IMG/VR virus record: IMGVR_UViG_2667527582_000006 | Reading direction: 5' to 3' (one strand) | Source: a virus | Taxonomy: Duplodnaviria; Heunggongvirae; Uroviricota; Caudoviricetes | DNA: 20,040 nt | Part shown: piece after piece, positions 1 to 20,040 of the stretch | Position numbering within the stretch: position 1 is the first letter of the stretch | How the letters are laid out: the number at the start of each line of letters is the position of its first letter | Translations under genes and position numbers: made by a program | Notes under the pieces: model-generated | The model's input: the letters and a program-made list of their open reading frames with translations, nothing else | Told to the model about the DNA's origin: nothing | Database searches by the model: none

Positions 1-1
1 A

Positions 2-1297
2 TTAATTTTTCATTGCTTCGTTATGGGGCATGGTTGGGGCAAACTCGCTTAACTGTGTATTTAACAAAGCTACCTGTGCATTATTGTTTTCAGACATCCA
101 TTTTCCGTATACCTGAAATACCATTTGCGCATCTGCATGGCCCATCTGGTTTGCTATAAATGCCGGGTTAGCACCAGCTGTCAGCGACCAGCAGGCATAA
201 GTATGTCTCGACTGATATGATTTTCGATGGCGGAGTCCGGCACGTTTTATCGCTGCGTCCCACATCTGCCTTATTGAGTCAACGGTAAAATGGTCACCAT
301 AATTTTTTACTCTCGCTGACACTTCAGGTTGAAAAACAAAGGTGCATTTATGTTTTTCTGTTCTGCCATACTCTCTGAGGTGAACATCAATGATATGCTC
401 TTTGCTCAGTCTCGTTAATGTCATCTGACTCCGGAGAGCGTCGATTGCTGGCTTAATAAGATGAATGACCCGATTGGTTCCCGCCTGTGTTTTTGGTACC
501 GTGAAACGGTCTTTTGCTAAATTTCTCCTGATCATCATTGTTCCATTTTTCAGATCTATGTCCTCCCATCCAAGTGCACACAGCTCACCAGGGCGAACGC
601 CAGTATAAACAGAAACACACCATAAATTTTTGGCTTGCTGATTTCTGCACGCATCGATAAGACGGATGAATTCCTCCCGCGAAAGAGGATCCGGAATGGT
701 TCTTGATTCCTTTAATGGCGAGATCCCCTTAAACGGGTTATCTGCCAGGTAACCGTTATCAACACCAAACTGGAACACGGCGTTAAGATTTGTCATGTAA
801 TTATTTACAGTTACAGCCGATCTCCCTGGTTGTGTAACAATATAGTTACTTTTGGGGATCTGGTATCCAGTCAGTAGCTCTTTACGAACCTCCAGTAATT
901 TTTCTTTATTAATCGATGAGGCAAGATTTTTTTCACCGATTATGCTCAGGATATTTTTGATGACGGCACGGTATGTGTTGAGTGATGTTTTTGCGACTTC
1001 AGTTTCTTTCAGTGCCAGAAATTTTTCAGCCAGTTCTTTTATGGTTAAATCTTGTCGGGTCTCACCAAATTTTTCCAGATTGCGTGAGGAGGGAAACTGT
1101 TTTGCATAGTCGAAAACACCAGTTTTTATTGCGTAACAAACAGAGGCGCGTAGCTCACCTGCAACGCGCCTGTTTTTTGCTGTGTCAGGAACCCCCAGGT
1201 TTTCCCTGACTCTTACGCCTTTATAAACAAACCAGATACGTAATTTCCCTCCATGGTTTTCCACGCCTGTCGGATATTTCATTTCAATTTCTCTCAT
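2..1297 (-). CDS. Phage tyrosine integrase (site-specific recombinase)
   Basis: 431-aa ORF; N-terminal arm-type DNA-binding region (GKLRIWFVYKGVRVRENLG); C-terminal catalytic region with R...HxxR...Y pattern (RHTYACW, YGKW). Alternative start at 1282 (MKYPTG). Confidence 0.85.
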   Translation of the reverse strand: MREIEMKYPTGVENHGGKLRIWFVYKGVRVRENLGVPDTAKNRRVAGELRASVCYAIKTGVFDYAKQFPSSRNLEKFGETRQDLTIKELAEKFLALKETEVAKTSLNTYRAVIKNILSIIGEKNLASSINKEKLLEVRKELLTGYQIPKSNYIVTQPGRSAVTVNNYMTNLNAVFQFGVDNGYLADNPFKGISPLKESRTIPDPLSREEFIRLIDACRNQQAKNLWCVSVYTGVRPGELCALGWEDIDLKNGTMMIRRNLAKDRFTVPKTQAGTNRVIHLIKPAIDALRSQMTLTRLSKEHIIDVHLREYGRTEKHKCTFVFQPEVSARVKNYGDHFTVDSIRQMWDAAIKRAGLRHRKSYQSRHTYACWSLTAGANPAFIANQMGHADAQMVFQVYGKWMSENNNAQVALLNTQLSEFAPTMPHNEAMKN

Positions 1298-1316
1298 TAG
1301 TTAGTGTGGCTTTTAG

Positions 1317-1568
1317 TCAAGTAAGATGACGTCTTGGTCTTGCTGATGCCTGGCGCTCAATCCAGCGATCAATTTCTTCCAGGTTGTAAAAGCATGGACT
1401 GTTATCCCATGGCATACCGTCATGAGCGACATGCTTATATTCCCTTCCTTCCATAAACGATTTTTCCCGGGCCTTTTTTAACGTACCTTTTTTTATTCCT
1501 TTCAGCGCAATTAACTGCTCTTCGGATACCCATTTGCCGGGAGAGACAATCATGATTACTTCGCTCAT
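1317..1568 (-). CDS. Excisionase-like small DNA-binding protein
   Basis: 83-aa basic ORF directly upstream of int on the same strand, 19-nt gap; position and size typical of Xis. Confidence 0.5.
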   Translation of the reverse strand: MSEVIMIVSPGKWVSEEQLIALKGIKKGTLKKAREKSFMEGREYKHVAHDGMPWDNSPCFYNLEEIDRWIERQASARPRRHLT

Positions 1569-1640
1569 CGATTTCTTTATCTCTTACATCAGACGAGCGC
1601 CGGTTGCAGAATACCAGTCACAACCGGCGACAGTTGAACA

Positions 1641-4112
1641 TTAAGAATCAGCCTGACTCGGGATCAGTTTTTGCCAGATAACTGAAACGTATTTTGCCTG
1701 GTAACGGGCGTCATCAAGTGCATTATGGCGCTCACCTTCGAATGGAATAGCCGTTCTGGCATCGAAGTCTATGGCTTTCCCCAGCTCAACGATTGTGCGT
1801 ACATCGCGATCGTTGTAGTAACGCCACGGGCAGGGGATCCCCTGCCGTTCGTATGAACGGCGCAAAATCGTGTTGTCGAAGTTGGCTCCATTTCCCCAGA
1901 CCTGAACAAAAAATTCACCGGAGTTTTCGTCGATAAATTCCCACAATTGTAACAGTGCATCATCTAACGGGATTTCATCGGTCATAATGGCAGATTGCGC
2001 TTCGCGTGATTGCTTAAGCCACCATTTAATGGTGTCCCGATCAATGACTCCGCCAGCAGTTTCCAGATCGATAGTCTTACTAAATTCCGGTCCCATATCT
2101 CCGGTTTGCGGATCGAAAAATATTGCACCTATTGAGATGATCGGGGCATCAGGATTTTTTCCCATGGTTTCAAGGTCGATCATTAGATGGTCACACGTCC
2201 TGCTGGTGGATGTGATTTCTTGATGACCGTTCACCTTAATTGAGTGATCTGCCGTCTCGCCAGTTTCATTATCGCTATCGTGATGCTGATTGCCGCCAGT
2301 GTTCTCCTTGTGTGGATGTTCAGCGCCTTCCATTTCCTCCGGATCATCTTCCTGAACTTCAATCTGATACTCTTCATCGAATGTTTCCTGGTATGTTGCG
2401 TCGCCCATTACCGCGCCACAATCAGGGCAGTTGCCGCCGCCGGTCTGACCGCAGGCGGTGCAGACTTTTTCCACTTCCTGTTGCGCCACTGATTCAGGCT
2501 GTTTCGTTTCTGGCTCGTTTTGTAACGCATTTGGGCTGTTTTGTTCCGCTTTTTGGTAGTTCCGTTCCGATTCATGCTGGTTCTGGTTCACAGAATCGCG
2601 GGTCTGGATCCCCTTAACCCATTTCGGATCATTCGGGTCACTAATCCCTTCAACAAATTCACCACGTGATGCAGCAAGCAACTTATCGGCGTCAGGCTGG
2701 ATGATATTGGCTGCCTGCATAATTTTGTTTACTTCGTCAGCGGTAACTTTTATCGGCTCTGGTTGTTCTGAATCTTCAGCGGTATCTACATTTTGCGGTA
2801 AGCCCGTGTATGTGCCATTTTTTCGGGCAAAATATTCTTCTTTTGTGATTTCAGTGGCGCCAGCAGCCAGTGCCTTATCCAGACCAGAAAGTTTGTTTGC
2901 GCGACCGTATTTTTCTCCGTCCTTATCTGCGAAGAGGAAATAGAACGGCCCCTCACGCTCTACAGATGGTTCAGCTTCCGGCGCGGTTTCATTTTTTGGG
3001 ATATCAGATACCTCAGTTTCCACTGCATCAGTTTGTGTTTCTGATGACTGGAGAACATCAACAGTGCCCAGGTCTGTTTCTTCATTCTCAAACACGCCCT
3101 TTGTCGTCAGGTATTCGCAGATATATTTGTTCAGTGCTACGGGATCTTTGTGAATGTCGATCGGACGCTCACGGACAAGGCCAAAAATAGTTTGGCGGTC
3201 GTAGCGAAGGGCATCAGGCTGTTTGCGCATTGATGCCGAGATACGCTTCCAGTCTTCGCGGTCGTTGTCGATAACTTCATTTTTTGCCCAGCGATGGATG
3301 CTGCCGTCAATGTTTCCGGCATCCACATCACCAGGCCAGAGAGCGTAGGCCAGTTCGTCATCCAGTGTTTTCCATGTCTGCTTGTATTCGCGATGAATGG
3401 CAGCAATGACCGGGCTGATTTTTCCTGTTGAATTTTCAGTGTACTGTTGATTGGCTCTGGCGCGGGCGAGATCAACAACAGACGTGTATTTTCCGGTTTC
3501 CTTGCGTTCACCTTCGCGACGTTTTTTCCAGATGCGCATCTCTGCCTGAATTTCGGGCCATTTAGCACCAGGAATACATTTATGCTTAACCCACCCAATG
3601 GCGTGCAACTTAAGCTCCGGATACATGGCGTTAACTTCTGGCATTTTCATCAACGCTTCAACGATATGTCCGTCGAATGTTGCCATGTCTTCCTGCAACA
3701 ATTCCTGTGCGCTAATAACCATATCAACGGTGATGTTTTCACATGTGTCGAACTTAACCATGACAGCGTTCTGTACTTCAGGGGCCAGCTTGTCAAAAGT
3801 GACGTTCATCGGATCGGATTCAGTCTCAACCGGGACAAAAGAAGCAGACTCCTCATCCCAGCGGTTTTCCTGCATATATTCAGCATCCCATGAATCGAGG
3901 GCAGGGCGGGGTATGCCAGGTTTATCCTCGCAGACAATAAATTTATAAGCGCAGTCCTGAGCAGCCGGATAATGTTCCAGGAATTGCCAGTGAAATTTTG
4001 CTCGAGCACGGCGTTCGTCGCCAGCTTCAATGGCTGTGGCTACAGCCACAGCGCCTTCTTCCCTTGTTGCCAGTTCGTCAGGAATAGCGGCGCAAATAAA
4101 GACTTTACTCAT
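1641..4112 (-). CDS. Exodeoxyribonuclease VIII-like protein: N-terminal region, RecE-like middle segment, C-terminal DnaQ-like (DEDDh) 3'-5' exonuclease domain
   Basis: Central DADKLLAASRGEFVEGISDPNDPKWVKGIQTRD and CTACGQTGGGNCPDCGAVMGDATYQETF segments match remembered RecE. C-terminus has MIDLETMG (DxE), WGNGANFD and HNALDDARYQ (H-x4-D) motifs. Start taken at M13 (4112), which has a GAGG 8 nt upstream; ORF is open to 4148. Confidence 0.8.
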   Translation of the reverse strand: MSKVFICAAIPDELATREEGAVAVATAIEAGDERRARAKFHWQFLEHYPAAQDCAYKFIVCEDKPGIPRPALDSWDAEYMQENRWDEESASFVPVETESDPMNVTFDKLAPEVQNAVMVKFDTCENITVDMVISAQELLQEDMATFDGHIVEALMKMPEVNAMYPELKLHAIGWVKHKCIPGAKWPEIQAEMRIWKKRREGERKETGKYTSVVDLARARANQQYTENSTGKISPVIAAIHREYKQTWKTLDDELAYALWPGDVDAGNIDGSIHRWAKNEVIDNDREDWKRISASMRKQPDALRYDRQTIFGLVRERPIDIHKDPVALNKYICEYLTTKGVFENEETDLGTVDVLQSSETQTDAVETEVSDIPKNETAPEAEPSVEREGPFYFLFADKDGEKYGRANKLSGLDKALAAGATEITKEEYFARKNGTYTGLPQNVDTAEDSEQPEPIKVTADEVNKIMQAANIIQPDADKLLAASRGEFVEGISDPNDPKWVKGIQTRDSVNQNQHESERNYQKAEQNSPNALQNEPETKQPESVAQQEVEKVCTACGQTGGGNCPDCGAVMGDATYQETFDEEYQIEVQEDDPEEMEGAEHPHKENTGGNQHHDSDNETGETADHSIKVNGHQEITSTSRTCDHLMIDLETMGKNPDAPIISIGAIFFDPQTGDMGPEFSKTIDLETAGGVIDRDTIKWWLKQSREAQSAIMTDEIPLDDALLQLWEFIDENSGEFFVQVWGNGANFDNTILRRSYERQGIPCPWRYYNDRDVRTIVELGKAIDFDARTAIPFEGERHNALDDARYQAKYVSVIWQKLIPSQADS

Positions 4113-4204
4113 TTGTTTTAACCTCATGACAGATTTAAGGATGAACAAATCCCTGCCATTGCTGGCATATAAGAATGAAACCGGATATTTATTACGGAAC
4201 TGTT

Positions 4205-4396
4205 TTAAAGACCTGCCGGGATTTCGATATTATCCTGGTGAATAACTTTATCGACCGGGTAACAGTTACCGGGAATTTTCTGTTCGGTTGCTGCAGTCAT
4301 ACACTCCTGCATTGTCCTGTGAACACTGACTGCAATATCAACTGGCTCTCCGGAAACAAGAAAAACTGTCAGAACAAGCACAAATGCTGAATTCAT
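4205..4396 (-). CDS. ydfD: Small exported/membrane protein, YdfD-like (63 aa)
   Basis: MNSAFVLVLTVFLVSGEPV signal-like N-terminus; ATG overlaps the dicB stop (ATGA); size and position downstream of dicB match remembered ydfD. Confidence 0.55.
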   Translation of the reverse strand: MNSAFVLVLTVFLVSGEPVDIAVSVHRTMQECMTAATEQKIPGNCYPVDKVIHQDNIEIPAGL

Positions 4397-4581
4397 TGTG
4401 CACATCCTTTTGGCATCAGACGTAAACGAGCCAGCATTGAAACAATGCATATTTTATTTAATAGCTCCCGTTCTTGTTTTCTCTTGTTAATGGCATCTTC
4501 AGTAAATACTGGGTTACTGATAGTGACACCAATTTCAAAACAACCTTCAGACGTATTAACGTTTGGTAATAACGTTTTCAT
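4393..4581 (-). CDS. dicB: Cell-division inhibitor DicB (62 aa)
   Basis: MKTLLPNVNTSEGCFEIGVTISNPVFTEDAINKRKQERELLNKICIVSMLARLRLMPKGCAQ; GAGGA 8 nt upstream of ATG; immediately downstream of DicF. Confidence 0.7.
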   Translation of the reverse strand: MKTLLPNVNTSEGCFEIGVTISNPVFTEDAINKRKQERELLNKICIVSMLARLRLMPKGCAQ

Positions 4582-4750
4582 TATCGCGTCCTCAACAATG
4601 AATTTTGTGATGCAGTGCCTGGTGCCTCCAGGTGACGTTAACCAGTTAACAATTAACGCCGGATACAGAGAATCCACCCATAACACTGTTTTTGGTTTTA
4701 ACTGTTCCGCGTGCGCTCAGCCGCATTCACCACATCACAAAATTCACTTT

Positions 4751-4808
4751 AAAAAGGGCGGCAGAGCAGTCACGGAGTAAAACTGATACCGCCAAACGTC
4801 ACCAGAAA
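4751..4808 (-). ncRNA. dicF: DicF small regulatory RNA
   Basis: Minus-strand sequence UUUCUGGUGACGUUUGGCGGUAUCAGUUUUACUCCGUGACUGCUCUGCCGCCCUUUUU matches remembered DicF, with a 3' U-tract; sits between ydfC and dicB as in Qin. Confidence 0.7.
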
Positions 4809-5148
4809 ATTGATAACAGAGGGCGTTGCAGCGGGGTTGTCACTTAAGCGTATGGTCAACCTGACAACCCGGTGTCCTCAACGGGGAAGAAATAACCCCG
4901 CCATACTTACCGCCGCACCATTTCGCGGGTTGCCACAACCGGAAGCGCACGGTCGACGAAAATTTAACGACAGGCTATCTATGAACCAGCTACCTCGCCG
5001 TGCGCTTTCGCGTTATGGTCTGACTTTTCAGGGAAATATCCTTTCAGTAAACTGTCAGTGCCGGATGCTCACCCGTGTCCGGCGCACGCACTCCACCTCA
5101 CCCGTGGAGAACTCCTTAATTACCAACCTTAGCTTCGTTGGTTAGCTA

Positions 5149-5367
5149 TTAACGCGGGTATGTAATCATTCTGGCAATGCTTAATGCCGCTGCTTTTTCC
5201 AGATTGGTGATATCCTGCTCCAGAGCGGACAGATTTTCAGCCTGCTTAGCCCTGGCTTCATTGGCCCATTTCAGATCCTGCGCTGCATTAATTTTCTGGC
5301 GCATCCACTCATAAAGTTCATCATCGGTATAGTCTGGCGCGATGATGACGGGTTCTCGTTTCTGCAT
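5149..5367 (-). CDS. ydfC: Small prophage protein, YdfC-like (72 aa)
   Basis: ORF with GAGGAA RBS; size and operon position (ydfA-ydfB-ydfC-dicF-dicB) match. Confidence 0.55.
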   Translation of the reverse strand: MQKREPVIIAPDYTDDELYEWMRQKINAAQDLKWANEARAKQAENLSALEQDITNLEKAAALSIARMITYPR

Positions 5368-5396
5368 ACTGATTCCTCGCGGTGCTGTTTCGCTTA

Positions 5397-5525
5397 TCAG
5401 CCGTTAGATTTTGCCGAACTGGAAAGCGCCTGTTTAAATTCGTTGAAGCTGTGAGCTTCTTCGCCTTCGGCAAGGCCTTCGAAGTATTCTTCGTAAGCCT
5501 TTTCCATGATTGTGTCAAAATCCAT
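5397..5525 (-). CDS. ydfB: Small acidic protein, YdfB-like (42 aa), not in the ORF track
   Basis: Manual translation MDFDTIMEKAYEEYFEGLAEGEEAHSFNEFKQALSSSAKSNG; GGTGAG RBS 7 nt upstream; start 1 nt after the ydfA stop. Confidence 0.5.
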   Translation of the reverse strand: MDFDTIMEKAYEEYFEGLAEGEEAHSFNEFKQALSSSAKSNG

Positions 5526-5526
5526 A

Positions 5527-5682
5527 TCACTCACCTGAGTTTCTTTCCAGCCAGCGACGGGCACCATTTTCGGTTTTAAACGTTTTGCTTTTGGTATACG
5601 TCATTGCGGTGAAGGTGCCGTCCTGGTTTGGAAACACGCCGTACACCAGAGATTCGTTGTTGCCAAGATCGATAGTATCCAT
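5527..5682 (-). CDS. ydfA: Small protein, YdfA-like (51 aa)
   Basis: Internal start MDTIDLGNNESLVYGVFPNQDG... with GAGG 6 nt upstream; first gene of the leftward operon; size matches. Confidence 0.55.
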   Translation of the reverse strand: MDTIDLGNNESLVYGVFPNQDGTFTAMTYTKSKTFKTENGARRWLERNSGE

Positions 5683-5889
5683 GCTGACCTCATTTCCCCT
5701 TAACGCCGGGGTAGCGGAACAAAAACCTGCTGCATAGTTATTAAAGTTGAACCCTGCCGTCATGTTCTTACGCCTCGGGCTGGCTACTTAACCCCTGACC
5801 ACTGCCTGGTAACTCGAAGTATTGCCCTGCATTCTGTAGGATGGGGTGAGGGAATGAATGAAGTTTAGAAAGACGAACTTTCCAGGTCA

Positions 5890-5909
5890 ATGTTTTTTTA
5901 TCAAAACAT
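5890..5909. promoter_or_regulatory. Putative left operator (OL-like): palindrome ATGTTTT-N6-AAAACAT
   Basis: Perfect 7-bp inverted arms, 6-bp spacer, upstream of the leftward ydfA operon; same motif recurs at the cI/cro intergenic region. Confidence 0.4.
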
Positions 5910-5974
5910 TTTAAGCAGGCAGCTGTTAAGCCATCACCACGATGGCATACAGTTAATCAAATAGATGAGGTTGG

Positions 5975-6613
5975 TTAAATATCTTGTTGAATTTTAAAGC
6001 ATACGCCCAATATGCAAGATAGATCATCCAGCATAATTGAAGGGTAGCGAGGATTCGTGGGGACTAAAAGAATATCCGGCCCTTCTATCTCCAGTTTACG
6101 AATGACAGGTGTTGTGGTCCCTTTGGGTAAGGCAAGGACAATATTTCCTGGTTGTACGGTTCGATCGGGATCAACAAAAACTGTTGAACCATTTGGGATG
6201 GAAACTCCCCCACCAGATGTTGACATACTGTCACTCTCTAGAACAACTGCAAAGGTATTGACCGGGATTTCTCCGACAAGCTGCACACAAGAGGTTATTG
6301 AGGAATTTTTCATATAATCACTCCAGCTTGCTGCCTGCTGAAGTGATAGTAGCGGAACCGTTTTTATCGGCGGTAAAGATAGATCAAGCGAATCACCTGT
6401 ATTTAACTCTCCTCCATTAAGAAGCCAATTTTCGTTTACTTTCAATATTTTTGCCAGTGAACTTATGTAACGCGAGGACGGCGCTCCTCCACCGTTCATC
6501 CATTGACTTACGGAGCCTTTTGATGCGCCAGTGCCATTGACAAGGTCTTTGCCTTTCAGGTTTAGCGCATGCATACGTTGGGTTATGCGTTCAGATATAG
6601 TTTGCTTGCTCAT
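5975..6613 (-). CDS. CI-like prophage repressor (N-terminal HTH, C-terminal S24/LexA-like autopeptidase)
   Basis: 212 aa; HTH region KDLVNGTGASKGSVSQWMNG; S24-like region with Ser in VVLESDSMS and Lys in PVIRKLE; divergent from cro-like gene. Confidence 0.85.
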   Translation of the reverse strand: MSKQTISERITQRMHALNLKGKDLVNGTGASKGSVSQWMNGGGAPSSRYISSLAKILKVNENWLLNGGELNTGDSLDLSLPPIKTVPLLSLQQAASWSDYMKNSSITSCVQLVGEIPVNTFAVVLESDSMSTSGGGVSIPNGSTVFVDPDRTVQPGNIVLALPKGTTTPVIRKLEIEGPDILLVPTNPRYPSIMLDDLSCILGVCFKIQQDI

Positions 6614-6676
6614 GTTTTGATTTTAAAACACAGATGGTTTTGTTTCTTGACTTTCTTTGGTTTTGATTATTAAACT
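6612..6676. promoter_or_regulatory. Putative OR-like operator/promoter region between cI and cro
   Basis: ATGTTTTgattttAAAACAC at 6612-6631 overlaps the cI start codon; two further GGTTTTG(A/T)TT half-site-like repeats at about 6637 and 6659. Confidence 0.45.
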
Positions 6677-6704
6677 TTTGACGTTCAGTTTTATGGAGCG
6701 ACTC

Positions 6705-6935
6705 ATGAAAAAATCAGAAGTATTAGGCTATTTTGGCGGAGTTGTTAAAACAGCCGCAGCTCTAGGAACGTCAAAAACCACAGTCAGCATGTGGGGGGAA
6801 GAGGTTCCGTGGAAATGGGCGTTGCTAATTCAGGCAGTCACTGCCGGGGCGCTCAAATATGAGTTACACATACCGACGGTTGTCATTCCCGGTTCTGATC
6901 ATAATCCGCCTTCTAACCAAGGGGGGGATTCATGA
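6705..6935 (+). CDS. Cro-like HTH regulator (76 aa)
   Basis: MKKSEVLGYFGGVVKTAAALGTSKTTVSMWGEEVP... resembles P22-type Cro; GGAG 6 nt upstream; divergent from the repressor. Confidence 0.7.
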   Translation: MKKSEVLGYFGGVVKTAAALGTSKTTVSMWGEEVPWKWALLIQAVTAGALKYELHIPTVVIPGSDHNPPSNQGGDS

Positions 6936-7357
6936 AAATCAAGCATGAACACATCCGCATGGCGATGAATGCCTGGGCGCATCCGGACGGCGAAAAAGTA
7001 CCGGCTGCGAAAATTACCAAAGCGTATTTCGAGCTGGGAATGACGTTCCCGGAACTGTATGACGACAGCCATCCGGAAGCCCTGGCTCGCAATACCCAGA
7101 AAATTTTCCGCTGGGTAGAGAAAGACACCCCTGATGCAGTTGAAAAAATTCAGGCGTTGTTACCAGCGATCGAAAAGGCAATGCCACCTTTGCTGGTGGC
7201 CAGAATGCGCAGCCACAGTTCAGCTTATTTTCGGGAGCTGGTGGAGACGCGGGAGCGACTGGTGAGAGACGCTGATGATTTTGTCGCAGTGGCAATCGCC
7301 GGTTTCAATCAGATGAACCGTGGTGGCCCGGCAGGAAATGCTGTGGCAGTACATTGA
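6932..7357 (+). CDS. CII-like / YdaT-like regulatory protein (141 aa)
   Basis: ATG overlaps the cro stop (ATGA); G-rich SD; position after cro matches CII/YdaT of Rac-type immunity regions. Confidence 0.5.
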   Translation: MKIKHEHIRMAMNAWAHPDGEKVPAAKITKAYFELGMTFPELYDDSHPEALARNTQKIFRWVEKDTPDAVEKIQALLPAIEKAMPPLLVARMRSHSSAYFRELVETRERLVRDADDFVAVAIAGFNQMNRGGPAGNAVAVH

Positions 7358-7428
7358 CTGACAATAGCCATATCGAATCGCTTCCGGCAACTCGTGAGTA
7401 AAAAGATTCGGTATCAGAAGAGGTGAGT

Positions 7429-8499
7429 ATGGCTAACGCCTGGCTCAGATTATGGCATGACATGCCAAATGACCCTAAGTGGCGAACAATTGCCAGGGTG
7501 TCAGGGCAGCCAATTGCAACAGTGATGGCAGTGTATATCCACCTCCTGGTGAGCGCGTCACGAAATGTCACGCGAGGTCACATTGATGTCACGACAGAAG
7601 ATTTGGCAAGTGCGCTCGACGTGACAGAAGAGGTAATTGATTCAATTTTGCAGACGATGCAGGGGCGGGTACTTGATGGTGATTTAATCACTGGATGGGA
7701 AAAACGCCAGGTGCTGAAAGAGGACAACGGCAATATTTCGCAAACCGCAAAATCTCCGGCAGAGCGCAAGAGGGCGCAGCGAGAGAGGGAAAGAAAGCGG
7801 GAACAAAATGGCGATTGTCACGGCGCGTCACGAAATGTCACGCACATGTCACGACGAGTCACGACAGATAAAGATACAGATAAAGATACAGATCAAGAAG
7901 ATCAAAACACTATGGTCCATGGCGTAAAAAACGCCACGAACCAGGCAGGGGATGTTCAGACCGTCAATCCTGGTCAGCCAGCAGGCACGACACCGGAAGC
8001 CGATTCAGCGTATGCGCTGAAAGCCGATTCGGGCGCTGTGCAGCAGGTGATGACCCCAAGGCCGGAGCAATCACACCAACTGCAGCAGCCTGAAGCCGAT
8101 TCCGCCATTCAGCGGGAAGCCGATCGGGTAGTCCCGGAAAACACCGGGCTGTCTGTGGGACGAGTGGATTATCCGGATGTGTTCGAACAGGTCTGGCGGG
8201 AGTACCCGTTGCGTGCCGGAGCAAACCCGAAGAAATCCGCTTTCAGTGCCTGGAAGGCCAGATTACGCGAGGGGGTGCCACCAGAGGCCATGCTGGATGG
8301 CGTGAGGCGTTACGCAAGATACTTGGCGGCTACCGGGAAAACGGGAACGGAATTTGTTCAGCGAGCGACGACGTTTTTTGGACCGGACCGGAATTTTGAG
8401 AACCCCTGGTTGCTCCCGGTAAGCGGCACGAACAACCAGCGTTGTGTGAATCATATTTCTGAACCGGATACCGAAATTCCACCGGGCTTCAGGGGGTAA
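7429..8499 (+). CDS. Replication initiator, lambda O-like (replisome organiser N-terminus), containing the origin iterons
   Basis: N-terminus MANAWLRLWHDMPNDPKWRTIARVSGQPIATVMAVYIHLL typical of the phage replisome-organiser N-terminal domain; GAGGTGAG SD; internal iteron arrays. Confidence 0.75.
   Translation: MANAWLRLWHDMPNDPKWRTIARVSGQPIATVMAVYIHLLVSASRNVTRGHIDVTTEDLASALDVTEEVIDSILQTMQGRVLDGDLITGWEKRQVLKEDNGNISQTAKSPAERKRAQRERERKREQNGDCHGASRNVTHMSRRVTTDKDTDKDTDQEDQNTMVHGVKNATNQAGDVQTVNPGQPAGTTPEADSAYALKADSGAVQQVMTPRPEQSHQLQQPEADSAIQREADRVVPENTGLSVGRVDYPDVFEQVWREYPLRAGANPKKSAFSAWKARLREGVPPEAMLDGVRRYARYLAATGKTGTEFVQRATTFFGPDRNFENPWLLPVSGTNNQRCVNHISEPDTEIPPGFRG
7556..7593 (+). repeat. Iteron cluster 1: four GTCAC(G/A) repeats at 10-11 bp spacing
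   Basis: Copies at about 7557, 7567, 7577 and 7588; the 18-mer CGTCACGAAATGTCACGC recurs identically at 7826-7843. Confidence 0.6.
7817..7888 (+). repeat. Iteron cluster 2 (five GTCACG repeats at 10-11 bp spacing) followed by GATAAAGATACA x2 tandem repeat; candidate ori
   Basis: Copies at about 7817, 7827, 7837, 7848 and 7858, then GATAAAGATACAGATAAAGATACA and an A-rich stretch, all inside the O-like ORF. Confidence 0.6.
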
Positions 8500-8539
8500 G
8501 TGTTGATTTCTGGTCATGAGGTAATTTTCAGGAGGGCTT

Positions 8540-8962
8540 GTGGCAAAAGTTTTTACACAAGAAGAGCGAGAAAAAATTAAAGGGCAGGTTGTTGAACTCG
8601 TACGCCAGAGTGGGCGTGAGACGTTACGGCAACTGGAAGTCAAGACAGGTGCGACAAGATATCTGATGAGCGTTCTCGCAAGAGAGCTGGTTGCCAGCGG
8701 CGATGTATACAACTCCGGCTACGGGTTATTCCCCTCTGAACAGGCGCGTAAGGACTGGCAAAACGCCCGCAAAAAACTCTCGAGGGCAAAGGTGAAGAAA
8801 CCTGCTGTGGTTGATCCGGACCTTATCTGGTCATCACCTGACGGAGAAATACGTCGCTACGACAGTCGCCTAAACATAATCTGTCGCGAGTGCCGGAAGA
8901 GTGAAGCTATGCAGCGTGTACTGGCTTTCTATCAGGGTAATTTTCAGGAGGCGGTACTGTGA
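8540..8962 (+). CDS. Hypothetical protein (140 aa), replication-module position
   Basis: GTG start with AGGAGG 4 nt upstream; basic, possibly DNA-binding; no recognised motif. Confidence 0.5.
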   Translation: MAKVFTQEEREKIKGQVVELVRQSGRETLRQLEVKTGATRYLMSVLARELVASGDVYNSGYGLFPSEQARKDWQNARKKLSRAKVKKPAVVDPDLIWSSPDGEIRRYDSRLNIICRECRKSEAMQRVLAFYQGNFQEAVL

Positions 8963-9019
8963 GTGAAATTAGCTATCAGGCTTCAATTACCGCTGGCATT
9001 CGCATCAAAGGAGAGGAGC

Positions 9020-9376
9020 ATGGAAATAAAACCAGAGGATGAGTTAAGCAATATCGTTTTATTTCCGGTAAAAGAGGATGACCCTCGTAATCAGGTTAAT
9101 TTTCTTTATGAGCCATCGGAAAGACCATATTGTCATCACGCCTCTGTCCGGGTTGACGAAAAAGAGCGTCAGGTCCGCTGTAAAATCTGCGGTGCAGTTG
9201 TGGAGCCATTTGACTGGATGCTCTCTGTGGCGAAAAGAGAAACCAGACTGGCAGATGATGTAAGGCTCTTGCGTCAGGAGGAGCGGGAAAGGCGAAAAAA
9301 TATAGAAAAGCTAATTCAGATTGAGCGTAACGCGAAAGCGCGGATACGCAGGGCGACAAAATCCAGAACTGAATAA
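9020..9376 (+). CDS. Hypothetical protein (118 aa) with Cys/His cluster and basic coiled-coil-like C-terminus
   Basis: ATG at 9020 with AGGAGAGGAG SD; CHHASVRVDEKERQVRCKICG possible zinc-binding; the track ORF begins at an upstream GTG (8963). Confidence 0.5.
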   Translation: MEIKPEDELSNIVLFPVKEDDPRNQVNFLYEPSERPYCHHASVRVDEKERQVRCKICGAVVEPFDWMLSVAKRETRLADDVRLLRQEERERRKNIEKLIQIERNAKARIRRATKSRTE

Positions 9377-9469
9377 TTAAATTTAGCTCTGTTAAAAATT
9401 TAATCCTTAACCGGAGGGATTTCTGCACCCTCAGAACATCAGGAGGCCGCCCGAAAGGGCGGTAGTTAA

Positions 9470-9652
9470 ATGCGAAAGTTTAAAATAATTATTGAAACGG
9501 GAATAGCCGGTGGAGATTTCGAGGATGAATTCGAAGTGGATGATGATGCGACGCCTGATGAAATACATGACGAAGCAAAAGATATTTTCTTTAACTACTG
9601 CAATTACTCATATCACGAAATAAAAGACGAAGAGGAAGAACAAAATGGCTGA
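9470..9652 (+). CDS. Small highly acidic protein (60 aa)
   Basis: MRKFKIIIETGIAGGDFEDEFEVDDDATPDEIHDE...; SD AGGAGG separated from the ATG by a GNRA-loop hairpin. Confidence 0.45.
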   Translation: MRKFKIIIETGIAGGDFEDEFEVDDDATPDEIHDEAKDIFFNYCNYSYHEIKDEEEEQNG

Positions 9653-9821
9653 TTTTGGTTCAACTAAATACAACGTCAGTTTTGAAGAATGGCATGAACT
9701 GTTAATGGACTATGCAGAGTTACGTGGTGGCAGTGCTGCTGATGCTGAAGCATGGCGTGATGATTATGAAGCAGGAAAAACTCCGGTCGAAGCATATTGT
9801 GATGAGTGGGGCGATGAATGA
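9645..9821 (+). CDS. Small acidic protein (58 aa), not in the ORF track
   Basis: Manual translation MADFGSTKYNVSFEEWHELLMDYAELRGGSAADAEAWRDDYEAGKTPVEAYCDEWGDE; GAGGAAGAA SD; start overlaps the upstream stop and its stop overlaps the next ATG (ATGA). Confidence 0.4.
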   Translation: MADFGSTKYNVSFEEWHELLMDYAELRGGSAADAEAWRDDYEAGKTPVEAYCDEWGDE

Positions 9822-10134
9822 GCGAGGTTAATTATCAGGAAGGGCATGAAACGGCGGGGCAAGCAAAAACAGTGGCATGGCGATATCGCTACGTGAAAAA
9901 AAAGGCGTTACGGACTTTCAGGGGAAGTAGTGGTCTGGTGACTGGAAATATGTACCGAAAAAAGAGGATTGTAACGACAGGCCGAACTATGAAATTCAGG
10001 CCTTATTCACTGCCCCGCCAGTCCCGGTTACATCAGAAGAACTGGTTAAAGCTGTGCACTTTTATGAACAACTAAAACGCGAAAATCCACCAGCATCCGG
10101 AAACCTGATTACAGATTCCCAGATAAGGCAATGA
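9818..10134 (+). pseudogene. Hypothetical gene with apparent frame disruption: ATG frame 9818-10075 and a more protein-like -1 frame from 9931 to 10134
   Basis: Annotated frame after the A8 tract (9896-9903) is K/R-rich and junk-like; the -1 frame encodes ...DWKYVPKKEDCNDRPNYEIQALFTAPPVPVTSEELVKAVHFYEQLKRENPPASGNLITDSQIRQ but has no start codon. Confidence 0.3.
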
Positions 10135-10304
10135 GCTACCTGGCGCAGAACGGGCTGATAAGTATGGGGAATGTTTTACGATGAATATTTAGACTAAAGA
10201 GTTTGTAACGCTATGTAAGTGATTTTTTCTGGTTTAGATATTTATATGTCCGGCCAAATTGAGGTGTGTTTAAATGTAATTGCACATTGATTGTAGGAGG
10301 AATA

Positions 10305-10484
10305 ATGAAAAACGCATTGCAGTTTTTGTTTGTTGCGTTCTGGTTGTTCGTATCATGTATGCCCATCATCTTCACAGCAAGGTATATGGAAAAAGTTGAT
10401 GTTTTGATATTAATATTTGGATATATAAATGCCCTTTTTTTAGGGGTGTTCATGGCGGTCATGTGCATTGAATACTGGCGGTAA
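10305..10484 (+). CDS. Small hydrophobic membrane protein (59 aa, two predicted TM segments) in an AT-rich moron
   Basis: MKNALQFLFVAFWLFVSCMPIIF...LILIFGYINALFLGVFMAVMCIEYWR; strong AGGAGG SD; AT-rich surroundings. Confidence 0.5.
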   Translation: MKNALQFLFVAFWLFVSCMPIIFTARYMEKVDVLILIFGYINALFLGVFMAVMCIEYWR

Positions 10485-10629
10485 ATACAGCGAACGCCAT
10501 TGGTTTAGTTGGATATTTACTGTGCCGGACAAAAACGGTTTGCGGGGAAATCTTAGTTAAGTAGAATGACTGCGGGTGCTTGAGGCTATCTGTCTCAGGC
10601 ATGAACACCAAAAGGCAGATAGAGAAAAG

Positions 10630-10693
10630 CCCCAGTTAACATTACGCGTCCTGCAAGACGCTTAACATTAATCTGAGGCCATATCTATGCGAC
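10630..10693 (-). ncRNA. Putative Sok-like antisense RNA of the hok locus (extent approximate)
   Basis: Minus-strand promoter-like TTGACC (10729-10724), 18-nt spacer, TAATCT (10705-10700); the transcript would be antisense to the leader-ORF start region, as in hok/sok. Confidence 0.3.
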
Positions 10694-10746
10694 ACATAGA
10701 GATTAGCCTCTTACGGACCGAAAGGTCAAGGAGAAGCAGGCTATGA
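10687..10746 (+). CDS. Putative mok-like leader ORF (19 codons), translationally coupled to hok
   Basis: ATG at 10687; stop TGA overlaps the hok ATG (cuAUGA). Confidence 0.3.
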   Translation: MRHIEISLLRTERSRRSRL

Positions 10747-10898
10747 AGCAGCAAAAGGCGATGTTAATCGCCCTGATCGTCATCTGTTTAACCGTCATAG
10801 TGACGGCACTGGTAACGAGGAAAGACCTCTGCGAGGTACGAATCCGAACCGGCCAGACGGAGGTCGCTGTCTTCACAGCTTACGAACCTGAGGAGTAA
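10743..10898 (+). CDS. hokD: Hok-family type I toxin (HokD/RelF-like, 51 aa)
   Basis: MKQQKAMLIALIVICLTVIVTALVTRKDLCEVRIRTGQTEVAVFTAYEPEE: single TM helix and conserved Hok periplasmic tail with Cys. Confidence 0.85.
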   Translation: MKQQKAMLIALIVICLTVIVTALVTRKDLCEVRIRTGQTEVAVFTAYEPEE

Positions 10899-10966
10899 GA
10901 GACCTGGCGGGGGAGAAATCCCTCGCCACCTCTGATGTGTCAGGCATCCTCAACGCACCCGCACGT

Positions 10967-10993
10967 AACCCGCTTCGGCGGGTTTTGTTTTTT
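10967..10993 (+). terminator. Rho-independent terminator of the hok transcript
   Basis: CCCGC-TTCG-GCGGG hairpin followed by TTTTGTTTTTT. Confidence 0.7.
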
Positions 10994-11065
10994 CCTGGCA
11001 TTCTGGTTTACAATTCGCACGCCAGCCTGAACAACTGGCACCTGCTGCGCCAGCAGAGACAACCG

Positions 11066-11344
11066 ATGGCGCACGATACCAAATTACACAATTCTAATGA
11101 TTCTGCCGTCTTTGCCAGTAGGTGCGGACGGCGTTTTCACGCATTCAAATCAGACTGGTTCCAGCATCCTCCATGCACTGAAGAGCAGGCGGAATGGATA
11201 ATTCAGTGTTACCGCAGGCGCGGATACGAGGTTAAGAAAGCTCTTAGCCTCGACTACCGTCACTGGATAATCTCAGTCAGACTCCCTTACTCCGAACGCC
11301 CACCGCGTTCATCCCGCACATACCAGCAACGGATCTGGAGGTAA
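11066..11344 (+). CDS. Hypothetical small protein (rem-like position between hok and ydfU)
   Basis: ORF in frame with track ORF 10937..11344; the first ATG downstream of the hok terminator is at 11066; stop abuts the ydfU-like start. Confidence 0.45.
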   Translation: MAHDTKLHNSNDSAVFASRCGRRFHAFKSDWFQHPPCTEEQAEWIIQCYRRRGYEVKKALSLDYRHWIISVRLPYSERPPRSSRTYQQRIWR

Positions 11345-11345
11345 C

Positions 11346-12395
11346 GTGCGGGTATTACTTCGACCTGTTCTGGTACCGGAACTCGGGGTGGTGATCGTTA
11401 AGCCGGGCCGTGAATCCATGCCGGTATTCCACAATACCCGGGTACTGGTGGAGCCGGAACCGAAAAGCATGCGTAATCTGCCGTCCGGGGTCGTTCCTGC
11501 CGTTCGCCAGCCGCTGGTGGAAGACAAAACATTGCTGCCGTTTTTCAGTAACGCACGGGTGATTCGTGCTGCTGGTGGTGCTGGTGCATTGTCTGACTGG
11601 CTGTTGCGCCATATTAAATCCTGCCAGTGGCCACACGGCGATTATCACCACAGTGAAACCGTCATTCACCGTTATGGTACCGGCGCAATGGTGTTGTGCT
11701 GGCACTGCGACAACCAGCTGCGTGACCAGACATCCGAATCACTCGAGCAACTTGCTCATCAAAACCTGTCAGCATGGATGATTGACGTCATCGGTCACGC
11801 AATAAGCGGTACGCAGGAGCGTGAATTATCTCTGGCTGAATTATCCTGGTGGGCGGTCCGAAATCAGGTGGCGGATGCGCTACCTGAAGCGGTATTACGT
11901 CGCTCGCTGGGATTACCAGCGGAAAAAATCCGCTCAATGTACCGCGAAAGCGACATCGTACCGGGAGAGCAGACCGCCACCAGCATATTGAAACAGCGCA
12001 CAAAAAATCTTGCACTGTTGCCTCACGCCCACCAGGAACAACACCCACTACAGGAAAGGACGGTGGTAAGCATCACCGTTGATCCTGAGTCTCCGGAATC
12101 TTTCATGAAGCTACCTAAACGTCGCCGCTGGGTTAAGGAGAAATACACTCGCTGGGTGAAGACACAGCCGTGTGCTTGCTGCGGTATGCCAGCCGACGAT
12201 CCGCATCATCTGATTGGTCACGGGCAGGGCGGAATGGGAACCAAAGCACATGATCTTTTTGTGTTGCCTTTATGCAGAAAGCATCACGACGAACTGCATA
12301 CGGATACCGTGGCATTTGAAGAGAAGTATGGCTCCCAACTGGAGCTGATTTTTCGATTTATCGATCACGCGCTGGCAATTGGTGTGCTGGCCTAA
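11346..12395 (+). CDS. ydfU: DUF968-family prophage protein (YdfU-like, 349 aa) with C-terminal Cys/His-rich HNH-like segment
   Basis: GTG start with GGAGG SD; C-terminal CACCGMPADDPHHLIGHGQGGMGTKAHDLFVLPLCRKHHDELH; size and position match remembered ydfU. Confidence 0.7.
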   Translation: MRVLLRPVLVPELGVVIVKPGRESMPVFHNTRVLVEPEPKSMRNLPSGVVPAVRQPLVEDKTLLPFFSNARVIRAAGGAGALSDWLLRHIKSCQWPHGDYHHSETVIHRYGTGAMVLCWHCDNQLRDQTSESLEQLAHQNLSAWMIDVIGHAISGTQERELSLAELSWWAVRNQVADALPEAVLRRSLGLPAEKIRSMYRESDIVPGEQTATSILKQRTKNLALLPHAHQEQHPLQERTVVSITVDPESPESFMKLPKRRRWVKEKYTRWVKTQPCACCGMPADDPHHLIGHGQGGMGTKAHDLFVLPLCRKHHDELHTDTVAFEEKYGSQLELIFRFIDHALAIGVLA

Positions 12396-12412
12396 TTTTG
12401 TGGAGTAAGTTG

Positions 12413-12459
12413 ATGCGTGATATTCAGATGGTTCTTGAGCGTTGGGGAGCGTGGGCGGC
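12413..12459 (+). CDS. Antitermination protein Q-like, N-terminal fragment only (truncated by the assembly gap)
   Basis: MRDIQMVLERWGAWA... with GGAG SD; reading frame runs into the N tract. Confidence 0.5.
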
Positions 12460-12469
12460 NNNNNNNNNN
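12460..12469. other. Assembly gap (10 N)
   Basis: Run of n characters in the sequence. Confidence 0.97.
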
Positions 12470-12481
12470 AATTCATATCAA

Positions 12482-12506
12482 CGGACCTCCACGGAGGTCC
12501 GTTTTT
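12482..12506 (+). terminator. Rho-independent terminator-like hairpin just right of the gap
   Basis: CGGACCTCC / GGAGGTCCG perfect inverted repeat followed by TTTTT. Confidence 0.6.
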
Positions 12507-12665
12507 GCATTCTAAGCCCGCCAAAACCAACATTCCTACAATCCCTTAACTCCACCCAACTCAATCAACTTCAACCCGCATCAAGTCCCTTGCGAGGGTA
12601 CAACTGAGGGTATAGTCTGATTCGATAAAATTTATACCCCTTTTTACTATCAGGAGATACCGCCA

Positions 12666-13928
12666 ATGGCGCTCACTGACGCTAAAATCCGTGCCGCTAA
12701 ACCGGATGAAAAACCTTATAAACTTGCCGACAGCGGCAACATGTTCTTGCTCGTTCACCCTAACGGCTCTCGCTACTGGCGGCTCCGCTATCGGTTTCTG
12801 GGCAAAGAGAAAACGCTCGCTCTGGGGGTCTATCCTGAAGTCTCGTTATCAGAAGCAAGGGAAAAACGCGATACGGCGAGAAAGCTGATAGCTGAGGGAA
12901 CTGACCCATGCGAACAGAAAAGGATCAAAAAGTCGGTACCCGAAACAGCTCAGACATTTGAAGGCATCGCAAGACAGTGGCATAAGAGCAACAAAAAATG
13001 GTCAGCCTCACACAATGAGAGGATACTGAAAAGCCTCGAAACTCATGTTTTCCCCTTTATTGGTTCACGTGACATTACCACCCTCAGGACTCCCGATTTA
13101 CTTGTTCCCGTTAAAGCAGCCGAAGCAAAGGAGATATATGAAATCGCAGCGCGCCTTCAGCAGCGTATCACTGCAATCATGCGCTATGCTGCCCAGTCAG
13201 GCATTATCACCTATAACCCTGCCTTGGATATGGCTGGCGCGTTAACCACAGTGAAACGCCAGCACCGCCCTGCCCTCGCCTTAAATCGCATTTCAGAGCT
13301 TCTTGAACGACTGGATGCCTACAGAGGACAACCTCTCACCCGGCAGGCAACTAAACTCACCCTGCTTATCTTCATCCGTTCCAGCGAACTACGCTTTGCC
13401 AGGTGGTCTGAGATCGACTTCAAGAAAGCCATGTGGACCATTCCTCCTGAGCGGAAACCTATTGAAGGGGTCAAGTATTCCCATCGTGGCTCAAAAATGC
13501 GAACAGAGCATCTTGTGCCACTATCTACTCAGGCGGTGAATATACTGAAGCAGATCCACACTATCAGCGGAGAACATGAACTGATTTTCACCGGCGATCA
13601 CAATCCATGGAAACCCATGAGTGAGAACACTGTAAATAACGCACTGCGTCTGATGGGCTATGATACAAAGGTCGATGTCTGTGGTCACGGCTTCCGGGCA
13701 ATGGCCTGTAGTTCGTTGATTGAGTCAGGTCTTTGGTCCAGAGATGCGGTAGAACGGCAGATGAGCCATATGGAACGCAATTCGGTGAGGGCGGCGTATA
13801 TTCATAAAGCGGAACATCTGGATGAGCGCAAGCTGATGTTGCAGTGGTGGGCTGATTTTCTGGATGCCAATCGGGAAAGGGGAATTACGCCGTTTGACTA
13901 TGCGAAGATCAACCGGGGTAATATGTAG
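12666..13928 (+). CDS. P4-type (CP4-like) tyrosine integrase
   Basis: 420 aa; N-terminal MALTDAKIRAAKPDEKPYKLADSGNMFLLVHPNGSRYWRLRYRF arm-binding signature; C-terminal HGFRAM...RAAY catalytic motifs; AGGAGA SD. Confidence 0.85.
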   Translation: MALTDAKIRAAKPDEKPYKLADSGNMFLLVHPNGSRYWRLRYRFLGKEKTLALGVYPEVSLSEAREKRDTARKLIAEGTDPCEQKRIKKSVPETAQTFEGIARQWHKSNKKWSASHNERILKSLETHVFPFIGSRDITTLRTPDLLVPVKAAEAKEIYEIAARLQQRITAIMRYAAQSGIITYNPALDMAGALTTVKRQHRPALALNRISELLERLDAYRGQPLTRQATKLTLLIFIRSSELRFARWSEIDFKKAMWTIPPERKPIEGVKYSHRGSKMRTEHLVPLSTQAVNILKQIHTISGEHELIFTGDHNPWKPMSENTVNNALRLMGYDTKVDVCGHGFRAMACSSLIESGLWSRDAVERQMSHMERNSVRAAYIHKAEHLDERKLMLQWWADFLDANRERGITPFDYAKINRGNM

Positions 13929-13946
13929 CATATGTGTTTAAATATA

Positions 13947-13988
13947 TTAGCTCAGATTTGATCTGACACAGCTCTGGCACAGAGCTAA
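13947..13988. repeat. Nested palindromic element downstream of the integrase
   Basis: TTAGCTC...GAGCTAA outer arms enclosing TCAGAT-ttg-ATCTGA and AGCTCTG-gca-CAGAGCT. Confidence 0.4.
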
Positions 13989-14095
13989 ACCTAATCTGCA
14001 GGCAGCTCTGTTCCATAGGCGGAAGTTTATCTTTGTAGCCTAGATGCCAGTTAGGAAGAAAATAGAGACAGGAAAGATGATGACTAAATCAGTCT

Positions 14096-14118
14096 CCCAC
14101 CCGCACTGTGCGGGTGGG
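14096..14118. repeat. GC-rich hairpin (9-bp stem CCCACCCGC / GCGGGTGGG), possible terminator in the convergent intergenic region
   Basis: Perfect inverted repeat with 5-nt loop; lies between the convergent integrase and MTase genes. Confidence 0.35.
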
Positions 14119-14458
14119 ATATGTCTTTCCGAGAGAATACCGGCGGCAGCGAGCATCGTTAATTTTAGCTACAAAAGCTGTCCGGAGATGGCGGGTCAAG
14201 ATCAGTCGGAAGATCTCTAAAAGTGGATGGGCCGTTTTGCTGGGATTCTTAGATTGGCAAAAAAGTGGTGAAGCCATCAGATAGGAAGTGGATGGCGCAG
14301 TATTCAGTCTAACACTGAGGAATATTGTGATAATGAAAAGGCTACATATGTAGTGATGTGATTTACTCCCATAGCAAACGCAAACTGTGGCAGTATTACA
14401 TTGGCTGCTTCAGGAAAGGGGGCATCACATCACGACATTTTCTTCCACTGCAGGGTCA

Positions 14459-15775
14459 TTAGCCTGCTGTTCGCTCCAGACCCTGGTTCTTACCAGCCAG
14501 TATTTCGGCTTTTTTCATAGTTTCGACCAACTGTTCCGAGACAGCACGGATGACATTCATGCAGACAGAGTTGCCAAATTGCTTGTAGATCTGGCCCTGT
14601 GAAACAGCATCGACGATGTAGTCGTCAGGGAATCCCTGTAGACGTGCACATTCGCGCGGAGTTAGCTTGCGTGGGTTCCTACCCAAATGTGACTGGTCAA
14701 TCAGGATTTCGGAGCCGTCCTTGTAATAACGTGCACTGATGGTATTAGTGTATTCGCTGTCCTTGTTGAAAAGAGAATAGCCGAAACCGTTACCTTTCTT
14801 TTCGTGTTCCAGTTTCCGTTTCTGGTGGCCTATCCACAGTCTATCCGAGATGGTATATCTGTCTTGTGATAGAGGCAGACGATCGAGGTCTTCCAGAATG
14901 TCACCAACACGGGTCGGAGTCATAGGAGGTACCGGCCATCTGAATACACTGTCGAAATCCACGCCCCTATAATAGTCACGGTCAAAACCAACGATGAAAA
15001 TACGTTCACGGTTCTGGGGGGCACCGAAGTCACCTGCACGCAGTACACGGTAATCAACCCAGTAATTGAGTTTTTCGGACAGAGCATTGCGGGCATCCTC
15101 ACTAATCGGGATATCGTCCGGAACGGAATGGGTTCCATTGCCCCGCAGGATATCGAGAATGGTTTTCAGGGTACGACCCTTATCATGTCCCTGCAGTTGC
15201 TTGACATTTTCCAACATGAATGCCTTTGGACGCTTGGCTGTCATTATCCGCTGAATTTCGAAGAACATGGTTCCACGGGTATCGCTGAAACCTTTTTTCA
15301 AACCGGCCTGTGAAAAAGCCTGGCATGGAAATCCGCCAAGCAGTACATCGTGATCAGGAATGTCGGATGCCGGAATTCTAGTGATGTCACCTTGGGGCAT
15401 TTCGCCGAAATTCGTTAGATAGGTCTTCTGGGAGAACTTGTCCCATTCGGATGAGAATACACAGTGCCCTCCCTGCTGCTGATAAGGAAGACGAATACCT
15501 CCGATACCAGCAAACAGATCGATGAAGGTGAAATTGCATTCATTTTCAGGCTTCTGGCGGAAAGGTGCGTTTTCCAGATATTCAGTCATCTTCTTTTCCA
15601 CATCGAGAATGGCCTGCCATTTGGCGGAAGACGGTTCATGTTCCTCTTCTTCCCATCCTCGGACTGTACGTTCTCCGGTGGCACCGAGTCCGAGAAGATT
15701 GGCAAATTCGGTGCGACCTATGCCTAATTTTTTTCTCATATTTTTGATATATTGGAATTTATTCTTACTGTCCAT
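14459..15775 (-). CDS. DNA (cytosine-5)-methyltransferase, Dcm/EcoRII/SsoII family, with N-terminal HTH regulatory extension
   Basis: Motif I FIDLFAGIGG, motif IV GGFPCQAFS, ENV, QNRERIFIVG, TISARYYKDGSEILID, TPRECARLQGFPDDY; N-terminal GIGRTEFANLLGLGATGERTVRGWEEEE HTH-like segment. Confidence 0.9.
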   Translation of the reverse strand: MDSKNKFQYIKNMRKKLGIGRTEFANLLGLGATGERTVRGWEEEEHEPSSAKWQAILDVEKKMTEYLENAPFRQKPENECNFTFIDLFAGIGGIRLPYQQQGGHCVFSSEWDKFSQKTYLTNFGEMPQGDITRIPASDIPDHDVLLGGFPCQAFSQAGLKKGFSDTRGTMFFEIQRIMTAKRPKAFMLENVKQLQGHDKGRTLKTILDILRGNGTHSVPDDIPISEDARNALSEKLNYWVDYRVLRAGDFGAPQNRERIFIVGFDRDYYRGVDFDSVFRWPVPPMTPTRVGDILEDLDRLPLSQDRYTISDRLWIGHQKRKLEHEKKGNGFGYSLFNKDSEYTNTISARYYKDGSEILIDQSHLGRNPRKLTPRECARLQGFPDDYIVDAVSQGQIYKQFGNSVCMNVIRAVSEQLVETMKKAEILAGKNQGLERTAG

Positions 15776-15887
15776 CCCATGCTCACCTTATCCGGTTTTA
15801 TTCCCGGCGATAGTATCACTGTACGGATGATCAATCAATGAGGGGGTCTCATGTCTATCGACATTTCTGGGCATAGTCCGAATCTTT

Positions 15888-17162
15888 TCAGACTGTAAAA
15901 ATTTCGCGGGTCAGTTCTACCAGCTTTTCTCCTGTTGAATACAGCCGAAGTAGTTCTAGGGGATCCTGGTAATGGCAATGAATCGGCGGATATTCGGACA
16001 GACAGTCAGCTTCTGTAACCAGAACCTTTCCCCTTTCCGCAACATGGACAGCCCTGAGTGGCTTTTCTGTTCCAGGAAAAATGAAATGGTTTGTGATGTG
16101 GGTACCGACCGGCACTAGGTAAGAAAGCGCCTTCTGGTAGAAAAACTGTTTTACCAGATCCGGCCAACCAGGAGCACTATCCGGTGTCTTCGCATCATAG
16201 TATTTGGCATCTATGATCGCGACGTGCGTTTTTTCTGCATTGTGGAGAACCGTATCCGTTCTCTGGCTCTTGTTGGCAACGGGAACAAACCTGTCACTGC
16301 CGGCCCGATACACGGGAATAGGCAATTTATTGTTAACTCGGTATTTACCCACCAAGCATTCATCCAGCATGGCTTCCCACAGACTGTGAAACTTCCTGAC
16401 ACCGATAAGAACCCCGCCATTCCGCATTCCTCTCCCTGTTTCAAGATACATGATCAGTCTCCGCAAAAGGAAAATATCCCTTTCGGAATAGCTGAACTGC
16501 AGTTCTCTTCTTAGGTGTACAACCCATGAGAAAACATTTCCCTCAGGACGCGGAACATTCTGCAGTCGTTCAGGAGTGCCCTGACTGCCTGTCCAGAGCA
16601 TTCCGTATACCGGATAGAGCTCCCTCATTACAGAGGCATGAATCTTTGCTGTCTCGCTATCGGTGAGGTAGCGCGAACGTGTGGTTACAGGATCGATATA
16701 TACAGGCCCAGATGGGCTAGTATAGGCAGTCCCTCGGGCAATTGTCTCCGGCCATACAACTTTTCCGGAGTTGGTTGTATCGACTCTAATCCGGCGGACA
16801 TAGAGACCATTCGTCTGATAGTCGTCAATCAGTGCAGTTGCCAACGACAGGGATTCACCACCGATAAGTCCGGTTCCTGCATCCCCATCAAAAACACCGG
16901 TGTCTCTATCTCGGTAGAATTTCAGGAGTGAGCGGAGCAGATAATGTGCTGAAAGAGCCTGCGATTCACGAGAAGAACTGTTATTTCGTGGCAGAAATAC
17001 AGCCAGACCTCCACTGAAAGACATGACTCCACAGAAATGGATTTTCTGCATGTCGGGGGCCAGCAGCCCCCTGTTTCTCAGCTCATCGAGCACGGTCGCA
17101 GGAATACTGCGATCGGTGACAGGTGTCCTGTCTGAAAGATACAGAATATCAGCTGGCAACAT
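15888..17162 (-). CDS. McrC-like PD-(D/E)xK nuclease subunit
   Basis: 424 aa; C-terminal HVAIIDAKYY matching the (D/E)xK catalytic core; start overlaps the upstream AAA+ gene by 14 nt. Confidence 0.7.
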   Translation of the reverse strand: MLPADILYLSDRTPVTDRSIPATVLDELRNRGLLAPDMQKIHFCGVMSFSGGLAVFLPRNNSSSRESQALSAHYLLRSLLKFYRDRDTGVFDGDAGTGLIGGESLSLATALIDDYQTNGLYVRRIRVDTTNSGKVVWPETIARGTAYTSPSGPVYIDPVTTRSRYLTDSETAKIHASVMRELYPVYGMLWTGSQGTPERLQNVPRPEGNVFSWVVHLRRELQFSYSERDIFLLRRLIMYLETGRGMRNGGVLIGVRKFHSLWEAMLDECLVGKYRVNNKLPIPVYRAGSDRFVPVANKSQRTDTVLHNAEKTHVAIIDAKYYDAKTPDSAPGWPDLVKQFFYQKALSYLVPVGTHITNHFIFPGTEKPLRAVHVAERGKVLVTEADCLSEYPPIHCHYQDPLELLRLYSTGEKLVELTREIFTV

Positions 17163-19089
17163 CTTGCGGATCCCTGTTCATGTCAACAGGAGTGCCCACC
17201 CCTTCAAGTCTGTTCTCTACGGCAGTGGAGAAAACAGCCATGTCATTGCGAAATGCTGCAGATAGGTTGCCGAACGTTCTGAAGGTAGACGCAAATATTT
17301 TCTGGTGTCCGACATGTCTCAGCACATCATCCCACAAATAGATGAACAGTTTTCCGCCAAGGGCAGCTTTCGCTGCTTCCCTATTTTCCAGTTCTTTAGA
17401 ATCTAGGAAAAACGGGCCGATCAGACGATCCTCTGCTATTTCACATTCGACAAGGGTGTCATTAATAATTTGAGCAAAATCGCGCCAGAGTACCGAATAT
17501 TTTCCTGAATTGGTGGTGAAAACGATTTCGGTTTGTGGGATCTCCGGTTTTGATAAATCGATTGGTAGATATTCGAAATTCCAGCGCCGTTTGAATGCAG
17601 TATCCAGCGGCATAACTGCCTGATCACTGCTGTTCATGGTAGCCAGTAGAGACATATTGGACGGGATCCGTAAGCTATCGACAGGAGTACATCCCATAGT
17701 ACCTAGTTCCGTATTTATATACTCGATCATATCCGGATCAGTGGCATTGATGCTGTAGGTACTCGTTCCATCAGGCTCCCTGTCTAGAAGCTGGAAAAGC
17801 TCGCCGAAGACAGCTGCAGCAGAAGCACGGTTGATTTCTTCGATAATGAGACAGACCTTTCTGTCTGGACGAGCAATGGCCAGTATGAGTGCGCAGGTAA
17901 AGGGGCCTGGTCTGAAACTGTAGGTTATGCTGCTTTCTCCCTGTTCATTCTTTTCCATTTTAGGCTTCAGGGCACCGACAAAATCGTTATGCTGAGTATC
18001 AGGATGGAAAACTGTGACAATCTTTTCTGCACCGTCACTCATTTCACCATGGACCCTGTAGCTTTTTCCCGTACCGGGTGCCCCATAGAAGATTCTGTTC
18101 GTTCCACCGGTCACTCTAGGTCCGGATACGGAGGCTCTGGTCGATGACTCGAAAAAGAACTTGCCCTCTCTGTTCCGGATACTCATCCCCAGCCATAAAC
18201 CGGAAACCAGAACCGATATTTTTTCAAGTGAATCGGGAGTATCCAAGAGACCCTTTCTGATGAAAATATATTTCTCCAGCGGAACAGAAAAATGGACGGG
18301 ATTCTGGACATACAGCGCATTGCCGGGTTCCCTGGATGGGCGGAGAAGAAATGCCCTGTCTATATCATTCCATGAAACAAATTCGGCATCGGGGTCAGTC
18401 CCCAGTAAAGGCTCAAACTGACCGGACCAGCCAATGGTTGTCATTATTCTGAACAGCAGTTCATCCCCATCAGGAACACTGAACATATAAGGAAGACTGG
18501 GCATATATCTCCTTTGAAGGTAATCATATGTTTCTTGAGAACGCACCAGATCAAGAATCAGGGTACCGAGTGTTTCCGAGCTTACATTCGGGACCGGCAA
18601 TGATGCCAGCAAGACCGATTTGACAAAATCATCGGATTGCCTATAACTCTTTTTCCCAGTTTTTGAGCTCGTGTTTATTAGATTTTTTGCCTCAAGTCTT
18701 GTTCTGGGATCTTTGAAAGCCCAGAAAAAGTTACTGCGGCTGTAGATGTCCAGCGAAACGAGCGCCTGCTCGTTTGACGTTCCGCTTTCGATCATTGCTT
18801 CGAATTCTGCCGGAAACATATTTTTTTTGATTTCTTCGAATACAGAGATGTAGTTGTCCAGTAGTCTTACAAATGGCCCAATCTTTAGCATATACATCAG
18901 ATACTGGCATGGTATATAACAGTGATACCCGCTTCCAGTTTTCATCCGTGCTGTATGGTCCAGCAATGTCAGTCCGGTTGTTGATAGAACCGTTCTTGTT
19001 TCATCATCGAATCCGATCTCATCGAATTGCCATGCCGATTCAGGTTCATTTTTGAACCAGTTCATCACCATATCCAGTTCTGAAAGCAT
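17149..19089 (-). CDS. McrB-like AAA+ (AAA_5) NTPase with about 330-aa uncharacterised N-terminal domain
   Basis: Walker A GAPGTGKS; Walker B/McrB signature LIIEEINRASAAAVFGELFQLLDR; NxxD-like MNSSD; N-terminal 330 aa without recognisable motif. Confidence 0.75.
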   Translation of the reverse strand: MLSELDMVMNWFKNEPESAWQFDEIGFDDETRTVLSTTGLTLLDHTARMKTGSGYHCYIPCQYLMYMLKIGPFVRLLDNYISVFEEIKKNMFPAEFEAMIESGTSNEQALVSLDIYSRSNFFWAFKDPRTRLEAKNLINTSSKTGKKSYRQSDDFVKSVLLASLPVPNVSSETLGTLILDLVRSQETYDYLQRRYMPSLPYMFSVPDGDELLFRIMTTIGWSGQFEPLLGTDPDAEFVSWNDIDRAFLLRPSREPGNALYVQNPVHFSVPLEKYIFIRKGLLDTPDSLEKISVLVSGLWLGMSIRNREGKFFFESSTRASVSGPRVTGGTNRIFYGAPGTGKSYRVHGEMSDGAEKIVTVFHPDTQHNDFVGALKPKMEKNEQGESSITYSFRPGPFTCALILAIARPDRKVCLIIEEINRASAAAVFGELFQLLDREPDGTSTYSINATDPDMIEYINTELGTMGCTPVDSLRIPSNMSLLATMNSSDQAVMPLDTAFKRRWNFEYLPIDLSKPEIPQTEIVFTTNSGKYSVLWRDFAQIINDTLVECEIAEDRLIGPFFLDSKELENREAAKAALGGKLFIYLWDDVLRHVGHQKIFASTFRTFGNLSAAFRNDMAVFSTAVENRLEGVGTPVDMNRDPQDVAS

Positions 19090-19116
19090 ACTTGTCCCGT
19101 CCTTGCATGAGAAAAA

Positions 19117-20040
19117 TTAGTCATACTTGATCCAGAGATTTCTGGATATTGTCTGTCGCATGTTTTCAATAAATTTCTTGTTCTGGTCCGAAAACTGAGA
19201 GTTTTCATACTGCCCCATAAAAAACAGCAATTCGGCCAGTGCACAGCCCTGGTCTTTCGCCTGATTTTTCATCACGGGATGTTCAGTATTGATGGTAATG
19301 AAATGATCGTCCCCGTAACCAGGTTCCCACAATGAACCGTCGGCTGTTTTACCGAAACGAATATCGATGTCGTCAGGAGCAGTCATCATTACCCTAAATC
19401 TAGGCAGATTGCCGCTTTTTCCAGAAAACAGGAGCCTAAATTCGAGTAGGGCATTGAATATGATAGCCAAGGCATCACTGAAACCTGAACGGTAAATATT
19501 ATAACGGTCGGCAATGATATTACCGAACATGTCAGTATTGTCCTGCCCGATGGTGTCACATCCCTGAATGTTGTTCACCAGATCCTTTACCGGACTCGGC
19601 ATGAATAGACGGGCATACTTTTTCCCTTGGTGAGCAAGCGATTTTGCGATCCTATCACCGGAAAACCTGAACTCTGAAAGGCCCAGAAGCTCCGCGATTT
19701 CATATATCATACGGACAATTCTGCAATTTTCAGGCAGATGTTCATCCACCCACGTGGACAGTGCTGGTATTTCCGCTTTAAGCTTGTCGGTTGGAAGATT
19801 TGTCACTTCCAGCCCGAAGGTACTCTCGAATGACTCTTTTTCGCTGAAAACGGCAGCGCTTGCTGCTACCTGATAAACAAAATCTGCAATTATCAGATCT
19901 GATTCATCGAATATTCGATTGAACAGGTCAATCGGCAACGGAATCCTGTTCTGCCAGAAAATCAGTCCATCTACCCTGTAACTGTGGTTTTTGTCGTAAA
20001 GGTAACGTTTGAAATCGGCCAGATCGTATTCATAATTCAT
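19117..20040 (-). CDS. Hypothetical protein (307 aa), first gene of the McrBC-like/MTase cluster
   Basis: ORF begins with ATG exactly at the window edge and ends 27 nt upstream of the McrB-like start; no motif recognised. Confidence 0.5.
   Translation of the reverse strand: MNYEYDLADFKRYLYDKNHSYRVDGLIFWQNRIPLPIDLFNRIFDESDLIIADFVYQVAASAAVFSEKESFESTFGLEVTNLPTDKLKAEIPALSTWVDEHLPENCRIVRMIYEIAELLGLSEFRFSGDRIAKSLAHQGKKYARLFMPSPVKDLVNNIQGCDTIGQDNTDMFGNIIADRYNIYRSGFSDALAIIFNALLEFRLLFSGKSGNLPRFRVMMTAPDDIDIRFGKTADGSLWEPGYGDDHFITINTEHPVMKNQAKDQGCALAELLFFMGQYENSQFSDQNKKFIENMRQTISRNLWIKYD

Follow-up and report, generated by a model that had tools for sequence, protein, structure and literature searches.

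A conserved pseudoknotted RNA domain in a prophage dicF leader, probably a processing scaffold of the DicF precursor

Introduction

The small RNA DicF of Escherichia coli K-12 is encoded by the dicBF operon (ydfABC-dicF-dicB-ydfDE) of the Qin prophage; it represses ftsZ and other mRNAs through Hfq-dependent base pairing, and the known phenotypes of the dicF locus trace to its 53-nt form. Transcripts in K-12 span ydfA to dicF, and a promoter upstream of ydfA gives a polycistronic RNA of ydfA, ydfB, ydfC, the spacer and dicF, no further promoter inside the operon having been detected by primer extension and RT-PCR (PMC10448788). Much of this transcript stops at an intrinsic terminator, from which DicF takes its 3' end, and read-through transcripts are present too (PMC10448788). 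Northern blots and primer extension showed that a 190-nt DicF species owes its 5' end to RNase III and the 53-nt form its 5' end to RNase E; the 190-nt RNA is stable, accumulates in stationary phase and is absent in an RNase III mutant (PMC10448788). The biogenesis of DicF by these two enzymes is attributed to Faubladier et al. 1990.

MicL, CpxQ and SroC resemble DicF in that they are small RNAs at the 3' end of an mRNA, end at the mRNA terminator and receive their 5' end from RNase E at an A/U-rich site adjoining structure, and DicF is classed in this group. Unlike these RNAs, DicF goes through an RNase III step first and has a large conserved pseudoknotted domain before the cleavage site. 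In the Rac prophage, KilS (b4833, in the 5' UTR of kilR) occupies the same early-left operon position as DicF, and global start-site data suggest that transcription from its own promoter is possible.

Here, we analysed a 20,040-nt stretch of viral DNA (IMG/VR record IMGVR_UViG_2667527582_000006), hereafter the window, to which all coordinates refer. An earlier note, made from the sequence alone, had recognised DicF in it and a structured spacer of 340 bp between ydfC and DicF.

The dicF locus and its gene neighbours

We hold with good confidence that the region belongs to the early-left (dicBF) operon of a lambdoid prophage resembling Qin and contains dicF together with the leader of its precursor; a conserved core within the leader most likely acts as a scaffold for processing and stability (Table 1). 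The DicF part of the locus is a long-known prophage small RNA whose maturation pathway is already published. The Rfam covariance model RF00039 matches the minus strand at 4756-4807 over model positions 1-52 of 52 with 76.7 bits (E 1e-15), above its gathering score of 48 bits, and the annotated 53-nt dicF (b1574) of K-12 MG1655 aligns to 4808-4756 and is identical across the aligned 53 nt. Both results bear out the earlier placement of DicF on the minus strand at 4751-4808, a range that merely adds the U-tract 4755-4751. The terminator hairpin of DicF consists of GC-rich stems (4793-4787/4763-4757 and 4785-4781/4771-4767) followed by UUUUU.

Table 1. Features of the dicF region in the window
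Feature	Position	Strand	Basis or remark
DicF small RNA, 53 nt	4756-4808	-	Rfam RF00039; K-12 MG1655 b1574 placed by alignment
U-tract of the DicF intrinsic terminator	4751-4755	-	Sequence; published termination after dicF
Linker with RNase E cleavage site, cut U4809/U4808 giving the DicF 5' end	4809-4824	-	K-12 annotation by alignment
Conserved pseudoknotted core, ~115 nt	4825-4939	-	Covariation, covariance model R1, homologues
Core stem P0	GUUGUGG 4939-4933 / CUGCAAC 4831-4825	-	
Core stem P1	CCGCG 4928-4924 / UGCGG 4917-4913	-	
Core pseudoknot stem PK	GUAUGG 4906-4901 / CCAUAC 4855-4850	-	
Core hairpin P2, CGGGG 4900-4896 / CCCCG 4886-4882	4882-4900	-	CGGGG...CCCCG of the earlier note
Core stem P3	GGGUUGUCA 4870-4862 / UGACAACCC 4842-4834	-	
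5' arm of P3, the TGACAACCC repeat read on the + strand	4862-4870	-	Partner 4834-4842
Long imperfect helix, 22 bp, 5018-4993/4958-4933	4933-5018	-	MFE fold
Segments of the long helix	5018-5012/4939-4933, 5010-5009/4941-4940, 5007-4998/4952-4943, 4997-4995/4956-4954	-	
ydfC-proximal part of the spacer, predicted local hairpins (e.g., 5142-5137/5127-5122)	5029-5148	-	MFE fold
ydfC CDS, 72 aa	5149-5367	-	ORF; annotated in K-12 and in a RefSeq record
dicB, cell-division inhibitor, next gene of the operon	4393-4581	-	NCBIfam NF049927, 132.8 bits against a cut-off of 100; ORF
STnc100-like structured element, dicF-dicB spacer	4604-4744	-	Rfam RF02076, 34.1 bits (E 1e-5), below the gathering score of 47
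Promoter-like site TTGACC-17-TAAACT, between the repressor gene and ydfA	5862-5890	-	Consensus scan only

The gene dicF lies between ydfC and dicB, all on the minus strand and in the order of K-12 Qin, so that genes, gene order and a DicF identical over the Rfam model range are shared with the K-12 operon. The RefSeq record in which ydfC is annotated has 100% identity over a 511-nt query (window 4690-5200), and the spacer constitutes the 3' untranslated region of ydfC. The immunity region differs from that of K-12 Qin in that DicA is replaced by a 212-aa repressor with HTH and S24-like domains, and the presence of an exonuclease-like ORF of full length (835 aa) makes the prophage arm look more complete. 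The promoter-like site ahead of ydfA is a candidate early-left promoter of the operon, in a position analogous to dicBp of K-12; a consensus promoter was also looked for upstream of ydfA in K-12 and none was found there.

The Rac KilS locus is like the window in having a DicF-like sequence (39 bits, under the Rfam threshold of 48), an STnc100-like element and a cell-division inhibitor gene, and unlike it in having neither the core nor the long helix. The STnc100-like arrangement is found upstream of kilR in Rac and also in P1, P7 and phiSTEC1589.

The spacer between ydfC and dicF

Along its whole length, the spacer has 98% mean column identity with the K-12 ydfC-dicF spacer, without internal indels; nine bases differ from K-12 over 4690-5200, three of them in the core (4917, 4927 and 4892). 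The 511-nt query found a match in 4,382 of 5,426 complete E. coli genomes, covering at least 80% of the query in 3,301. The part proximal to ydfC (5029-5148) is mosaic and inherited separately from DicF, with homology breakpoints among DicF loci at about 5128, 5106, 5088, 5036 and 5028. Nothing in Rfam 15 matches within 4808-5148 at E up to 10 (4600-5400 scanned).

The spacer had been said to hold no credible ORF, and the frames that do exist in it agree with this: there is a mechanical ORF of 111 aa on the plus strand (4810-5145) and one of 36 aa on the minus strand (4840-4950), neither with a Pfam match, and a 54-aa antisense frame reaches only a non-significant FrsA-like hit (E 0.21, far under the cut-off). 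That the spacer codes for a protein, either the 54-aa antisense 'hypothetical protein' or the 111-aa frame, would accord with the presence of these frames and with WP_001331716.1, an annotation that NZ_CP020107 carries at the corresponding position. Against it, the 111-aa frame is open in just 30 of 98 distinct homologous regions and is interrupted by one-base indels (alignment A2) and mosaic breakpoints, no such protein is annotated in K-12, and the compensatory changes described below suit RNA stems rather than codons; we therefore give a protein almost no credence.

An additional small RNA had also been proposed for the spacer. The proposal stands insofar as the stable 190-nt RNA carries 137 nt of the spacer; no evidence points to a separately transcribed gene, and in the consensus promoter scan the minus strand from 4808 to 5148 was devoid of promoter-like sites. 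An independently transcribed gene with its own promoter could draw on the possible own promoter of the Rac paralogue KilS and on a promoter reported earlier upstream of dicB, as mentioned in PMC10448788. Besides the scan, the lack of an additional operon promoter in primer extension and RT-PCR and the dependence of the 190-nt RNA on RNase III, as seen in a mutant, both in K-12 (PMC10448788), speak against such a gene, which is extremely improbable.

The inverted repeats that first drew attention to the spacer are exact and located as had been described, with GGGTTGTCA at 4834-4842 and TGACAACCC at 4862-4870, together with CGGGG at 4882-4886 and CCCCG at 4896-4900. Their significance from sequence alone is only modest, because 13 of 500 dinucleotide-shuffled versions of the 341-bp spacer also contain a perfect inverted repeat (9 bp or longer, loop of 3-40 nt) and the folding of the whole region against shuffles gives z = -2.2 on the transcribed strand, which is somewhat better. 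The stronger support for the hairpins comes from conservation and compensatory changes rather than from repeat or folding statistics.

Structure and covariation of the pseudoknotted core

The two hairpins of the earlier note are real and are the stems P3 and P2 of a conserved core, on which the covariance model R1 scores 155 bits in the window. The MAFFT alignment A4 has 96.2% of its cells paired and shows double changes at five pairs (nine cells), a score reached in 0 of 500 shuffles. Alignment A5 is 94.9% paired, with double changes at eight pairs (32 cells) and a score of 0.126 versus 0.074, again reached in 0 of 500 shuffles, and slid controls are at most 58% paired. Within P3, the pair 4864/4840 shows a U-A to C-G double change in nine of 40 distinct sequences. 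The PK stem is 99% paired and has a U-A to C-G change, though it was left out of the covariance model, and this change is found in two separate lineages of A4, namely P1 and the lambdoid L253. The P2 stem is free to vary, with about eight sequences read (e.g., CUGGG/CCCAG, CAGGUG/CACCUG and CGAGG/CCUCG), and 52 of 55 distinct variants fold as a hairpin at the same position. Changes in P0 are mainly one-sided wobble changes. Conservation of the P3 loop is partly by construction, because the divergent cores were retrieved with a P3-loop pattern. By eye, the P3 loop region looked like 5S rRNA; this likeness was dropped, as it had no support from Rfam.

These changes also bear on the possibility that conservation reflects DNA-level history only, through recent ancestry or a junction of module recombination, and that the hairpins have no RNA function. 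Lambdoid prophages are mosaic, with breakpoints close upstream at 5028-5128, and close homologues are almost without informative variation, as such a history would have it. The double compensatory changes in P2 and P3, the PK change in independent lineages, and the retention of the P2 hairpin while its stem sequences were replaced all count against it, as does the transcription and processing of the region in K-12 (PMC10448788), and we consider it very improbable.

RNase III cleavage, refolding and the RNase E site

The 190-nt length of the K-12 species puts the RNase III cut about 137 nt upstream of DicF, inside the spacer. The long imperfect helix between 5018 and 4933 is the probable RNase III substrate; because the product is 190 nt, the cut would fall within its 3' arm, and the 5' end of the 190-nt pre-DicF is placed by this RNA length at about 4945. 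The position is derived from gel size (190 nt), because the published '813/814' cut numbering could not be placed on the genome and the transcript lengths given in that paper did not reconcile with it. The inner long helix is present in the MFE structure of 75 of 82 homologues; its arms are conserved, and its apex (4992-4959) is hypervariable and swapped for several unrelated sequences. RNAalifold on the close homologues gives another, poorly supported pairing of 4953-4944 with 4918-4908, which counts against the long-helix model, and the 83 close DicF-linked homologues are too similar for covariation to decide this pairing. Apparent double changes among these 83 were discarded, as they stem mainly from one non-homologous Salmonella row.

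That the spacer might hold determinants of RNase processing is supported by the published processing of the 98%-identical K-12 sequence, in which RNase III cuts in the spacer and RNase E then makes the 53-nt DicF. The two hairpins of the earlier note are ruled out as the RNase III determinant, because both lie downstream of the RNase III site.

In the maturation path that we propose, RNase III would cut the 22-bp helix (5018-4993/4958-4933) near 4945, in its 3' arm, and GUUGUGG (4939-4933) would thereby become free to pair with CUGCAAC (4831-4825). This P0 pairing would close the pseudoknotted core of ~115 nt holding P2 and P3, and next to this folded domain the A/U-rich linker 4824-4809 would stay single-stranded. 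The exposed linker would then be a defined RNase E site, which fixes the exact 5' end, that is, the seed end, of DicF. The segment 4939-4933 is contested between P0 and the long helix, and when the cut at 4945 was made in silico, P0 to P3 appeared in the MFE structure of 64-72 of 82 homologues. The nested MFE of the whole 190-nt RNA favours an alternative fold (-69.7 versus -60.6 kcal/mol, the pseudoknot not being counted).

The sequence at the mapped 5' end of DicF is A-U/U-U-U, the slash marking the cut. The preference of RNase E is said to be RN/WUU, as reportedly found by Chao et al. in 2017, and the DicF 5' end, with the motif read off the sequence, fits it. A small predicted hairpin (4818-4811/4804-4797) holds the RNase E site in its loop. 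For MicL, a small RNA derived from a 3'UTR, stem-loops reportedly guide RNase E to precise processing (Updegrove et al., in 2019). Since the linker would be presented by the folded core, the core most likely serves as a scaffold for the processing and stability of the pre-sRNA; this is our best guess and the weakest step of the model.

Occurrence of the core in other phages

The core is also present in phages cdtI, Stx2c and Salmonella F1055, in a Rac-like phage and in P1 and P7, and it occurs in thousands of E. coli prophages. In each such phage it lies just upstream of a different sRNA-like terminator: at least 10 types of 3' domain follow the core, all consisting of UUU, a GC-rich terminator and a U-run, and the terminator lies 12-31 nt after P0 in all 10 types. 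Cores with unrelated 3' domains are 75-92% conserved among phages, and their unpaired stretches are nearly invariant across distant phages. The core is single copy, with 100 matches in 100 loci, one in the whole cdtI genome and one in the window. No Rfam family matched over the core in P1, P7, F1055 and cdtI at E up to 0.01 (the STEC1589 locus was also scanned), and strings of the core sequence had no match in the literature text searched; as far as searched, the core thus belongs to no Rfam family, has no earlier description and is under-described.

The 'dicF-like region' of P1 and P7, in the leader of the ban operon, has the core with 75-80% identity (88-93 bits with R1), with compensatory changes in P2 and P3 in both phages and in PK in P1 only. 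An intrinsic terminator follows the core, as in the window. In P1 and P7, about 40 nt separate the core from the Pban promoters upstream of it, which C1 controls; the long RNase III helix is absent, and the 3' domain is unrelated to DicF, has no Rfam DicF match and is followed by tRNA genes.

A core copy in the K-12 Rac prophage was looked for, and R1 finds nothing in the Rac region searched; a second K-12 place returned by megablast was accordingly rejected as a core. In phiSTEC1589, the long helix is directly followed by a DicF-like RNA, and this phage and Rac KilS are examples of DicF-like small RNAs without the core, an observation at odds with a scaffold role. The near-invariant unpaired stretches likewise exceed what a passive scaffold would seem to need.

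Alternative roles of the core

The distribution of the core suggests that the 190-nt RNA, core plus terminator, might be the real functional unit, with DicF-type 3' ends as interchangeable tails, in which case the core might bind a protein or RNA, or come free as a ~137-nt RNase III/RNase E fragment. This would be consistent with a core that remains 75-92% conserved beside at least 10 unrelated 3'-domain types, with unpaired stretches almost unchanged between phages, and with the stability of the 190-nt species in stationary-phase K-12 (PMC10448788). Moreover, in P1, cdtI and the Rac-like phage no same-strand gene is annotated on the way from the early promoter or repressor gene to the core, and the same holds for F1055 with the partial exception of one small hypothetical ORF ahead of the core. 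The core also occupies more places in E. coli genomes than DicF does (9,463 versus 7,244), but these counts rest on queries of unequal length; furthermore, such a unit corresponds to no Rfam family and to no core string in the literature text searched, and the known phenotypes of the locus belong to the 53-nt DicF. On balance, we regard a functional 190-nt unit as unlikely, yet deserving of some weight.

A related and broader reading is that the core, not DicF, is the most conserved element, being an autonomous phage RNA domain with an interchangeable tail, such that the 190-nt RNA is ancestral and the 53-nt DicF derived; its role may be the binding of a protein or RNA polymerase, or a fold switch that masks or exposes the tail. 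We entertain this as a tentative possibility.

The core might instead control transcription in cis, either as an attenuator or riboswitch-like element or as a put-like modifier of RNA polymerase, by choosing between a stop at the DicF terminator and read-through into dicB, kil and other early-left genes. In favour of such control, a conserved structured domain is followed 12-31 nt on by a variable intrinsic terminator, and the core is always located within an early operon under repressor control, at Pban in P1 or downstream of cI or dicA. In addition, the N gene is not annotated in the cdtI phage, terminated and read-through transcripts both exist in K-12 (PMC10448788), and the window-type alternative fold pairs GCUGCAACGCC with the 5' arm of the terminator and the 5' half of the core with its 3' arm. 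However, this antiterminator pairing is not consistently predicted over the 3'-domain types (a crude script misplaced several terminators), the terminated transcript is a major species in wild-type K-12 (PMC10448788), and no ligand is suggested.

The comparison with phage HK022 concerns a possible mode of action only. The HK022 putL and putR RNAs and the core are both structured RNAs that lie in early lambdoid operons without N at that position, upstream of terminators. A put RNA is ~70 nt long, forms a V from two long stem-loops and occurs after both PL and PR, whereas the core is ~115 nt long, has four stems plus a pseudoknot and occurs once per phage contig. The R1 search of HK022 24000-34500, the immunity region holding putL and putR, gave no match. 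The core as a put-type antiterminator RNA was rejected, as it has neither similarity to HK022 nor a second copy per phage; a functional analogy with put is unlikely, and cis-acting control by the core as a whole seems to us distinctly improbable.

Significance of the core

The identity of the locus alone re-identifies one of the oldest bacterial small RNAs with its published maturation and changes nothing. For the reading that we prefer, in which the core is a scaffold of the DicF precursor, the analysis gives a structural model with coordinates for the action of RNase III and RNase E and a proposed refolding step that would link both cuts. The leader hairpins become part of a conserved pseudoknotted domain common to lambdoid, Rac-like and P1-type phages with varied sRNA tails. 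If the core has a function of its own, this would explain the retention of the leader by toxic dicF-type loci, and it would define a phage pre-sRNA family whose 5' body is constant and whose regulatory 3' ends vary.

DicF and its operon

The DicF sequence that the earlier note recognised on the minus strand (4751-4808) was recovered by the Rfam DicF model (RF00039) as a full-length match at 4756-4807 (minus) that scores 76.7 bits (gathering score 48), and the annotated 53-nt dicF of K-12 MG1655 (b1574) aligns to 4808-4756. The surrounding stretch, 4690-5200, shares 98% identity with K-12; of the 5,426 E. coli genomes that are complete, 4,382 have it, mostly in more than one copy each. The gene order (Table) is that of the dicBF operon of Qin-type lambdoid prophages, and the locus belongs to the DicF family and to the K-12 type of pre-DicF leader, the testable defining features of both being present and the RNase E site being a putative one.

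Table. Features of the dicBF operon, the long helix and the core in the window
Feature	Position	Strand	Remark
Repressor gene	5975-6613	minus	HTH plus S24-like
Promoter-like site	5890-5862	minus	
ydfA, ydfB		minus	downstream of the promoter-like site
ydfC	5149-5367	minus	after ydfB
Long helix	5018-4993 / 4958-4933	minus	predicted fold, 22-bp imperfect; starts the DicF-proximal part
P0	4939-4933 / 4831-4825	minus	GUUGUGG / CUGCAAC
P1	4928-4924 / 4917-4913	minus	CCGCG / UGCGG
PK (pseudoknot)	4906-4901 / 4855-4850	minus	GUAUGG / CCAUAC, inside the P3 loop
P2	4900-4896 / 4886-4882	minus	CGGGG / CCCCG; hairpin of the earlier note
P3	4870-4862 / 4842-4834	minus	GGGUUGUCA / UGACAACCC; other hairpin of the earlier note
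340-nt spacer, dicF, 174-nt spacer		minus	in this order between ydfC and dicB
dicB	4393-4581	minus	NCBIfam DicB, 132.8 bits
ydfD, large exonuclease-like ORF		minus	in this order downstream of dicB

The immunity region (5975-6935) is unlike that of K-12 Qin, with a 212-aa repressor (HTH + S24, LexA/UmuD-like) and a DicC-like Cro; despite this, the ydfC-dicF block is 98-100% identical to that of DicA-bearing prophages, and the boundary between immunity region and early-left operon is a mosaic junction. The same prophage carries a sok antitoxin RNA at 10574-10745 (plus; RF01794, 106.7 bits) and hence a hok/sok type I toxin-antitoxin locus. None of 12 sampled E. coli rows in RefSeq shows a feature under DicF or the core (e.g., NZ_AP018488.1 1655543-1655607), K-12 MG1655, where dicF is annotated, being the exception. 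Exact DicF with an E. coli-type leader also occurs in metagenome-assembled genomes labelled Veillonella parvula, Collinsella sp. and soil 'Proteobacteria bacterium' (L007, L008 and L009), most likely mis-binned enterobacterial prophage contigs.

Coding potential and repeats of the spacer

A protein-coding ORF in the spacer between ydfC and DicF is unlikely, as the earlier note had judged: the mechanical ORFs (111 aa on the plus strand, 36 aa on the minus) gave no significant Pfam match, and the long frame is open in just 30 of 98 distinct homologous regions and is interrupted by one-base indels among homologues, so that the spacer is non-coding. In some RefSeq records, a 54-aa 'hypothetical protein' (WP_001331716.1) is annotated antisense in the spacer at 4981-5145 (plus; e.g., NZ_CP020107.1 2489258-2489422), probably a false gene call because its frame is not conserved.

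The 9-bp inverted repeats (GGGTTGTCA at 4834-4842, TGACAACCC at 4862-4870) lie exactly where they had been described, and the CGGGG...CCCCG hairpin is at 4882-4886 and 4896-4900. By themselves the repeats stand out only modestly: when the spacer is shuffled 500 times with dinucleotides preserved, 13 shuffles contain a perfect inverted repeat of at least 9 bp with a loop of 3-40 nt, and the fold stability of the region relative to shuffles is z = -2.2 on the transcribed strand.

Processing of the leader and the long helix

Northern blots in K-12 revealed DicF species of 190 and 53 nt, both accumulating in stationary phase (Ragunathan et al. 2023, PMC10448788). RNase III cleavage is needed for the stable 190-nt RNA, which builds up when RNase E is inactivated, and RNase E cleavage is needed for 53-nt DicF (PMC10448788). 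Transcription from the operon promoter and termination after dicF have also been shown in K-12 (PMC10448788; Faubladier et al. 1990, as cited in later texts), and these later texts place the DicF 3' end at an intrinsic terminator or at an RNase III cut 19 nt beyond it in read-through RNA. Since the K-12 sequence used is almost identical, the suggestion of the earlier note that the spacer holds RNase processing determinants is supported. An additional small RNA, its other suggestion, stands as the long 190-nt isoform only. An internal promoter in the spacer is unlikely, because scanning its minus strand revealed no promoter-like site and primer extension and RT-PCR in K-12 indicated a single promoter upstream of ydfA and none within the operon (PMC10448788, supplementary Fig. 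S1). The observation is confirmed and its interpretation supported.

A homology survey covered 130 DicF-containing loci in genomes and viral contigs; 5028-4756 is homologous to the window in all of them, while homology upstream of 5028 breaks near 5036, 5088, 5106 or 5128. The spacer therefore has two parts, a mosaic ydfC-proximal 120 nt and a DicF-proximal 220 nt that travels with DicF. The arms of the long helix are conserved, its apical 30-odd nucleotides are swapped for several unrelated sequences among homologues, and for 75 of 82 homologues the minimum-free-energy (MFE) fold contains the inner helix. A length of 190 nt, measured back from the 3' end of DicF, reaches about 4945, within the 3' arm, a position derived from the RNA length and not from the published '813/814' numbering (PMC10448788). 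Judged by this position, the long helix is probably the RNase III substrate. Where the linker (4824-4809) meets the mapped 5' end of DicF, the sequence is A-U↓U-U-U, which agrees with the RNase E sequence preference RN↓WUU, and this putative RNase E site lies within the loop of a small predicted hairpin.

A conserved pseudoknotted core

Downstream of the long helix lies a core of about 115 nt (4939-4825), and GUUGUGG is common to its P0 stem and the base of the long helix, so that the two pairings are mutually exclusive. When the RNA is cut in silico at 4945, the MFE fold contains P0 to P3 in 64-72 of 82 homologues. For a covariation test of the fold, close homologues are too similar to one another. 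Searching phage records with the leader (blastn) gave divergent core copies of 75-92% identity in phage cdtI, Stx2c phages, Salmonella phage F1055, P1, P7 and a Rac-like phage deposited as an Actinobacillus phage, and a pattern scan added 120 viral contigs with the core; the pattern sits in the P3 loop, and the conservation of that loop is therefore partly by construction.

In a MAFFT alignment of 30 representatives, 96.2% of cells are paired, with two-sided changes in five pairs (nine cells) and a covariation score reached by none of 500 shuffles, while in a model-based alignment of 40 distinct sequences, which is biased towards its model, 94.9% are paired (slid controls at most 58%), with double changes in eight pairs (32 cells) and a covariation score of 0.126 versus 0.074 ± 0.004 in shuffles. 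Kinship among the sequences inflates such shuffle statistics. Given the double changes in both alignments, conservation at the DNA level only is unlikely. P2 is the clearest case for the fold, as 52 of its 55 distinct versions still fold into a hairpin in this position even though their stems take several different sequences. The PK stem, left out of the model, is 99% paired in the model-based alignment with a U-A to C-G change, which occurs in two separate lineages of the MAFFT alignment (P1 and lambdoid L253), and wobble intermediates are present. P3 changes from U-A to C-G in nine sequences, and two of its positions each show one change from G-C to A-U. P0 varies mainly on one side with pairing kept (U-G to U-A, G-U to G-C), its single double-change column coming from P1/P7-type rows that break another P0 pair.

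Distribution and tails of the core

Each of 100 loci gave exactly one hit to the covariance model of the core, and the window and the complete cdtI genome likewise gave one each. Complete E. coli genomes contain the core at 9,463 places, of which 507 lie on plasmids, and DicF at 7,244, the query lengths being different. No Rfam family matched the core in the window or in the P1, P7, F1055 and cdtI loci, and no paper containing its sequence strings was found. The P1 record labels part of the core 'dicF-like region', directly downstream of the C1-controlled Pban promoters; the similarity of the P1 element to the dicF region was already noticed by its annotators.

At least 10 unrelated 3' domains follow the core, beginning 12-31 nt after P0 and consisting of a U-rich stretch, a GC-rich terminator and a U-run; canonical DicF is the commonest. 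Downstream genes vary (dicB, kil, rdgC-like and others), and upstream lie either a repressor gene with its promoter or ydfA-like genes. The long-helix 3'-arm sequence is present in the types downstream of ydfA-like genes and absent in cdtI, F1055 and P1, where the early transcript opens with an untranslated stretch that contains the core. Phage cdtI (L134 1157-1211, 1627-1672) has a near-consensus PL-like promoter (TTGACA-16-CATAAT), followed by about 280 nt, the core, a strong terminator and the first early-left ORF; its whole genome is without an annotated N gene. The phage deposited as infecting Actinobacillus pleuropneumoniae (PP818812.1 3657-8754) has dicA, core RNA, kil and recE together in a Rac-like block, with a core 85.7% identical to that of the window; this block is surprising for a Pasteurellaceae host and may reflect a wrong host assignment or a recent transfer.

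DicF-like RNAs also occur without the core. KilS of K-12 Rac (kilS b4833, L260 4406-4503), which has no upstream core, contains a DicF-like sequence of 39.1 bits against the gathering score of 48 and is a DicF paralogue missed by Rfam thresholds. In the N-encoding phiSTEC1589-Stx1c (L135 1480-1830), the long helix is directly followed by a DicF-like RNA (35.6 bits) and no part of the core is left between them, which shows that it can be lost whole. The dicF-dicB spacer (4604-4744, minus) matches Rfam STnc100 below threshold (34.1 bits versus 47, E 1e-5). The same sub-threshold element follows the DicF-like RNAs of Rac (L260 4223-4409, upstream of kilR) and phiSTEC1589 (L135 1651-1858), and P1 and P7 carry one after two tRNA genes and upstream of tciA (L131 2842-2961, L132 2910-3025), whose counterpart is named terB in the P7 record. 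This element appears to be a conserved leader preceding genes for cell-division inhibitors.

Possible roles of the core

In the most likely mechanism, RNase III would cut the long helix and free GUUGUGG, whereupon P0 would close, and the folded core beside the single-stranded A/U-rich linker would define the RNase E site and thereby set the seed end of DicF. RNase III leaves a 5' monophosphate, which stimulates RNase E. The role given to the core is the weak point, because DicF-like RNAs occur without it (Rac KilS, phiSTEC1589) and because its unpaired stretches are more conserved than a passive scaffold needs.

As a rival reading, a function of its own for the core, or for the whole 190-nt RNA, fits as well, as the core is conserved more widely and the 190-nt species is stable (PMC10448788), although no partner is known. 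The reading of the core as an autonomous conserved phage RNA domain, with the 190-nt RNA as the functional unit, is put forward tentatively, and we consider it somewhat doubtful.

Another rival reading, control of termination in cis by the core, fits the layout of a structured domain plus terminator. Moreover, when the entire 190-nt pre-DicF (4945-4748, minus) is folded by nested MFE prediction, an alternative fold of the window-type RNA is favoured (-69.7 versus -60.6 kcal/mol, pseudoknot not counted). In this fold the 5' half of the core (GCGGCGGUAAGUAUGGCGGGG) is paired to the 3' half of DicF, and GCUGCAACGCC to the 5' arm of the terminator; the heptamer GGCGGUA is common to the core and the DicF terminator. 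The fold may serve for masking or switching, or may be artefactual, the pseudoknot having been left out. However, the core has no similarity to HK022 put and is not a put RNA, each phage has a single copy, antiterminator pairing is inconsistent across 3'-domain types (in a crude test with some terminators misplaced), and the terminated transcript is a major species in K-12 (PMC10448788).

The DicF locus and the finding as given are already known. The conserved pseudoknotted core with its interchangeable tails appears under-described and is the sole part that could repay experiments.

Follow-up and report, generated by a model that had tools for sequence, protein, structure and literature searches.

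Phased GTCACG repeats inside the initiator gene of a Rac/Qin-like lambdoid prophage as its probable replication origin

Does the replication-initiator gene of a Rac/Qin-like lambdoid prophage carry, within its own reading frame, the site at which its product starts replication? The gene studied here (7429–8499, + strand; ATG at 7429, stop at 8499, with a GAGG ribosome-binding site before it) encodes 356 amino acids and lies in a stretch of 20,040 nucleotides, the whole of which we refer to as the window. An initial annotation, made from the letters of the DNA, had described origin-like iterons inside this gene, and the analysis reported here supports that reading. We consider it probable, at roughly 0.78, that positions 7553–7910 form the replication origin of the prophage, situated inside the gene of its own initiator. 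The layout is known from lambda and SPP1, in which experiments have established it; in this E. coli prophage family, which is very common, the origin is not annotated.

The repeats fall into two arrays on the + strand. Array 1 (7553–7593) has four GTCAC(G/A) cores, at 7557, 7567, 7577 and 7588, of which the one at 7577 reads GTCACA, and array 2 (7816–7863) has five GTCACG cores, at 7817, 7827, 7837, 7848 and 7858. Successive cores are thus separated by 10, 10 and 11 nt, then by 229 nt, then by 10, 10, 11 and 10 nt, in exact agreement with the nine copies in two clusters at 10–11 bp intervals that had been claimed initially. The 18-mer said to be identical in both clusters is real and extends to a 21-mer, GCGCGTCACGAAATGTCACGC, found at 7553–7573 and 7823–7843. 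A tenth GTCACG copy, missing from the first list, lies inverted at 7620–7625 (− strand), in the codons for Asp-Val-Thr 64–66; together with array 1 it is situated ~230–260 bp upstream of array 2. The number of GTCACR words in the whole window is ordinary (22 matches, 17.8 expected), and their clustering and helical phasing are far above chance: nine same-strand copies occur within 310 nt, where the largest cluster in 1000 dinucleotide-preserving shuffles had four, and P is ~1.5e-15 when estimated under a Poisson model with the background rate. Three or more evenly spaced copies of a short word within the initiator gene are one of the marks by which an iteron origin is recognised, and the gene has them.

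Array 2 runs directly into a tandem repeat of ACAGATAAAGAT, present in 2.9 copies at 7864–7898 according to TRF and encoding Asp-Lys-Asp-Thr repeats. This repeat lies within an A-rich tract (7864–7910, + strand) that we regard as a putative DNA-unwinding element; GC content drops to 0.35 at 7860–7919, with an AT skew above 0.5, so that both the tandem duplication and the A-rich stretch of the initial annotation hold. An AT-rich region directly adjoining the repeats, another mark of an iteron origin, is accordingly present.

Homologous genes were used to separate conservation of the DNA from conservation of the protein. Searching with seed peptides that lie outside the repeat regions (WHDMPND and TIARVSGQP), we recovered 38 homologous loci, one genome per species. 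Absence of the repeats from homologous genes with the same protein sequence had been named at the outset as a finding that would speak against an origin; instead, GTCAC occurs at the same gene offsets in ~24 loci (129/139/149/160, about 387–418, and inverted at 193), which range from Entomomonas (35% GC) to Pseudothauera (68% GC), and its synonymous positions are frozen in 20 diverged homologues. The inverted copy at gene nucleotide 193 is found in most GTCACG-type relatives, in which its Val codon is GTG in 17 of 17. For the codon comparison, the 20 diverged genes had a mean nucleotide identity of 68%, and array 2 was placed in them by codon-by-codon listings and exact motif positions, as anchoring on a hexamer regular expression misplaced several loci. 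Within array 1, the Ser codon is TCA in 19/20 genes, both Val positions use GTC in 20/20, Gly is encoded by GGT in 20/20, Thr by ACG in 20/20 and 19/20, and His by CAC in 19/19. Array 2 behaves in the same way: Ser is TCA and Val is GTC in all 20 of 20 (in the remainder of these genes TCA makes up 15% and GTC 24%), and His is CAC in 18/18. Normalised codon entropy at conserved residues is 0.14 for iteron codons versus 0.83 elsewhere (Mann-Whitney p = 4.7e-6), and equally conserved residues outside the iterons vary freely in their synonymous codons across the 20 genes. The repeats are thus conserved as DNA beyond coding need, a further property of iteron origins.

Where the word itself has changed, it has changed throughout. 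Four loci (L022, L025, L032 and L034) have GTAACG in both arrays, and four others (L029, L031, L033 and L037) have CGAACGC in both. Among closely related proteins, L024 carries GTCACG and L022 and L025 carry GTAACG at offsets 160, 181, 224, 412, 422 and 451, the difference being a synonymous GTC to GTA change in the Val-Thr frame that affects every copy in both arrays. Insertions also change the number of copies: the E. albertii and O157-type alleles (L003/P0013/P0023) have seven extra residues, which provide two extra cores in array 1. Iteron-core positions are polymorphic at 2/60 sites among E. coli alleles, compared with 109/1011 elsewhere. A scan of viral contigs kept 80 loci, all of them 97–100% identical alleles and thus informative for polymorphism and 12-mer copy number only. 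These comparisons show that the GTCACG words are an element of the DNA itself, whose conservation does not depend on the encoded peptide. Conservation has its limits, in that array 1 is absent or unrecognisable in the distant lineages L028, L030, L035, L036 and L038.

The A-rich tract is likewise under selection as DNA. A repeat array corresponding to array 2 precedes this tract in most lineages, and in the most divergent ones it is faint or cannot be recognised. A run of GATAAA/GATACA hexamers (DKDK/DTDT) lies within a few bases of the last iteron in most lineages, including those with other iteron words, and is short or absent in a few. The tract stays AT-rich even in hosts of 65–69% GC, where the 50 nt behind the last iteron have an AT content of 0.62–0.68 in genes of overall AT 0.31–0.35. 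Across ten GC-rich loci, Asp and Lys codons in the tract are GAT/AAA rather than GAC/AAG at 57:8, as opposed to 121:229 over the remainder of those genes (Fisher p = 6e-16); the pattern used to anchor the tract fixes its first 1–2 codons, and the bias persists without those. The copy number of the ACAGATAAAGAT 12-mer varies among 57 E. coli alleles, with two extra copies in L118.

The protein that would read these sites has a winged-helix N-domain (residues 1–128), a disordered linker (~129–244), a helical C-domain (about 245–320) and a DnaT-like tail. AlphaFold models, built on a 75-sequence alignment, are confident for the N-domain, with helices at 3–14, 16–25, 29–45, 56–63, 67–77 and 110–127, the last of them long, a loop at 46–55 and a β-hairpin wing at 78–87; this is a winged helix of the DnaD-NTD type. 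The models place a small helical C-domain at 249–317. The protein belongs to PHROGs family 3729, 'replication initiation protein' (E 1.7e-256), and its N- and C-terminal halves match separate families. In Pfam nothing exceeded threshold for the window initiator. Phage_rep_O, the lambda O family, gave no match at E ≤ 10 with either the whole protein or its N-terminal part, and PF09681 (Phage_rep_org_N) scored 16.4 bits against a cut-off of 23.3 (E 0.009) when the N-domain alone, as the N-terminal 134 residues, was searched. Since that alignment covers positions 1–119 of the 121 in the model, distant homology to PF09681 is plausible; none of the 75 relatives matched PF09681 at E ≤ 0.01, and TIGR01714 scored 19 bits against a cut-off of 49.8. 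NCBI names the relatives 'phage replisome organizer'.

At the other end of the protein, the final ~20 residues (…VNHISEPDTEIPPGFRG) match those at the C-terminal end of the host's DnaT. The DnaT DNA-binding domain PF17948 is found at the C-terminus of 19/75 relatives and has no match in the window protein, for which the DnaT equivalog model NF002770 gives 18 bits against a cut-off of 201 and matches only residues 333–356. The DnaT-like C-terminal end of the window protein reads SEPDTEIPPGFRG. Because the tail matches DnaT and also ends relatives with unrelated middle domains, it suggests that the initiator may join the primosome of the host and so stand in for a phage loader.

We then asked which neighbours accompany the repeats. 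When the window's neighbour proteins were compared by tblastn with 36 diverged loci from many genera, the N-domain was present in 36/36, and neither the C-domain nor the cI-like, cro-like, YdaT-like, DUF977 or Zn-ribbon neighbours co-occurred with the repeats across these loci. This comparison shows that, of the phage-encoded modules, the N-domain alone is constantly found with the repeats. No N-domain residues outside the iteron-encoded loop co-vary with iteron type. Downstream of the initiator, a lambda-P-like gene is found in L004 and in the O157:H7 allele, where the C-domain is DnaT-like, and an IstB/DnaC-like ATPase gene is found in L025, a pairing of initiator and loader like that of lambdoid replication modules. 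Judged from the gene content of these loci, relatives swap the C-domain together with the downstream loader gene, and the putative ori/N-domain cassette stays constant. Beside the window initiator itself we recognised no helicase loader or helicase gene, and DUF977 and Zn-ribbon proteins follow it.

Three other explanations for the repeats have to be weighed against an origin. One is that they are a by-product of a peptide, ASRNVT and similar, selected in the protein, the DNA itself being functionless. ASRNVT does occur twice, at residues 43–48 and 133–138, as the SRNVT repeats reported initially had indicated, and the residues S44, V47, T48, R49, G50 and S134 do not vary among 75 homologues. 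However, the hexamer is read as Ser-Arg, Val-Thr and Gly-His, that is, in all three frames, because the period of the DNA is 10–11 bp, and a single peptide repeat is therefore unable to generate it. The encoded peptides lie in a loop and in a disordered linker: that of array 1, ASRNVTRGHIDVT, runs from the last part of helix 1 through the helix 1–helix 2 loop of the winged helix, where pLDDT is lower, that of array 2, CHGASRNVTHMSRRVT, falls in the disordered linker right behind the N-domain, and insertions that add iterons are tolerated. Synonymous positions are frozen inside the hexamers only, and the switch from GTC to GTA runs through all copies of both arrays. Frozen codons, concerted switching and iteron-adding insertions together therefore exclude the by-product idea, to which we leave only a minute residual chance.

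The main rival is that the arrays are control sites, bound by the initiator or by a regulator and used for autorepression, a transcription roadblock, handcuffing and copy control, or incompatibility and exclusion, and that the true origin lies elsewhere. The position of array 1, which begins ~125 nt into the gene with ~270 bp between it and the A-rich tract, would suit such a role, and the sites of iteron plasmids do double for initiation and control (Chattoraj 2000, as cited in PMC2647930). Against this, array 2 adjoins an A-rich tract selected as DNA in most lineages, which is the signature of an unwinding element and not of an operator, and a motif scan of the 20-kb window found no second GTCACR cluster. 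Control and origin roles can, moreover, coexist, and we think it unlikely that the arrays are control sites for an origin situated elsewhere. Pac sites and centromeres can carry helically phased short repeats too, which leaves room for a third explanation, that a host factor or a different phage protein binds the repeats, for example as a packaging, partition or recombination site. Yet among the modules of the window only the N-domain co-occurs with the repeats in the 36 loci, and the locus belongs to the early replication module, away from terminase. The iteron word also differs between L024 and L022/L025, which have closely related initiators and related hosts, so that a conserved host factor is unlikely. 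Binding by some other protein is, on this evidence, very improbable.

An origin made up of iterons and an unwinding element within the gene of its own initiator, working like lambda ori/O and SPP1 oriL/G38P, is thus in our analysis the best reading of the locus. Derepression of the prophage would lead to transcription from the cro-side promoter and to synthesis of the initiator, whose N-domain would bind the (T)GTCACG cores in a cooperative manner along a single face of the helix. Array 2 would be the core site, and array 1 and the inverted copy would assist it, perhaps through looping of the DNA; the nucleoprotein complex would destabilise the adjoining GATAAAGATACA tract, and the C-terminal part of the protein would recruit the host's machinery for loading DnaB to the DNA thus opened. 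Because some distant lineages are without a recognisable array 1, this array and the inverted copy are probably auxiliary, acting via looping, an enhancer effect or autoregulation, and array 1 is therefore not essential to the origin of the family. Such gaps in array 1 count against the reading, as do the failure to find DnaA boxes in the region or a significant oriC 13-mer, the finding that no N-domain residue beyond the iteron-encoded loop follows iteron type, the missing loader gene beside the window allele and the signs that the prophage may be defective.

Two further ideas about the mechanism go beyond this. It is conceivable, though we hold it doubtful, that the window allele is a one-protein replicon, in which an iteron-binding winged helix is fused to a C-terminal module that ends in a copy of the host DnaT tail and, by posing as DnaT within the primosome of the host (PriA/PriB/DnaC-DnaB), loads DnaB with no phage loader. 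More speculatively, as the iterons themselves encode the helix 1–helix 2 loop, a change of site might automatically change its reader; the loop is proposed as reader because it is the sole segment of the protein that changes with iteron type.

Lambda iterons are ~19-bp inverted repeats, ~24 bp apart, and lambda O consists of an ori-specific N-domain and an exchangeable C-domain that matches the loader. The lambda ori lies in the middle of gene O, with initiator-binding repeats followed by an AT-rich tract, and Stx-phage variants with six iterons are known, in which the two extra iterons add 13 residues to O (PMC7466680). The lambda-like arrangement proposed by the initial annotation stands as far as the layout is concerned: repeats and then an AT-rich tract are found in the middle of the initiator gene, downstream of cro. 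Extra iterons lengthen the protein in both systems, by 13 amino acids in Stx phages and by 7 in L003/P0013/P0023, and a constant N-domain with an exchangeable C-domain matching the loader is seen here from the genes of relatives. The likeness does not extend to the protein, which lies outside the O family, and the window allele is without a P gene. Unlike lambda, the repeats have a 6–7-bp direct-repeat core every 10–11 bp, in two arrays 230 bp apart with an inverted copy. A further difference is that one array lies inside the folded DNA-binding domain.

SPP1 offers a second parallel. Its oriL lies in gene 38, where AB-box direct repeats bound by G38P stand beside an AT-rich DUE, and a 356-bp oriL fragment is enough for replication in vitro (PMC6316719, PMC5737612). 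As in SPP1, iterons and an adjoining AT-rich tract are placed inside the initiator gene, and the window protein spans the Phage_rep_org_N model; it nevertheless stays below the PF09681 and TIGR01714 thresholds. SPP1 also differs in having the loader G39P, the helicase G40P and an oriR 13 kb away, and the window has neither gene. To the N-terminal domain of Bacillus/Geobacillus DnaD the likeness is in the winged-helix fold, and with DnaT only the C-terminal tail is common. We found no description of these repeats in open-access full text, including two Eru papers on Stx-phage replication regions, and an older report in a subscription journal is possible; open-access full text on Rac oriJ held nothing relevant to this gene.

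The surroundings of the gene are those of the early region of a Rac/Qin-like lambdoid prophage, with the module downstream of cro in the rightward early operon. Upstream lie the integrase and excisionase-side genes, a RecE-like exonuclease, the DicF sRNA (4756–4807, − strand; Rfam), a cI-like S24 repressor (5975–6613, − strand), a P22-Cro-like gene (6657–6935) and a YdaT-like gene (6932–7357); downstream lie genes for the DUF977 and Zn-ribbon proteins, hok/sok and a DUF968 protein. The prophage in the window may be defective, since beyond it lie a second integrase and an R-M island. Seven Escherichia phages with deposited genomes, among them Tritos, Evi and 204576, share a 1.3-kb segment at 97–99% identity, and their records call the product 'replication protein, N-terminal phage replisome organiser', 'DNA replication protein O' or 'primosomal protein I'; in the entry for Tritos, the single phage record inspected, no origin is annotated as a feature. 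The N-terminal 495 nt of the gene, with the repeats embedded in them, are present in 2078/5426 complete E. coli genomes (38%), O157:H7 prophages included, where RefSeq labels the gene 'hypothetical protein' or 'phage replisome organizer', and the wider protein family comprises 1019 clusters at 50% identity (E ≤ 1e-10).

A defined origin would be a handle on the induction and replication of these very common prophages and on compatible replicons. Iteron type (GTCACG, GTAACG or CGAACGC) could predict incompatibility or exclusion at the level of replication between co-resident prophages. As an example from nature, the locus also shows a DNA element constraining codons and forcing a conserved peptide into a folded domain, and it carries a caution, since protein conservation of this kind may be misread as selection at the level of the protein.

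DnaA boxes (TTATNCACA, at most one mismatch) were not found in 7400–8440, and their count in the whole window is at chance. The oriC 13-mer GATCTNTTNTTTT has a single match with two mismatches at 7882–7894 (− strand), which we rejected as evidence, the window-wide count being under the shuffle mean. Rfam gave no match in the repeat region, its hits being DicF and sok elsewhere in the window, and a scan of 6500–9500 for promoters and terminators returned the same counts as shuffled sequence. The only item kept from that scan is an imperfect, hairpin-capable inverted repeat at 7913–7943 (no strand assigned), directly 3' of the A-rich tract, with a DNA folding energy of −8.7 kcal/mol (z = −3.2); it is possible that this hairpin flanks the putative origin.

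Variation between alleles of the initiator gene is found at the A-rich tract that follows the second iteron array and forms a putative DNA-unwinding element. The copy number of the 12-mer ACAGATAAAGAT (window 7864-7898) differs between E. coli alleles that are otherwise 97-99% identical, with two additional copies in one of them (L118) and 12 additional nucleotides in two others (H24 and H26). In many relatives (L005-L016, L022, L025, L026 and others), a C-run (CCCCC…, read as PPxP in the protein) lies directly 3' of the GATAAA run and creates an abrupt boundary between A-rich and C-rich sequence, whereas the window allele has no such boundary. Directly 3' of its A-rich tract is an imperfect inverted repeat (7913-7943; DNA fold -8.7 kcal/mol, z -3.2), which is similar to the palindrome that flanks the lambda ori. 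Further into the linker, a second direct repeat of 36 nt and 75% identity (7993-8028 and 8089-8124) encodes PEADSA… twice.

The iterons and the domains that accompany them also differ among relatives. A 7-amino-acid insertion (TTCHGVSL) in the O157:H7 and E. albertii alleles (L003 from E. albertii, P0013 and P0023) adds two iterons to the first array. In O157:H7 MB41-1 (L120, 7001-8498), the same N-terminal domain and repeats are joined to a DnaT-like DNA-binding C-terminal domain, and the fusion gene is followed by one for 'replication protein P'. The distant relatives L036 and L038 (from Serratia and Pantoea) have TACGTAG-like words at the places occupied by iterons in other relatives, together with an additional domain after the N-terminal domain, ~330-520 nt into the gene (…VGISRNPWAR.KDLK…), whose sequence looks, by eye, T5orf172/GIY-YIG-like.

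The last 20 codons of the window initiator (8437-8496) encode the tail QRCVNHISEPDTEIPPGFRG, a close match to the final C-terminal residues of host DnaT (PDB 2ru8, 6aep and 9zbt). This tail is also found at the end of several relatives with unrelated middle domains, and it may mimic a host primosome interaction motif.

Beyond the replication region, the window encodes a second tyrosine integrase (12666-13928), 3' of which genes for a C5 cytosine methylase, an LlaJI-type restriction endonuclease and an AAA_5 (McrB-like) ATPase lie on the minus strand. Together this segment (12666-19089) looks like a restriction-modification island inserted within or beside the prophage, so that the prophage may be truncated. 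Rfam matches identify the DicF sRNA (4756-4807, minus strand) and the sok antitoxin RNA (10574-10745, plus strand), both typical cargo of Qin/Rac-type prophages.

Follow-up and report, generated by a model that had tools for sequence, protein, structure and literature searches.

Two Overlapping Genes for Small, Strongly Acidic Proteins in the Probable Early Region of an Escherichia coli Lambdoid Prophage

Two small, strongly acidic proteins of 60 and 58 aa, here termed ORF1 and ORF2, are encoded by adjacent, overlapping genes in an E. coli lambdoid prophage (IMG/VR record IMGVR_UViG_2667527582_000006). Both genes, which are very common in E. coli, are already catalogued (DUF7167, phrog_519, PGAP) and belong, as ordinary members, to uncharacterised families. 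Their layout, conservation and predicted structures are described here for the window, that is, the whole 20,040-nt stretch of DNA that was analysed. As to function, the reading that we favour, tentatively and at somewhat less than an even chance, is that both proteins are stoichiometric, host-directed decoys that inhibit a host protein whose normal ligand is DNA or some other polyanion. ORF1 and ORF2 resemble no known DNA mimic, and an anti-restriction or DNA-mimic role is a guess.

Genomic setting of the gene pair

The window derives from a lambdoid (Qin/Rac-like) prophage of E. coli. The earlier note had placed two adjacent ORFs of 60 and 58 aa at 9470-9821, and these coordinates proved exact. 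Together with the surrounding signals and a third, decayed gene, they form the following cassette.

9441-9446, + strand: Shine-Dalgarno-like hexamer AGGAGG, read from the sequence, 23 nt 5' of the ORF1 ATG
9447-9462, + strand: GC-rich hairpin CCGCCC-GAAA-GGGCGG, between the AGGAGG hexamer and the ORF1 start
9470-9652, + strand: ORF1, 60 aa, DUF7167 family protein, identical to WP_001224662.1
9632-9636, + strand: GAGGA Shine-Dalgarno of ORF2, in the codons of the Glu-rich tail of ORF1, 8 nt 5' of the ORF2 ATG
9645-9821, + strand: ORF2, 58 aa, acidic, Trp-rich, predicted three-helix-bundle protein, identical to WP_000753060.1
9818-10075, + strand: ORF3, decayed third gene of the cassette, a 'frameshifted; internal stop' pseudogene in the PGAP annotation of the identical locus

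Many E. coli chromosomes match bases 9300-9900 at 100% identity. This segment has a match in 2588 of the 5426 complete E. coli genomes, with a query coverage of at least 80% in 1695, and the ORF1-ORF2 pair is present in about one third of complete E. coli genomes. In public data, more than 1000 contigs carry the exact ORF1 protein, and the same holds for the exact ORF2 protein (more than 1000).

Upstream of the pair, and in the same direction, lie cro, ydaT, a replication gene and DUF977; for LygF, the label given to this DUF977 neighbour, the literature search returned unrelated matches and no relevant paper. A consensus scan of the + strand from 8400 to 10900 found neither a promoter nor a terminator. 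The three ORFs therefore probably share a rightward transcript with cro, ydaT, the replication gene and DUF977, and the cassette is probably part of the rightward early operon, downstream of the replication genes. In the Stx phage ArgO145, Ead/Ea22-like genes surround the same cassette, which lies close to the left genome end, a position that we take to be the early left arm. The genes that flank the cassette in the window and in ArgO145 encode a Zn-ribbon protein and Ead/Ea22-like proteins, and no nucleases.

The window also carries restriction-type genes, beside which the earlier note had found a possible anti-defence role of the pair notable. These genes lie downstream of a second integrase gene.

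12666-13928: second integrase, at the start of an island that begins at about 12470
14459-15775: C5 methylase, downstream of the second integrase
15888-17162: LlaJI-type endonuclease, downstream of the second integrase
17149-19089: McrB-like AAA protein, downstream of the second integrase

The C5-methylase/LlaJI/McrB-like restriction system (14459-19089) is thus part of an integrase-borne element that starts at about 12470 and lies outside the prophage. With the exception of the integrase, this island was not found in complete E. coli genomes, and the ORF1-ORF2 pair, 100% identical, also occurs in a genome whose prophage has no downstream island. Because the restriction genes sit on a separate island and the pair is found without it, their co-location is uninformative on the function of the pair.

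Composition and evidence for coding

The strong acidity that had been noticed from the letters alone is borne out by the composition of both proteins. ORF1 has 20 D+E against 5 K+R (net charge -15, 33% acidic, pI 4.05) and contains the acidic stretches FEDEFEVDDDATPDEIHDE and EEEEQ, and ORF2 has 16 D+E against 4 K+R (net charge -12, 28% acidic, pI 4.05). Among the 106 window ORFs of at least 50 aa, for which the mean acidic fraction is 0.07 (sd 0.055), ORF1 is the most acidic and ORF2 comes next.

The ORF track on which the earlier note was based lacks ORF2, probably because a protein of 58 aa falls below the 60-aa default of the ORF tool, and ORF2 is nevertheless real, as that note had held. 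At the identical locus in NZ_CP025913, PGAP annotates ORF1 as 'DUF7167 family protein' (WP_001224662.1) and ORF2 as 'hypothetical protein' (WP_000753060.1). Compared with diverged copies, ORF1 has a pairwise dN/dS of 0.06-0.10, and most values for ORF2, that of the IncI2 plasmid copy (dS 0.69) included, lie in the range 0.09-0.18; the single ORF2 outlier of 0.34 comes from a comparison with only five differences, and two pairs yield no ratio, having either zero synonymous or zero non-synonymous changes. At the protein level, conservation extends to homologs of 40-60% identity in phages and plasmids that are unrelated. Given the PGAP annotation and dN/dS values of 0.06-0.18, both ORFs are genuine genes under strong purifying selection. 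Decayed copies also exist. Premature stops are found in the cryptic-prophage copies of 606R7 (ORF2), PhiR42_1 (both genes) and Rac 442/2 (ORF1), and the protein collection holds many truncated or frameshifted alleles. The premature stops in cryptic prophages suggest that the genes serve the element and are of no benefit to the lysogen itself.

Gene junctions and the ORF1 leader

The TGA stop of ORF1 lies within ATGGCTGA (9645-9652), an 8-nt overlap with the start of ORF2. Judged by the sequence, this overlap and the GAGGA embedded in ORF1 have the anatomy of translational coupling, and the coupled layout proposed earlier thus stands at that level. In 10 of the 12 genomic contexts of DUF7167, those of Enterococcus phages included, the Shine-Dalgarno of the next gene likewise sits in the codons of the acidic tail, so that dual coding accounts for at least part of the EEEEQ run of ORF1. 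The ATGGCTGA junction also links ORF2-like genes to other upstream genes in IncI2 and Klebsiella plasmids; in IncI2, the gene joined to the ORF2-like gene by this same overlap is DUF1187.

The junction of ORF2 with ORF3 is an ATGA overlap (9818-9821). The reading frame of ORF3 breaks at a run of eight A residues (9896-9903), and its similarity to the intact Ead/Ea22-like gp13, which follows the pair in ArgO145, is limited to the first approximately seven codons.

The AGGAGG hexamer upstream of ORF1 is unchanged in ArgO145 despite the differing DNA further upstream, and it is kept in four diverged copies. The hairpin that separates it from ORF1 is found in the minimum-free-energy RNA structure of 9425-9490 (-18.6 kcal/mol, z = -2.87). 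If folded, the hairpin would place AGGAGG approximately 7 nt from the ORF1 ATG, and the arrangement is possibly a split ribosome-binding site. Among the changes seen in its stem, one is disrupting, one preserves pairing as G-U and none form compensatory pairs, and no Rfam family covers the leader hairpin. Two other identities were rejected: a terminator, since no T-run follows the stem, and a lambda boxB-like nut site, since the loop is a GAAA tetraloop and that of boxB has five bases.

Two protein families with separate distributions

ORF1 matches Pfam PF23768 (DUF7167) over its full length (profile positions 1-60 of 60) with 55.1 bits against a cut-off of 24.4, and it also matches phrog_1997 (E=9e-31). 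All 12 of its aligned relatives match the Pfam family as well. Within DUF7167 and phrog_1997 it is a typical member without differences. The conserved core of the family reads MRK..v.IET...EV.D.AT.EEI..EA+D.F..yC and has an acidic tail behind it. Members carry net charges of -11 to -16, and 14 alignment columns are at least 80% D/E. The literature search found no paper on DUF7167 or on DUF1187. Carriers of DUF7167 include E. coli lambdoid and Stx phages and a temperate Klebsiella phage, in which the gene lies past replication gene P, at a place that corresponds to the nin position of lambda. In virulent Klebsiella Guernseyvirinae it overlaps the start of the gene for a 454-aa exonuclease, and in Enterococcus Herelleviridae (Kochikohdavirus), at 42% identity, it overlaps the end of an 'exonuclease' gene. 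In metagenomic contigs it adjoins DNA polymerase A, Dam and SNF2 helicases. Relatives recognised by structure are found in phAPEC8 and Lactococcus phage 949.

ORF2 matches phrog_519 (E=4.5e-23), with only positions 76-137 of the 143 in the profile covered, and neither it nor its family matches any Pfam entry. The signature of this phrog_519-type family is F.EWH...GGSAADAEAWR.DYEAGKTP..AW.DEWG, its members carry net charges of -6 to -15, and in 7 columns of its alignment D/E make up at least 80%. Among phages, 198 records contain homologs, and the majority of these are phages of Salmonella, Klebsiella and Escherichia. The phage matches listed are dominated by Ackermannviridae of approximately 157 kb (Det7, Ag3 and 0507-KN2-1, with Kuttervirus too) and also include the T7-like phiKDA1 and Lastavirus ZX1. 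The position of the ORF2-like gene varies: it comes just after the capsid gene cluster in Ackermannviridae, between the DNA polymerase and the 5'-3' exonuclease in phiKDA1, after RecT or after YqaJ-SSB in some contigs, and immediately after gene A in Salmonella P2-like prophages, a slot that in P2 itself is occupied by Orf91. Homologs are also present on 554 plasmids, of which 516 are conjugative. Most of these are IncI2 plasmids (88% identity), and IncT and other large conjugative plasmids are represented as well. In IncI2, the operon comprises a CaiF/GrlA-like regulator, DUF1187, the ORF2-like gene, SPFH and NfeD, and it lies next to repA and upstream of the type IV secretion genes.

The exhaustive search returned approximately 100 clusters (50% identity) with the ORF2 domain, nearly all of them stand-alone proteins of 47-75 aa; its profile included the 181-aa P0194, whose tail contributed approximately 120 extra positions, and the usable matches are the approximately 100 at positions 1-60, two top matches being confined to the tail. 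Fusions of the ORF2 module are uninformative, one being with GemA and the others without a Pfam domain. A concatenated profile found no natural ORF1-ORF2 fusions, and those that look like fusions are artefacts of frameshifts or of annotation. ORF1 is found unaccompanied by ORF2 in Klebsiella and Enterococcus phages. Conversely, Ackermannviridae, T7-like, Lastavirus and P2-like phages and the 554 plasmids carry ORF2 with no ORF1. Pairing of the two is limited to one E. coli lambdoid cassette. Since the families occur apart in most carriers, they are two independent, mobile modules.

A previous study lists Kuttervirus members of phrog_519 as anti-CRISPR candidates by PaCRISPR and AcRanker, as a prediction only (bioRxiv 10.1101/2022.06.14.493971), and no further mention of phrog_519 was found in the published literature. 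A check for Aca-type neighbours found no helix-turn-helix gene beside the pair or the ORF2-like gene in the window, ArgO145 or IncI2, where the neighbours are the Zn-ribbon protein, the Ead/Ea22-like remnant and DUF1187. In Lastavirus ZX1, a gene annotated 'DNA-binding protein' comes after the ORF2-like gene.

Predicted structures and searches

AlphaFold2 models built from the family alignments are confident for both proteins. The ORF1 model (pLDDT 81.4) comprises two strands (2-9 and 16-23), one helix (29-43) and an acidic tail of low confidence, and the protein is thus predicted to be a beta-hairpin with an amphipathic helix and a disordered acidic tail. On the helix, D30, D34 and D38 lie on one side and I32, A36, I39, F40 and Y43 form an opposite, hydrophobic side, with E31 and E35 between them. 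The ORF2 model (pLDDT 87) consists of helices 13-26, 34-42 and 47-55. The conserved positions that are mostly aromatic or hydrophobic (F4, F21, F40, Y46 and Y48 in ORF1; F13, W16, W37, Y41, Y51 and W55 in ORF2) look like core residues. The conserved Asp/Glu columns include E9, E22, D24-26, E31, D34, E35 and D38 in ORF1 and D33, E35, D39, D40, E42 and D53 in ORF2. Each protein is predicted to be one compact domain of approximately 45 ordered residues, and the models display no enzyme-like or DNA-binding features. The picture is that of a small, stable scaffold that presents carboxylates, and acidity is a family trait in both cases.

Both proteins have the strong negative charge and the conserved Asp/Glu residues by which the mimic class is recognised. 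The comparison with Ocr- and ArdA-like mimics that had been suggested for the pair came back empty. The Ocr model matches neither protein at E<=0.1 and none of 42 family members at E<=1, and ArdA gave neither a sequence match nor a fold match. Neither model shares a fold with Ocr (an elongated, all-helical dimer), ArdA (three-domain, elongated) or another mimic. A search of PDB sequences with both family profiles returned nothing below E=0.1, and no match to either protein was found in the NCBIfam and PADLOC scans, in the anti-defence catalogue or among the toxin models in Pfam, NCBIfam and PADLOC.

A host-directed decoy and its alternatives

In the reading that we favour, each protein would act stoichiometrically soon after the element enters or is induced, and its conserved, carboxylate-rich surface would capture and inhibit a host protein that has DNA or some other polyanion as its normal ligand. 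The target may be a nuclease or defence protein, such as a restriction enzyme or a RecBCD-type enzyme, or a nucleoid protein. Such an action would resemble that of a small DNA mimic or decoy and would fall outside any known mimic family. The two proteins would probably have different targets, and a complex between them would not be required. The carriers rely on unrelated replication systems, namely those of lambda O/P type, P2 gpA, a T7-like DNA polymerase, the large virulent Ackermannviridae and IncI2 RepA, and a partner that is shared among them is therefore more likely to be host-encoded. The decoy reading is also consistent with the early-operon placement, with a conserved acidity comparable to that of Ocr and with the decay of the genes in cryptic prophages. 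It is likewise consistent with the recurring exonuclease, RecT, SSB and helicase neighbours, a niche in which lambda Gam and T7 gp5.9 are also encoded. Against it stand the searches described above, which found no known DNA mimic or anti-defence protein that is similar in sequence or fold, the place of the ORF2-like gene behind the capsid genes in Ackermannviridae, the approximately 45 ordered residues of the models, which would be small for a mimic of duplex DNA unless the proteins are oligomeric, and the acidity of the ORF1 tail, which is partly explained by the dual coding of the next gene's Shine-Dalgarno. Plasmid anti-restriction genes are usually found in the leading region, and the IncI2 position of the ORF2-like gene does not look like one. 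The more specific proposition that one or both families counter host defences by mimicking DNA or a polyanion, with folds that are new and with carriers among temperate phages, large virulent phages and conjugative plasmids, is doubtful.

The same neighbourhoods can be read in another way, namely that the proteins are accessory factors (small subunits or regulators) of the element's own replication or recombination enzymes and are not host-directed. This is argued for by the overlap of DUF7167 with exonuclease genes in Klebsiella Guernseyvirinae and Enterococcus Kochikohdavirus, by its SNF2 helicase, DNA polymerase A and Dam neighbours in metagenomic contigs, by the ORF2-family genes that follow RecT, YqaJ-SSB or P2 gpA or are flanked by polymerase and 5'-3' exonuclease in phiKDA1, and by the location of both genes after the replication module in the window. 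However, adjacency is weak evidence because small genes generally pile up in early modules; the neighbouring enzymes are non-homologous between carriers (PD-(D/E)XK, a 166-aa exonuclease, RecT, gpA, RepA), and the Zn-ribbon and Ead/Ea22-like flanks in the window and ArgO145 are not nucleases, so that we regard this explanation as rather doubtful. Where the earlier note had thought of Ocr/ArdA-type anti-restriction mimics, tied to the restriction-modification genes of the window, the acidity comparable to that of Ocr, the early operon location, the frequency of the ORF2 family on conjugative plasmids and the presence of the C5-methylase/LlaJI/McrB-like system at 14459-19089 would all be in keeping with the idea. 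It is nonetheless improbable, as the proteins have no sequence or fold similarity to Ocr or ArdA, the restriction system is borne on its separate integrase element and the identical pair occurs elsewhere without that island. Moreover, a prophage gene is not expected to counter a system of its own host, where the DNA is already modified, and the known targets of Ocr and ArdA are Type I and BREX-type enzymes, not LlaJI/McrBC-like ones.

About equally improbable is a role as modulators of host physiology or of the lysis-lysogeny decision through a regulatory host protein, in the manner of the exo-xis and nin ORFs of lambda and Stx phages. The pair occupies the same niches (nin-like here, and in the left arm with Ead/Ea22-like genes in ArgO145), and the third cassette gene is Ead/Ea22-like; in lambda and Stx phages, Ea22 is reported to shift the balance from the lytic towards the lysogenic state (PMC10834534). 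Lambda, however, has no homolog of either family, and the families are also present on plasmids and in strictly virulent Ackermannviridae, T7-like phages and Herelleviridae, for which there is no lysogeny decision to influence. Finally, the ORFs could be chance ORFs, functionless remnants or a toxin-antitoxin pair, which is hardly credible. Some cryptic-prophage copies do carry premature stops, many alleles are truncated or frameshifted, and two small overlapping genes superficially resemble a toxin-antitoxin locus; yet strong purifying selection, conservation across phage families and plasmids and confident models speak against an absence of function, and the acidity of both proteins and the separation of the families in most carriers speak against a toxin and its antitoxin. 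The chance-ORF and toxin-antitoxin readings were rejected on the grounds of dN/dS, conservation, the lack of a toxin match and the lack of obligate co-occurrence.

Implications

If either protein inhibits a host nuclease or defence system, it would represent an anti-defence module that is very small and has a new fold, and if the mimic reading is true, a single acidic domain of 55-60 residues would suffice to neutralise a conserved host nuclease or defence sensor. Such an inhibitor would already be widespread, since approximately one in three complete E. coli genomes and hundreds of conjugative IncI2 plasmids would encode it. IncI2 plasmids, of approximately 60 kb, often carry mcr-1. Phages under consideration for therapeutic use (Kuttervirus and phages of Klebsiella and Enterococcus) would encode it too, and it would thus bear on phage host range and on plasmid spread. 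In practical terms, the analysis provides two well-defined and cheaply testable candidates, of 60 and 58 aa, for anti-defence and host-takeover screens, together with homolog sets and confident models. The ORF2 family is the more attractive candidate because it spans phages and IncI2 plasmids and is still without a Pfam entry.

Comparison with known systems

The slots that the pair occupies in lambdoid phages are those of the small ORFs of the lambda exo-xis and nin regions (orf60a, orf61, orf63, Ea8.5 and NinD/E/F/H), which have similar lengths and overlapping starts and stops and are mostly uncharacterised. This likeness does not extend to homology, which was rejected: profile searches of lambda from 22 to 46 kb found no homolog of either family, the best E-value being above 1. 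The paper on the exo-xis region of Phi24B does not cover the ORF1 and ORF2 genes.

ORF1 and ORF2 share with T7 Ocr (gp0.3) and ArdA a small size, a composition of approximately 30% acidic residues, a location on mobile elements and, probably, early expression. ArdA has approximately 165 aa. In contrast to these proteins, ORF1 and ORF2 are at most half as large, have no similarity to them in sequence or fold, and are encoded by genes that are not at the leading end of a genome or plasmid. The Ocr monomer of 116 aa contains 34 acidic residues (PMC3439906), and in DMP12 the carboxylates superimpose on the phosphate backbone of DNA (PMC3643605).

A further group of known proteins is similar in scale and in context. 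Very small acidic inhibitors of nucleases or glycosylases, namely T7 gp5.9, lambda Gam, phi29 p56 and PBS2 Ugi, are encoded beside replication or exonuclease genes. With these inhibitors, ORF1 and ORF2 share the size class (52-138 aa), the acidity and, for both families in several phages, the niche beside exonuclease, annealase or polymerase genes.

Translation Signals Within the DUF7167 Acidic Tail
ORF1 belongs to the DUF7167 family, and in most contexts the acidic C-terminal tail of this family also carries a signal for the gene that follows. When the tail of ORF1 (window 9620-9652) was compared with the corresponding regions of loci L002, L004, L009, L010, L012, L023, and L026, 10 of 12 contexts had the downstream gene's Shine-Dalgarno sequence within the codons of the acidic tail (GAG GAx). 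Enterococcus phages also show this arrangement. Because the next gene's ribosome-binding signal sits in these codons, the acidity of the DUF7167 tail is partly a dual-coding constraint.

Flanks of the Cassette and Loci Downstream
The features that surround the ORF1-ORF2 cassette in the window are as follows.

8963-9376, gene upstream of ORF1, encoding a basic protein (pI 9.4; phrog_1621, weak zinc-ribbon match)
9818-10134, ORF3, a decayed gene; in an identical locus PGAP marks both a frameshift and an internal stop
10574-10745, Sok RNA match (Rfam RF01794, 106.7 bits)
10743-10898, HokD-like ORF of 51 aa
10967-10984, terminator-like hairpin after the hok/sok locus
~12470-20040, separate integrase-borne island inserted after a DUF968 gene
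12666-13928, P4-type integrase of the island

For the upstream gene, PGAP selects an internal ATG as the start, giving a product of 118 aa; in the Stx phage ArgO145, which has the same cassette, unrelated genes take its place. At the other end, ORF3 agrees with the N-terminal end of gp13, an intact Ead/Ea22-like protein of ArgO145, over its first ~7 codons; the two then diverge, and the reading frame of ORF3 is broken at an A8 run (9896-9903).

Further downstream, positions 10574-10988 hold a hok/sok type I toxin-antitoxin locus, which is also followed by a sub-threshold isrK-like match. In addition to its integrase, the island encodes a C5 cytosine methylase, an LlaJI-type endonuclease, an McrB-like AAA_5 protein, and an unassigned 307-aa ORF. 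The integrase part is the only portion found in complete E. coli genomes (99% identity), and the restriction-modification cargo of the island is therefore rare there.

Decayed Copies and Database Records
Several cryptic-prophage copies of the ORF1-ORF2 pair (loci L019, L020, and L021) are pseudogenes, and their deposited annotations call short fragments or other frames. In 606R7, W37 of ORF2 is replaced by a stop; PhiR42_1 has stops in both genes, while ORF1 of Rac 442/2 combines an ATG to ATA change with a stop.

Two phage records carry host labels that look doubtful. PP818812.1, labelled "Actinobacillus phage vB_Apl-pPE4," contains E. coli-lambdoid DNA with ~95% identity to the window, and the ORF2 homolog of OR844942.1, labelled "Enterococcus phage Efm 3-10," has a score exactly equal to that of Kuttervirus phage homologs.

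ORF2-like Genes in Plasmids and P2-like Prophages
On IncI2 plasmids, an ORF2-like gene lies in a conserved operon adjoining repA (8294-11148 of the locus from NZ_CP043196), in the order CaiF/GrlA-like regulator, DUF1187, ORF2-like gene, SPFH-domain protein, and NfeD. The DUF1187/ORF2-like junction is a ATGGCTGA overlap, the same as in the prophage, and databases hold frameshift-fused DUF1187+ORF2 proteins (P0148, P0150).

In Salmonella P2-like prophages an ORF2-like gene directly follows replication gene A, a slot that P2 itself fills with Orf91 (DUF3850), ahead of tin and old (loci L032 and L033, 5001-5189; L035, 6317-6646). L033 also has an nSTAND/AAA gene, which looks like a defence gene, ~0.7 kb downstream of the ORF2-like gene and ahead of the portal gene.

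A Possible Split Ribosome-Binding Site
The ORF1 leader (window 9441-9472) contains two elements.

AGGAGG, 23 nt upstream of the ORF1 ATG
GC hairpin (6-bp stem, GAAA loop), between AGGAGG and the ATG

If folded, the hairpin would reduce the effective spacing to ~7 nt, and the leader is a possible split ribosome-binding site. In sequence comparisons, the leader is identical in ArgO145 despite differing DNA further upstream and near-identical across four diverged copies; no compensatory changes in the hairpin were seen among these. A similar arrangement has been described for T4 genes 38 and 25.

Follow-up and report, generated by a model that had tools for sequence, protein, structure and literature searches.

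Positions 9818-10184 of the 20,040-nt stretch of DNA analysed here (the window) are very probably a pseudogene, the multi-lesion remnant of an approximately 171-aa accessory gene of lambdoid phages that belongs to the family phrog_660. Judged from the sequence, ordinary gene decay has left at least four independent lesions in this gene. The initial annotation had placed a pseudogene with one or more indels first among its readings of the site; this was correct, but the damage exceeds a single indel: the gene has gained 2 nt and a nonsense codon and has suffered two deletions. These lesions, the homology of each segment, the spread of the allele in the population and the polymorphism of the affected tract were all observed directly. 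The pseudogene status as such is already known from RefSeq annotation, where, in identical DNA, PGAP assigns exactly 9818-10134 to a pseudogene with the label 'hypothetical protein; frameshifted; internal stop' (e.g. MS6198_RS31675 and ACI3ME_RS04805). The PGAP calls thus name two of the lesions, but omit both deletions and the third-frame C-terminal remnant that extends to 10184, because the yardstick used was a short, 104-aa form of the protein. The importance of our analysis is accordingly small: a pseudogene call that was already in place is upheld, and an apparent case of programmed recoding can be set aside.

The ATG at 9818 overlaps the stop codon of the upstream gene (ATGA) and opens an 85-aa ORF on the plus strand (9818-10075, with TAA at 10073-10075). 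Within this ORF, positions 9896-9903 form an A8 run, one of two homopolymer runs of at least 8 nt in the window, which is followed by G9904. Counted from the ATG, the codons read GTG (9893), AAA (9896), AAA (9899) and AAG (9902), and this places the heptamer A_AAA_AAG (9898-9904) in the phase of the dnaX signal. The 85-aa ORF is made up of 29 genuine residues followed by 56 residues from out-of-frame sequence, and the latter contain 23% K+R and 0% D+E. In the -1 frame, a stretch of 67 codons is open from 9931 to a TGA at 10132-10134; its composition is balanced (12% K+R, 15% D+E), and its earliest possible start is a GTG at 10054. Slippage by -1 at the heptamer leads into GVTDFQGK and then to a TAG at 9928-9930, and yields a peptide of only 37 aa. 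The phasing of the A8 run, the K/R-rich tail, the balanced but start-less -1 frame and the TAG eight codons beyond a -1 slip had all been described in the initial annotation, and each of these descriptions holds at the coordinates above.

When the two frames were conceptually joined, single-frame homologues were found in phages. Specifically, single ORFs at the same genomic position encode 104 aa in E. coli WP4-S17-ESBL-08 (WP_001529162.1), 119 aa in phage vB_EcoS-689R5 and 171 aa in E. coli FORC_043 (WP_028985605.1). In all three loci the gene is preceded by those for a DUF7167 protein and a 58-aa protein, with overlapping stop and start codons, and in the WP4-S17-ESBL-08 and FORC_043 loci a hok gene follows downstream. 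When 9818-10186 was aligned pairwise to the FORC_043 gene for the 171-aa form, four differences were seen that disrupt or shorten the coding sequence: 2 additional nucleotides at 9896, the TAG at 9928, the loss of 90 nt at approximately 10079/10080 and the loss of 61 nt at approximately 10099/10100.

The individual parts of the remnant are readily recognized from such alignments. The N-terminal 26 codons (9818-9895, plus strand) correspond, nucleotide by nucleotide, to the beginning of the intact homologues and have kept the original frame. At 9896-9903 (plus strand), alignment to intact homologues placed a frameshifting insertion of 2 nt at 9896, such that the A8 run corresponds to A6 in the relatives; A6 was present in five of the five other copies first aligned, three of which are intact. 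Positions 9904-9927 (plus strand) encode GVTDFQGK, eight ancestral codons whose homologous counterparts in the intact proteins are codons 29-36 and which now lie in the -1 frame. The TAG at 9928-9930 (plus strand) is a nonsense codon in the ancestral frame and represents the second lesion, i.e. the 'internal stop' of PGAP; intact homologues have a sense codon here (CTG, CAG, CCG or ATG), and rare A8 alleles have TGG. The start-less stretch of 67 codons at 9931-10134 (plus strand) is the middle of the old protein in its ancestral (-1) frame and matches phrog_660 at profile positions 73-124 (E=1.2e-16); it closes with nine out-of-frame residues before its TGA.

Two deletions affect the 3′ part of the gene. 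Alignments to the 171-aa gene of FORC_043 place the junction of an in-frame 90-nt deletion at 10079..10080 (plus strand); in the full-length copy, this segment is flanked by the imperfect direct repeats AAAGCGTGAGAATCCGCCAG and AAAGCCGACAATCCACCAG, which encode K-R-E-N-P-P and K-A-D-N-P-P. The junction of the second deletion, of 61 nt relative to the same gene, lies at 10099..10100 (plus strand) and marks the point at which the C-terminal codons have moved to the third frame. One relative (L005) retains the 61-nt segment, which is flanked there by CGGCAACTAGATTA and CGGAAACCTGATTA. The last 27 ancestral codons (KPDYRFPDKAMSYLAQNGLISMGNVLR) and their TGA at 10182-10184 occupy 10101-10184 (plus strand) in the third frame and match profile positions 167-193 of the 193 positions of phrog_660 (E=6.4e-07); the stop codon at 10182-10184 is common to the window copy and the 171-aa gene. 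The end originally set at 10134 is therefore right for the -1 frame, but the remnant itself runs on to 10184.

Collectively, the ancestral protein is scattered over all three frames, with residues 1-28 in the frame of the ATG, the middle in the -1 frame and the last 27 residues in the third. These three segments match successive parts of the phrog_660 profile: residues 2-31 of the 85-aa ORF align with profile positions 34-63 (E=0.006), ahead of the two segments described above, and a conceptually repaired translation matches the profile with E=8.5e-28. It is thus the -1 frame, and not the tail of the annotated frame, that has homologues; the 56-residue tail gave no match in PHROG or Pfam. The full-length phrog_660 gene exemplified by WP_028985605.1 also has the same neighbours as the window copy, with genes for DUF7167 and phrog_519-like proteins upstream and hok downstream. 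Unlike this 171-aa member, the window copy is broken by the 2-nt insertion, the TAG and the 90- and 61-nt deletions, and lacks an uninterrupted ORF that spans the profile. By this comparison, it is a remnant and is predicted not to be a working member of phrog_660.

The match between phrog_660 and the 171-aa form extends over the whole length (E=6.5e-72), and a scan of IMG/VR returned 427 relatives, with uninterrupted 171-aa ORFs in 68 of the 80 best. The run in these 68 ORFs was A6 followed by G in 64 cases and an in-frame AAA-AAA-AGT in three; in the remaining one, the run was not scored. The 104-aa form spans only profile positions 34-124. WP_001529162.1 (1501-1815 of its locus), the yardstick of PGAP, carries the same 90-nt and 61-nt deletions as the window copy and ends in the same way with nine out-of-frame residues. 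By its alignment, this 'intact' RefSeq protein has itself arisen from the 171-aa family by deletion. The 5′ part of the 104-aa allele resembles alleles of the intact lineage, and its 3′ part is of the deleted window type, which suggests that the WP4-S17-ESBL-08 allele is a recombinant mosaic. Since the annotation treats the 104-aa allele as a normal protein in spite of both deletions, these alone may not be enough to abolish function. With regard to what this function is, Pfam gave just a sub-threshold match to AphA_like (E = 0.026; 14.7 bits versus a cut-off of 27), NCBIfam gave no match, and a sequence search of the PDB returned designed proteins only, at E > 1e-3.

The heptamer raised the question of programmed -1 frameshifting. 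In E. coli dnaX, the signal consists of A_AAA_AAG, an upstream Shine-Dalgarno-like element and a downstream hairpin. The window has the identical heptamer, in phase with the ATG at 9818, and ribosomes that slip on it and go on in the -1 frame could in principle produce a functional fusion protein. Given suitable stimulators, few -1 motifs work as efficiently in E. coli as A_AA.A_AA.G (PMC4066793). Here, however, the resemblance to dnaX ends with the heptamer and its phase. The predicted folding energy of the downstream 71 nt (9905-9975) is -11.2 kcal/mol as compared with a mean of -11.55 for shuffled sequences (z = 0.15), which gives no indication of a stimulatory stem-loop, and no Shine-Dalgarno-like element is visible in the 18 nt upstream (GGCGATATCGCTACGTGA, 9880-9897). 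Heptamers without stimulators raised frameshifting just 2.1- to 10-fold above a background of 0.055% in a reporter series (PMC4066793). Moreover, the -1 frame is not open but closed by the TAG after eight codons, the intact homologues have A6 and a single ORF without the heptamer, and the tract length varies between A6, A7 and A8 on alleles that carry the TAG. We consider programmed frameshifting exceedingly improbable; the doubt already expressed about it in the initial annotation was justified by the TAG at 9928. The dnaX-like phasing is instead a by-product of the lesion, because the addition of AA to GTG AAA AAA GGC can only give an in-phase A_AAA_AAG. Scans for recoding signals should hence expect dnaX-phased look-alikes that arise from 2-nt expansions of AAA-AAA-G in decaying prophage genes.

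To follow the site in the population, we used exact-match queries of 88-90 nt on a collection of 5,426 complete E. coli genomes; with queries this short (under 100 nt), only exact matches can fall in the 99% band. The A8+TAG allele of the window (90-mer) was found in 340 of these genomes and in 44 IMG/VR contigs, A7+TAG (89-mer) in 62 genomes and 13 contigs, and A6+TAG (88-mer) in 424 genomes and 36 contigs. A8+TGG was seen in three IMG/VR contigs, and its 90-mer had no exact match among the 5,426 genomes. Carriers of A8 include CFT073, EC958, JJ1886, H10407 and O104:H4 2009EL-2071, which were sequenced independently; all five give an ungapped 90-nt match, with one mismatch, to the TGG 90-mer. 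Over 901 nt around the site, at least 30 complete E. coli genomes are 100% identical. The A8 pattern gave no match in the species-representative genomes of GTDB.

This distribution bears on the proposal, also made in the initial annotation, that the A8 run is an error of sequencing or assembly in a genome whose frame is intact and whose true run is A6 (or A9). Errors are common in homopolymer runs, and some of the A7 alleles could be miscalls. An identical allele in hundreds of independently sequenced complete genomes contradicts such an error in the window, and a repaired run would remove neither the TAG nor the deletions; this explanation is vanishingly unlikely. The same spread might be taken to favour the 85-aa ORF (9818-10075) as a new functional protein with a basic tail born of the frameshift, given that it is uninterrupted, has a coupled start and is identical in hundreds of genomes. 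However, the identity among genomes reflects the recent common descent of the prophage, without demonstrated constraint. The tail, in addition to its lack of homologues in PHROGs and Pfam, has the composition of out-of-frame sequence, and the A6 and A7 sister alleles do not encode this ORF. A new protein thus seems very improbable, if slightly less so than an error in the run.

The polymorphism of the run in otherwise near-identical alleles (A6, A7, A8) is also what a phase-variable contingency gene, with an on/off state set by the number of A residues, would display. Against this, the IMG/VR contigs of the haplotype carry the TAG in all 36 A6, all 13 A7 and 44 of 47 A8 alleles, the exceptions being the three contigs with A8+TGG. 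No tract length in the TAG lineage gives a full-length product, and intact alleles are fixed at A6. Phase variation therefore has next to no likelihood.

The alleles fall into the haplotypes CC-A6-TAG, AC-A7-TAG, AC-A8-TAG and, rarely, AC-A8-TGG, with A8 limited to one haplotype. An intact A6+TGG progenitor was not encountered, neither among the IMG/VR contigs (36 of 36 A6 alleles have TAG) nor as an exact match in the 5,426 E. coli genomes. From the alleles at hand, every ordering of the haplotypes needs either a recurrent change of the A run or recombination. Recurrent length change is to be expected of a homopolymer, and the occurrence of A6, A7 and A8 on a TAG background fits neutral drift of the run. 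Side by side on TAG, these alleles would document, on a small scale and in nature, how a homopolymer drifts once selection is relaxed. We also compared pN/pS, with the A run of the TAG lineage reset to restore the frame. The ratio was 0.84 in the TAG lineage (12 distinct alleles) and 0.30 for the intact 171-aa form (35 distinct alleles); of the 14 variable codons in the TAG lineage, 11 were amino-acid-changing, and the contrast rests on just these 14. Its direction fits a loss of function, in a small sample.

The A8 run and its heptamer also occur with TGG in place of TAG, in IMGVR_UViG_2872180393_000005, IMGVR_UViG_2896595138_000001 and IMGVR_UViG_2869924733_000007. In the first two of these contigs the -1 frame continues through 143 codons up to the ancestral stop, and neither deletion is present. 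The two additional A residues are thus their sole lesion, and slippage by -1 would be enough to restore the full protein. Indels in A-rich runs can be sites of adventitious or 'savior' frameshifting, which has been reviewed (PMC5009743), and an example is the AAA-AAA of attB1 in pDEST17 (PMC1851650). The A8+TGG relatives resemble these cases in that an indel in a run of lysine codons makes a shifty site at which a -1 slip compensates. Slippage, be it of the ribosome or of RNA polymerase on A8, would give the full-length protein with one extra lysine. We therefore considered whether the change from A6 to A8 was at first tolerated, with the in-phase A_AAA_AAG allowing -1 slippage to rebuild the protein; the A8+TGG alleles would then be living examples, and the window allele a later, dead descendant. 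If true, the two A8+TGG contigs would hold a phage gene that is expressed only via adventitious frameshifting. This scenario is unlikely, albeit less so than any of the other alternatives considered here, and the A8+TGG alleles may simply be freshly frameshifted. Unlike in the 'savior' cases, the TAG rules out compensation in the window, and the A8+TGG contigs are the only place where self-correcting frameshifting could operate.

Our preferred explanation thus remains the decay of a prophage gene. Slipped-strand expansion from A6 to A8 in the in-phase AAA-AAA run would have inserted the 2 nt, and a point mutation would have created the TAG eight codons beyond the run. The 90-nt in-frame deletion could have occurred through the imperfect direct repeats at its borders, and the 61-nt deletion, again through imperfect repeats, would have put the C-terminus out of frame. 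What we infer is the mutational mechanisms, namely replication slippage and repeat-mediated deletion, as well as any order in which the lesions arose and the gene's lack of function. Ribosomes coupled to the upstream gene would then make the 85-aa product with its junk tail and, upon an occasional -1 slip, the 37-aa peptide, neither of which would restore the protein.

The genomic setting is that of a lambdoid prophage. The neighbourhood corresponds to an early-right operon, with the gene located between the replication genes and hok/sok. Upstream are a replication initiator (7423-8499), a Ren-like or DUF977 protein and several small proteins without an assigned function, including the DUF7167 protein; downstream of the pseudogene follow sok/hokD and then a DUF968 gene (to 12395). 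The prophage in the window is itself truncated, and after the DUF968 gene gives way to a second integrase and a restriction-modification island. This part comprises a tyrosine integrase (12666-13928, plus strand), a C5 DNA methylase (14459-15775, minus strand), a LlaJI-type restriction endonuclease (15888-17162, minus strand), an AAA_5 protein (17149-19089, minus strand) and an unassigned ORF (19117-20040, minus strand). The LlaJI/McrBC-like restriction island occupies the place of the lambdoid late genes (RusA, Q, lysis). Likeness to other prophages ends at approximately 12100-12460; identity to the nearest ones is approximately 96-98% over 1-12100 and then ends. Searched as one block against complete E. 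coli genomes, the whole 20-kb window reached a best coverage of 60% and, as no genome exceeds this value, constitutes a mosaic that is absent from that collection. There are no tRNA genes in the window, in contrast to the related MS6198 prophage, which has them.

Several small genes and RNAs lie near or upstream of the remnant. A hydrophobic 59-aa ORF (MKNALQFLFVAFWLFVSCMPIIF...; 10305-10484, plus strand) has an AGGAGG 5 nt before its ATG; it had no PHROG match, and the RefSeq records examined do not annotate it. A small membrane protein may have been overlooked here. Further downstream, the sok antitoxin RNA (10574-10745, plus strand; Rfam, 106.7 bits) overlaps the start of hokD (10743-10898, plus strand). 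In the left part of the window, the DicF sRNA (4756-4807, minus strand; Rfam, 76.7 bits) adjoins dicB.

Follow-up and report, generated by a model that had tools for sequence, protein, structure and literature searches.

An unannotated 59-residue envelope micro-protein, encoded in an exchangeable cassette beside hok, with an accessory or exclusion-type role and with a pair of direct repeats that are internal to the cassette, is the explanation that best fits the locus described here, and we assign this reading as a whole a probability of about 0.6. The window, that is, the whole stretch of viral DNA analysed, comprises 20,040 nucleotides and belongs to a lambdoid prophage of E. coli. For now the gene counts as a prophage accessory gene of an ordinary kind, common yet overlooked. 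Of 5426 complete E. coli genomes, 1570 (nearly a third) have the form found in the window, type A, and 1045 (about a fifth) its paralogue, type B; the gene thus exemplifies how annotation pipelines pass over small envelope proteins even when these are widespread. If its role lies in exclusion or in modulating the membrane, it would stand for a new family of prophage micro-proteins shaping phage sensitivity and, if this is true, the hok/sok neighbourhood would be a hot spot for small envelope-protein genes. A sequence-only reading of the same DNA had described the open reading frame (ORF), its AT-rich surroundings and the repeats, all of which were confirmed, but its claim that the repeats bracket the cassette was not, and its interpretation is supported in part.

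The small gene and its family

The features of the locus, in positions of the window, are the following.

9818..10184, plus strand: frameshifted, deleted remnant of the upstream early/nin-region gene (a PGAP pseudogene in L001)
10181..10192, plus strand: vestige ATGAATATTTAG, M-N-I-stop of a 27-aa hydrophobic ORF, recognised by comparison with related prophages
~10185..10526, plus strand: AT-rich cassette-specific DNA, 342 bp, delimited by comparison with related prophages
10230..10258, plus strand: direct repeat copy 1, in the 5' untranslated part of the cassette
10295..10300, plus strand: Shine-Dalgarno sequence AGGAGG, ending four nt 5' of the ATG
10305..10484, plus strand: 59-aa membrane micro-protein gene, type A (ATG 10305, TAA 10482-10484)
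10501..10533, plus strand: direct repeat copy 2, at the 3' end of the cassette and into the junction CAAAAACGG
10540..10567, plus strand: hok promoter candidate TTGCGG-16-TAGAAT, just before the 5' end of hok mRNA
10574..10745, plus strand: 5' leader of the hok mRNA, including the antisense region of sok (Rfam RF01794, 106.7 bits, E=1e-23)
10729-10700, minus strand: Sok promoter candidate TTGACC-18-TAATCT, from the promoter scan
10743..10898, plus strand: Hok toxin gene of the hokD type, 50 aa, 51 codons with the stop (hokD, WP_000813254.1 in L001)
10967..10984, plus strand: intrinsic terminator that ends the hok transcript; no other terminator lies between it and the small ORF

Judged by sequence comparison, 10305-10484 is a genuine small membrane-protein gene without a housekeeping homologue. 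The 59-codon, very hydrophobic ORF with a strong Shine-Dalgarno sequence proposed earlier is real, and its product has a GRAVY of 1.31 with two hydrophobic peaks. A paralogue of equal length and 41% amino-acid identity, type B, lies in a decayed Rac-type prophage remnant (L093, 829-1008). The two ORFs align over 180 nt without a gap at 59% identity (35/43/29 of 60 by codon position); their flanks need many gaps. Nei-Gojobori estimates between A and B are dN 0.46, dS ~2.0 and omega ~0.23; the shifted frames give omega values of 0.49 and 1.3. A minus-strand ORF of 85 aa, named 'hornerin' in ON470612, was rejected because stops interrupt it in the paralogue. The gap-free alignment, the low dN/dS and the broken antisense ORF together argue that it is the 10305-10484 frame that encodes a protein.

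The same start and stop are found in 118 of 119 IMG/VR copies, retrieved with a motif pattern that is unconstrained at both ORF ends. Across 87 type A loci no indel occurs within the ORF, and variable sites amount to 3.9 per 100 nt there versus 9.2-9.5 in the non-coding parts of the cassette. Segregating changes number 11 non-synonymous to 1 synonymous in type A and 4 to 0 in type B, ratios that are not significantly different from neutrality, so that purifying selection is not visible in recent polymorphism. Truncated or frameshifted variants occur in some copies, and Shine-Dalgarno position 10298 is polymorphic (A/G) in 7/87 loci. Synonymous divergence between A and B is ~0.70 in the ORF versus 0.22-0.28 in the flanks, which suggests that both ORF branches are much older than the DNA around them. 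Positive selection was dismissed as the source of the high A/B divergence: synonymous sites, too, diverge far more than the flanks do, and mosaic allele replacement was preferred on that ground.

The family thus delineated appears uncharacterised and in no curated family, with two branches in lambdoid prophages of E. coli and Shigella. Matches were confined to these two hosts in GTDB, IMG/VR, metagenomes and 1.8 billion representative proteins. No branch beyond A and B emerged from phmmer against 1.84 billion representatives or from GTDB genomes, metagenomes and IMG/VR, and a 47-bit motif-pattern search retrieved types A and B only. PGAP annotation of the ORF was absent in every RefSeq record inspected. 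Pfam gave no family at E <= 10, including Hok_Gef, GhoT/OrtT and holins; PHROGs gave nothing significant, its sole match being phrog_2720 (E = 0.93, function unknown); and PADLOC gave 0 matching families. NCBIfam, PDB sequences and Foldseek against PDB and BFVD likewise returned nothing significant. TIGR04104, TIGR03647 and generic helical hairpins appeared as weak matches, far below threshold. A housekeeping homologue would have spoken against the earlier interpretation, and searches of Pfam, PHROGs and protein representatives yielded none. No papers containing the peptide sequences were found, and nothing relevant in the literature on hokD, prophages and small membrane proteins or on the Rac record MN652886. 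Many ORF copies are located in decayed prophages. One match of 53% (L012) was set aside as an indel-rich sequence, probably from a low-quality assembly.

The cassette, its hok/sok neighbour and the repeats

The segment is indeed markedly AT-rich, with 35.4% GC at 10185-10526; the window as a whole has 47.5% and the neighbouring hok/sok module 51.1%. The idea of a separate, exchangeable cassette also held: the segment is distinct in composition, and while some related prophages have it, others lack it or have something else in its place. It is absent from the related loci L009, L138, L139 and L140, and L007 holds a different cassette between the same flanks. Among 78 hok loci, 15 have the cassette with the 59-aa ORF. 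It stands where related prophages have a 27-aa hydrophobic ORF, whose vestigial ATG overlaps the stop codon of the upstream gene (ATGA); in other relatives the slot contains different small ORFs, or none. This slot is bounded on its left by the last early/nin-region gene and on its right by the hok promoter. The gene itself lies past the replication/nin genes and before hok, with the DUF968, RusA and Q genes farther downstream. A small hydrophobic ORF is found within 560 nt upstream in 44/78 hok loci (56%) versus 14% of control segments.

The remnant of the upstream gene has its true stop at TGA 10182-10184, and 10112-10184 corresponds to the C-terminal end of gp23 in L009 and of HP4 in L007. 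Its last ~85 nt (10098-10184) always accompany the cassette. In other contexts the left HSP boundaries fall at 10098-10110 and the right boundaries of the module at 10985-10992, the hok terminator forming its right end. Cassette and hok/sok together make up a mosaic module of ~0.9 kb (~10098-10990) that recurs in different prophage backgrounds.

Expression signals of its own were sought for the small gene. The consensus scan found no promoter, the PWM scan found only weak candidates, which rank below the hok and Sok promoters, and no terminator separates the ORF from hok, the 3' region being devoid of a terminator hairpin. No minus-strand terminator is present in 9800-11100, where the best minus-strand promoter is that of Sok, and Rfam detects nothing in the region besides sok. 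The 5' and 3' regions of the cassette fold no better than shuffled sequences, and the structure around the Shine-Dalgarno sequence has a z of +0.62. The gene would probably be transcribed by read-through from upstream early transcription and/or from a weak promoter, and its transcripts would continue into hok. In 27/87 loci an IS insertion at 10744 destroys hok and leaves the 59-aa ORF intact, and in the type-B remnant hok is deleted and the ORF is again intact.

The sequence-only reading took the imperfect direct repeats for the ends of an acquired cassette. They exist: the best local alignment of 10230-10258 with 10501-10533 has 26 matches, 2 mismatches and 3 gaps and a score of 15; scores as high arise in 0.6% of dinucleotide-shuffled sequences and in 0.23% of 89-nt stretches taken from the window itself (p ~0.002-0.006). 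However, they do not bracket the cassette, since cassette DNA extends over ~10185-10526, which puts copy 1 45 nt inside it and copy 2 at its right edge, the latter running into a junction that is common to other hok loci. Comparison of prophages contradicts the role as ends, revealing neither a single-copy site nor conservation in the paralogue. Among E. coli records matching 10150-10540, 1553/1571 carry at least 80% of it, and no single-copy empty site was found; a short partial match, H100, the one examined, was rejected as such a site because it is an IS1 truncation. The cassette-free relatives read (L009, L138 and L140 among them) have no repeat copy, and the paralogous cassette has no such pair (best score 9.5, p=0.29). 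Because both copies lie inside cassette DNA and are absent from the paralogue, and because no single-copy empty site was found, they are not insertion scars.

That the ORF segment was nevertheless inserted through these repeats, as recombination or attachment sites or by target duplication, is highly improbable. This account can draw on the above-chance score, on a TTGNGG hexamer that follows both copies in the window, and on the different small-ORF cassette of L138, on either side of which the hok-promoter junction is directly repeated as GGGTAAAAACG(G)TT(T/C)GC(C/G)GG. Against it stand the failure to find any single-copy locus, the relatives and paralogue just described, and the copies themselves, which are no better conserved than the surrounding DNA, many type-A alleles being mutated in one copy. 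Other roles were considered for them. As a regulator site the repeat was rejected, its motif occurring only at the two cassette positions (in the window and 339 loci), and as duplicated promoters the copies were not accepted: they resemble each other no further than the TTGNGG hexamer, and transcription from the candidate in copy 1, TTGAGG-18-CACATT, would start inside the Shine-Dalgarno sequence. The repeats are best regarded as cassette-internal and lineage-specific rather than as recombination ends.

Protein layout and possible role

The notion of a two-helix membrane protein stands in part. AlphaFold2 models two helices, 2-24 and 31-58 (pLDDT 72.8), in agreement with the two hydrophobic peaks, but the first 'helix' also fits a lipoprotein signal peptide. 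Residues 1-17 are predicted to be a type II (lipoprotein) signal peptide. Both branches fit G+LPP-type and PROSITE-type lipoprotein patterns at Cys18; these patterns fit only 7 of ~2200 unrelated ORFs, several of which look like genuine lipoproteins. Both types likewise have the N-terminal K/R, the h-region, the lipobox and the Cys at ~15-35 by which bacterial lipoproteins are recognised. The lipobox of type B, V-I-S-C18, is a strict consensus; that of type A, F-V/A-S-C18, has a non-consensus F at -3, and the consensus [LVI][ASTVI][GAS]C is known with deviants such as FVGC (PMC6139136). The membrane protein is probably lipid-anchored. Against this stand the F at -3 in type A and a 'mature' part more hydrophobic than is usual in lipoproteins. 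The lipoprotein-like first 'helix' and the hok/sok neighbour had both been missed in the first reading.

Residues 33-55 form the predicted transmembrane (TM) helix, with G39xxxA43xxxG47 and N42, and this GxxxAxxxG/Asn motif is conserved in both types. In all, A and B keep W13, S17-C18, P20-I21-I22, T24, F38-G39, N42-A43-L44, G47, E56 and W58-R59. The C-terminus after the TM helix consists of four residues, E-Y-W-R. The mature product, of 42 residues, would be tethered to the inner membrane on its periplasmic side by a lipid on Cys18, with ~14 periplasmic residues followed by a single C-terminal TM helix. If uncleaved, it would be an N-in/C-in helical hairpin whose topology is otherwise unchanged. 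It may act through TM helix-helix contacts (glycine zipper plus Asn), with itself or with a host inner-membrane protein, in the accessory role of a lysogenic-conversion-type factor. PADLOC, PHROGs, Pfam and structure searches show no similarity to known exclusion or defence proteins. Superinfection exclusion and a toxin-like action had been put forward in the first reading as candidate functions. Our best guess would be a moron-like envelope factor, most plausibly one of exclusion that interferes with envelope steps of incoming phages.

Other functions have to be weighed against this one. The protein might itself be a membrane-damaging toxin, a type I-like or GhoT-like two-helix peptide or a holin-like pore, whose oligomers depolarise the inner membrane, so that the module would carry two membrane toxins, Hok included. 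Its length below 60 aa, its strong hydrophobicity, a size and two-segment layout like those of GhoT, a conserved glycine-zipper-like motif plus N42 that suits oligomerisation, and the adjoining bona fide type I toxin locus all lend themselves to this idea. We nonetheless regard it as rather unlikely: near the ORF there is no antisense promoter/terminator pair or sRNA signal, the Shine-Dalgarno sequence is not in an unusually stable structure (z = +0.62), Pfam shows no match to the Hok_Gef, GhoT/OrtT or holin families, the four-residue C-terminus is unlike that of holins, and the ORF stays intact, with no recognisable antidote, where hok is destroyed by the IS at 10744 or by the type-B deletion. 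The same persistence counts against a partner of Hok, such as a modulator of or immunity factor for Hok insertion, which would account for small TM peptides accumulating just upstream of hok. The old linkage (both branches lie upstream of hok or a hok remnant), the 56% versus 14% excess of small hydrophobic ORFs in the 560 nt upstream and the lack of an intervening terminator would all accord with such a partnership. It is very unlikely, however, given that an identical Hok occurs with the 59-aa ORF, with unrelated 27-aa or 34-aa ORFs, or with none (34/78).

It is also unlikely that the ORF is a functionless leftover that drifts neutrally in prophages and remnants, hitch-hiking with hok/sok. 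The 15 non-synonymous to 1 synonymous segregating changes of the two branches together, the failure of promoter and terminator scans to find dedicated expression signals, and the many copies in decayed prophages, some truncated or frameshifted, are what drift would leave. But frame and length have been held at 41% amino-acid identity with an omega of ~0.23, a strong Shine-Dalgarno sequence is retained, ~99% of copies are intact in the sample unconstrained at the ORF ends, and variable sites are sparser in the ORF than in its non-coding flanks. A broader and more speculative picture, to which we would give little weight, joins several of these observations. The position upstream of hok would be a dedicated, rapidly exchanging slot for envelope micro-proteins, occupied by unrelated hydrophobic peptides of 27, 34 and 59 residues, of which the last, with a lipid anchor, a TM helix and ~14 periplasmic residues between them, would be a doubly anchored micro-lipoprotein and a specificity determinant. 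It would block DNA entry or a host inner-membrane machine, possibly alongside Hok-mediated abortive killing, and the old ORF branches in younger flanks would reflect allele swapping of the kind seen at immunity and exclusion loci.

Comparison with known systems

The accessory envelope protein that we favour invites comparison with morons, the lysogenic-conversion genes of lambdoid prophages in the concept of Hendrix and Juhala. Like them, the cassette is variably present at the same position, differs in composition (GC 35% versus ~50%) and contributes a small accessory, non-core gene. Unlike them, it has no recognisable promoter or terminator of its own, replaces another small ORF instead of being simply inserted, and moves as a unit with hok/sok. 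The earlier designation as a moron is therefore apt for variable presence and distinct composition, but not in the strict sense.

With Hok/Gef toxins the protein shares a similar size, the predicted nature of a small hydrophobic inner-membrane peptide and the same mosaic module. It differs in having two hydrophobic segments versus the one of Hok and no match to the Hok_Gef profile, and its gene is accompanied by neither a mok-like leader nor a fold-back mRNA or an antisense RNA; an adjacent or antisense small RNA gene with its own promoter and terminator, the mark of a type I toxin-antitoxin system, was not found. GhoT, a type V toxin of 57 aa with two TM helices, is similar in size and in the layout of two hydrophobic segments, but there is no GhoT/OrtT match in Pfam and no adjacent GhoS-like gene. 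Class II holins and pinholins are different in that the 59-aa gene lies outside the lysis cassette and its product ends in only E-Y-W-R where they have a charged hydrophilic tail.

Two lipoprotein systems were also compared. In the unimolecular spanin gp11 of T1, a lipoylation signal at the N-terminus is combined with a transmembrane domain at the C-terminus (PMC6139136), and the 59-aa protein has the same formal architecture, with the signal predicted. However, its ~14 residues from Cys18 to the TM helix are far too short to cross the periplasm, and its gene is in the early/nin region by hok, not in a lysis cassette. Llp of T5, a small lipoprotein, acts by blocking FhuA, the phage receptor (PMC9586334). 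Llp and Cor (phi80/N15/HK022) resemble the 59-aa protein in being small, phage-encoded and equipped with an N-terminal lipoprotein-type signal, but share no sequence or fold similarity with it. Whereas they are soluble outer-membrane lipoproteins, the 59-aa protein has a TM helix of 23 residues and only ~14 possibly periplasmic residues, and it should therefore stay in the inner membrane.

Coding evidence for the 59-residue frame

The plus-strand ORF that opens at ATG 10305 and closes at TAA 10482–10484 encodes 59 residues and is preceded by AGGAGG at 10295–10300. The sequence-only reading had described a very hydrophobic frame with a strong SD in an AT-rich segment, and each of these features was recovered, with a GRAVY of 1.31, two hydrophobic peaks and a GC content of 35.4% in 10185–10526, compared with 47.5% over the whole window and 51.1% in hok/sok. 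The homology search that it had proposed returned relatives of at least 91% identity only in E. coli and Shigella, all named 'hypothetical protein', and zero matches in Pfam, PHROG, NCBIfam, PADLOC or PDB sequences; a fold search gave nothing significant, and a literature search found no papers containing the peptide sequences. A second branch, type B (P0040/P0046; HMPREF0358_2809 of E. coli 83972), was recovered by exhaustive phmmer and also has 59 residues, 41% identical to those of the window branch, type A. Among 5426 complete E. coli genomes, the type-A segment is found at 95–100% identity in 1570 and type B in 1045, and neither gene is annotated in the RefSeq (PGAP) records inspected.

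From ATG through TAA, the alignment of the two ORFs needs no gap and is 59% identical in nucleotides, with 35, 43 and 29 of 60 identities at the three codon positions, whereas their flanks take many gaps. Nei-Gojobori estimates are 0.46 for dN, ~2.0 for dS and ~0.23 for omega, the two shifted frames giving omega values of 0.49 and 1.3. An 85-codon minus-strand ORF, called 'hornerin' in one phage record, was rejected, as stops interrupt its type-B counterpart. Moreover, start and stop are unchanged in 118 of 119 IMG/VR copies, which were collected with a pattern constraining codons 18–47 only. From the alignment, the omega value, the broken antisense ORF and the conserved start and stop, it is concluded, at the level of sequence comparison, that the plus-strand ORF is a protein-coding gene. 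Recent polymorphism carries no sign of purifying selection, since the non-synonymous and synonymous segregating changes number 11 and 1 in type A and 4 and 0 in type B, counts that are compatible with neutrality. Variable sites amount to 3.9 per 100 nt in the ORF versus 9.2–9.5 in the non-coding parts of the cassette, and the ORF is free of indels in the same comparison.

Prophage setting and the variable slot upstream of hok

The window is an E. coli prophage of the Rac/Qin-like lambdoid kind, 98–99.9% identical to prophages of strain FDAARGOS_536 and of phage vB_EcoS-640R1, and is organized as follows.

Gene order from the left: integrase, large exonuclease-domain gene, DicF, CI-type repressor, Cro, YdaT
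Next: replisome organiser, DUF977, DUF7167, small hypothetical genes, frameshifted pseudogene
Then: 59-aa ORF region, hokD/sok, hypothetical gene, DUF968
4756–4807, minus: full-length DicF sRNA gene (Rfam RF00039, 76.7 bits)
10540–10567, plus: hok promoter candidate TTGCGG-16-TAGAAT, among the best promoter-like sites of the region
10574–10745, plus: sok/hok leader (Rfam RF01794, 106.7 bits)
10729–10700, minus: Sok promoter candidate TTGACC-18-TAATCT, also among the best promoter-like sites
10743–10898, plus: hok CDS
12666–13928: second tyrosine integrase
Within 12400–20040, minus: C5 cytosine methylase, LlaJI-type restriction endonuclease and dynein-related AAA_5 (AAA ATPase) protein

The sequence-only reading had not recognised the neighbour on the right as hok/sok, a type I toxin-antitoxin locus. 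The mok-like frame at 10687–10746 has only 19 codons, its TGA overlapping the hok ATG (ATGA), compared with the 69 codons annotated for mok in the Rac record L007; the leader varies among loci by several segregating indels. On the left, the upstream gene (9818–10184) is a deletion and frameshift remnant that has lost ~0.9 kb (gp21, gp22 and the greater part of gp23) between 10094 and 10112 relative to the related prophage L009; the PGAP pseudogene ends at 10134 and the ancestral stop lies at 10182–10184. Homology to a sister prophage carrying RusA, Q and tRNAs (L001) ceases at 12388, and 12400–20040 looks like an integrative restriction-modification/defence island put into the prophage. The stated host of L009 (PP818812.1, 'Actinobacillus phage vB_Apl-pPE4') seems doubtful, the record having an E. 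coli-type lambdoid early region and hok 91–95% identical to the window, and the many single-base indels in the module copy of CP178302.1 (L012, E. coli ECMA0423), hok included, look like uncorrected long-read assembly error rather than biology.

Unit limits were set by pairwise comparison of the window with related prophages. L009 has 9600–10094, 10112–10184 and 10527–10986 in common with the window, and between the last two blocks it carries just 75 bp, coding a 27-residue hydrophobic ORF (MTWPEAFTTVGIAMAVALVVYSICRWG) whose ATG overlaps the upstream gene stop (ATGA). The window retains this ATGA, followed by M-N-I-stop, so the 342-bp AT-rich DNA at 10185–10526 has taken the place of the 27-residue ORF; the right limit of the replacement is the junction (C/T)AAAAACGGTTTGCGG ahead of the hok -35 hexamer. 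As the sequence-only reading had proposed checking, the cassette is indeed variably present: it is missing in L009, L138 and L139, the slot of L138 holding the 27-aa ORF and a 34-aa single-TM ORF and that of L139 no small ORF, and L007 fills the same interval with another AT-rich cassette, of 455 bp, whose 87-aa ORF is unrelated. The alternative occupants are the following.

L009 3058–3141, L138 1245–1328, L140 1424–1507, with a vestige at window 10181–10192: unannotated 27-aa hydrophobic ORF family, pattern M[TSIN]WPEA...Y[SV]ICRWG, overlapping the upstream stop (ATGA) immediately 5' of the hok promoter in many prophages
L138 1363–1467: 34-aa single-TM ORF with a strong SD (WP_001278450.1, MSDDISLAMEGALAVIAVVGVYCLVVFLMDRLGN)

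In L138, a perfect palindrome, CGATATGGGAATTCCCATATCG, comes after the 34-aa ORF. In a sample of 78 IMG/VR hok loci, all coding for the very Hok protein of the window, the 59-aa ORF occurs in 15, the 27-aa ORF alone in ~17, the 27-aa and 34-aa ORFs together in ~7, and no small hydrophobic ORF in 34. The share with a hydrophobic small ORF is 56% for the slots and 14% for control segments taken at these loci, a comparison that is descriptive only, the loci being related. Every locus with the 59-aa ORF has window homology from at least ~10100 through the hok leader, ending on the right at 10985–10992 or where an IS interrupts it at 10744; these limits define the unit that moves among prophage backgrounds as the upstream-gene tail, the cassette and hok/sok, ~0.9 kb in all. 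The IS, an ISNCY-family element exactly at the hok start codon (window 10744 equivalent), is present in L003, in L005 and in 27 of 87 loci, within a Qin-type remnant that continues with ydfW and flxA, and the 59-aa ORF is intact upstream.

The imperfect direct repeats said to bracket the cassette do exist, since 10230–10258 (copy 1) aligns with 10501–10533 (copy 2) at a score of 15, attained by 0.6% of dinucleotide shuffles and 0.23% of real window segments. Both copies, however, lie inside cassette-specific DNA, with 45 nt separating copy 1 from the left edge and with copy 2 at the right one. Cassette-free relatives carry no repeat copy, type B has no comparable pair (p = 0.29), and the motif was not seen elsewhere in the window or in 339 loci. 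No single-copy record was found, at least 80% of 10150–10540 being present in 1553 of 1571 matching records, and the one partial match examined is an IS1 truncation. In addition, the copies are conserved no better than adjoining DNA, with one copy mutated in many alleles. The repeats are thus neither cassette ends nor insertion scars, and the view of them as flanks of the acquired cassette is not supported. A weak form of that view survives in one observation. On both sides of the 34-aa ORF in L138 (1315–1335 and 1497–1518) stands the hok-promoter junction, GGGTAAAAACG(G)TT(T/C)GC(C/G)GG, in direct duplication, and both window copies finish in CCGGNCAAA followed by TTGNGG; it may thus be speculated that copy 1 is a decayed junction duplicate.

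Type B is located in a decayed prophage remnant beside ttcA, the Rac attachment region.

Neighbourhood: integrase fragment, DUF1627 fragment, the ORF, chromosomal genes including uspF and ompN
L093 829–1160 and L094 ~5230–5560 (JJ1886, beside ttcA): type-B ORF and hok remnant

The 3' half of a hok gene, sharing 78% identity with window hok across 90 nt, lies ~55 nt past the type-B stop; it has an internal stop, and the 5' part of the gene has been lost together with mok and sok. The paralogue confirms that ORF and hok have long been linked. The A/B flanks are 72–78% identical versus 59% for the ORF, whose synonymous divergence of 0.70 exceeds that of adjacent neutral DNA, so that the ORF alleles are older than their own flanks. 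Positive selection for the A/B divergence was rejected on the same excess of synonymous change, and the data point to mosaic allele replacement inside a conserved frame as the likely explanation.

Predicted architecture and expression

The two-helix membrane protein foreseen in the sequence-only reading is supported by the two hydrophobic peaks and by AlphaFold2, which places helices at 2–24 and 31–58 (pLDDT 72.8, shallow alignment). Twenty positions are invariant between types A and B: M1, L5, L8, W13, S17, C18, P20, I21, I22, T24, L36, F38, G39, N42, A43, L44, G47, E56, W58 and R59. The N-terminus consists of M-K (or M-R-K), 12–13 apolar residues and then (L)F-V/A-S-C18 in type A or (I)V-I-S-C18 in type B, and fits patterns for lipoprotein signal peptides in which Cys18 would be lipidated. 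The published lipobox consensus is [LVI][ASTVI][GAS]C, its known deviants including FVGC (PMC6139136). Of ~2200 unrelated ORFs in the collected loci, only 7 match such patterns, and several of the 7 resemble true lipoproteins; of the 57 unrelated ORFs with a hydrophobic N-terminus, only 2 match. The product is therefore probably a lipoprotein. If processed, it would be a 42-residue mature form starting with the lipidated Cys, with ~14 periplasmic-side residues, a 23-residue TM helix containing N42 and G39xxxA43xxxG47, and four cytoplasmic residues at its end; the unprocessed form would be a hairpin of unchanged topology. Glycine zippers and intramembrane Asn promote helix-helix association.

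A strict promoter scan of the region found none for the ORF, and a PWM scan gave weak candidates only, CTGATA-16-TACGAT (10155–10182) and TTGAGG-18-CACATT (10259–10288), the latter with a transcription start that would fall inside the SD. No terminator was found 5' of the one at 10967–10984. Given these results, the ORF is probably expressed through early-transcription read-through and/or weakly by itself, and its transcripts would run on into hok. Around the ORF, RNA structure is not unusual, and no antisense RNA signal was found.

Candidate function and known systems

The best-ranked reading is that of an accessory envelope micro-protein that would act via contacts of its TM helix, its most plausible role being exclusion or modulation of a host membrane machine. 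A toxin ranks lower, as both antidote and antisense RNA are absent and destruction of hok has left the ORF intact; a partnership with Hok is likewise less favoured, because identical Hok is found with unrelated small ORFs or without any. The polymorphism pattern favours a decaying leftover, but the A/B comparison and the ~99% intact copies argue against it, and it too is placed below an accessory envelope protein.

Taken as sequence evidence, these observations describe a real, widespread and overlooked gene for a predicted small membrane protein, located 5' of hok in a slot whose content can be swapped, its product being a putative new family of a known sort, the prophage accessory membrane proteins. 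Profile searches gave no membership of the Hok/Gef, GhoT or holin families. With the exclusion lipoproteins Llp and Cor, the 59-aa protein has a lipoprotein signal in common but lacks their sequences and periplasmic domains. Similarly, it shares with u-spanins the formal layout of lipobox and C-terminal TMD, whereas their sequences, periplasmic domains and lysis-cassette position are not matched. Closest in working would be the prophage moron or lysogenic-conversion membrane protein, although the 59-aa gene departs from morons in lacking a recognisable promoter and terminator of its own.

What the first reader, a model, noticed from the sequence alone, without database searches (positions are those of the whole stretch)
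10560..10995. hok/sok-type type I toxin-antitoxin locus embedded in the prophage, without relBE
A 51-aa Hok-family toxin (HokD/RelF-like) is preceded by a 19-codon leader ORF whose stop overlaps the hok ATG, and an antisense promoter-like element (TTGACC-18-TAATCT) faces the leader start. This is the architecture expected for mok/sok control. As I recall it, in K-12 Qin hokD follows relB-relE; here that position holds an AT-rich moron instead, so the toxin may be independently regulated and functional as a maintenance or abortive-infection module.
Basis: partly seen in the sequence, partly recalled or inferred. Interest (0 to 1): 0.5.

Follow-up and report, generated by a model that had tools for sequence, protein, structure and literature searches.

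The report
Intact hokD-type hok/mok/sok toxin-antitoxin cassette
This is a complete copy of a well-known small "host-killing" toxin gene with its antisense-RNA antidote, carried by a lambda-like prophage of E. coli; it is very common, and a 92%-identical phage copy has already been characterised experimentally, so the finding is correct but ordinary.

Summary
Window 10540-10993 holds a complete hokD/hokW-type hok/mok/sok type I toxin-antitoxin cassette. It has a 51-aa Hok toxin identical to K-12 HokD, and a leader that matches Rfam "sok" RF01794 at 106.7 bits. It has a 19-codon mok ORF whose TGA overlaps the hok ATG. The antisense Sok promoter sits where the sokW -10 was mutated experimentally. 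All four fold-switch elements (tac, fbi, ucb, dcb) are present and pair as in plasmid R1. tac/fbi complementarity is kept by compensatory changes across diverged loci.

At least 80% of the 531-nt query is present in 3799 of 5426 complete E. coli genomes. Phage 933W annotates the same cassette as mokW/hokW/sokW. Takada et al. 2021 showed that hokW-sokW is a working type I TA that aids phage release on induction.

K-12 is the exception: relBE replaces everything upstream of the hok Shine-Dalgarno sequence.

The one local peculiarity is the short mok. It is a widespread allele (at least 120 IMG/VR contigs). It satisfies the published requirement that mok be translated only as far as the hok start.

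Interest is low.

The parts
10540..10567 (+). Putative hok promoter: TTGCGG (10540-45), 16 nt, TAGAAT (10562-67)
   Evidence: Read from the sequence. The -10 lies 7 nt upstream of the base where the Rfam model and the R1 mRNA begin. Homology between independent loci starts at about 10554 or 10531. The consensus match is weak (8/12) and the scan did not report it. Inferred.
10574..10993 (+). Predicted full-length hok (mok-hok) mRNA, about 420 nt
   Evidence: The 5' end is set by the first position of Rfam RF01794 and alignment to the R1-type locus. The 3' end is the intrinsic terminator. MFE -175.2 kcal/mol, z=-7.7.
10574..10585 (+). tac (translational activator) element GGGUGCUUGAGG
   Evidence: Pairs with fbi in the full-length MFE. 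Pairs with ucb in the leader-only MFE, in the Rfam consensus and in the RNAalifold consensus of 99 leaders.
10627..10633 (+). ucb / anti-SD of mok (AAGCCCC)
   Evidence: In the full-length MFE 10629-10635 pair with the mok SD region 10673-10679. In the open form 10627-10633 pair with tac.
10625..10693 (-). Predicted Sok antisense RNA, about 69 nt: single-stranded 5' end, long hairpin, U-rich tail
   Evidence: Positional equivalent of the annotated 71-nt sokW of phage 933W. Folds at -33 kcal/mol, z=-5.7 for the 80-nt stretch, and -29.3 for the 69-mer. Complementary to the mok SD and start codon. No transcript data for this locus.
10700..10729 (-). Sok promoter: TTGACC (10729-24), 18 nt, TAATCT (10705-00)
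   Evidence: Unique exact match, reached by 0 of 100 shuffles. The -10 is at the position whose mutation (primers YO-421/422) abolished sokW protection in PMC8621323.
10675..10678 (+). mok Shine-Dalgarno sequence GAGG
   Evidence: Lies 8 nt before ATG 10687. Sequestered by ucb in the closed form and paired with dcb in the open form.
10687..10746 (+). mok leader ORF, 19 codons plus TGA that overlaps the hok ATG
   Evidence: Translation. Allele survey. The requirement that mok be translated only up to the hok start comes from PMC9841398.
10706..10710 (+). dcb (GCCUC), partner of the mok SD in the open conformation
   Evidence: Constrained fold. The SD:dcb pairs are recovered in the consensus of 99 leaders and in the Rfam structure.
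10728..10733 (+). hok Shine-Dalgarno sequence AAGGAG
   Evidence: Lies 9 nt before the hok ATG. Partly paired in the full-length MFE. K-12 homology begins here.
10743..10898 (+). hok (hokD allele) CDS, 51 aa
   Evidence: Pfam PF01848 at 1.2e-23. Annotated hokD, WP_000813254.1.
10904..10927 (+). 10-bp GC-rich stem-loop, probable 3' end of the processed (truncated, translatable) mRNA
   Evidence: Present in both the full-length and the truncated MFE. Its role is inferred by analogy with R1 (PMC9841398).
10948..10960 (+). fbi (fold-back inhibition) element CCUCAACGCACCC
   Evidence: Pairs with tac as 12 bp plus a 1-nt bulge. It is the best complement to the 5' 12-mer in the whole window, and 2 of 1000 shuffles reach it. 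Covaries with tac across loci.
10967..10993 (+). Intrinsic terminator of the hok mRNA (AACCCGC-TTCG-GCGGGTT plus a T-run)
   Evidence: The only terminator-like site found in 10400-11100.

Best explanation
Window 10540-10993 is a complete, probably functional hok/mok/sok type I toxin-antitoxin cassette of the hokD/hokW lineage. It lies in the early-right (nin-like) region of a Qin/DicF-type lambdoid prophage of E. coli.

Proposed mechanism, by homology with R1 hok/sok and Sp5 hokW-sokW:
1. A weak constitutive promoter makes a stable mRNA of about 420 nt.
2. The 5' tac pairs with the 3' fbi, and the mok Shine-Dalgarno sequence (SD) is held by the upstream anti-SD (ucb). The full-length mRNA is therefore inert to both ribosomes and Sok.
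3. Slow 3' trimming removes fbi. tac then pairs with ucb, and the mok SD moves into the target hairpin with dcb.
4. The mRNA is now either bound by the abundant, unstable Sok antisense RNA of about 69 nt (made from TTGACC-18-TAATCT on the opposite strand) and destroyed, or, if Sok has decayed, translated.
5. Ribosomes translate the 19-codon mok through the hok SD, terminate at the AUGA overlap and start hok.
6. The 51-aa Hok inserts into the inner membrane and kills or permeabilises the cell.

The trigger is any event that stops Sok supply. For the close homologue this is prophage induction, where Hok speeds lysis and raises phage yield. Loss of the prophage (addiction) or host transcription shut-off by an infecting phage are other possible triggers.

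Shown here: the sequence elements, their complementarities, their conservation and covariation, and family membership. Inferred: transcript ends, 3' processing, Sok instability, toxicity of this allele in its own context, and the biological role.
For: - Toxin: Pfam HOK_GEF at 1.2e-23. The protein is identical to K-12 HokD. The HokD CDS is listed among previously characterised toxic controls in bioRxiv 10.1101/2025.08.07.668861.
- Leader: Rfam RF01794 at 106.7 bits against a gathering score of 59, covering the full model 1-157.
- Closed form: the full-length MFE pairs 10574-85 with 10948-60 and ucb with the mok SD, z=-7.7.
- Open form: the leader-only MFE and the consensus of 99 unique leaders give tac:ucb, an inner stem with compensatory changes (AU 66, UA 18, GC 4, GU 8) and SD:dcb. 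The truncated mRNA with tac:ucb enforced is only 0.5 kcal/mol above its MFE.
- tac/fbi covariation in 39 unique loci from Escherichia, Photorhabdus, Kluyvera, Enterobacter and others: U-A in 13, C-G in 20, wobble in 2, mismatch in 2. GAGA/UCUC and GAAG/CUUC variants also occur.
- Sok: the promoter is unique in the window. It is positionally identical to the sokW -10 that was mutated experimentally. The antisense strand folds into a hairpin with a U-tail, z=-5.7.
- mok: R1 mutagenesis shows translation is needed only up to the hok start (PMC9841398). The exact 19-codon allele occurs in at least 120 IMG/VR contigs.
- Homologue function: hokW-sokW (92% identical) is a proven type I TA. Sok was detected by northern blot, and HokW was made on RecA-dependent induction. 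Deleting the locus halved phage release (PMC8621323).
- Cassette boundaries: homology between unrelated contexts starts at the promoter and ends at the terminator.
Against: - There are no expression or toxicity data for this allele in this context.
- Both promoters are weak consensus matches (8/12), and the generic scan found none. It also missed the Sok terminator.
- The unconstrained MFE of the truncated mRNA gives the 5' metastable hairpin rather than the tac:ucb stem.
[quoted passage not shown] An intact architecture therefore does not guarantee activity.
- Codon 47 is Tyr in a UACG context. According, hokC/D/E mRNAs are edited at this site to Cys, so toxicity may depend on TadA editing.
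- The prophage itself is partly decayed: the integrase and the Cro/CI-family regulator gene are frameshifted in the identical RefSeq record. A role in phage release may therefore be moot in this host.
Confidence: 0.9

Rival explanations
1. The cassette is structurally intact but physiologically silent. It would be a selfish passenger kept by linkage and by RNA-level constraints. It would never produce enough Hok to matter, as reported for the chromosomal hokA, hokB and hokC loci, or its weak toxicity would depend on A-to-I editing.
For: Chromosomal hok loci failed in post-segregational killing and rifampicin tests (summary). Codon 47 is Tyr in a UACG context rather than a hard-coded Cys. Both promoters are weak. 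The host prophage is partly decayed.
Against: All regulatory elements are kept by compensatory change. The cassette is present in about 70% of complete E. coli genomes, often in several copies. The 92%-identical hokW-sokW is active from a single-copy prophage. R1 hok is toxic from a single chromosomal copy when Sok is removed.
Confidence: 0.2
2. The 19-codon leader is a frameshifted, defective mok. A 2-nt loss and a 1-nt gain relative to other alleles would uncouple hok from translation, making this a dead allele.
For: The commonest allele in the sample has a 57-nt offset, giving an in-frame 70-aa Mok-Hok. One locus has the R1-like 58-nt offset. This allele, at 56 nt, is in the minority: 12 of the 80 IMG/VR loci sampled.
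Against: The ORF still runs through the hok SD and stops exactly on the hok ATG (AUGA), the classic termination-reinitiation arrangement. In R1, stops beyond the hok start do not impair Hok, and only stops upstream do. The allele is identical in at least 120 viral contigs, with an intact hok CDS. The SD, start codon, target hairpin and Sok promoter are all retained.
Confidence: 0.05
3. The main role is defence or addiction rather than lysis help. Hok would be released when an infecting lytic phage shuts off host transcription (abortive infection or exclusion), or when the prophage is lost (post-segregational killing). This is what the first reader proposed.
For: R1 hok/sok on a high-copy plasmid reduced T4 plating by 42% and plaque size by about 85% (cited). 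Hok genes are about four-fold enriched in prophages. The mechanism responds to any stop in Sok synthesis.
Against: hok genes are not enriched near defence systems. The only experiment on a prophage copy showed a benefit to the phage on induction, not defence. Nothing here tests either role.
Confidence: 0.3

Closest known systems
hokW-mokW-sokW of Stx2 phage 933W / Sakai prophage Sp5 (AF125520; Takada et al. 2021, PMC8621323)
   Same: About 92% nucleotide identity over 10531-10962. The leader, tac, ucb, dcb and fbi are the same, as are the extended Sok hairpin and the Sok promoter position. The toxin is 51 aa and differs only at the C-terminal end (…AVFVDYESEK against …AVFTAYEPEE). It is carried by a lambdoid prophage.
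   Different: mokW is in frame with hokW (57-nt offset, 70-aa fusion). Here the offset is 56 nt and mok stops on the hok ATG. The Sok promoter hexamers are TTGCCT/TAACCT there and TTGACC/TAATCT here. The mok codons 2-6 / Sok 5' patch differs. In 933W the terminator differs and the locus lies near the right end of the phage genome, whereas here it lies between the replication genes and DUF968-RusA-Q.
hokD (relF) of E. coli K-12 Qin prophage, third gene of relB-relE-hokD
   Same: Identical Hok protein (WP_000813254.1). The CDS, 3' UTR, fbi and terminator are 98.5% identical. Downstream neighbours are similar (DUF968/ydfU, then an antiterminator).
   Different: K-12 lacks everything upstream of the hok SD: the promoter, tac, ucb, mok, the Sok target and the Sok promoter. 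relBE is fused 14 nt before the ATG. From my own recollection of Pedersen & Gerdes 1999, the K-12 copy is regarded as inactivated by rearrangement. This window holds the intact form.
hok/sok (parB) of plasmid R1 and IncF plasmids
   Same: Same gene order and the same RNA logic: tac/fbi, ucb/dcb, a mok of 19 codons before the hok ATG, a Sok promoter inside mok, and fbi about 50 nt after the stop codon. Both belong to the same Rfam and Pfam families.
   Different: Only 43% protein identity, and the DNA is too diverged for blastn. The R1 mok is 70 codons, out of frame, and overlaps almost all of hok. The R1 leader has a longer first hairpin and lacks the 16-17-nt extension of the Sok hairpin. At position 4 of tac the pair is C-G, not U-A. 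R1 hok/sok is plasmid-borne and is a proven post-segregational killing system.
hokC/mokC (gef) chromosomal locus
   Same: 82% protein identity. tac is identical and fbi is nearly identical (CUUCAACGCACCC). The leader plan is the same.
   Different: Its Sok hairpin is shorter. It sits at a fixed chromosomal site next to dnaJ, not in a prophage.

Membership tests
[quoted passage not shown] | Small (about 50 aa) Hok/Gef membrane toxin with an N-terminal TM helix and the conserved TRK-LCE-R-G-EVA-F-YE core | tested here: met
   Pfam HOK_GEF at 1.2e-23, covering profile positions 1-42 of 42. All 18 invariant columns shared with HokW, HokC and R1 Hok are present.
[quoted passage not shown] | hok mRNA leader with the conserved sequence and structure (tac stem, Sok target hairpin) | tested here: met
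   RF01794 at 106.7 bits against a gathering score of 59, full-length match at 10574-10745. The consensus fold of 99 leaders recovers the same stems.
[quoted passage not shown] | Leader ORF (mok) that starts upstream and is translated through the hok SD, so that hok translation is coupled to it | tested here: met
   The 19-codon ORF 10687-10746 reads through AAGGAG and ends in an AUGA overlap. It is shorter than the canonical 68-70 codons, but it meets the experimentally defined requirement. Coupling itself was not measured.
[quoted passage not shown] | Antisense Sok gene: a promoter inside mok on the opposite strand, and an RNA of about 65-70 nt complementary to the mok translation initiation region | tested here: met
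   The promoter-like element at 10729->10700 is unique in the window. It is homologous to the mutated sokW -10. The hairpin with a U-tail has z=-5.7. This is met at the sequence level only, because the transcript was not observable with these tools.
[quoted passage not shown] | Long-range 5' tac / 3' fbi pairing that locks the full-length mRNA | tested here: met
   12 bp plus a bulge between 10574-85 and 10948-60 in the MFE. 2 of 1000 shuffles reach this energy. Compensatory U-A and C-G changes occur across 39 loci.
[quoted passage not shown] | Alternative ucb:mok-SD (closed) and tac:ucb plus SD:dcb (open) pairings | tested here: met
   Closed form in the full-length MFE. Open form in the leader MFE, the Rfam consensus and the alignment consensus. 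The open form is 0.5 kcal/mol above the MFE of the truncated RNA.
[quoted passage not shown] | Toxicity of Hok, neutralisation by Sok, a stable mRNA and an unstable antisense RNA | not testable with these tools
   Literature only. The HokD CDS is listed among previously characterised toxic controls in the preprint. hokW-sokW was shown to be a TA pair.
K-12-type relB-relE-hokD (relBEF) operon | relB and relE immediately upstream, with hokD lacking its own leader, mok and sok | tested here: not met
   No relB or relE in the identical annotated region. A full leader is present. K-12 homology begins only at 10729.

The most novel reading that the evidence does not exclude
Among prophage cassettes that encode the very same HokD protein and have an almost invariant CDS, the most variable patch inside the transcript body is 10684-10693. 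This is the mok start with codons 2-3, which is also the 5' recognition end of Sok. The same loci use all three possible mok reading frames.

The most novel reading not excluded is that this patch is under diversifying selection, which would make the Sok/hok pairs of co-resident prophages mutually orthogonal. Each prophage would then keep its own private antidote, and the Mok peptide would be irrelevant. The 19-codon AUGA allele seen here would be one of these specificity alleles.
Probability: 0.3. Interest if true: 0.35.

Novelty: already known. Interest (0 to 1): 0.1.

Why it matters
It matters little as a discovery. The locus type has been annotated since the 933W genome record (mokW/hokW/sokW). 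A 92%-identical copy was characterised in 2021, and the family was catalogued in a 2025-26 preprint.

Its practical value is for annotation. RefSeq labels only the hokD CDS here, so the mok ORF, the Sok RNA and the cis elements can now be placed to the base. The locus also shows that the textbook K-12 relBE-hokD arrangement is the truncated exception.

A modest point of interest is that natural alleles with three different mok frames give an in vivo confirmation that only the first 19 mok codons matter.

Tried and rejected
- The generic sigma-70 and terminator scan of 10400-11100 found no promoter and only the hok terminator. It therefore gives no independent support for Phok, Psok or the Sok terminator.
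- Plasmid R1 (KY749247) is not in the plasmid collection. I used an R1-type sequence recalled from memory, checked that it is 100% identical to more than 2600 IncF plasmids, and fetched p1658/97 in its place.
- Distant blastn of the locus against plasmids did not reach R1-type hok/sok, because the DNA is too diverged.
- The unconstrained MFE of the 3'-truncated mRNA did not give the open tac:ucb form. A first constrained fold used coordinates off by one and was redone.
- RNAalifold on 99 leaders did not recover the Sok-target hairpin around the mok ATG. Indels in that hypervariable patch break the alignment.
- Coding status of the upstream 59-aa ORF remains undecided. There were no Pfam or PHROG hits. 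It is intact in 17 loci, but every substitution is nonsynonymous (0 synonymous, 1-5 nonsynonymous).
- Chance was considered and rejected (Rfam E=1e-23).
- A relBE remnant was considered and rejected, since none is annotated.
- A defective mok was considered and judged unlikely.
- I did not use the large protein-database searches, structure prediction or fold search, because the protein is identical to a named one.

Full report
**1. The observation.**
- ORF 10743-10898 (+) gives a 51-aa protein. It matches Pfam HOK_GEF at E=1.2e-23 over the whole profile and PHROG 251 'MokW-like host killing'.
- ATG 10687 opens a 19-codon ORF, MRHIEISLLRTERSRRSRL. Its TGA (10744-46) overlaps the hok ATG (10743-45).
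- On the minus strand, TTGACC (10729-24), 18 nt, TAATCT (10705-00) is the only such match in the window. None of 100 shuffles contained one.
- The generic promoter scan did not flag it or any other promoter, because both candidate promoters match the consensus at only 8 of 12 positions.

**2. Where the window comes from.**
The 531 nt around the locus are 100% identical to E. coli FDAARGOS_536. In the annotated neighbourhood the genes on one side run from a frameshifted integrase and an exonuclease through dicB/ydfABC. A DicF RNA lies at window 4756-4807. A repressor/Cro pair, a replisome organiser and small ORFs follow. Next comes hokD, then a hypothetical gene, DUF968, RusA, the antiterminator Q, tRNAs, the lysis genes and terminase. 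This is a Qin-like lambdoid prophage, and hok lies in the nin-like region, on the same strand as the early-right genes. No relB or relE is annotated.

**3. What the locus is.**
- Rfam's 'sok' model RF01794, which models the hok leader on the sense strand, matches 10574-10745 end to end at 106.7 bits against a gathering score of 59 (E=1e-23). The match includes a 16-17-nt insertion that lengthens one hairpin.
- The same cassette is annotated in phage 933W as mokW, hokW and sokW (71 nt, antisense). Transferring the sokW coordinates places Sok here at about 10693->10625.
- That antisense stretch folds into a long hairpin followed by CUUUU. The 80-nt stretch has z=-5.7 and the 69-mer folds at -29.3 kcal/mol.

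**4. The fold-switch elements.**
I mapped them against the R1 model as restated by Le Rhun et al. (PMC9841398).
- *Full-length RNA (10574-10993).* The MFE is -175.2 kcal/mol, z=-7.7. It pairs tac GGGUGCUUGAGG (10574-85) with fbi CCUCAACGCACCC (10948-60). It also pairs the anti-SD/ucb (10629-35) with the mok SD region (10673-79). This is the closed, inert form.
- *Leader alone.* It folds into the tac:ucb stem (10574-81 with 10627-33), which is the Rfam consensus.
- *3'-truncated RNA.* With that stem enforced it is only 0.5 kcal/mol above its MFE, and the mok SD then pairs with dcb GCCUC (10706-10). This is the open form.
- *Caveat.* The unconstrained MFE of the truncated RNA instead shows tac in a local 5' hairpin, which resembles the described metastable structure.
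- *Specificity of fbi.* It is the best complement to the 5' 12-mer anywhere in the 20-kb window (-21.1 against -16.8 kcal/mol). Only 2 of 1000 shuffles of the downstream 150 nt reach that energy.

**5. Conservation and covariation.**
I fetched 80 loci from species-representative genomes with a Hok alignment. I added an R1-type plasmid locus and hokC.
- In 39 unique 5'/3' combinations the complement to the 5' end lies 37-66 nt after the stop codon, and at 45-61 nt in all but two loci that look degenerate.
- Position 4 of the mRNA covaries with its partner: U-A in 13, C-G in 20, wobble in 2 and mismatch in 2.
- Photorhabdus loci have GAGA/UCUC, and one Citrobacter locus has GAAG/CUUC.
- Choosing the partner by best duplex is partly circular. 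The near-constant position and the alignable flanks argue for homology.
- RNAalifold on 99 unique leaders recovers tac:ucb, the inner stem (one pair shows AU 66, UA 18, GC 4, GU 8) and SD:dcb.

**6. The short mok.**
Among 80 IMG/VR loci that encode the identical HokD protein:
- the commonest mok-to-hok offset is 57 nt, which gives an in-frame 70-aa Mok-Hok as annotated in 933W;
- 12 loci carry exactly this window's 56-nt allele;
- 2 are the K-12 relE-fused type.

A Rac-like phage record has the R1-like 58-nt offset with a 68-codon overlapping frame.

R1 mutagenesis showed that stops in mok upstream of the hok start abolish Hok and stops beyond it do not. The first 19 mok codons are the ones upstream. 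A 19-codon mok that ends in AUGA on the hok start therefore meets the known requirement and is a standard termination-reinitiation arrangement. I consider a 'broken mok' unlikely (0.05).

**7. Comparison with K-12.**
In a K-12 strain relB-relE directly precede hokD. K-12 matches this window only from 10729 onward. K-12 thus lacks the promoter, tac, ucb, mok, the Sok target and the Sok promoter.

By contrast, at least 80% of the 531-nt query, which includes the leader, is present in 3799 of 5426 complete E. coli genomes. The median is 2 places per genome and the maximum is 10. Copies also occur on plasmids. The relBE-less state is the rule.

Between unrelated contexts, homology begins at about 10531 or 10554 and ends at about 10962 to 10992. 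That span runs from promoter to terminator, so the cassette moves as a unit.

**8. Function.**
Nothing here measures function. The published evidence is as follows.
- Takada et al. 2021 (PMC8621323) showed that HokW is toxic and that sokW transcribed from its own promoter protects. RNase III and Hfq contribute partly.
- In the same study sokW RNA disappeared after mitomycin C, and HokW then appeared in a RecA-dependent way, about an hour before endolysin. Deleting the locus delayed growth arrest and halved phage release.
- The HokD CDS is listed among previously characterised toxic controls, and hok genes are about four-fold enriched in prophages but not near defence systems (bioRxiv 10.1101/2025.08.07.668861).
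- The chromosomal hokA, hokB and hokC loci were inactive in classical post-segregational killing tests. R1 hok/sok partly excluded T4.

I therefore rate the identity and RNA mechanism of the locus at about 0.9. The biological role stays open among lysis helper, addiction and defence. 'Silent passenger' is a real alternative at about 0.2.

**9. Verdict.**
The novelty class is 'already known'. Interest is 0.1.

Noticed in passing
window 4756-4807 (-): DicF antisense sRNA, Rfam RF00039 at 76.7 bits with a full-length match. It sits next to dicB/ydfABC homologues and marks the prophage as Qin/DicF-type.
   Followed up: partly
window 10305-10484 (+): Unannotated 59-aa, very hydrophobic ORF (MKNALQFLFVAFWLF…CIEYWR) with an AGGAGG SD. 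It lies in a 35-37% GC island directly upstream of the hok promoter. It has no Pfam or PHROG match. The segment is present in the same position upstream of hok in roughly 17 of the 80 IMG/VR loci sampled. The ORF is always intact, but every substitution seen is nonsynonymous (0 synonymous, 1-5 nonsynonymous), so whether it codes for a protein is unresolved.
   Followed up: partly
window 10881-10884 (+): The Tyr47 codon of hok lies in a UACG context (TAC-G), the TadA recognition motif. The 2025-26 Hok preprint says that hokC, hokD and hokE mRNAs are A-to-I edited at this Tyr to give the second Cys needed for a disulfide. Full toxicity of this Hok may therefore depend on RNA editing.
   Followed up: partly
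window 10684-10700 and loci L006-L085: In 70 unique cassettes that encode the identical HokD protein, sequence diversity within the transcript body peaks at the mok start / Sok 5' end (0.75 bits per column), while the CDS is nearly invariant (0.08 or less). Pairing of the small hairpin appears, by eye, to be maintained with different sequences. This may reflect diversification of antisense specificity.
   Followed up: partly
window 10644-10660: A 16-17-nt insertion relative to the Rfam consensus (GCGUC-CUGCAA-GACGC) extends the hairpin that is the Sok terminator stem on the other strand. It is flanked by the direct repeat TTAACATTA. It is shared by hokD/hokW-type loci and absent from hokC, Photorhabdus and R1-type loci.
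   Followed up: partly
window 10967-10993 (+): The hok terminator lies inside the rightward early gene block, between the replication genes and DUF968-RusA-Q, on the same strand. It could act like a nin-region tR terminator. Conversely, read-through from the early promoter on induction would run head-on into the Sok promoter. Both ideas are speculative.
   Followed up: no
window 12462-12471: A run of 10 N (masked bases) inside the RusA-family gene.
   Followed up: no
L096, L106, L113, L148-L150: Hok loci turn up on contigs of assemblies labelled Veillonella parvula MAG, Acinetobacter idrijaensis, Xanthomonas pisi, Ferruginibacter MAG, Streptomyces morookaense and Oscillibacter MAG. L096 and L113 encode HokD identical to the window over the matched residues, L106 is 96% identical, and L148-L150 carry an R1-type Hok. 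This is most likely enterobacterial or plasmid contamination or mis-binning rather than real distribution.
   Followed up: no
L003 1-928 and 6226-6469 (window about 480-1407 and 6705-6948): In the identical RefSeq record the prophage integrase and a Cro/CI-family regulator are annotated as frameshifted pseudogenes. The prophage may therefore be defective.
   Followed up: no

Follow-up and report, generated by a model that had tools for sequence, protein, structure and literature searches.

Organization of the window

The window analysed here is a stretch of DNA of 20,040 nt, which, when the sequence was read directly, was found to contain exactly 10 Ns at positions 12460–12469 and no other N. 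The run separates two segments, hereafter contig A and contig B. Contig A (2–12459, plus strand) carries the early (left) arm of a lambdoid prophage of the Qin type, whose last complete gene is ydfU and which ends within the start of a Q antiterminator gene. Contig B (12470–20040, plus strand) is a pheU-adjacent island comprising a P4-type integrase gene and minus-strand cargo, as assigned with Pfam and PADLOC. The initial annotation had described the gap as joining two unrelated contexts, and these assignments agree with that description.

Positions 5001–19000 of the window are an exact substring, 10-N run included, of JRSG01000018.1, a record of 2,845,151 bp from assembly GCA_001413685.1, which is thus either the record of origin of the window or identical to it. 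The NCBI copy of this record, which was fetched independently (loci L010 and L019), has the 10 Ns at the same place. A literature search by WGS accession found no paper describing these assemblies.

Contig A: early prophage arm of the Qin type

Contig A begins with an integrase gene on the minus strand (2–1297), followed by xis, exo, DicF, dicB, the immunity region, replication genes, hokD/sok, ydfU and the start of Q. Positions 1–12459 matched Qin-type prophages in closed E. coli genomes with 96–98% identity, and all matches ended at or before 12459. In strain ET358, the corresponding order is int, xis, exonuclease, ydfD, dicB, ydfC, ydfB, ydfA, the immunity region, replication genes, hokD and ydfU, after which come a 125-aa 'antiterminator Q family protein', a lipocalin, lysis genes and terminase. 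The 431-aa integrase of the window is encoded identically in other drafts, where it adjoins rspB-rspA-ynfA-ynfB-speG-ynfC-ynfD-ynfEF. As Qin itself is attached at rspB/ynf in K-12, the prophage of the window is anchored at the Qin site. Rfam matches were obtained for the DicF sRNA (4756–4807, minus strand) and for the sok antisense RNA of the hokD/sok type I toxin–antitoxin system (10574–10745, plus strand), both of which are expected in a Qin-type prophage.

The last complete gene before the gap, ydfU (11346–12395, plus strand), was assigned to DUF968 with a Pfam E-value of 1.2e-76. Two terminator-like hairpins on the plus strand, at 12329–12347 and 12371–12391, lie within its last 70 nt, directly upstream of the Q start. 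The second of these coincides with the start of a sequence common to unrelated prophages and may mark a module boundary.

The Q fragment occupies 12413–12459 on the plus strand. Its ATG at 12413, which is preceded by a GGAG Shine-Dalgarno-like motif, opens MRDIQMVLERWGAWA, that is, 15 codons (12413–12457), followed by the two bases GC (12458–12459) and then the Ns. The initial annotation had reported a Q-like ORF starting at 12413 and running into the 10 Ns after 15 codons; these coordinates are exact, and the two extra bases complete them. The encoded peptide corresponds to residues 1–15 of a complete 125-aa Q, which is found both in JRRN01000033.1 (locus L015), a record of the same clone as the window, and in the unrelated draft L011. 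In an alignment with the ET358 Q gene, the window is collinear right up to 12459, the base next to the Ns, and the ET358 protein, a close ortholog, matches Pfam family PF06530 (Phage_antitermQ) with an E-value of 6.9e-51. The window itself holds 15 codons and not the full-length PF06530 domain of approximately 118 aa. The truncated ORF is thus a fragment of a normal PF06530 Q gene, with the truncation produced by the contig end, and what is missing on the left side of the gap is Q codons 16–125 together with the lysis/late region.

Contig B: the pheU flank, the integrase and the island

The right flank opens with AATTCATATC, and its first part (12470–12506, plus strand) was identified as the 3' flank of the pheU tRNA-Phe gene, as it starts at the first base after the CCA end of the tRNA. 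These positions directly follow the terminal ...GGGCACCA of tRNA-Phe in the closed genome of strain S1, in the unrelated drafts L018, L020 and L025, and in locus L022, which is the right-hand counterpart of L015 in the same-clone record JRRN01000033.1. In all five, tRNA-Phe ends one base before the position at which contig B starts. A search with ARAGORN found no tRNA in the window, contig B beginning one base too late. The stretch 12470–13877 is 99% identical to S1, where the match sets in immediately past the annotated tRNA-Phe, and the genes upstream of this tRNA in S1 are dicD, dsbD, cutA, dcuA and aspA, which define the pheU locus.

A hairpin at 12480–12503 was detected by a terminator scan, with a stem of 10 pairs, six of them GC, followed by TTTTT; its fold was computed at -17.6 kcal/mol (z = -4.9). 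The hairpin lies 10 nt past tRNA-Phe in the intact assemblies and in K-12. Judged by its sequence and position, it is the predicted intrinsic terminator of the pheU tRNA gene, the tRNA itself having been lost at the contig edge. An assignment of the hairpin to the phage or to the island was considered and rejected, as the first 37 nt of contig B are found after pheU in K-12 MG1655 as well, with a single mismatch; divergence of the two sequences sets in beyond this stretch. At pheU, K-12 keeps only the integrase remnant yjdQ. That the conservation ends after the terminator indicates the left border of the island, or alternatively common ancestry of two islands, just past the terminator.

The P4-type tyrosine integrase of the pheU island is encoded at 12666–13928 on the plus strand and comprises 420 aa with Arm-DNA-bind_3, Phage_int_M and Phage_integrase domains. 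The terminator scan, the fold and the Pfam assignment therefore agree with the earlier reading of a terminator hairpin and a P4-type integrase at the start of the right side. Four minus-strand genes follow, of which three were assigned with Pfam and PADLOC: a C5 DNA methylase (14459–15775), a LlaJI-type endonuclease (15888–17162) and an AAA_5/McrB-like protein (17149–19089). The fourth encodes a 307-aa protein (19117–20040) with no Pfam or PADLOC match. As had been claimed, there is no late-gene region to the right of the gap: in place of lysis or morphogenesis genes, the segment carries the methylase, the endonuclease and the AAA_5 protein. 'Defence island' is a fair label for the cargo of contig B. 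No copy of the direct repeat of the tRNA-Phe 3' end (attR) was found in the window at up to three mismatches, and the island extends past the window end. What is missing on the right side of the gap is the tRNA-Phe gene and the dicD-dsbD side of the chromosome.

The same island follows dicD-dsbD and tRNA-Phe at pheU in drafts L018, L020 and L025 and in L022. Its cargo at 13878–20040 yielded no megablast match in 5,426 closed E. coli genomes, in which only the integrase matched. Past the window, L019 (11264–20817) continues with genes for a HATPase_c_3 protein (532 aa) and a SNF2-family helicase (616 aa). The cargo of contig B represents a rare restriction/defence island, which may merit separate attention.

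Contig ends in sister assemblies

Contigs encoding exactly the ydfU product and exactly the integrase of the window were collected. They constitute a draft series running from JRRM to JRSS, with assemblies GCA_0014129xx to GCA_0014138xx, each of which consists of a few multi-megabase records. Compared with the window, the sister assemblies showed 100% identity over 11,050–11,114 nt on the left side and over 7,571 nt on the right side. As identity is complete on both sides, the sisters were taken as the same clone, independently assembled; this designation is based on the 100% identity over approximately 18.7 kb and not on metadata.

The partners of both contig ends were read from these records. 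The left end, ...GGGCGGC followed by 10 Ns, leads into the queG region in JRSE01000171.1 and into the acnA region in JRSB01000213.1. The left contig is 64 nt shorter at this end in JRSS, JRRS, JRSK and JRRU, where it terminates with the final base of ydfU (12395), and 6 nt shorter in JRSD. Each of these earlier-stopping ends is followed by 10 Ns and another partner, among them cybB/zinT, a PfkB kinase, benE and dmsC. The right end, AATTCATATC, comes after 10 Ns and an IS1 end beside gsp genes in JRRS, chaA in JRSB and another IS1 end in JRRM, and the right contig begins 58–62 nt inside tRNA-Phe in JRSD and JRRZ. Overall, at least eight different partners were found for the left end and at least five for the right end. 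Runs of 10 Ns are present at these contig ends in the JRSE, JRSB, JRRS, JRRM, JRSS, JRSK, JRSD, JRRU and JRRZ records. At locus L023, six 10-N runs fall within approximately 5 kb, a density of joints that points to very small contigs strung together.

One record of the same clone, JRRN01000033.1, reads through both junctions, the left one in L015 and the right one in L022. After ydfU, L015 and the unrelated draft L011 continue with a complete 125-aa Q gene, a lipocalin, DUF523/DUF1722, a holin, a lysozyme, Rz and terminase. On the right, L022 and the unrelated drafts L018, L020 and L025 have groEL...aspA-dcuA-cutA-dsbD-dicD-tRNA-Phe directly before the integrase. As the same ends are found with different partners, or with their true neighbours, within one clone, the junction of the window is an arbitrary concatenation.

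Within the prophage late region of JRRN01000033.1, L015 (13758–15065) carries an IS1 InsA ORF and has another 10-N joint after the holin, where the next contig holds wec/rff genes. This further cut indicates that no assembly of the series has the prophage in one piece and that repeats break it several times in each.

Repeat edges at the contig ends

In K-12, the identity of pheU with pheV extends over the whole tRNA gene and the 22 nt preceding it, and the point of divergence is the very base with which contig B opens. On the other side of the gap, the stretch from ydfU to Q occurs at a median of 2 and a maximum of 12 places per closed E. coli genome, and the Q module is present in more than one copy in most genomes. 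A search of species-representative genome contigs with the left-edge 33-mer retrieved three unrelated prophages, which share only positions 12371–12459 of the window, so that the end of ydfU is a putative mosaic edge of the Q module.

Across the sisters, contig ends were located either at a repeat edge or approximately 57–64 nt into the repeat, the repeats being IS1 termini, tRNA-Phe and the Q module. An overrun of either 0 or approximately 57–64 nt is the pattern expected of contigs from a k-mer graph, and we infer from it a k-mer-type assembler. Contig A would have stopped in the first 47 nt of Q because the Q module is a repeat common to lambdoid prophages, and contig B would have started at the first base after tRNA-Phe because this tRNA gene is present twice, at pheU and pheV. 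The start of the left repeat is presumably near 12396, and the left break was probably caused by another prophage of this genome that carries the same Q module.

Finished genomes: collinearity and distance

A single place covering both sides of the gap exists in none of the 5,426 closed E. coli genomes, and the best places end at or before 12459. An exact pattern search across the gap gave no hit in species-representative genomes; Ns in records, however, may fail to match Ns in a pattern, and the source record evidently lies outside that collection. In K-12 MG1655, the ydfU/Q junction of Qin lies at 1.643 Mb and pheU at 4.363 Mb, approximately 1.9 Mb apart the short way round. The K-12 coordinates served to gauge the true distance, as no closed genome among the 5,426 carries the island cargo and hence none combines this prophage with this island. 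The initial annotation had concluded that the real distance and the missing content were unknown. Both points are now largely answered, the content by the neighbours found on read-through and the distance by the position of the two loci megabases apart in finished chromosomes.

Origin of the gap

Taken together, these data support, with a probability of about 0.96, that the 10 Ns at 12460–12469 (no strand) are a contig-concatenation spacer in a draft E. coli record, of the kind that recurs in the sister records, and that the two sides appear as neighbours only through an assembly artefact. Contigs assembled separately from the short reads of one E. coli isolate would have been strung into the multi-megabase JRSG01000018.1, with 10 Ns put between the pieces and in an order that would not be meaningful. 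The method of concatenation is likewise something we infer. Contigs A and B would then be non-neighbours in the cell, with the prophage at the Qin site and the island at pheU. Positions 12396–12520 are thus without a biological feature of their own and represent an ordinary draft-assembly artefact, in which repeat-induced breaks are combined with a fixed N spacer.

Three other explanations of the gap were weighed. The two sides could be truly adjacent, a rearrangement having fused the start of Q to the 3' flank of pheU, with the Ns standing for approximately 10 unread bases. Its sole support is the form of the record, in which a single sequence with a short gap contains both sides. Within the same clone, however, other assemblies join these ends elsewhere or continue into the canonical neighbours; repeat edges lie at both ends, as expected of assembly breaks but not of a recombination joint, and a real, unique junction would assemble without Ns. 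The junction was encountered in none of the 5,426 closed genomes, and the spanning pattern was unmatched in species-representative genomes, with the caveat on Ns given above. We therefore regard true adjacency as highly improbable, and marginally more so in the narrower form that this isolate alone, unlike its sisters, carries a real rearrangement that sets the 5' end of Q against the pheU terminator and the island with approximately 10 bases unassembled.

A minimum length of 10 Ns is used by some scaffolding programs for gaps that are short or unsized, and the run could accordingly reflect a genuine paired-read scaffold link of unsized length, with the late region and tRNA-Phe inside the gap and the prophage just upstream of pheU. 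The 9.7 kb that precede the integrase in L022, of the same clone, contradict this arrangement, as they consist of groEL-yjeH-fxsA-aspA-dcuA-cutA-dsbD-dicD-tRNA-Phe, with no prophage, and the prophage, as its identical integrase shows, has its anchor at the Qin site next to rspB/ynf. As the partners of both ends also vary among the sisters, a scaffold link is considered just as improbable as true adjacency. Slightly less credible than either is that the Ns are a mask laid by a data provider over real bases and absent from the original record. One sequence collection is indeed described as having a few stretches masked by runs of N, but the same run is found in the independently fetched NCBI copy of the assembly, exactly 10 Ns stand at other contig joints of the sisters, always at repeat edges and six times within the short stretch of L023, and the flanks are non-collinear in every finished genome. 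Together, the three alternatives take up only the few per cent that the concatenation spacer leaves.

Linkage of the prophage and the defence island, which had been called unproven, is effectively refuted, going beyond merely unproven: the earlier caution was borne out and was strengthened by the variable partners and the read-through in the same clone. Linkage between a prophage and a restriction/defence island must consequently not be inferred from JRSG01000018.1 or its sisters, nor should the window be taken to show a truly truncated Q, a prophage devoid of late genes or an island missing its tRNA. Such 10-N joints would mislead analyses of gene neighbourhoods of the 'defence island next to prophage' type. 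These joints recur throughout the series, in an order that differs between assemblies of the same clone, so that synteny across the N runs is unreliable.

Comparison with known systems

The prophage of contig A shares with Qin of K-12 the order intQ, ydfE/exo, ydfD, dicB, dicF, ydfC, ydfB, ydfA, immunity region, hokD, ydfU and Q, as well as the attachment locus at rspB/ynf; in K-12, Q is ydfT/quuQ, which is followed by lysis genes. The two differ in that K-12 ydfT encodes 250 aa, whereas the prophage studied here has a 125-aa PF06530 allele of Q, and in that its immunity and replication modules are of the YdaS/YdaT type.

Contig B resembles other islands with P4-type integrases at pheU in the location of the integrase, approximately 200 nt downstream of the tRNA-Phe 3' end in intact assemblies, in the Arm-DNA-bind_3 N-terminus of the enzyme and in its restriction and defence cargo. 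It differs from them in that the window is without the tRNA gene (attL side), the contig starting one base after it, and in that the cargo past the integrase is without a match in the 5,426 closed E. coli genomes.

The gap itself matches the scaffold or concatenation gaps of draft WGS assemblies in its fixed-length N run, in flanks that derive from different loci and in ends at repeat boundaries. In the clone of the window, the partners moreover vary between assemblies, and the partner contigs include IS1 ends. The run is of 10 Ns as opposed to the more usual 100, and the joined order is apparently arbitrary and not reference-guided; in kind, the gap is no different from these.

Follow-up and report, generated by a model that had tools for sequence, protein, structure and literature searches.

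Organization of the window and the left-hand contig

The window, by which we mean the whole stretch of 20,040 nucleotides that was analysed, was compared with record JRSG01000018.1 of assembly GCA_001413685.1 and matched it with 0 mismatches in 17,375 bases. This record is a 2.8-Mb pseudo-scaffold in which contigs are strung together with 10-N spacers, and one of these spacers occupies positions 12460-12469 of the window, where it joins two unrelated contigs and stands in the place of a tRNA-Phe gene that went unassembled. The right-hand contig begins at position 12470, and 196 bp (12470-12665) lie between the spacer and the ATG of a 420-aa open reading frame (12666-13928) encoding a P4-type integrase, which is followed by a 530-bp spacer and by a cluster of genes on the minus strand. 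An earlier note on this DNA, made by reading the letters only, had reported that no tRNA is visible in the 196 bp between the gap and the integrase, and our searches agree: ARAGORN found no tRNA and no tmRNA in the entire window, and Rfam, applied to the window at gathering thresholds and then to positions 12300-14500 at E<=1, returned nothing tRNA-like. Both programs detected tRNA-Phe in a gap-free relative.

The left-hand contig (1-12459) is a Rac/Qin-like lambdoid prophage unrelated to the island that begins at 12470. It carries a DicF RNA (4756-4807, minus strand), a hok/sok module with sok at 10574-10745, and ydfU (Pfam DUF968; 11346-12395), the open reading frame upstream of an antiterminator Q gene of which the first 47 nt (MRDIQMVLERWGAWA...; 12413-12459, plus strand) are present, outside the island, before the contig ends. 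Annotations of this stretch in complete E. coli genomes give ydfU (DUF968) and, after it, an antiterminator Q family protein, and the Q-gene stretch is multi-copy, occupying a median of 2 and a maximum of 8 places in each genome. Two of the sister loci (L003 and L011) have contigs to the left of the same N-run that finish in IS1 terminal sequences. The contig ends examined here all coincide with repeat boundaries, which suggests that the assembler breaks at every repeat. The 10-N joins in this assembly series say nothing about adjacency.

The integrase

The product of the 420-aa open reading frame (12666-13928, plus strand) is a tyrosine integrase of the P4 type, and specifically of the intP4 type that occurs at pheU and pheV. 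Three Pfam domains scored above their gathering thresholds, Arm-DNA-bind_3 (PF13356, 2.9e-28), Phage_int_M (PF22022, 1.3e-25) and Phage_integrase (PF00589, 9.6e-19), giving the three-domain architecture in which an arm-type DNA-binding domain at the N terminus and a SAM-like domain in the middle precede the catalytic domain at the C terminus. The integrase of satellite phage P4 shares these three domains, and a tblastn comparison with it gave 57.1% identity over residues 1-408 (E = 6e-152, 97% of the length), while the alignment of the two proteins gave 56% identity. The assignment to the P4 family made in the earlier note is therefore directly supported by the three Pfam domains and by the likeness to P4 Int. 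Residues R238 (in RSSELR), K277, H341-x-x-R344 (in HGFR), H368 and Y378 (in AAYIH), which we take to be the catalytic residues of a tyrosine recombinase (R, K, H-x-x-R, H, Y), are identical in the aligned P4 Int. The protein may catalyse site-specific integration and excision, as is characteristic of its family. At the DNA level, the gene is 99% identical to integrase genes adjoining tRNA-Phe in complete genomes, and this likeness to other tRNA-Phe islands extends as far as position 13877, ending approximately 50 bp before the int stop codon.

The 196 bp upstream of the integrase

The first island-side sequence (12470-12507, plus strand) is a tRNA-Phe 3' trailer with an intrinsic terminator, lying next to what would be the attL core. 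The terminator hairpin noticed by the earlier reader in this interval is well defined, with a stem at 12480-12503 followed by a T run, a folding energy of −17.6 kcal/mol (z = −5.96), and none of 200 shuffled sequences as stable. The first 37 nt, comprising the trailer and terminator, do not vary among intP4 alleles that share only approximately 70% identity in the remaining spacer, and they accompany the island at both pheU and pheV. The same terminator lies 3' of pheU in strain K-12 with 1 mismatch in 37 nt, and a different terminator follows the island-free pheV of K-12. Taken alone, the 37-nt stretch is found in most E. coli genomes.

A repeat search further identified two tandem 12-bp units, GAGGGTAcaact and GAGGGTAtagtc (12594-12612, plus strand), as candidate arm-type Int sites, and an inverted copy, TATACCC (12633-12639, minus strand; GGGTATA on the other strand), as a candidate third arm-type site near the start of int. 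The GGGTA core of the first unit is invariant across diverged alleles, that of the second unit reads GGGCA in one of seven sequences, and the ACCC portion of the inverted copy is conserved across diverged alleles. In the annotated attP of phage P4, an inverted arm repeat is likewise found at the start of int, and two tandem 12-bp repeats lie approximately 113 bp from the core. By analogy with P4, the GAGGGTA repeats and their inverted copy are likely arm-type sites for the N-terminal domain of the integrase, and these candidate sites may overlap the int leader.

The spacer and the cargo genes

The spacer between int and the cargo (13929-14458, 530 bp), which falls within the interval given in the earlier note, holds the end fragment of an IS3-family element and a hairpin. 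Approximately 108 bp of it (14097-14204) match, at about 89% identity, the 3' terminus of a degenerate IS3-family element that more than 500 genomes contain, and a strong hairpin with an 11-bp stem lies at 14095-14119. The spacer looks like a mosaic junction, and the 46-aa open reading frame that other assemblies call within it is probably spurious.

The cargo is a defence-like cluster, with all of its genes in the window on the minus strand. A C-5 cytosine DNA methyltransferase (14459-15775; Pfam DNA_methylase, E = 1e-94; PADLOC MTase_II; NCBIfam dcm) is followed by a LlaJI-type restriction endonuclease subunit (15888-17162; Pfam RE_LlaJI, E = 6e-32), by an McrB-like AAA_5 NTPase subunit of a LlaJI-type system (17149-19089; Pfam AAA_5, PADLOC REase_II and a weak McrB match), and by a 307-aa protein (19117-20040) that matched no family in Pfam, PADLOC or NCBIfam. 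Beyond the window (L028:6559-10004), the source scaffold continues with an MzaB-like HATPase and then an SNF2 helicase resembling ZorD or DpdE. At megablast sensitivity the cargo was absent from 5,426 complete E. coli genomes, in which only small IS-related fragments matched, and the same cargo recurs in many draft assemblies. In relatives, the island goes on with a CP4-like backbone of YagK/YfjJ, AlpA and a YeeP-like GTPase, and copies of IS3 or IS66 are present, as the IS3-end fragment is in the spacer of the window. The same integrase allele is accompanied by other cargo in strains S1 and CP53, indicating that the cargo is variable and mosaic.

Gap-free copies of the island adjoin tRNA-Phe

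The island part of the window (12470-20040, 7,571 bp) recurs with 0-2 mismatches in many other assemblies. In every gap-free copy that we examined, the CCA of tRNA-Phe immediately precedes the base matching position 12470 of the window. Five of these loci, all free of Ns (L005, L007, L009, L012 and L034), contain the full 76-nt tRNA-Phe gene ending one base before the island, and the genes upstream are yjdC-dsbD-cutA-dcuA-aspA, which identifies the site as pheU. In an NCTC genome (L017), the island lies 3' of pheV and adjoins yqgA. Thus, the integrase gene stands immediately 3' of tRNA-Phe in five identical islands at pheU and in one at pheV. Related sequences in complete E. coli genomes are arranged in the same way, with a 99% identical sequence directly 3' of pheU beside dicD/yjdC-dsbD in strain S1 and a 90% identical sequence directly 3' of pheV beside yqgA in strain G5. 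Every related copy for which we inspected the upstream flank had a tRNA-Phe 3' end to its left.

Sister assemblies of the same accession series showed where the break falls when the gene is not assembled through. In two of them (JRSD and JRRZ), the island contig opens with the last 58 and 62 nt of tRNA-Phe, respectively, so that the 10 Ns sit 58 or 62 nt further upstream than in the window. In three others (JRRS, JRSB and JRRM), the 10 Ns agree with the window in position to the base, at the CCA end, and each has an unrelated left neighbour: an IS1 end by yghJ in JRRS, chaA in JRSB, and an IS1 end by tRNA-Gly in JRRM. Altogether, six different left neighbours were found among six sister assemblies. 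We therefore rejected the left-hand contig as the holder of the attachment site, given its prophage content (DicF, hok/sok, ydfU and Q) and the differing neighbours in the six sisters, and the adjacency that the window displays across the Ns is biologically meaningless.

The earlier note had offered three places for the attachment site, namely the gap, the left-hand contig, or a site outside any tRNA gene. The first is the one that stood, since the CCA of tRNA-Phe lies directly to the left in every gap-free copy. The second fails, as that contig is an unrelated lambdoid prophage and the sisters differ to the left of the same Ns, and the third found no support. The note had also said that a tRNA or ssrA 3' end immediately to the left would make this an ordinary tRNA-associated island, and a tRNA 3' end is what lies there in assemblies with the identical island.

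The contig breaks at the end of the pheU/pheV repeat

In strain K-12, a 94-bp sequence that opens 18 nt before the tRNA and closes with its CCA is the same in pheU and pheV, which diverge at the first base past the CCA. An assembler working from short reads is unable to pass through this repeat, and position 12470, where the right-hand contig begins, is exactly where unique sequence resumes. The tRNA-Phe gene is thus unseen in the window because the assembler broke at the repeat and the submitter joined the contigs by 10 Ns.

Attachment site sequences

In intP4 islands, the integrase gene lies immediately 3' of tRNA-Phe, the final 23 bp of the tRNA form attL, and attR is a repeat of 19-23 bp at the far end, which approximately one third of GI-pheV islands do not have (PMC11537424). 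For insertions at pheU and pheV, repeats of 22 bp have been described (PMC6174562). The terminal 23-mer of tRNA-Phe, TTCGATTCCGAGTCCGGGCACCA, is absent from the window and is present directly to the left of the island in all gap-free copies, and we therefore infer that the attL core, made up of the final 22-23 nt of tRNA-Phe, is in the unassembled DNA just to the left of position 12470. A search of the window for a second copy of the tRNA-Phe 3' end that could serve as attR, with up to 3 substitutions allowed, gave none, and a search with up to 5 edits of the 46 fetched loci, which stop short of the far end of the source island, gave attL copies only. Strains S1 (at pheU) and CP53 (at pheV), which carry a 99% identical int allele, have no attR repeat, and the far ends of their islands are truncated by IS1 beside yjdJ and gss.

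The distal junction of the source scaffold

At the distal end of the island, the source scaffold runs from the SNF2 gene across a single IS3, with no intervening Ns, into a leuX remnant followed by ahr-yjgR-lptG (L028:3520-6565). This N-free IS3 junction, seen likewise at L025 and L020:1-2300, occurs in two sister assemblies, JRRS and JRRN. Genomes such as LD39-1 contain the IS3-leuX segment at 100% identity, with the same IS3 preceding fimG, and JRRN, which has the IS3 junction, is also contiguous with pheU-yjdC. The leuX-IS3-island topology is either the joint of a tandem duplication of approximately 134 kb, from pheU to leuX, or, more probably, a mis-join by the assembler through IS3. Since the junction reflects a mis-join or a rearrangement in either case, the local context in the source strain is not fully trustworthy. 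We consider it unlikely that the leuX-IS3 junction is real, whether as an IS3-mediated tandem duplication of approximately 134 kb between pheU and leuX or as another rearrangement, in which case the island would lie at the new joint and have an unusual context in this lineage, and, as a separate matter, that the cargo is an undescribed composite defence system; neither of these readings would imply a non-tRNA site for the integrase.

Discussion

We conclude with high confidence that positions 12470-20040 are the integrase-proximal end of an island at the 3' end of a tRNA-Phe gene, and that the gene is hidden by a contig break that the repeat caused. The adjacency itself is observed directly in identical islands of other assemblies, sisters of the same accession series among them, and for the source strain it is predicted from those islands. 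According to this model, the island would have integrated at the 3' end of the tRNA-Phe gene, the assembler would have broken the contig at the boundary of the pheU/pheV repeat, and an unrelated prophage contig would have been set to its left across 10 Ns. In the source strain, the tRNA-Phe gene would then run straight into the island sequence AATTCATATCAACGG, and crossover would presumably have taken place within the last 22-23 nt of the gene. The 196 bp before int would be the island's own arm, which would supply the tRNA with its trailer and intrinsic terminator, and the 12-bp GAGGGTA pair that comes next, together with the inverted copy, may be bound by the N-terminal domain of the integrase, as the attP of P4 suggests. 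The site in the source strain is most probably pheU, beside yjdC(dicD)-dsbD, rather than pheV, because five of the identical islands are at pheU and one is at pheV.

One alternative is that islands have accreted in tandem, so that this island abuts a partial copy of tRNA-Phe and another element, e.g., an ICE of the SPI-7 type, lies between it and the intact gene. Such an arrangement exists in E. coli strain CM IVRI KOL-1 (NZ_CP033158.1, 1611000-1623000; L037 and L045), where the terminator and a related intP4 stand behind no more than the final 51 nt of tRNA-Phe, and where ParA, DnaB-PI and ParB of an SPI-7-type island lie upstream. We considered this partial tRNA as a counter-example to the association with tRNA-Phe and rejected it as such, as it represents tandem accretion behind an SPI-7-type ICE. 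For the island studied here, tandem accretion is very unlikely: five gap-free identical islands have the full-length tRNA-Phe with yjdC-dsbD upstream, and the JRSD and JRRZ contigs retain 58 and 62 nt of the gene, more than the 51 nt present in KOL-1. Even under tandem accretion the island would still be tRNA-Phe-associated, although separated from the functional gene. That the integrase module has instead moved off the tRNA, whether through a rearrangement mediated by IS elements or through integration at a secondary site outside any tRNA, so that the missing tRNA is real, is extremely improbable, for although the N-free IS3 junction of the source scaffold to the leuX region indicates that rearrangements or mis-joins occur around the island, the contig begins at the exact base where the pheU/pheV repeat ends, which is the signature of a repeat-induced break, the break falls at that base in three sister assemblies and inside the tRNA in two, JRRN has the same IS3 junction and is nevertheless contiguous with pheU-yjdC, and all related copies with an inspected flank have a tRNA-Phe 3' end on the left.

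The island placed at tRNA-Phe in this way resembles the GI-pheV and GI-pheU islands of E. coli, in which intP4 also lies approximately 196 bp 3' of tRNA-Phe behind the same terminator hairpin, the cargo is also mosaic and rich in IS elements, and the int allele is 99% identical in complete genomes. It differs from them in its combination of a LlaJI-type restriction-modification system, an MzaB-like ATPase and an SNF2 helicase, cargo that megablast did not find in the 5,426 complete genomes. Compared with that of satellite phage P4, the integrase shows 57% identity across 97% of its length and aligned catalytic motifs, and the attP-like layout corresponds, with a core, an interval of approximately 110-125 bp, two tandem 12-bp arm repeats, and an inverted repeat near the start of int. 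However, P4 targets leuX (tRNA-Leu) and the island targets tRNA-Phe, the arm motif is GAGGGTA in the island and TGGGGGCAT in P4, and the part of the island that is seen is without the replication or helper-exploitation genes of P4. At the pheU locus of K-12, the same trailer and terminator are followed by a decayed int leader and 5' end (the yjdQ pseudogene; L023:692-854), so that K-12 retains a pseudogene remnant only, whereas here the integrase is intact and accompanied by cargo. Even the "empty" pheU site of K-12 therefore bears the scar of an island.

Overall, the island is of an ordinary, already known kind, the P4-type island associated with tRNA-Phe. Features that span the 10-N joins of this assembly series should not be interpreted, and a tRNA gene missing at such a gap is no evidence for a new attachment site and carries little biological weight. 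An integrase without a visible tRNA at the edge of a draft contig or at a run of Ns is instead the expected sign of a tRNA gene, here one of the identical pheU/pheV pair, collapsed as a repeat.

What the first reader, a model, noticed from the sequence alone, without database searches (positions are those of the whole stretch)
14459..20040. Candidate uncharacterised restriction/defence operon: unknown 307-aa gene, McrB-like NTPase with novel N-terminus, McrC-like nuclease and HTH-fused C5-methyltransferase
Four co-directional minus-strand genes are tightly packed: a 27-nt gap, then a 14-nt overlap, then 112 nt before the MTase. The sequence shows McrB (Walker A, IIEEINRA...VFGEL) and McrC ((D/E)xK) signatures next to a Dcm/SsoII-family m5C MTase. 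Classical McrBC restricts methylated DNA, so linkage to a cognate m5C MTase suggests either an LlaJI/BsuMI-type system, where a McrBC-like engine cuts unmodified sites, or a new composite system. Two components (the 307-aa protein and the 330-aa N-terminus of the NTPase) have no recognisable family, and the cluster sits on integrase-borne mobile DNA.
Basis: partly seen in the sequence, partly recalled or inferred. Interest (0 to 1): 0.85.

Follow-up and report, generated by a model that had tools for sequence, protein, structure and literature searches.

The report
Six-gene CCNGG restriction system, cut short
The four genes are real, but they are the last four of a conserved six-gene DNA restriction-modification system that joins a McrBC-like cutting engine to a SNF2 helicase, a MORC-like ATPase and a protein of unknown fold; the combination is rare, untested and not described in the papers I could search.

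Summary
Four minus-strand genes lie at the stated coordinates with the stated spacings, and the McrB, McrC and m5C-methyltransferase signatures are all present.

- **Methylase:** it is an SsoII/ScrFI-family enzyme with the regulatory HTH and the published CCNGG signature in its target-recognition domain.
- **Operon size:** it is not four genes. The window ends on the ATG of the 307-aa gene. Identical E. coli contigs and 20 loci from other bacteria place a SNF2 helicase and a MORC-like GHKL ATPase directly upstream.
- **The 307-aa protein (X307):** it belongs to the SNF2/GHKL module. Its distant relatives sit in SNF2–GHKL–HNH nuclease–X–Dcm operons that lack McrBC. In the window's clade the HNH nuclease is absent and a McrB/LlaJI.R2 pair is present instead.
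- **Minimal version:** a three-gene form (methylase, McrB-like, LlaJI-like) stands alone on a Salinivibrio plasmid.
- **Unknown folds:** X307 and the 330-aa McrB N-terminus match no Pfam family or solved structure.

The junction with the prophage is a 10-N scaffold gap, not biology. Elsewhere the island sits at tRNA-Phe or tmRNA.

Verdict: a new variant of known kinds, of moderate to high interest.

The parts
19117..20040 (-). X307: a conserved 307-aa protein of unknown fold, third gene of the SNF2-GHKL-X307 module. Its ATG is the last three bases of the window.
18100..19089 (-). N-terminal 330-aa domain of the McrB-like protein. It has an unknown alpha/beta fold and is presumed to be the DNA-target or adaptor domain.
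17149..18099 (-). AAA+ GTPase motor domain of the McrB-like protein (aa 331-646).
   Evidence: Pfam AAA_5, NCBIfam McrB, and PDB 6hz4/6ut6 McrB. Walker A, Walker B, NxxD and the RRW motif are invariant in 17 loci.
15888..17162 (-). LlaJI.R2-family, McrC-like PD-(D/E)xK nuclease. It overlaps the McrB-like gene by 14 nt.
   Evidence: Pfam RE_LlaJI at 6.2e-32 over residues 43-367. D303, D318, A319 and K320 are invariant in 17 of 17 loci. It is 44% identical to the annotated 'LlaJI family restriction endonuclease' of the Salinivibrio plasmid.
15810..15838 (-). Putative methylase promoter: TTGATT (15838-15833), 17-nt spacer, TACTAT (15815-15810), with TG at 15818-15817.
   Evidence: Read from the sequence. 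The same layout is seen in L012 and in the Salinivibrio plasmid. It falls below the threshold of the consensus scan, so it is inferred only.
15789..15807 (-). Operator-like motif CCGGGAATAAAACCGGATA, which contains a CCNGG site, between the -10 element and the methylase start codon.
   Evidence: The motif CCNGG-N5-6-AAAACCGGATA was found in 17 of the 19 six-gene loci searched and in the 3-gene plasmid; it was missed in L018 and L026, and the L026 match lies outside the operon. There is one copy where the methylase is co-directional and two copies about 64 bp apart in most divergent methylase/SNF2 intergenic regions (L010, L023 and L027 gave one). The N of CCNGG varies among loci (A, C, G or T).
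14459..15775 (-). SsoII/ScrFI-family m5C DNA methylase with an N-terminal regulatory HTH (aa ~10-58, nt 15602-15748). Predicted site: CCNGG.
   Evidence: Pfam DNA_methylase at 1e-94, with HTH_3 weak at 0.019. It is 52% identical over aa 10-420 to M.Kpn2kI (= M.SsoII), including the HTH region (PMC3695355). It is 63-64% identical to methylases paired with LlaMI-family CCNGG enzymes. The TRD signature GNGF-x13-TI-x3-YYK lies at aa 328-352 (PMC3346939).
14095..14119 (.). Perfect 11-bp GC-rich hairpin between the convergent integrase and methylase genes; a likely bidirectional terminator.
   Evidence: Terminator-like scan.
12666..13928 (+). P4-type tyrosine integrase of the island that carries the system.
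   Evidence: Pfam Arm-DNA-bind_3, Phage_int_M and Phage_integrase. In other E. coli genomes the same island abuts tRNA-Phe.
12460..12469 (.). Run of 10 N: a scaffold join between the Qin-like prophage and the island.
   Evidence: Identity to the other E. coli copies of the island stops exactly here.

Best explanation
The region is the 3' two-thirds of a six-gene, NTP-dependent restriction-modification system carried on a P4-type integrase island.

Shown here:
- **Methylase.** It is an SsoII/ScrFI-family m5C enzyme with a regulatory HTH and the CCNGG signature in its target-recognition domain.
- **Cutting engine.** It is a McrB-like AAA+ GTPase with intact motor motifs and a new-fold 330-aa N-terminus, plus a LlaJI.R2-family PD-(D/E)xK nuclease.
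- **Upstream genes.** A SNF2 ATPase, a MORC-like GHKL ATPase and the 307-aa protein X307 lie upstream. These five genes keep the same order in 18 of 20 non-E. coli loci; one further locus is rearranged and one is degraded.

Inferred:
- The methylase marks host CCNGG sites. Through its HTH it represses its own promoter at the conserved operator, and in the divergent layout it coordinates the restriction genes, as in SsoII/Ecl18kI.
- The McrB-like hexamer recognises unmethylated target DNA through its N-terminal domain, recruits the LlaJI.R2-like nuclease, translocates on GTP and cuts, as in LlaJI and PcaI.
- SNF2, GHKL and X307 form a second ATP-driven DNA-tracking or clamping module. In sister systems that module works with an HNH nuclease. 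Here it has lost the HNH and is coupled to the McrBC-like nuclease.
For: - **Gene content and order:**. All 16 GTDB species loci plus V. cholerae and metagenome loci carry SNF2, GHKL, X307 and a McrB-like gene, and all but the degraded L018 also carry a LlaJI.R2-like gene. The order is the same in 18, with L013 rearranged. The GHKL and X307 genes overlap by 4 nt in E. coli.
- **Families:** RE_LlaJI 6.2e-32, AAA_5, DNA_methylase 1e-94. SNF2-rel_dom 4.5e-50 and HATPase_c_3 4.3e-30. MzaB-like GHKL at 2.2e-42 and 5.7e-50. Eukaryotic MORC2 is the best PDB sequence match.
- **Active sites:** all catalytic motifs are invariant in 17 loci.
- **CCNGG prediction:** 52% identity to M.Kpn2kI/M.SsoII (PMC3695355). 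63-64% identity to methylases paired with LlaMI-family enzymes (PMC3346939). The TRD signature with x13 spacing is present in all 17 loci, whereas Dcm has x15. A CCNGG with variable N sits in the conserved operator.
- **Precedents:** PcaI is a CCNGG methylase plus a McrBC-like enzyme that restricts unmethylated DNA and phage (PMC8989522). LlaJI is the founding example (PMC1459862).
- **Modularity:** a three-gene form without SNF2/GHKL/X307 exists on Salinivibrio pM138.2, with the methylase 73.6%, the AAA+ part 54% and the nuclease 44% identical. SNF2-GHKL-HNH-X(-Dcm) operons without McrBC also exist, matching class 2 of Iyer et al. 2008.
Against: - No experiment exists for this system or for any SNF2-GHKL-X operon that I could find.
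- The coupling between the SNF2/GHKL/X307 module and the McrBC-like pair rests only on strict co-occurrence, fixed order and the absence of any other nuclease.
- The McrB-like and nuclease genes are more diverged (41-55% identity) than the other four (57-77%), which could mean looser integration.
- The three-gene system shows that the McrBC-like pair needs no helpers in principle.
- The N-terminal domain has no DNA-binding fold that I could recognise, so its role in target recognition is an assumption.
- The HTH match to Pfam is below the curated cut-off.
- The methylase promoter is below the scan threshold.
Confidence: 0.6

Rival explanations
1. Two separate systems share one methylase. The first is a self-sufficient LlaJI/PcaI-type enzyme (McrB-like plus LlaJI.R2-like). 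The second is a SNF2-GHKL-X307 module that acts on its own, for example by remodelling or blocking unmethylated DNA without cutting, or that is a nuclease-less remnant.
For: The three-gene system stands alone on the Salinivibrio plasmid. SNF2-GHKL-HNH-X operons stand alone elsewhere. The McrB/McrC pair diverges faster than the rest. Defence systems are known to nest within each other (Hma embedding).
Against: All 20 non-E. coli loci of this X307 clade carry a McrB-like gene after X307, and 18 keep the full five-gene order. The SNF2-GHKL-X307 trio has no nuclease of its own here, yet all its ATPase motifs are invariant, so it is not decaying. No locus of this clade retains the HNH gene. There is a single methylase and a single operator system.
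Confidence: 0.22
2. A methylation-based defence of the BREX/DISARM/Hma type, in which the helicase, the ATPase and the methylase are the core and the McrBC-like pair is an embedded independent Type IV-like passenger.
For: The composition (helicase, methylase, ATPase) resembles Hma and DISARM. The SNF2 protein hits ZorD, DpdE and DrmD models strongly.
Against: Hma components belong to other families: HmaB is DUF1156 and HmaC is DUF499. The only Hma hit is a partial one, HmaA at 1.4e-12. The GHKL protein did not hit HmaC, and no HmaB model was among the 25 best of 63 PADLOC hits shown for the methylase. A methyl-dependent McrBC would attack the host's own methylated CCNGG sites. The nuclease is RE_LlaJI, the family that works with a cognate methylase.
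Confidence: 0.07
3. A classical Type IV McrBC that cuts methylated DNA and merely sits next to an unrelated or orphan Dcm-like methylase.
For: There is sequence similarity to the E. coli McrB AAA+ domain and a conventional NxxD GTPase motif.
Against: The methylase is present in every locus examined. No modification-reader domain was found. The nuclease scores 0.037 against the NCBIfam McrC model but 6e-32 against RE_LlaJI. Keeping both stably would be self-destructive if the specificities overlapped.
Confidence: 0.03
4. An inactive relic on a decaying island.
For: It is absent from all 5,426 complete RefSeq E. coli genomes. One E. coli copy has IS66 elements inserted around the methylase (L006). 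The symbiont locus L018 is degraded and L013 is rearranged.
Against: All six E. coli ORFs are intact and 99-100% identical in six independent assemblies. Every catalytic motif is conserved.
Confidence: 0.05

Closest known systems
LlaJI (Lactococcus lactis pNP40) and the related BsuMI of Bacillus subtilis
   Same: A McrB-like AAA+ NTPase subunit plus an RE_LlaJI-family, McrC-like PD-(D/E)xK nuclease, working with cognate m5C methylation so that unmodified DNA is cut (PMC1459862).
   Different: LlaJI has two methylases for an asymmetric site and a B3-type DNA-binding N-terminus on R1. Here there is one HTH-fused methylase for a predicted palindromic CCNGG site, and a 330-aa N-terminus with no detectable known fold. 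Three extra genes (SNF2, GHKL, X307) are also present. Whether the third subunit of BsuMI (YdiR) is related to X307 or to the GHKL protein was not tested.
PcaI of Pectobacterium carotovorum RC5297 (PMC8989522)
   Same: A Dcm-like m5C methylase shown to modify CCNGG, plus a two-subunit McrBC-like enzyme that restricts unmethylated plasmids and phage. It is mobile and sparsely distributed.
   Different: PcaI has three genes and its nuclease subunit is annotated DUF2357, not RE_LlaJI. It has no SNF2, GHKL or X307.
SsoII/Kpn2kI/Ecl18kI and ScrFI/LlaMI Type IIP CCNGG systems
   Same: The methylase is 52% identical to M.Kpn2kI (= M.SsoII) over nearly its whole length, including the 1-71 regulatory HTH region. 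It is 63-64% identical to methylases paired with LlaMI-family enzymes. It carries the same TRD signature. Most loci have the divergent methylase/restriction layout with operator sites in the intergenic region.
   Different: The restriction partner is not a small homodimeric Type IIP enzyme but a five-gene NTP-dependent apparatus. The operator sequence (CCNGG-N5-6-AAAACCGGATA) differs from the SsoII 15-mer GGACAAATTGTCCT.
MORC/paraMORC + SWI2/SNF2 + Dcm restriction-modification operons predicted by Iyer, Abhiman and Aravind 2008 (PMC2292703)
   Same: A GHKL+S5 ATPase next to a SNF2-family helicase and a cytosine methylase. Sister operons of the X307 family carry the HNH nuclease those authors describe, sometimes with Vsr.
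   Different: That paper never mentions McrB, McrC or AAA+ partners. In the window's clade the HNH nuclease is replaced by a McrB-like/LlaJI.R2-like pair. In the passages I retrieved from that paper, which I searched only by terms, no protein corresponding to X307 is named.
Mza and Hma candidate defence systems (PADLOC)
   Same: The GHKL protein is most similar to MzaB (2.2e-42 and 5.7e-50). The helicase-methylase-ATPase theme resembles Hma.
   Different: The five genes around the GHKL gene are SNF2, X307, the McrB-like and LlaJI.R2-like genes and the methylase, and none of these hit another Mza model. HmaB (DUF1156) and HmaC (DUF499) are different families.

Membership tests
LlaJI-type restriction-modification system | R1 subunit with a McrB-like AAA+ GTPase domain | tested here: met
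   Pfam AAA_5 at 2.8e-10, NCBIfam McrB at 1.2e-7, PDB McrB at 3.5e-8. Walker A, Walker B and NxxD are invariant.
LlaJI-type restriction-modification system | R2 subunit of the RE_LlaJI family with a PD-(D/E)xK site | tested here: met
   PF09563 at 111.6 bits against a cut-off of 23.6. D303, D318 and K320 are invariant.
LlaJI-type restriction-modification system | Cognate m5C methylase(s) in the same locus | tested here: met
   A methylase is present in all 20 non-E. coli loci and in the E. coli copies. There is one methylase, not the two of LlaJI.
LlaJI-type restriction-modification system | B3-type sequence-specific DNA-binding domain at the R1 N-terminus | tested here: not met
   [not shown]
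LlaJI-type restriction-modification system | Cuts unmodified DNA and is blocked by the cognate methylation | not testable with these tools
   Needs transformation or plaquing assays with and without the methylase.
Classical Type IV McrBC | N-terminal reader of modified bases (SRA-like/DUF3578, YTH, EVE) | tested here: not met
   No such Pfam hit and no structural match.
Classical Type IV McrBC | McrC of the McrBC/DUF2357 family | tested here: not met
   Only RE_LlaJI in Pfam. The NCBIfam McrC model gives E=0.037 and 13 bits against a cut-off of 338.
Classical Type IV McrBC | No cognate methylase | tested here: not met
   The methylase is conserved in every locus.
SsoII/ScrFI-family CCNGG m5C methylases | Ten-motif m5C catalytic core | tested here: met
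   PF00145 at 318 bits. FxGxG, the PC motif, ENV, QxRxR and GN are invariant.
SsoII/ScrFI-family CCNGG m5C methylases | TRD signature G(K/N)GF-x13-T(I/L)-x3-YYK | tested here: met
   GNGFGYSLFNKDSEYTNTISARYYK lies at aa 328-352. The signature is present in 17 of 17 loci and in M.Kpn2kI. Dcm has x15 spacing (signature taken from PMC3346939).
SsoII/ScrFI-family CCNGG m5C methylases | N-terminal regulatory HTH (residues 1-71 of M.SsoII) | tested here: met
   aa 10-58 align with residues 9-57 of M.Kpn2kI (= M.SsoII). Pfam HTH_3 at E=0.019 is below the cut-off, and the NCBIfam MqsA-type HTH gives 4.9e-4.
SsoII/ScrFI-family CCNGG m5C methylases | Operator in its own promoter region | tested here: inconclusive
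   A conserved motif lies at 15789-15807 and at equivalent places in 17 of 19 six-gene loci and the 3-gene plasmid. Its sequence differs from the SsoII operator, and binding is untested.
SsoII/ScrFI-family CCNGG m5C methylases | Methylation of CCNGG in vivo | not testable with these tools
   Needs bisulfite, EM-seq or nanopore methylome sequencing of a carrier strain.
MORC/paraMORC-SNF2-Dcm operons (Iyer et al. 2008) | GHKL ATPase with an S5-like transducer | tested here: met
   HATPase_c_3 at 4.3e-30. The MzaB model aligns over residues 13-360. MORC2 is the best PDB match. The N, DxGxG and GxxGxG motifs are invariant. The gene lies outside the window.
MORC/paraMORC-SNF2-Dcm operons (Iyer et al. 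2008) | Adjacent SWI2/SNF2 helicase and cytosine methylase | tested here: met
MORC/paraMORC-SNF2-Dcm operons (Iyer et al. 2008) | HNH or EcoRII-like nuclease in the operon | tested here: not met
   No HNH in this clade. It is present in sister operons, with Pfam HNH at 22.9-24 bits against a cut-off of 21.4.
Hma (PADLOC) | HmaA, HmaB and HmaC family members | tested here: not met
   There is only a partial HmaA hit at 1.4e-12. The GHKL protein's sole PADLOC hit is MzaB, so it is not HmaC. No HmaB model is among the 25 best of 63 hits shown for the methylase. HmaB is DUF1156 and HmaC is DUF499.
Mza (PADLOC/NCBIfam) | MzaB together with its partner genes | tested here: not met
   The GHKL protein scores 170 bits against an MzaB cut-off of 850. 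None of the other five proteins hit an Mza model.

The most novel reading that the evidence does not exclude
The six proteins form one dual-motor restriction machine of a kind not yet described. A MORC-like GHKL clamp, a SNF2 translocase and the new-fold subunit X307 find or hold unmethylated CCNGG DNA. They hand it to, or license, a GTP-driven McrB-like/LlaJI.R2-like nuclease through the new-fold 330-aa N-terminal domain of the McrB-like protein. In evolution, a McrBC-type nuclease replaced the HNH nuclease of an older SNF2-MORC system. This would be the first functional link between bacterial MORC-type ATPases and McrBC engines. It would also offer a tractable bacterial model for how MORC ATPases read DNA methylation state.
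Probability: 0.35. Interest if true: 0.78.

Novelty: new variant of a known kind. Interest (0 to 1): 0.6.

Why it matters
- **Bacterial MORC biology.** Bacterial MORC/paraMORC-SNF2-Dcm operons were predicted in 2008 to be restriction systems and the ancestors of eukaryotic MORC chromatin silencers. I found no experimental work on them. This clade is present in E. coli, Vibrio cholerae, Yersinia and Aeromonas, so it is genetically tractable.
- **A built-in comparison.** The methylase is predictable (CCNGG), and natural three-gene and HNH-type variants exist. Together they allow a direct test of what the GHKL ATPase, the SNF2 motor and X307 add to a McrBC-type nuclease.
- **New protein families.** It adds two families without known folds to the defence repertoire.
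- **Annotation.** It shows that 'McrBC plus Dcm' neighbourhoods can be misread as Type IV systems.
- **Practical effect.** Carriers would be a barrier to transformation with DNA not methylated at CCNGG.

Tried and rejected
1. A megablast of 14300-20040 against all complete E. coli genomes and PLSDB found no match. The context had to come from exact-protein look-ups instead.
2. A homologue search with the N-terminal 328 aa alone returned nothing, even though the full-length protein has thousands of relatives. I treated this as a limitation of the word index, not as evidence.
3. I tested whether the 241-279-aa protein of the sister operons is homologous to the McrB N-terminus. It is not: BLASTP gives E>=0.085 and hhalign a probability of 0.2%. 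That protein is an HNH nuclease.
4. Hma was considered and rejected on family grounds. Mza was rejected because only the GHKL protein matches.
5. MADS/MANTIS and CoCoNuT were checked in the literature and do not correspond.
6. A simple inverted-repeat search of the methylase upstream region found nothing in E. coli. The operator emerged only from comparing loci.
7. The consensus promoter scan did not call a promoter in the 112-nt gap.
8. The AFDB Foldseek library was not available.
10. I could not check whether BsuMI YdiR is related to X307 or to the GHKL protein, because no sequence was at hand and the literature search was uninformative.
11. Insertion of the island into the Qin-like prophage was rejected, because the junction is a 10-N scaffold gap.

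Full report
**Observation.** The spacings are a 27-nt gap, a 14-nt overlap and a 112-nt gap, as stated.
- The 646-aa protein carries GAPGTGKS, LIIEEINRA, VFGELFQLLDR and the McrB GTPase motif MNSSD. It matches Pfam AAA_5, NCBIfam McrB and the solved E. coli McrB structures over residues 323-509.
- The 424-aa protein matches Pfam RE_LlaJI (6.2e-32, residues 43-367) and has D303...D318-A-K320.
- The 438-aa protein is a C5 methylase (1e-94).
- The 307-aa protein matches nothing in Pfam, NCBIfam or PADLOC.
- A P4-type integrase lies at 12666-13928.

**The operon is cut by the window.** The ATG of the 307-aa ORF is the last codon of the window. An exact-protein look-up found the same locus in six E. 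coli assemblies. Two more co-directional genes lie upstream there: a 616-aa SNF2 helicase and a 532-aa GHKL (HATPase_c_3) ATPase. The stop of the GHKL gene overlaps the start of the 307-aa gene by 4 nt.

The same five genes (SNF2, GHKL, X307, McrB-like, LlaJI.R2-like) occur in the same order in 18 other loci. These are V. cholerae, an unrelated metagenome and 16 species-representative genomes: Vibrio, Aliivibrio, Photobacterium, Shewanella, Alkalimonas, Amphritea, Glaciecola, Rheinheimera, Celerinatantimonas, Undibacterium and Duganella. One further locus is rearranged (Xenorhabdus) and one is degraded (a mussel symbiont).

The methylase is always present but its position varies. It is divergent upstream of SNF2 in most loci, downstream and co-directional in E. 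coli and three others, and convergent in Duganella. All catalytic motifs of all five enzymes are invariant across 17 loci.

**The genomic setting.** Window 1-12459 is a Qin-like lambdoid prophage common in E. coli. It carries DicF and hok/sok. A run of 10 N at 12460-12469 separates it from the island, and identity to the other E. coli copies of the island ends exactly there. The 'insertion into a prophage' is therefore a scaffold join. In two other E. coli genomes the integrase abuts tRNA-Phe, and in V. cholerae a related island abuts the tmRNA gene. The system is absent from all 5,426 complete RefSeq E. coli genomes and from PLSDB at the DNA level.

**The methylase.**
- It is 52% identical over residues 10-420 to the methylase of K. 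pneumoniae plasmid pKPN2 and of the 4.2-kb Shigella sonnei plasmids. M.Kpn2kI is identical to M.SsoII, whose residues 1-71 form the regulatory HTH region (PMC3695355).
- It is 63-64% identical to methylases paired with LlaMI-family enzymes on Acinetobacter and Psychrobacter plasmids. The Psychrobacter paper predicts CCNGG for these and gives a TRD signature, G(K/N)GF-x13-T(I/L)-x3-YYK (PMC3346939).
- The window protein has GNGFGYSLFNKDSEYTNTISARYYK at residues 328-352. So do all 17 loci and M.Kpn2kI. E. coli Dcm (CCWGG; 37% identical) has x15 spacing.
- I therefore predict CCNGG.

**Regulation.** Comparing loci revealed a conserved motif, CCNGG-N5-6-AAAACCGGATA. In the window it lies at 15807-15789, just downstream of a plausible promoter with an extended -10 element (TTGATT-17-TACTAT). 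In most loci where the methylase and SNF2 genes diverge, two copies about 64 bp apart fill the intergenic region. The motif was found in 17 of the 19 six-gene loci searched. It is also present in the Salinivibrio three-gene system.

The central base of the embedded CCNGG varies (A, C, G or T) while CC and GG are kept. That pattern fits either a degenerate half-site or a methylation-sensitive operator. This is inference and has not been tested.

**The two unknowns.**

**What X307 belongs to.** Distant X307 relatives (26-46% identity) sit in a different operon: SNF2, GHKL, a 240-282-aa protein that matches Pfam HNH above the cut-off, the X307 relative, and a C5 methylase (sometimes with Vsr). 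There is no McrB/McrC pair in that operon.

This is class 2 of the MORC/paraMORC operons predicted by Iyer, Abhiman and Aravind: SWI2/SNF2, GHKL, an HNH or EcoRII-like nuclease, and Dcm. One such operon (L034) has a methylase 67% identical to the window's, HTH included.

Conversely, Salinivibrio plasmid pM138.2 carries a methylase 73.6% identical to the window's. It is paired with only a 556-aa AAA ATPase (AAA+ part 54% identical, N-terminus not alignable by BLASTP) and an annotated LlaJI-family nuclease (44% identical). One CCNGG-type methylase lineage therefore serves four kinds of restriction partner:
- small Type IIP enzymes;
- a McrB/LlaJI.R2 pair;
- SNF2-GHKL-HNH-X;
- the window's SNF2-GHKL-X-McrB-LlaJI.R2.

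The window's clade looks like the SNF2-GHKL-X system with its HNH nuclease exchanged for a McrBC-type engine.

**Mechanism.** What is shown is the gene content, families, active sites, conservation and modularity. The rest is inferred.
- The methylase protects host CCNGG sites and autoregulates through its HTH, as in SsoII/Ecl18kI.
- The McrB-like hexamer and the LlaJI.R2-like nuclease restrict unmethylated DNA by GTP-driven translocation and cleavage, as shown for LlaJI. The same is proposed, on homology with McrBC, for the CCNGG system PcaI.
- SNF2, GHKL and X307 form an ATP-driven tracking or clamping module that has no nuclease of its own here and is coupled to the McrBC-like pair.

The last step rests on strict co-occurrence, fixed order and the loss of HNH. 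I put the overall model at 0.6 and the coupling at about 0.35-0.4. The main rival, at 0.22, is two modules that share a methylase but act independently.

**Comparison and novelty.** The system meets the core LlaJI criteria: a McrB-like R1, an RE_LlaJI R2 and cognate m5C methylation. It fails two others: the B3 N-terminus, and the two methylases for an asymmetric site.

It is not classical Type IV McrBC, not Hma (HmaB is DUF1156 and HmaC is DUF499) and not Mza (only the GHKL protein resembles MzaB). I found no paper that describes a LlaJI- or McrBC-type pair joined to a GHKL/SNF2 module. The library lacks most subscription journals, and REBASE, DefenseFinder and PADLOC could not be run on the locus.

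I rate it a new variant of known kinds, with two components of unknown fold. My interest score is 0.6. It remains well above ordinary, because the combination is conserved, uncharacterised and experimentally tractable.

Noticed in passing
window 12460-12469: A run of 10 N. The Qin-like prophage (1-12459) and the integrase island are joined by scaffolding, not by biology. Several 'contigs' of the JRRS/JRSD/JRSG assemblies place the same island in different contexts.
   Followed up: yes
window 15789-15807; L008:6470-6569; L016:6456-6557 and others: The operator-like motif embeds a CCNGG whose central base differs between loci (A, C, G or T) while CC and GG are kept. This suggests the methylase's own target site lies inside its operator, which would allow methylation-sensitive autoregulation.
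   Followed up: partly
L031:7806-12305 (Salinivibrio costicola plasmid pM138.2): A three-gene relative (HTH-methylase, 556-aa McrB-like, 481-aa LlaJI-family nuclease) without SNF2, GHKL or X307. Its McrB N-terminus resembles that of the Duganella six-gene locus (22% identity, E 1e-9) rather than the 330-aa domain of the window.
   Followed up: partly
L006:13271-20115: In one E. coli assembly, IS66-family elements sit between the nuclease gene and the methylase gene, and again between the methylase and the integrase. All six ORFs nevertheless remain intact.
   Followed up: no
L036:4338-5753; L039:7083-8579: One distant X307 relative is 471 aa and carries a weak C-terminal MORN-repeat hit. Another operon has a second HATPase_c_3 gene right after its X307 relative.
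   Followed up: no
L013 and L018: The Xenorhabdus locus is rearranged, with a truncated SNF2 match and the nuclease match elsewhere in the locus. The Bathymodiolus symbiont locus looks degraded, with partial SNF2, GHKL and McrB matches and no nuclease.
   Followed up: no
window 4756-4807 (-) and 10574-10745 (+): DicF sRNA and a hok/sok antitoxin RNA lie in the Qin-like prophage part of the window, alongside dicB/ydfABCD-type genes.
   Followed up: no
window 14095-14119: A perfect 11-bp GC-rich hairpin lies between the convergent integrase and methylase genes. In other assemblies a 46-aa ORF is called just beyond it, equivalent to window 14080-14220.
   Followed up: no
[not shown]
   Followed up: no
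The word-indexed homologue search found nothing for the N-terminal 328 aa alone, yet full-length homologues cover that region at 35-83% identity. A negative result from that tool on a fast-evolving domain is not evidence of absence.
   Followed up: yes

Follow-up and report, generated by a model that had tools for sequence, protein, structure and literature searches.

The methyltransferase encoded in the window (the whole 20,040-nucleotide stretch of DNA that was analysed) is probably a bifunctional enzyme of the SsoII type, a CCNGG methyltransferase whose N-terminal helix-turn-helix (HTH) domain would repress its own gene through a conserved 21-bp box. A rough probability of 0.7 was assigned to this reading. 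Restriction-modification systems are known to coordinate the timing of methylation and restriction in three ways, one of which is the bifunctional methyltransferase-repressor; to our knowledge, only the SsoII/Ecl18kI palindrome has been dissected so far. An HTH-methyltransferase with its own control is a known SsoII-type design; new here are the different candidate operator and the McrBC-like nuclease partner. The features of the locus are collected in Table 1.

Table 1. Coordinates of the features described in the text, given as positions of the window
Feature	Position	Strand	Details
P4-type tyrosine integrase, island end	12666–13928	+	Arm-DNA-bind_3, Phage_int_M, Phage_integrase
C5 cytosine methyltransferase, SsoII/Ecl18kI-like, predicted CCNGG-specific	14459–15775	-	438 aa, ATG open reading frame, PF00145 E = 1e-94
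Target-recognition domain, residues 266–367, signature GNGF-x13-TI-x3-YYK	14675–14980	-	CCNGG-type
Motif IV Pro-Cys-Gln, catalytic Cys151 (nt 15323–15325)	15320–15328	-	direct sequence reading; invariant in alignments A1 and A2
XRE-type helix-turn-helix, residues 1–68	15572–15775	-	helices 4–17, 21–27, 31–42, 50–68; AF2 and Foldseek
Conserved 21-bp box CCGGGAATAAAACCGGATAAG, candidate operator of the HTH domain	15787–15807	-	PWM, 68 distinct loci
Stretch CCGGATAAG of the 21-bp box	within 15787–15807	-	
Predicted sigma-70 promoter of the methyltransferase gene	15810–15838	-	conserved architecture in relatives
Inverted repeat ATGAG/ggggt/CTCAT of the first-pass annotation	15838–15852	.	abuts -35; no evidence of function
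McrC-like nuclease subunit, RE_LlaJI family, 424 aa	15888–17162	-	PF09563 E = 6e-32; PADLOC REase_II match
McrB-like AAA+ subunit, 646 aa	17149–19089	-	PF07728 AAA_5 E = 3e-10; PADLOC REase_II E = 1e-49
307-aa protein, part of the upstream operon	19117–20040	-	no Pfam, NCBIfam or PADLOC match

The open reading frame was 52% identical to M.Ecl18kI, which is virtually identical to M.SsoII, over residues 10–420 with the N-terminal region included, and an annotated protein of Enterobacteriaceae was 100% identical to it. The motifs FAGIGG, GFPCQ, ENV, QNRER, RLQGFP, and GNSV were all intact and were invariant across the family alignments, and the C5-methyltransferase core of the SsoII-like enzymes was complete (motifs I, IV PCQ, VI ENV, VIII QxRxR, IX, and X). 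The first-pass annotation had seen no mutation of the Pro-Cys-Gln cysteine, and Cys151 was indeed in place within GFPCQ. Judged by its sequence, the protein is an intact C5 cytosine methyltransferase.

The target-recognition domain (TRD) was 60% identical to that of M.Ecl18kI, which recognizes CCNGG, but only 34% identical to that of E. coli Dcm, which recognizes CCWGG. The signature G(K/N)GF-x13-T(I/L)-x3-YYK, proposed for TRDs of the CCNGG type (PMC3346939), was present in the window TRD, whereas Dcm has x15. The TRD motifs of the window were also found in M.PcaRCI, for which nanopore sequencing demonstrated methylation of CCNGG (PMC8989522). Furthermore, relatives 63–69% identical to the methyltransferase were paired with LlaMI-family (CC^NGG) endonucleases. 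Because the TRD was closer to that of M.Ecl18kI and carried the CCNGG signature, CCNGG is the likely target. CCWGG or CCNGG had earlier been raised as a conditional target, in overlap with Dcm, and an alignment of the TRD had been suggested as a check; the alignment with M.Ecl18kI and Dcm pointed to the CCNGG type, with which the overlap with Dcm is only partial. Protection by host Dcm would extend only to the half of CCNGG sites that are CCWGG.

The methyltransferase has an N-terminal extension of ~80 residues ahead of motif I. The AF2 model of residues 1–78 was composed of four helices with a mean pLDDT of 89.6. When the PDB was searched with this model by Foldseek, the top matches were all XRE HTH proteins, with TM values of 0.55–0.67, a probability of ~1, and E-values of 0.1–0.6, which are usual for a 78-residue query. 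Among the matches listed, almost all were XRE repressors, antitoxins, or restriction-modification controller proteins. The N-terminal region was 39% identical to residues 2–57 of M.Ecl18kI over 56 residues without gaps, its first ~70 residues were homologous to M.SsoII residues 1–71 with an XRE-type HTH, and Pfam HTH_3 gave a sub-threshold match (E = 1e-3, under the gathering score). The recognition helix contained an invariant GERTVRGWE, and 21 N-terminal positions were invariant in 40 proteins, each of which was 47–86% identical to the N-terminal region of the window protein. An XRE-like HTH ahead of motif I, as in SsoII-type enzymes, had been proposed on first reading; the homology to M.SsoII and M.Ecl18kI is full-length and includes this domain, and the AF2 and Foldseek results support a DNA-binding fold for the extension. 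M.Ecl18kI and M.SsoII repress their own promoter through the N-terminal domain (PMC2760811; PMC3978073). However, the isolated M.Ecl18kI HTH domain did not bind the operator in vitro (PMC2760811), so the HTH domain may not suffice alone.

The spacer between the stop codon of the RE_LlaJI-family gene and the ATG of the methyltransferase gene was exactly 112 bp long (15776–15887), as had been noted before, and its description as the gene's own control region was borne out by a conserved predicted promoter and the 21-bp box, which together occupy positions 15787–15838 and had gone unremarked on first reading. The promoter was composed of a -35 hexamer TTGATT (15838–15833), a 17-nt spacer, a TG (15818–15817), and a -10 hexamer TACTAT (15815–15810), and was recognized only from its conservation among relatives. 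In these, the spacer was 17 nt long in 54 of 66 promoters, the -10 hexamer was TG-extended in 50 of 66, and it ended 0–2 nt before the box in 54 of 66. A generic promoter and terminator scan of positions 14300–16100 called no promoter, because the window copy reaches no more than 8/12 plus TG. In locus L005, an IS66 element inserted upstream of window position 15869 lies between the methyltransferase gene and the nuclease operon, which is intact. The 94 bp upstream of the ATG remain attached to the methyltransferase gene, which is consistent with an autonomous promoter there. An antisense promoter opposite the methyltransferase start codon, like Pr of Ecl18kI, had a weak match in only ~10 of 29 divergent loci and is a lead only.

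The first-pass annotation had also picked out ATGAG-N5-CTCAT in the spacer as a possible operator, which an HTH dimer would bind beside the -35 hexamer. The repeat exists, abuts the -35 hexamer, and is palindromic like the SsoII operator, but its 5-bp arms were at chance level. When perfect arms of at least 5 bp with loops of up to 10 nt were counted, dinucleotide-shuffled 112-mers contained 1.26 such repeats each, with at least one in 64% of shuffles, and the whole window contained a mean of 1.8 per 112 bp. L007, the next relative in which the genes have the same order, lacked the repeat, as did every other relative, although the HTH recognition helix is invariant, and a far stronger conserved element was located 31 bp downstream. 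The role of operator was rejected on the grounds of chance-level arms and missing conservation, and is exceedingly improbable.

This stronger element, the 21-bp box, starts 2 nt past the -10 hexamer and ends 11 nt before the ATG. Its consensus, CCNGGwnwAAAACCGGATAAG, was nearly invariant across 68 distinct upstream regions, and box-bearing loci ranged from Enterobacterales to Psychrobacter, Nitrospina MAGs, and Bacteroidetes MAGs. A position weight matrix (PWM) built from the 68 distinct loci, with a cut-off of 20 bits, gave one match per locus in 1.36 Mb of loci, on the coding strand and always just upstream of the methyltransferase gene. The exact 14-base core of the box occurred once in each of 43 loci and, with up to 3 mismatches allowed, the box was a single match in the window (0.04 expected). 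When viral contigs were scanned for the pattern alone, 18 matches were obtained, and in nine of them a methyltransferase homolog followed within 10–26 nt. The other nine were followed by neither a methyltransferase nor an HTH homolog, and six of these lay in long open frames and so look like chance. Searching the literature for the box sequence gave no relevant result.

The presence of the box followed the recognition helix. The box was present with 61 of 65 proteins that have the canonical GERT[VI]RGWE helix but with only 7 of 18 that do not (Fisher p = 2e-6, ignoring phylogeny), and was absent from the four loci in which the N-terminal domain was missing. Altered helices went with an altered box or none (L036, L045, L061, L055, L056, and L091 from Bacillus), and Ecl18kI, also with an altered helix, has its own palindrome instead. 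Four loci with a canonical helix had deviant boxes, by a 1-nt deletion in L070/71 and by divergence in L062. On this comparison, the box is a candidate operator of the HTH domain. The result with the isolated Ecl18kI domain could also fit an N-terminal domain that is vestigial or serves protein–protein or non-specific DNA contacts, the box then being a host-factor site or a promoter-proximal preference. This is very improbable, given the 21 invariant N-terminal positions and the finding that no gene other than the HTH-methyltransferase occurred in every box-bearing locus, whereas the partner genes varied. In addition, the hosts come from several phyla, which speaks against a host factor common to them.

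For XRE HTH proteins, which bind palindromes as dimers, an asymmetric box is unusual. Its variants agreed cleanly with neither a direct repeat (CNGGA, 11–12-bp period) nor an inverted repeat (CCGG-N8-CCGG). The window box opens with a CCNGG site of 5 nt (CCGGG), and the predicted substrate site of the enzyme was included in four fifths of cases: of 62 distinct boxes, 50 had CCNGG at positions 1–5, and each of the four bases occurred at its centre. Such a site at the expected start of transcription raises the prospect of purely epigenetic, CfrBI-like control, in which methylation of CCNGG alters promoter strength and the HTH acts elsewhere or has another role. Control by a methylation site in the promoter is known for CfrBI (PMC3978073), and M.PcaRCI silences another gene via one promoter CCNGG (PMC8989522). 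However, the remaining 12 of 62 boxes had CAGGG or a similar sequence in place of CCNGG, the most conserved part of the box, AAAACCGGATAAG, is not a CCNGG site, and loci lacking the HTH also lacked the whole box, which makes control by methylation alone unlikely.

Most of the box would be transcribed, and it might act at the RNA level as a 5'-UTR element, through a CCGG-N8-CCGG hairpin and/or a ribosome-binding region that affects translation or mRNA stability. The minimum free energy fold pairs CCGG with CCGG, the pairing is kept by CCTG...CAGG in three loci, and GGATAAG lies 5–17 nt ahead of the start codon. Such a role is nevertheless highly unlikely. In four loci, a second copy in the same orientation lies upstream of the -35 hexamer, outside the methyltransferase mRNA, and many variants, such as CAGG...CAGG and CCGGG...CAGG, break the pairing. 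The 4-bp stem is weak, the whole spacer folded no better than shuffles (z = -0.9), and an Rfam search of the spacer gave no family match. Furthermore, conservation of the box tracks the HTH helix. The 3' part of the box (GGATAAG) is in a possible ribosome-binding position, and part of its conservation could be translational.

In the preferred reading, that of a methyltransferase which represses its own gene, residues ~80–438 would form an active C5 cytosine methyltransferase, most likely methylating CCNGG. This methylation would protect the host from the adjacent LlaJI/McrBC-like complex, which by analogy would cut unmethylated DNA. Residues 1–68 would form the XRE-type HTH that represses the enzyme's own gene. 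The box begins 2 nt past the -10 hexamer and thus would cover the expected transcription start. When enough free enzyme is present, it would bind the box and exclude RNA polymerase, in a negative feedback as shown for M.Ecl18kI. Autorepression of the methyltransferase is likely on these comparative grounds.

A bolder proposal, that both domains of one enzyme molecule read a bipartite operator and that the promoter-box cassette is reused with three unrelated nuclease types, is doubtful when both parts are taken jointly. The catalytic domain may contact CCNGG at box positions 1–5, at the predicted transcription start, and the HTH may contact AAAACCGGATAAG 12 bp away. The nucleases found beside the cassette were of the LlaMI type, a two-gene McrB/LlaJI-like pair, or a five-gene SNF2/HATPase/McrB/LlaJI-like operon. 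If the bipartite reading is true, repression would respond both to whether the promoter is methylated and to how much of the enzyme is titrated by the unmethylated genome. The result would be a built-in sensor of genome protection, unlike the SsoII palindrome, to which two monomers bind.

The methyltransferase gene of the window lies downstream of the nuclease operon on the same strand. The McrB-like AAA+ and RE_LlaJI McrC-like subunits of LlaJI-type systems were both present, encoded by adjacent, overlapping genes, and the NCBIfam equivalog model of McrB matched the 646-aa subunit weakly (31 bits, with the cut-off at 637). The operon also includes SNF2 and HATPase_c_3 genes, which lie past the window end, and it was found in full in L001–L006. 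The island was found in four different chromosomal contexts. The DNA left of ~12460 was E. coli Qin/Rac-like prophage; an E. coli origin of the island was rejected after a megablast of positions 14300–16000 against 5,426 complete E. coli genomes gave no match.

In 48 of 81 loci, McrB/LlaJI-like genes accompanied the methyltransferase gene, with three arrangements seen, and a divergent McrB/LlaJI-like pair lay opposite it in 40 of 81 relatives. No R.Ecl18kI homolog was found in any of the loci, and the window locus lacked the divergent Ecl18kI/SsoII-type endonuclease partner whose expression depends on methyltransferase binding. In the four co-linear loci, no box was found upstream of the SNF2/nuclease operon, where the best PWM scores were negative. 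The earlier suggestion that the methyltransferase controls its partner nuclease did not hold for this layout, and direct nuclease control at the window locus is not supported by the sequence. Given that the gene follows the nuclease operon, which has no box in front of it, the HTH probably tunes methyltransferase expression only, without switching on the nuclease genes.

How an McrBC-like nuclease would discriminate self had likewise been raised as a question on first reading. The window nuclease is of the LlaJI type (PF09563 and AAA_5). In LlaJI and PcaRCI, unmethylated DNA is cut and the methyltransferase protects (PMC12707154; PMC8989522), so self-discrimination would follow ordinary restriction-modification logic and not that of Type IV. 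Type IV McrBC systems target methylated DNA and have no cognate methyltransferase, whereas a methyltransferase was linked in 48 of 81 loci here. Most likely, the McrBC-like genes of this mobile island are not a Type IV system but supply the restriction activity of a CCNGG restriction-modification system.

The clade of the window locus included >60 species among the loci fetched. It keeps the SsoII-type HTH, yet the box at the predicted start site of the promoter is a different one, asymmetric and very well conserved. The 21-bp box offers a precise target for binding and reporter experiments. The loci also form a natural series of layouts, divergent, divergent with two boxes, and co-linear as in the window, with which the generality of Ecl18kI-like promoter competition over nuclease genes can be tested.

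Among known systems, M.SsoII, M.Ecl18kI, and M.Kpn2kI, bifunctional CCNGG enzymes of small enterobacterial plasmids, share with the window enzyme full-length homology (52%), the HTH, and the TRD type. M.SsoII and M.Ecl18kI also have an operator at their own promoter just upstream of the coding sequence, for which the box is the candidate in the window. Their divergent layout recurs in most relatives of the window gene, with spacers of 51–117 bp; the Ecl18kI spacer is too short for a separate R promoter (PMC2760811), and likewise in the divergent relatives. However, the SsoII/Ecl18kI operator is a 15-bp palindrome, AGGACAAATTGTCCT, which was present in the R/M spacer of pECL18 and absent in the window, where the box is asymmetric and 21 bp long. 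The pECL18 upstream region scored 11.5 bits with the box PWM, under the 20-bit cut-off. Whereas Ecl18kI has a single-chain partner enzyme and a divergent layout, the window methyltransferase gene is co-directional with and downstream of the genes of a multi-subunit LlaJI/McrBC-like nuclease. The window protein also has a 23-aa insertion (residues ~210–232) and a longer C-terminus than M.Ecl18kI.

The ORF9 and ORF25 methyltransferases of Psychrobacter plasmid pP62BP1 are direct relatives, 64% identical to the window protein (H44; L081–L086 are related Psychrobacter loci). Their HTH_XRE domain and CCNGG-type TRD have already been noted in PMC3346939, which makes no mention of an operator for them and reports that the HTH of M.ScrFIA (Lactococcus) was experimentally shown to serve regulation. 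The same box lies upstream of the pP62BP1 genes as CCGGGAATAAAACAGGATAT. Unlike in the window, the partner is a LlaMI-family type II endonuclease arranged tail to tail.

LlaJI of Lactococcus plasmid pNP40 resembles the window locus in its McrB-like AAA+ and RE_LlaJI McrC-like subunits. Its substrate is unmodified DNA, and C5 methyltransferases belong to the system (PMC12707154); the sources consulted describe no HTH fusion for it. LlaJI has two methyltransferases for an asymmetric site, whereas the island has a single methyltransferase gene with a predicted palindromic-type target, and the window operon has three extra genes (SNF2, HATPase_c_3, and the 307-aa protein). PcaRCI of Pectobacterium carotovorum RC5297 likewise combines a CCNGG methyltransferase, sharing TRD motifs with the window enzyme, with a McrBC-like two-subunit nuclease. 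It restricts unmethylated plasmids and phage, and Dcm-type CCWGG methylation protects only partly (PMC8989522). However, P0121, a near-identical protein, starts with 95 aa that do not form an XRE HTH, a separate 119-aa winged-HTH gene overlaps its start, and the PcaRCI-type nuclease subunit is DUF2357/PDDEXK_7 in the order M-RA-RB, in contrast to RE_LlaJI in the window. PcaRCI was rejected as an ortholog because of the missing XRE HTH and the different Pfam family of the nuclease subunit.

M.EcoRII, which is reported to carry a fused repressor domain and to autoregulate (PMC12707154), and Dcm are likewise C5 methyltransferases, and their TRD core (SARYYKDG.EILID) is related to that of the window enzyme. 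The window enzyme does not belong to this group by its TRD (34% identity, x13 and not x15) or its N-terminal region, which was not homologous to that of CCWGG-specific Dcm (19% identity in the alignment), and it scored 252 bits against a cut-off of 710 with the Dcm model NF007772. The controller proteins C.BclI, C.Csp231I, C.Kpn2I, and C.Esp1396I, among the structural matches, share the XRE HTH fold. Unlike the HTH of the window, which is part of the methyltransferase polypeptide and is associated with a single, asymmetric box, controller proteins are separate polypeptides; they bind C-boxes that are duplicated and palindromic, and they activate nuclease genes.

The C5 cytosine methyltransferase of the window retained all of its catalytic motifs, FAGIGG, GFPCQ (Cys151), ENV, QNRER, RLQGFP, and GNSV, and its catalytic half was ~60% identical to M.HhaI. 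A 100% identical protein is recorded in several Enterobacteriaceae. Over residues 10–420, the protein shared 52% identity with M.Ecl18kI of plasmid pECL18, a CCNGG methyltransferase with a regulatory helix-turn-helix (HTH). The N-terminus gave only a sub-threshold Pfam match to HTH_3 (E=1e-3); the first 78 residues alone were aligned without gaps to residues 2–57 of M.Ecl18kI at 39% identity. The regulatory HTH of M.SsoII and M.Ecl18kI, which are virtually identical (PMC2760811), was experimentally mapped to the corresponding N-terminal region (PMC2760811, PMC3978073). Residues 1–78 were modelled confidently by AlphaFold2 (pLDDT 89.6) with four helices (residues 4–17, 21–27, 31–42, and 50–68), and the best structural matches, with TM-scores of 0.55–0.67, were almost all XRE-type HTH proteins, including DdrO, HigA2, HipB, P22 c2, SinR, and the controllers C.BclI, C.Csp231I, and C.Kpn2I. 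With an XRE-type fold modelled and Cys151 intact, the central description in the first-pass annotation, an HTH-fused methyltransferase, stands. A 23-residue insertion relative to M.Ecl18kI and M.HhaI, RGNGTHSVPDDIPISEDARNALS (window 15080–15150, residues ~210–232), was kept across the methyltransferase clade, LlaMI-paired relatives included.

Features of the methyltransferase locus, in window coordinates
Feature	Coordinates	Strand	Remarks
C5 cytosine methyltransferase ORF	14459-15775	-	438 aa; PF00145 E=1e-94, TIGR00675 E=9e-91
Spacer	15776-15887		112 bp, methyltransferase start to stop of preceding ORF
Box CCGGGAATAAAACCGGATAAG	15807-15787	-	ends 11 nt before ATG
Predicted promoter	TTGATT 15838-15833; TG 15818-15817; TACTAT 15815-15810	-	
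RE_LlaJI-family (McrC-like) ORF	15888-17162	-	upstream of methyltransferase
AAA_5/McrB-like ORF	17149-19089	-	overlaps RE_LlaJI ORF
307-aa ORF	19117-20040	-	no known family

The target-recognition domain (TRD), between motifs VIII and IX, was 60% identical to that of M.Ecl18kI (CCNGG), compared with 34% for E. coli Dcm (CCWGG). It contained G(K/N)GF-x13-T(I/L)-x3-YYK, a proposed CCNGG signature derived from 93 REBASE enzymes (PMC3346939), with x15 in Dcm. The same TRD motifs were found in M.PcaRCI of Pectobacterium carotovorum RC5297, which methylates CCNGG according to nanopore sequencing (PMC8989522). Furthermore, LlaMI-family (CC^NGG) endonucleases partnered relatives 63–69% identical to the window methyltransferase (18 loci). 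From the TRD identity, the signature, the motifs common with M.PcaRCI, and these partners, we infer with good support that the target is CCNGG. Between the targets previously suggested, CCWGG or CCNGG, the TRD therefore favors the latter, and the suggested overlap with host Dcm would extend to only half of the sites, those reading CCWGG, in line with the report on PcaRCI (PMC8989522).

The inverted repeat ATGAG-N5-CTCAT, previously proposed as the operator, was confirmed at 15838–15852, but it was at chance level and not conserved, and was rejected in that role. Repeats of its strength were expected 1.26 times per shuffled 112-mer, with at least one in 64% of shuffles, and occurred across the window at a mean of 1.8 per 112 bp. 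In the upstream DNA compared, the repeat was absent from L007, the next relative that shares this gene order, and from the rest of the methyltransferase family. The RNA structure of the 112-bp spacer was not unusual (z = -0.9), and no Rfam match was found in it. A second 5-bp inverted repeat, ATGTC-GATA-GACAT (15851–15864), overlapping the left-arm region of the first, likewise did not exceed chance and lacked conservation.

A striking conserved element, the 21-bp box, was seen when upstream DNA was aligned at the methyltransferase starts of 80 loci, from distinct species, encoding relatives 63–89% identical to the window protein. The weight matrix from 68 distinct sequences read C C N G G w n w A A A A C C G G A T A A G, and information content exceeded 1.2 bits at most positions. 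Across 1.36 Mb of DNA from these loci, scanned on both strands, each locus held a single box, which invariably lay on the coding strand, usually 5–26 nt 5′ of the start codon; four loci departed from this with two tandem copies, and three stray matches elsewhere were weak (14–17 bits). The exact 14-base core occurred once per locus in 43 loci. At a tolerance of up to three mismatches, the window contained just one match, its own box, against 0.04 expected. A pattern-only scan of viral contigs gave 18 matches, nine with a methyltransferase homolog 10–26 nt downstream. For the other nine, no methyltransferase or HTH homolog lay downstream and no TTGAC or TG-extended -10 just upstream; six of them sat within long open frames, so these nine look like chance. 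Elsewhere in L001, a locus with the full island, no further box was found save a weak match, CCGGGAACAAAACCGGAT (L001 14067–14098, 13.9 bits), which lay outside the window inside an unrelated 1531-aa flanking gene and is probably due to chance. No description of the box was found in the searchable literature, a limited library.

A promoter common to the family lay just 5′ of the box. Its -35 started with TTG, mostly as TTGACT or TTGCCT, the spacer was 17 nt in 54 of 66 cases, a TG extension preceded the -10 in 50 of 66, and 0–2 nt separated the -10 from the box in 54 of 66. Since the -10 directly precedes it, the box spans the expected transcription start. The predicted window promoter matched only 8 of 12 consensus hexamer positions and was missed by a generic promoter scan. 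In L005, an IS66-family element (L005 7512–9824, corresponding to window 15869/15870) separated the LlaJI-like gene from the methyltransferase promoter, a naturally occurring split of the methyltransferase gene from the operon upstream; 94 bp 5′ of the ATG stayed attached and all nuclease genes were intact, which is consistent with a self-sufficient methyltransferase promoter within these 94 bp.

The box was coupled to the HTH. The recognition-helix segment GERT[VI]RGWE was invariant in most of the family, and the box accompanied 61 of 65 distinct proteins with this segment versus 7 of 18 without it (Fisher p=2e-6, uncorrected for phylogeny). In three Morganella loci and one Rheinheimera locus, the methyltransferase had lost its N-terminal domain, and none of these four loci had the box. 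Helices GEHTVGEWE, GEQTVSEWE, and GEQTVIAWE were paired with boxes in which CCGG was replaced by CCGC or CTGC. The box was absent with helix GEQTVRKWE (L055) and from a Bacillus plasmid homolog (GDKMLRSWE); L056, with a quite different helix, had another palindrome, CTGTAT-N4-ATACAG, and M.Ecl18kI (GDRTIRRWE) has its own, AGGACAAATTGTCCT. The HTH-methyltransferase was the sole gene common to all box-bearing loci, while partner genes differed. In the two-copy loci (n=4), the second box lay 5′ of the -35 and beyond the methyltransferase transcript, which argues for a DNA-level over an RNA-level role. The Morganella relatives (L073, L078, and L080, ~8824–9000) were 70–72% identical from residue 60, with degraded, stop-containing N-terminal regions and no box; a CCNGG endonuclease of Morganella morganii, MmoSTI, is on record (PMC4731440).

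The window methyltransferase most likely represses itself: the homology and fold, and the conservation, position, and HTH coupling of the box, are observed, and binding, start site, and repression are inferred. The mechanism follows that of the homologous M.Ecl18kI, which when operator-bound shuts RNA polymerase out of its own promoter (PMC2760811). Free methyltransferase would occupy the box, which covers the expected start site, and thereby switch off its own promoter. The box was asymmetric. Of 62 distinct boxes, 50 had CCNGG at positions 1–5, and each of the four bases occurred at the central position. The catalytic domains of M.SsoII are thought to contact operator-flanking DNA (PMC3978073); the box is therefore possibly bipartite, both domains of one molecule reading one box, although 12 of the 62 boxes, mostly with CAGGG, lacked CCNGG. 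Alternatively, the box could be read as a degenerate CCGG-N8-CCGG palindrome or a CNGGA direct repeat. The interest of the locus lies mainly in this sharply defined, testable candidate operator and its CCNGG content.

By gene ARRANGEMENTS (81 distinct loci), the McrB-like/LlaJI-like pair was divergent from the methyltransferase in 40, mostly across 51–117 bp. This is the SsoII/Ecl18kI layout, with a spacer too short for a separate nuclease promoter; that of Ecl18kI sits within the start of the methyltransferase gene (PMC2760811). Four loci had a divergent SNF2-HATPase-307aa-McrB-LlaJI operon and two boxes around the methyltransferase promoter; in these (L029, L032, L033, and L060, ~8884–8990) both boxes had the same orientation, one between the SNF2 start codon and the -35 and the other after the -10. 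Four more, the window included, had a co-linear arrangement in which the methyltransferase gene follows the five-gene operon, and LlaMI-family endonucleases partnered 17 of the remaining loci. No box was found within 260 bp 5′ of the SNF2 gene in the co-linear loci, so direct HTH control of the nuclease genes, also proposed earlier, had no visible route in the window locus and is unsupported in this arrangement; the first-pass annotation was right about the protein and wrong about the operator. On the opposite strand (window 15745–15780, +), a weak promoter-like match (TTGATA, 16 nt, TACTGT) was formed at its -35 by conserved Tyr-Ile-Lys codons, with the -10 opposite the methyltransferase start codon. 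It recalls the Ecl18kI nuclease promoter, whose start is opposite the methyltransferase initiation codon, and similar matches occurred in ~10 of 29 divergent-type relatives.

In contigs with the identical methyltransferase, the island ran SNF2 helicase, HATPase_c_3, 307-aa, McrB-like, LlaJI-like, methyltransferase, and P4-type integrase, ~11 kb in all (window 12460–20040 and beyond; L001 2294–13110). With 100% identical proteins, it occupied four chromosomal contexts (T2SS genes, icd/phoQ, dsbD/cutA, and a prophage), and none of 5,426 complete E. coli genomes contained it. DNA left of ~12460 was E. coli Qin/Rac-like prophage (96% identity), and the window contained no tRNA gene. The three genes preceding the McrB/LlaJI-like pair (window 19117–20040; L001 2294–6659) encoded the SNF2 helicase (best PADLOC matches ZorD/DpdE), an MzaB-like HATPase_c_3 protein, and the family-less 307-aa protein. 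This module accompanied the core of McrB/LlaJI genes and methyltransferase in three different arrangements: co-linear, divergent, or, in L020, downstream. The N-terminal 320 residues of the window McrB-like protein were common to module-linked McrB-like subunits and absent from two-gene systems.

Among known systems, PcaRCI was the closest functional analogue, in which CCNGG methylation guards against an McrBC-like enzyme. It was ruled out as an ortholog: no XRE HTH is fused to its methyltransferase, which is instead preceded by a winged-HTH gene of its own, and its nuclease subunit is DUF2357/PDDEXK_7. A PcaRCI-type locus (L092 5652–11678) encoded a protein, P0121, that matched the published fragment of M.PcaRCI at 97% identity. 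The methyltransferase start there is overlapped by a winged-HTH gene of 119 aa (MarR/HTH_20-like), which goes unmentioned in the PcaRCI paper and may be a separate regulator. By their domains, PF09563 and AAA_5, the nuclease genes of the window match the LlaJI type, which has two methyltransferases to the one found here. The Psychrobacter plasmid pP62BP1 encodes direct relatives of the window methyltransferase in which a CCNGG-type TRD and an HTH_XRE domain had already been recognized (PMC3346939); the fusion itself is therefore not new. The window protein agreed in sequence and fold with the SsoII-like bifunctional methyltransferases, whereas its locus differed from theirs in operator, endonuclease partner, and gene order.
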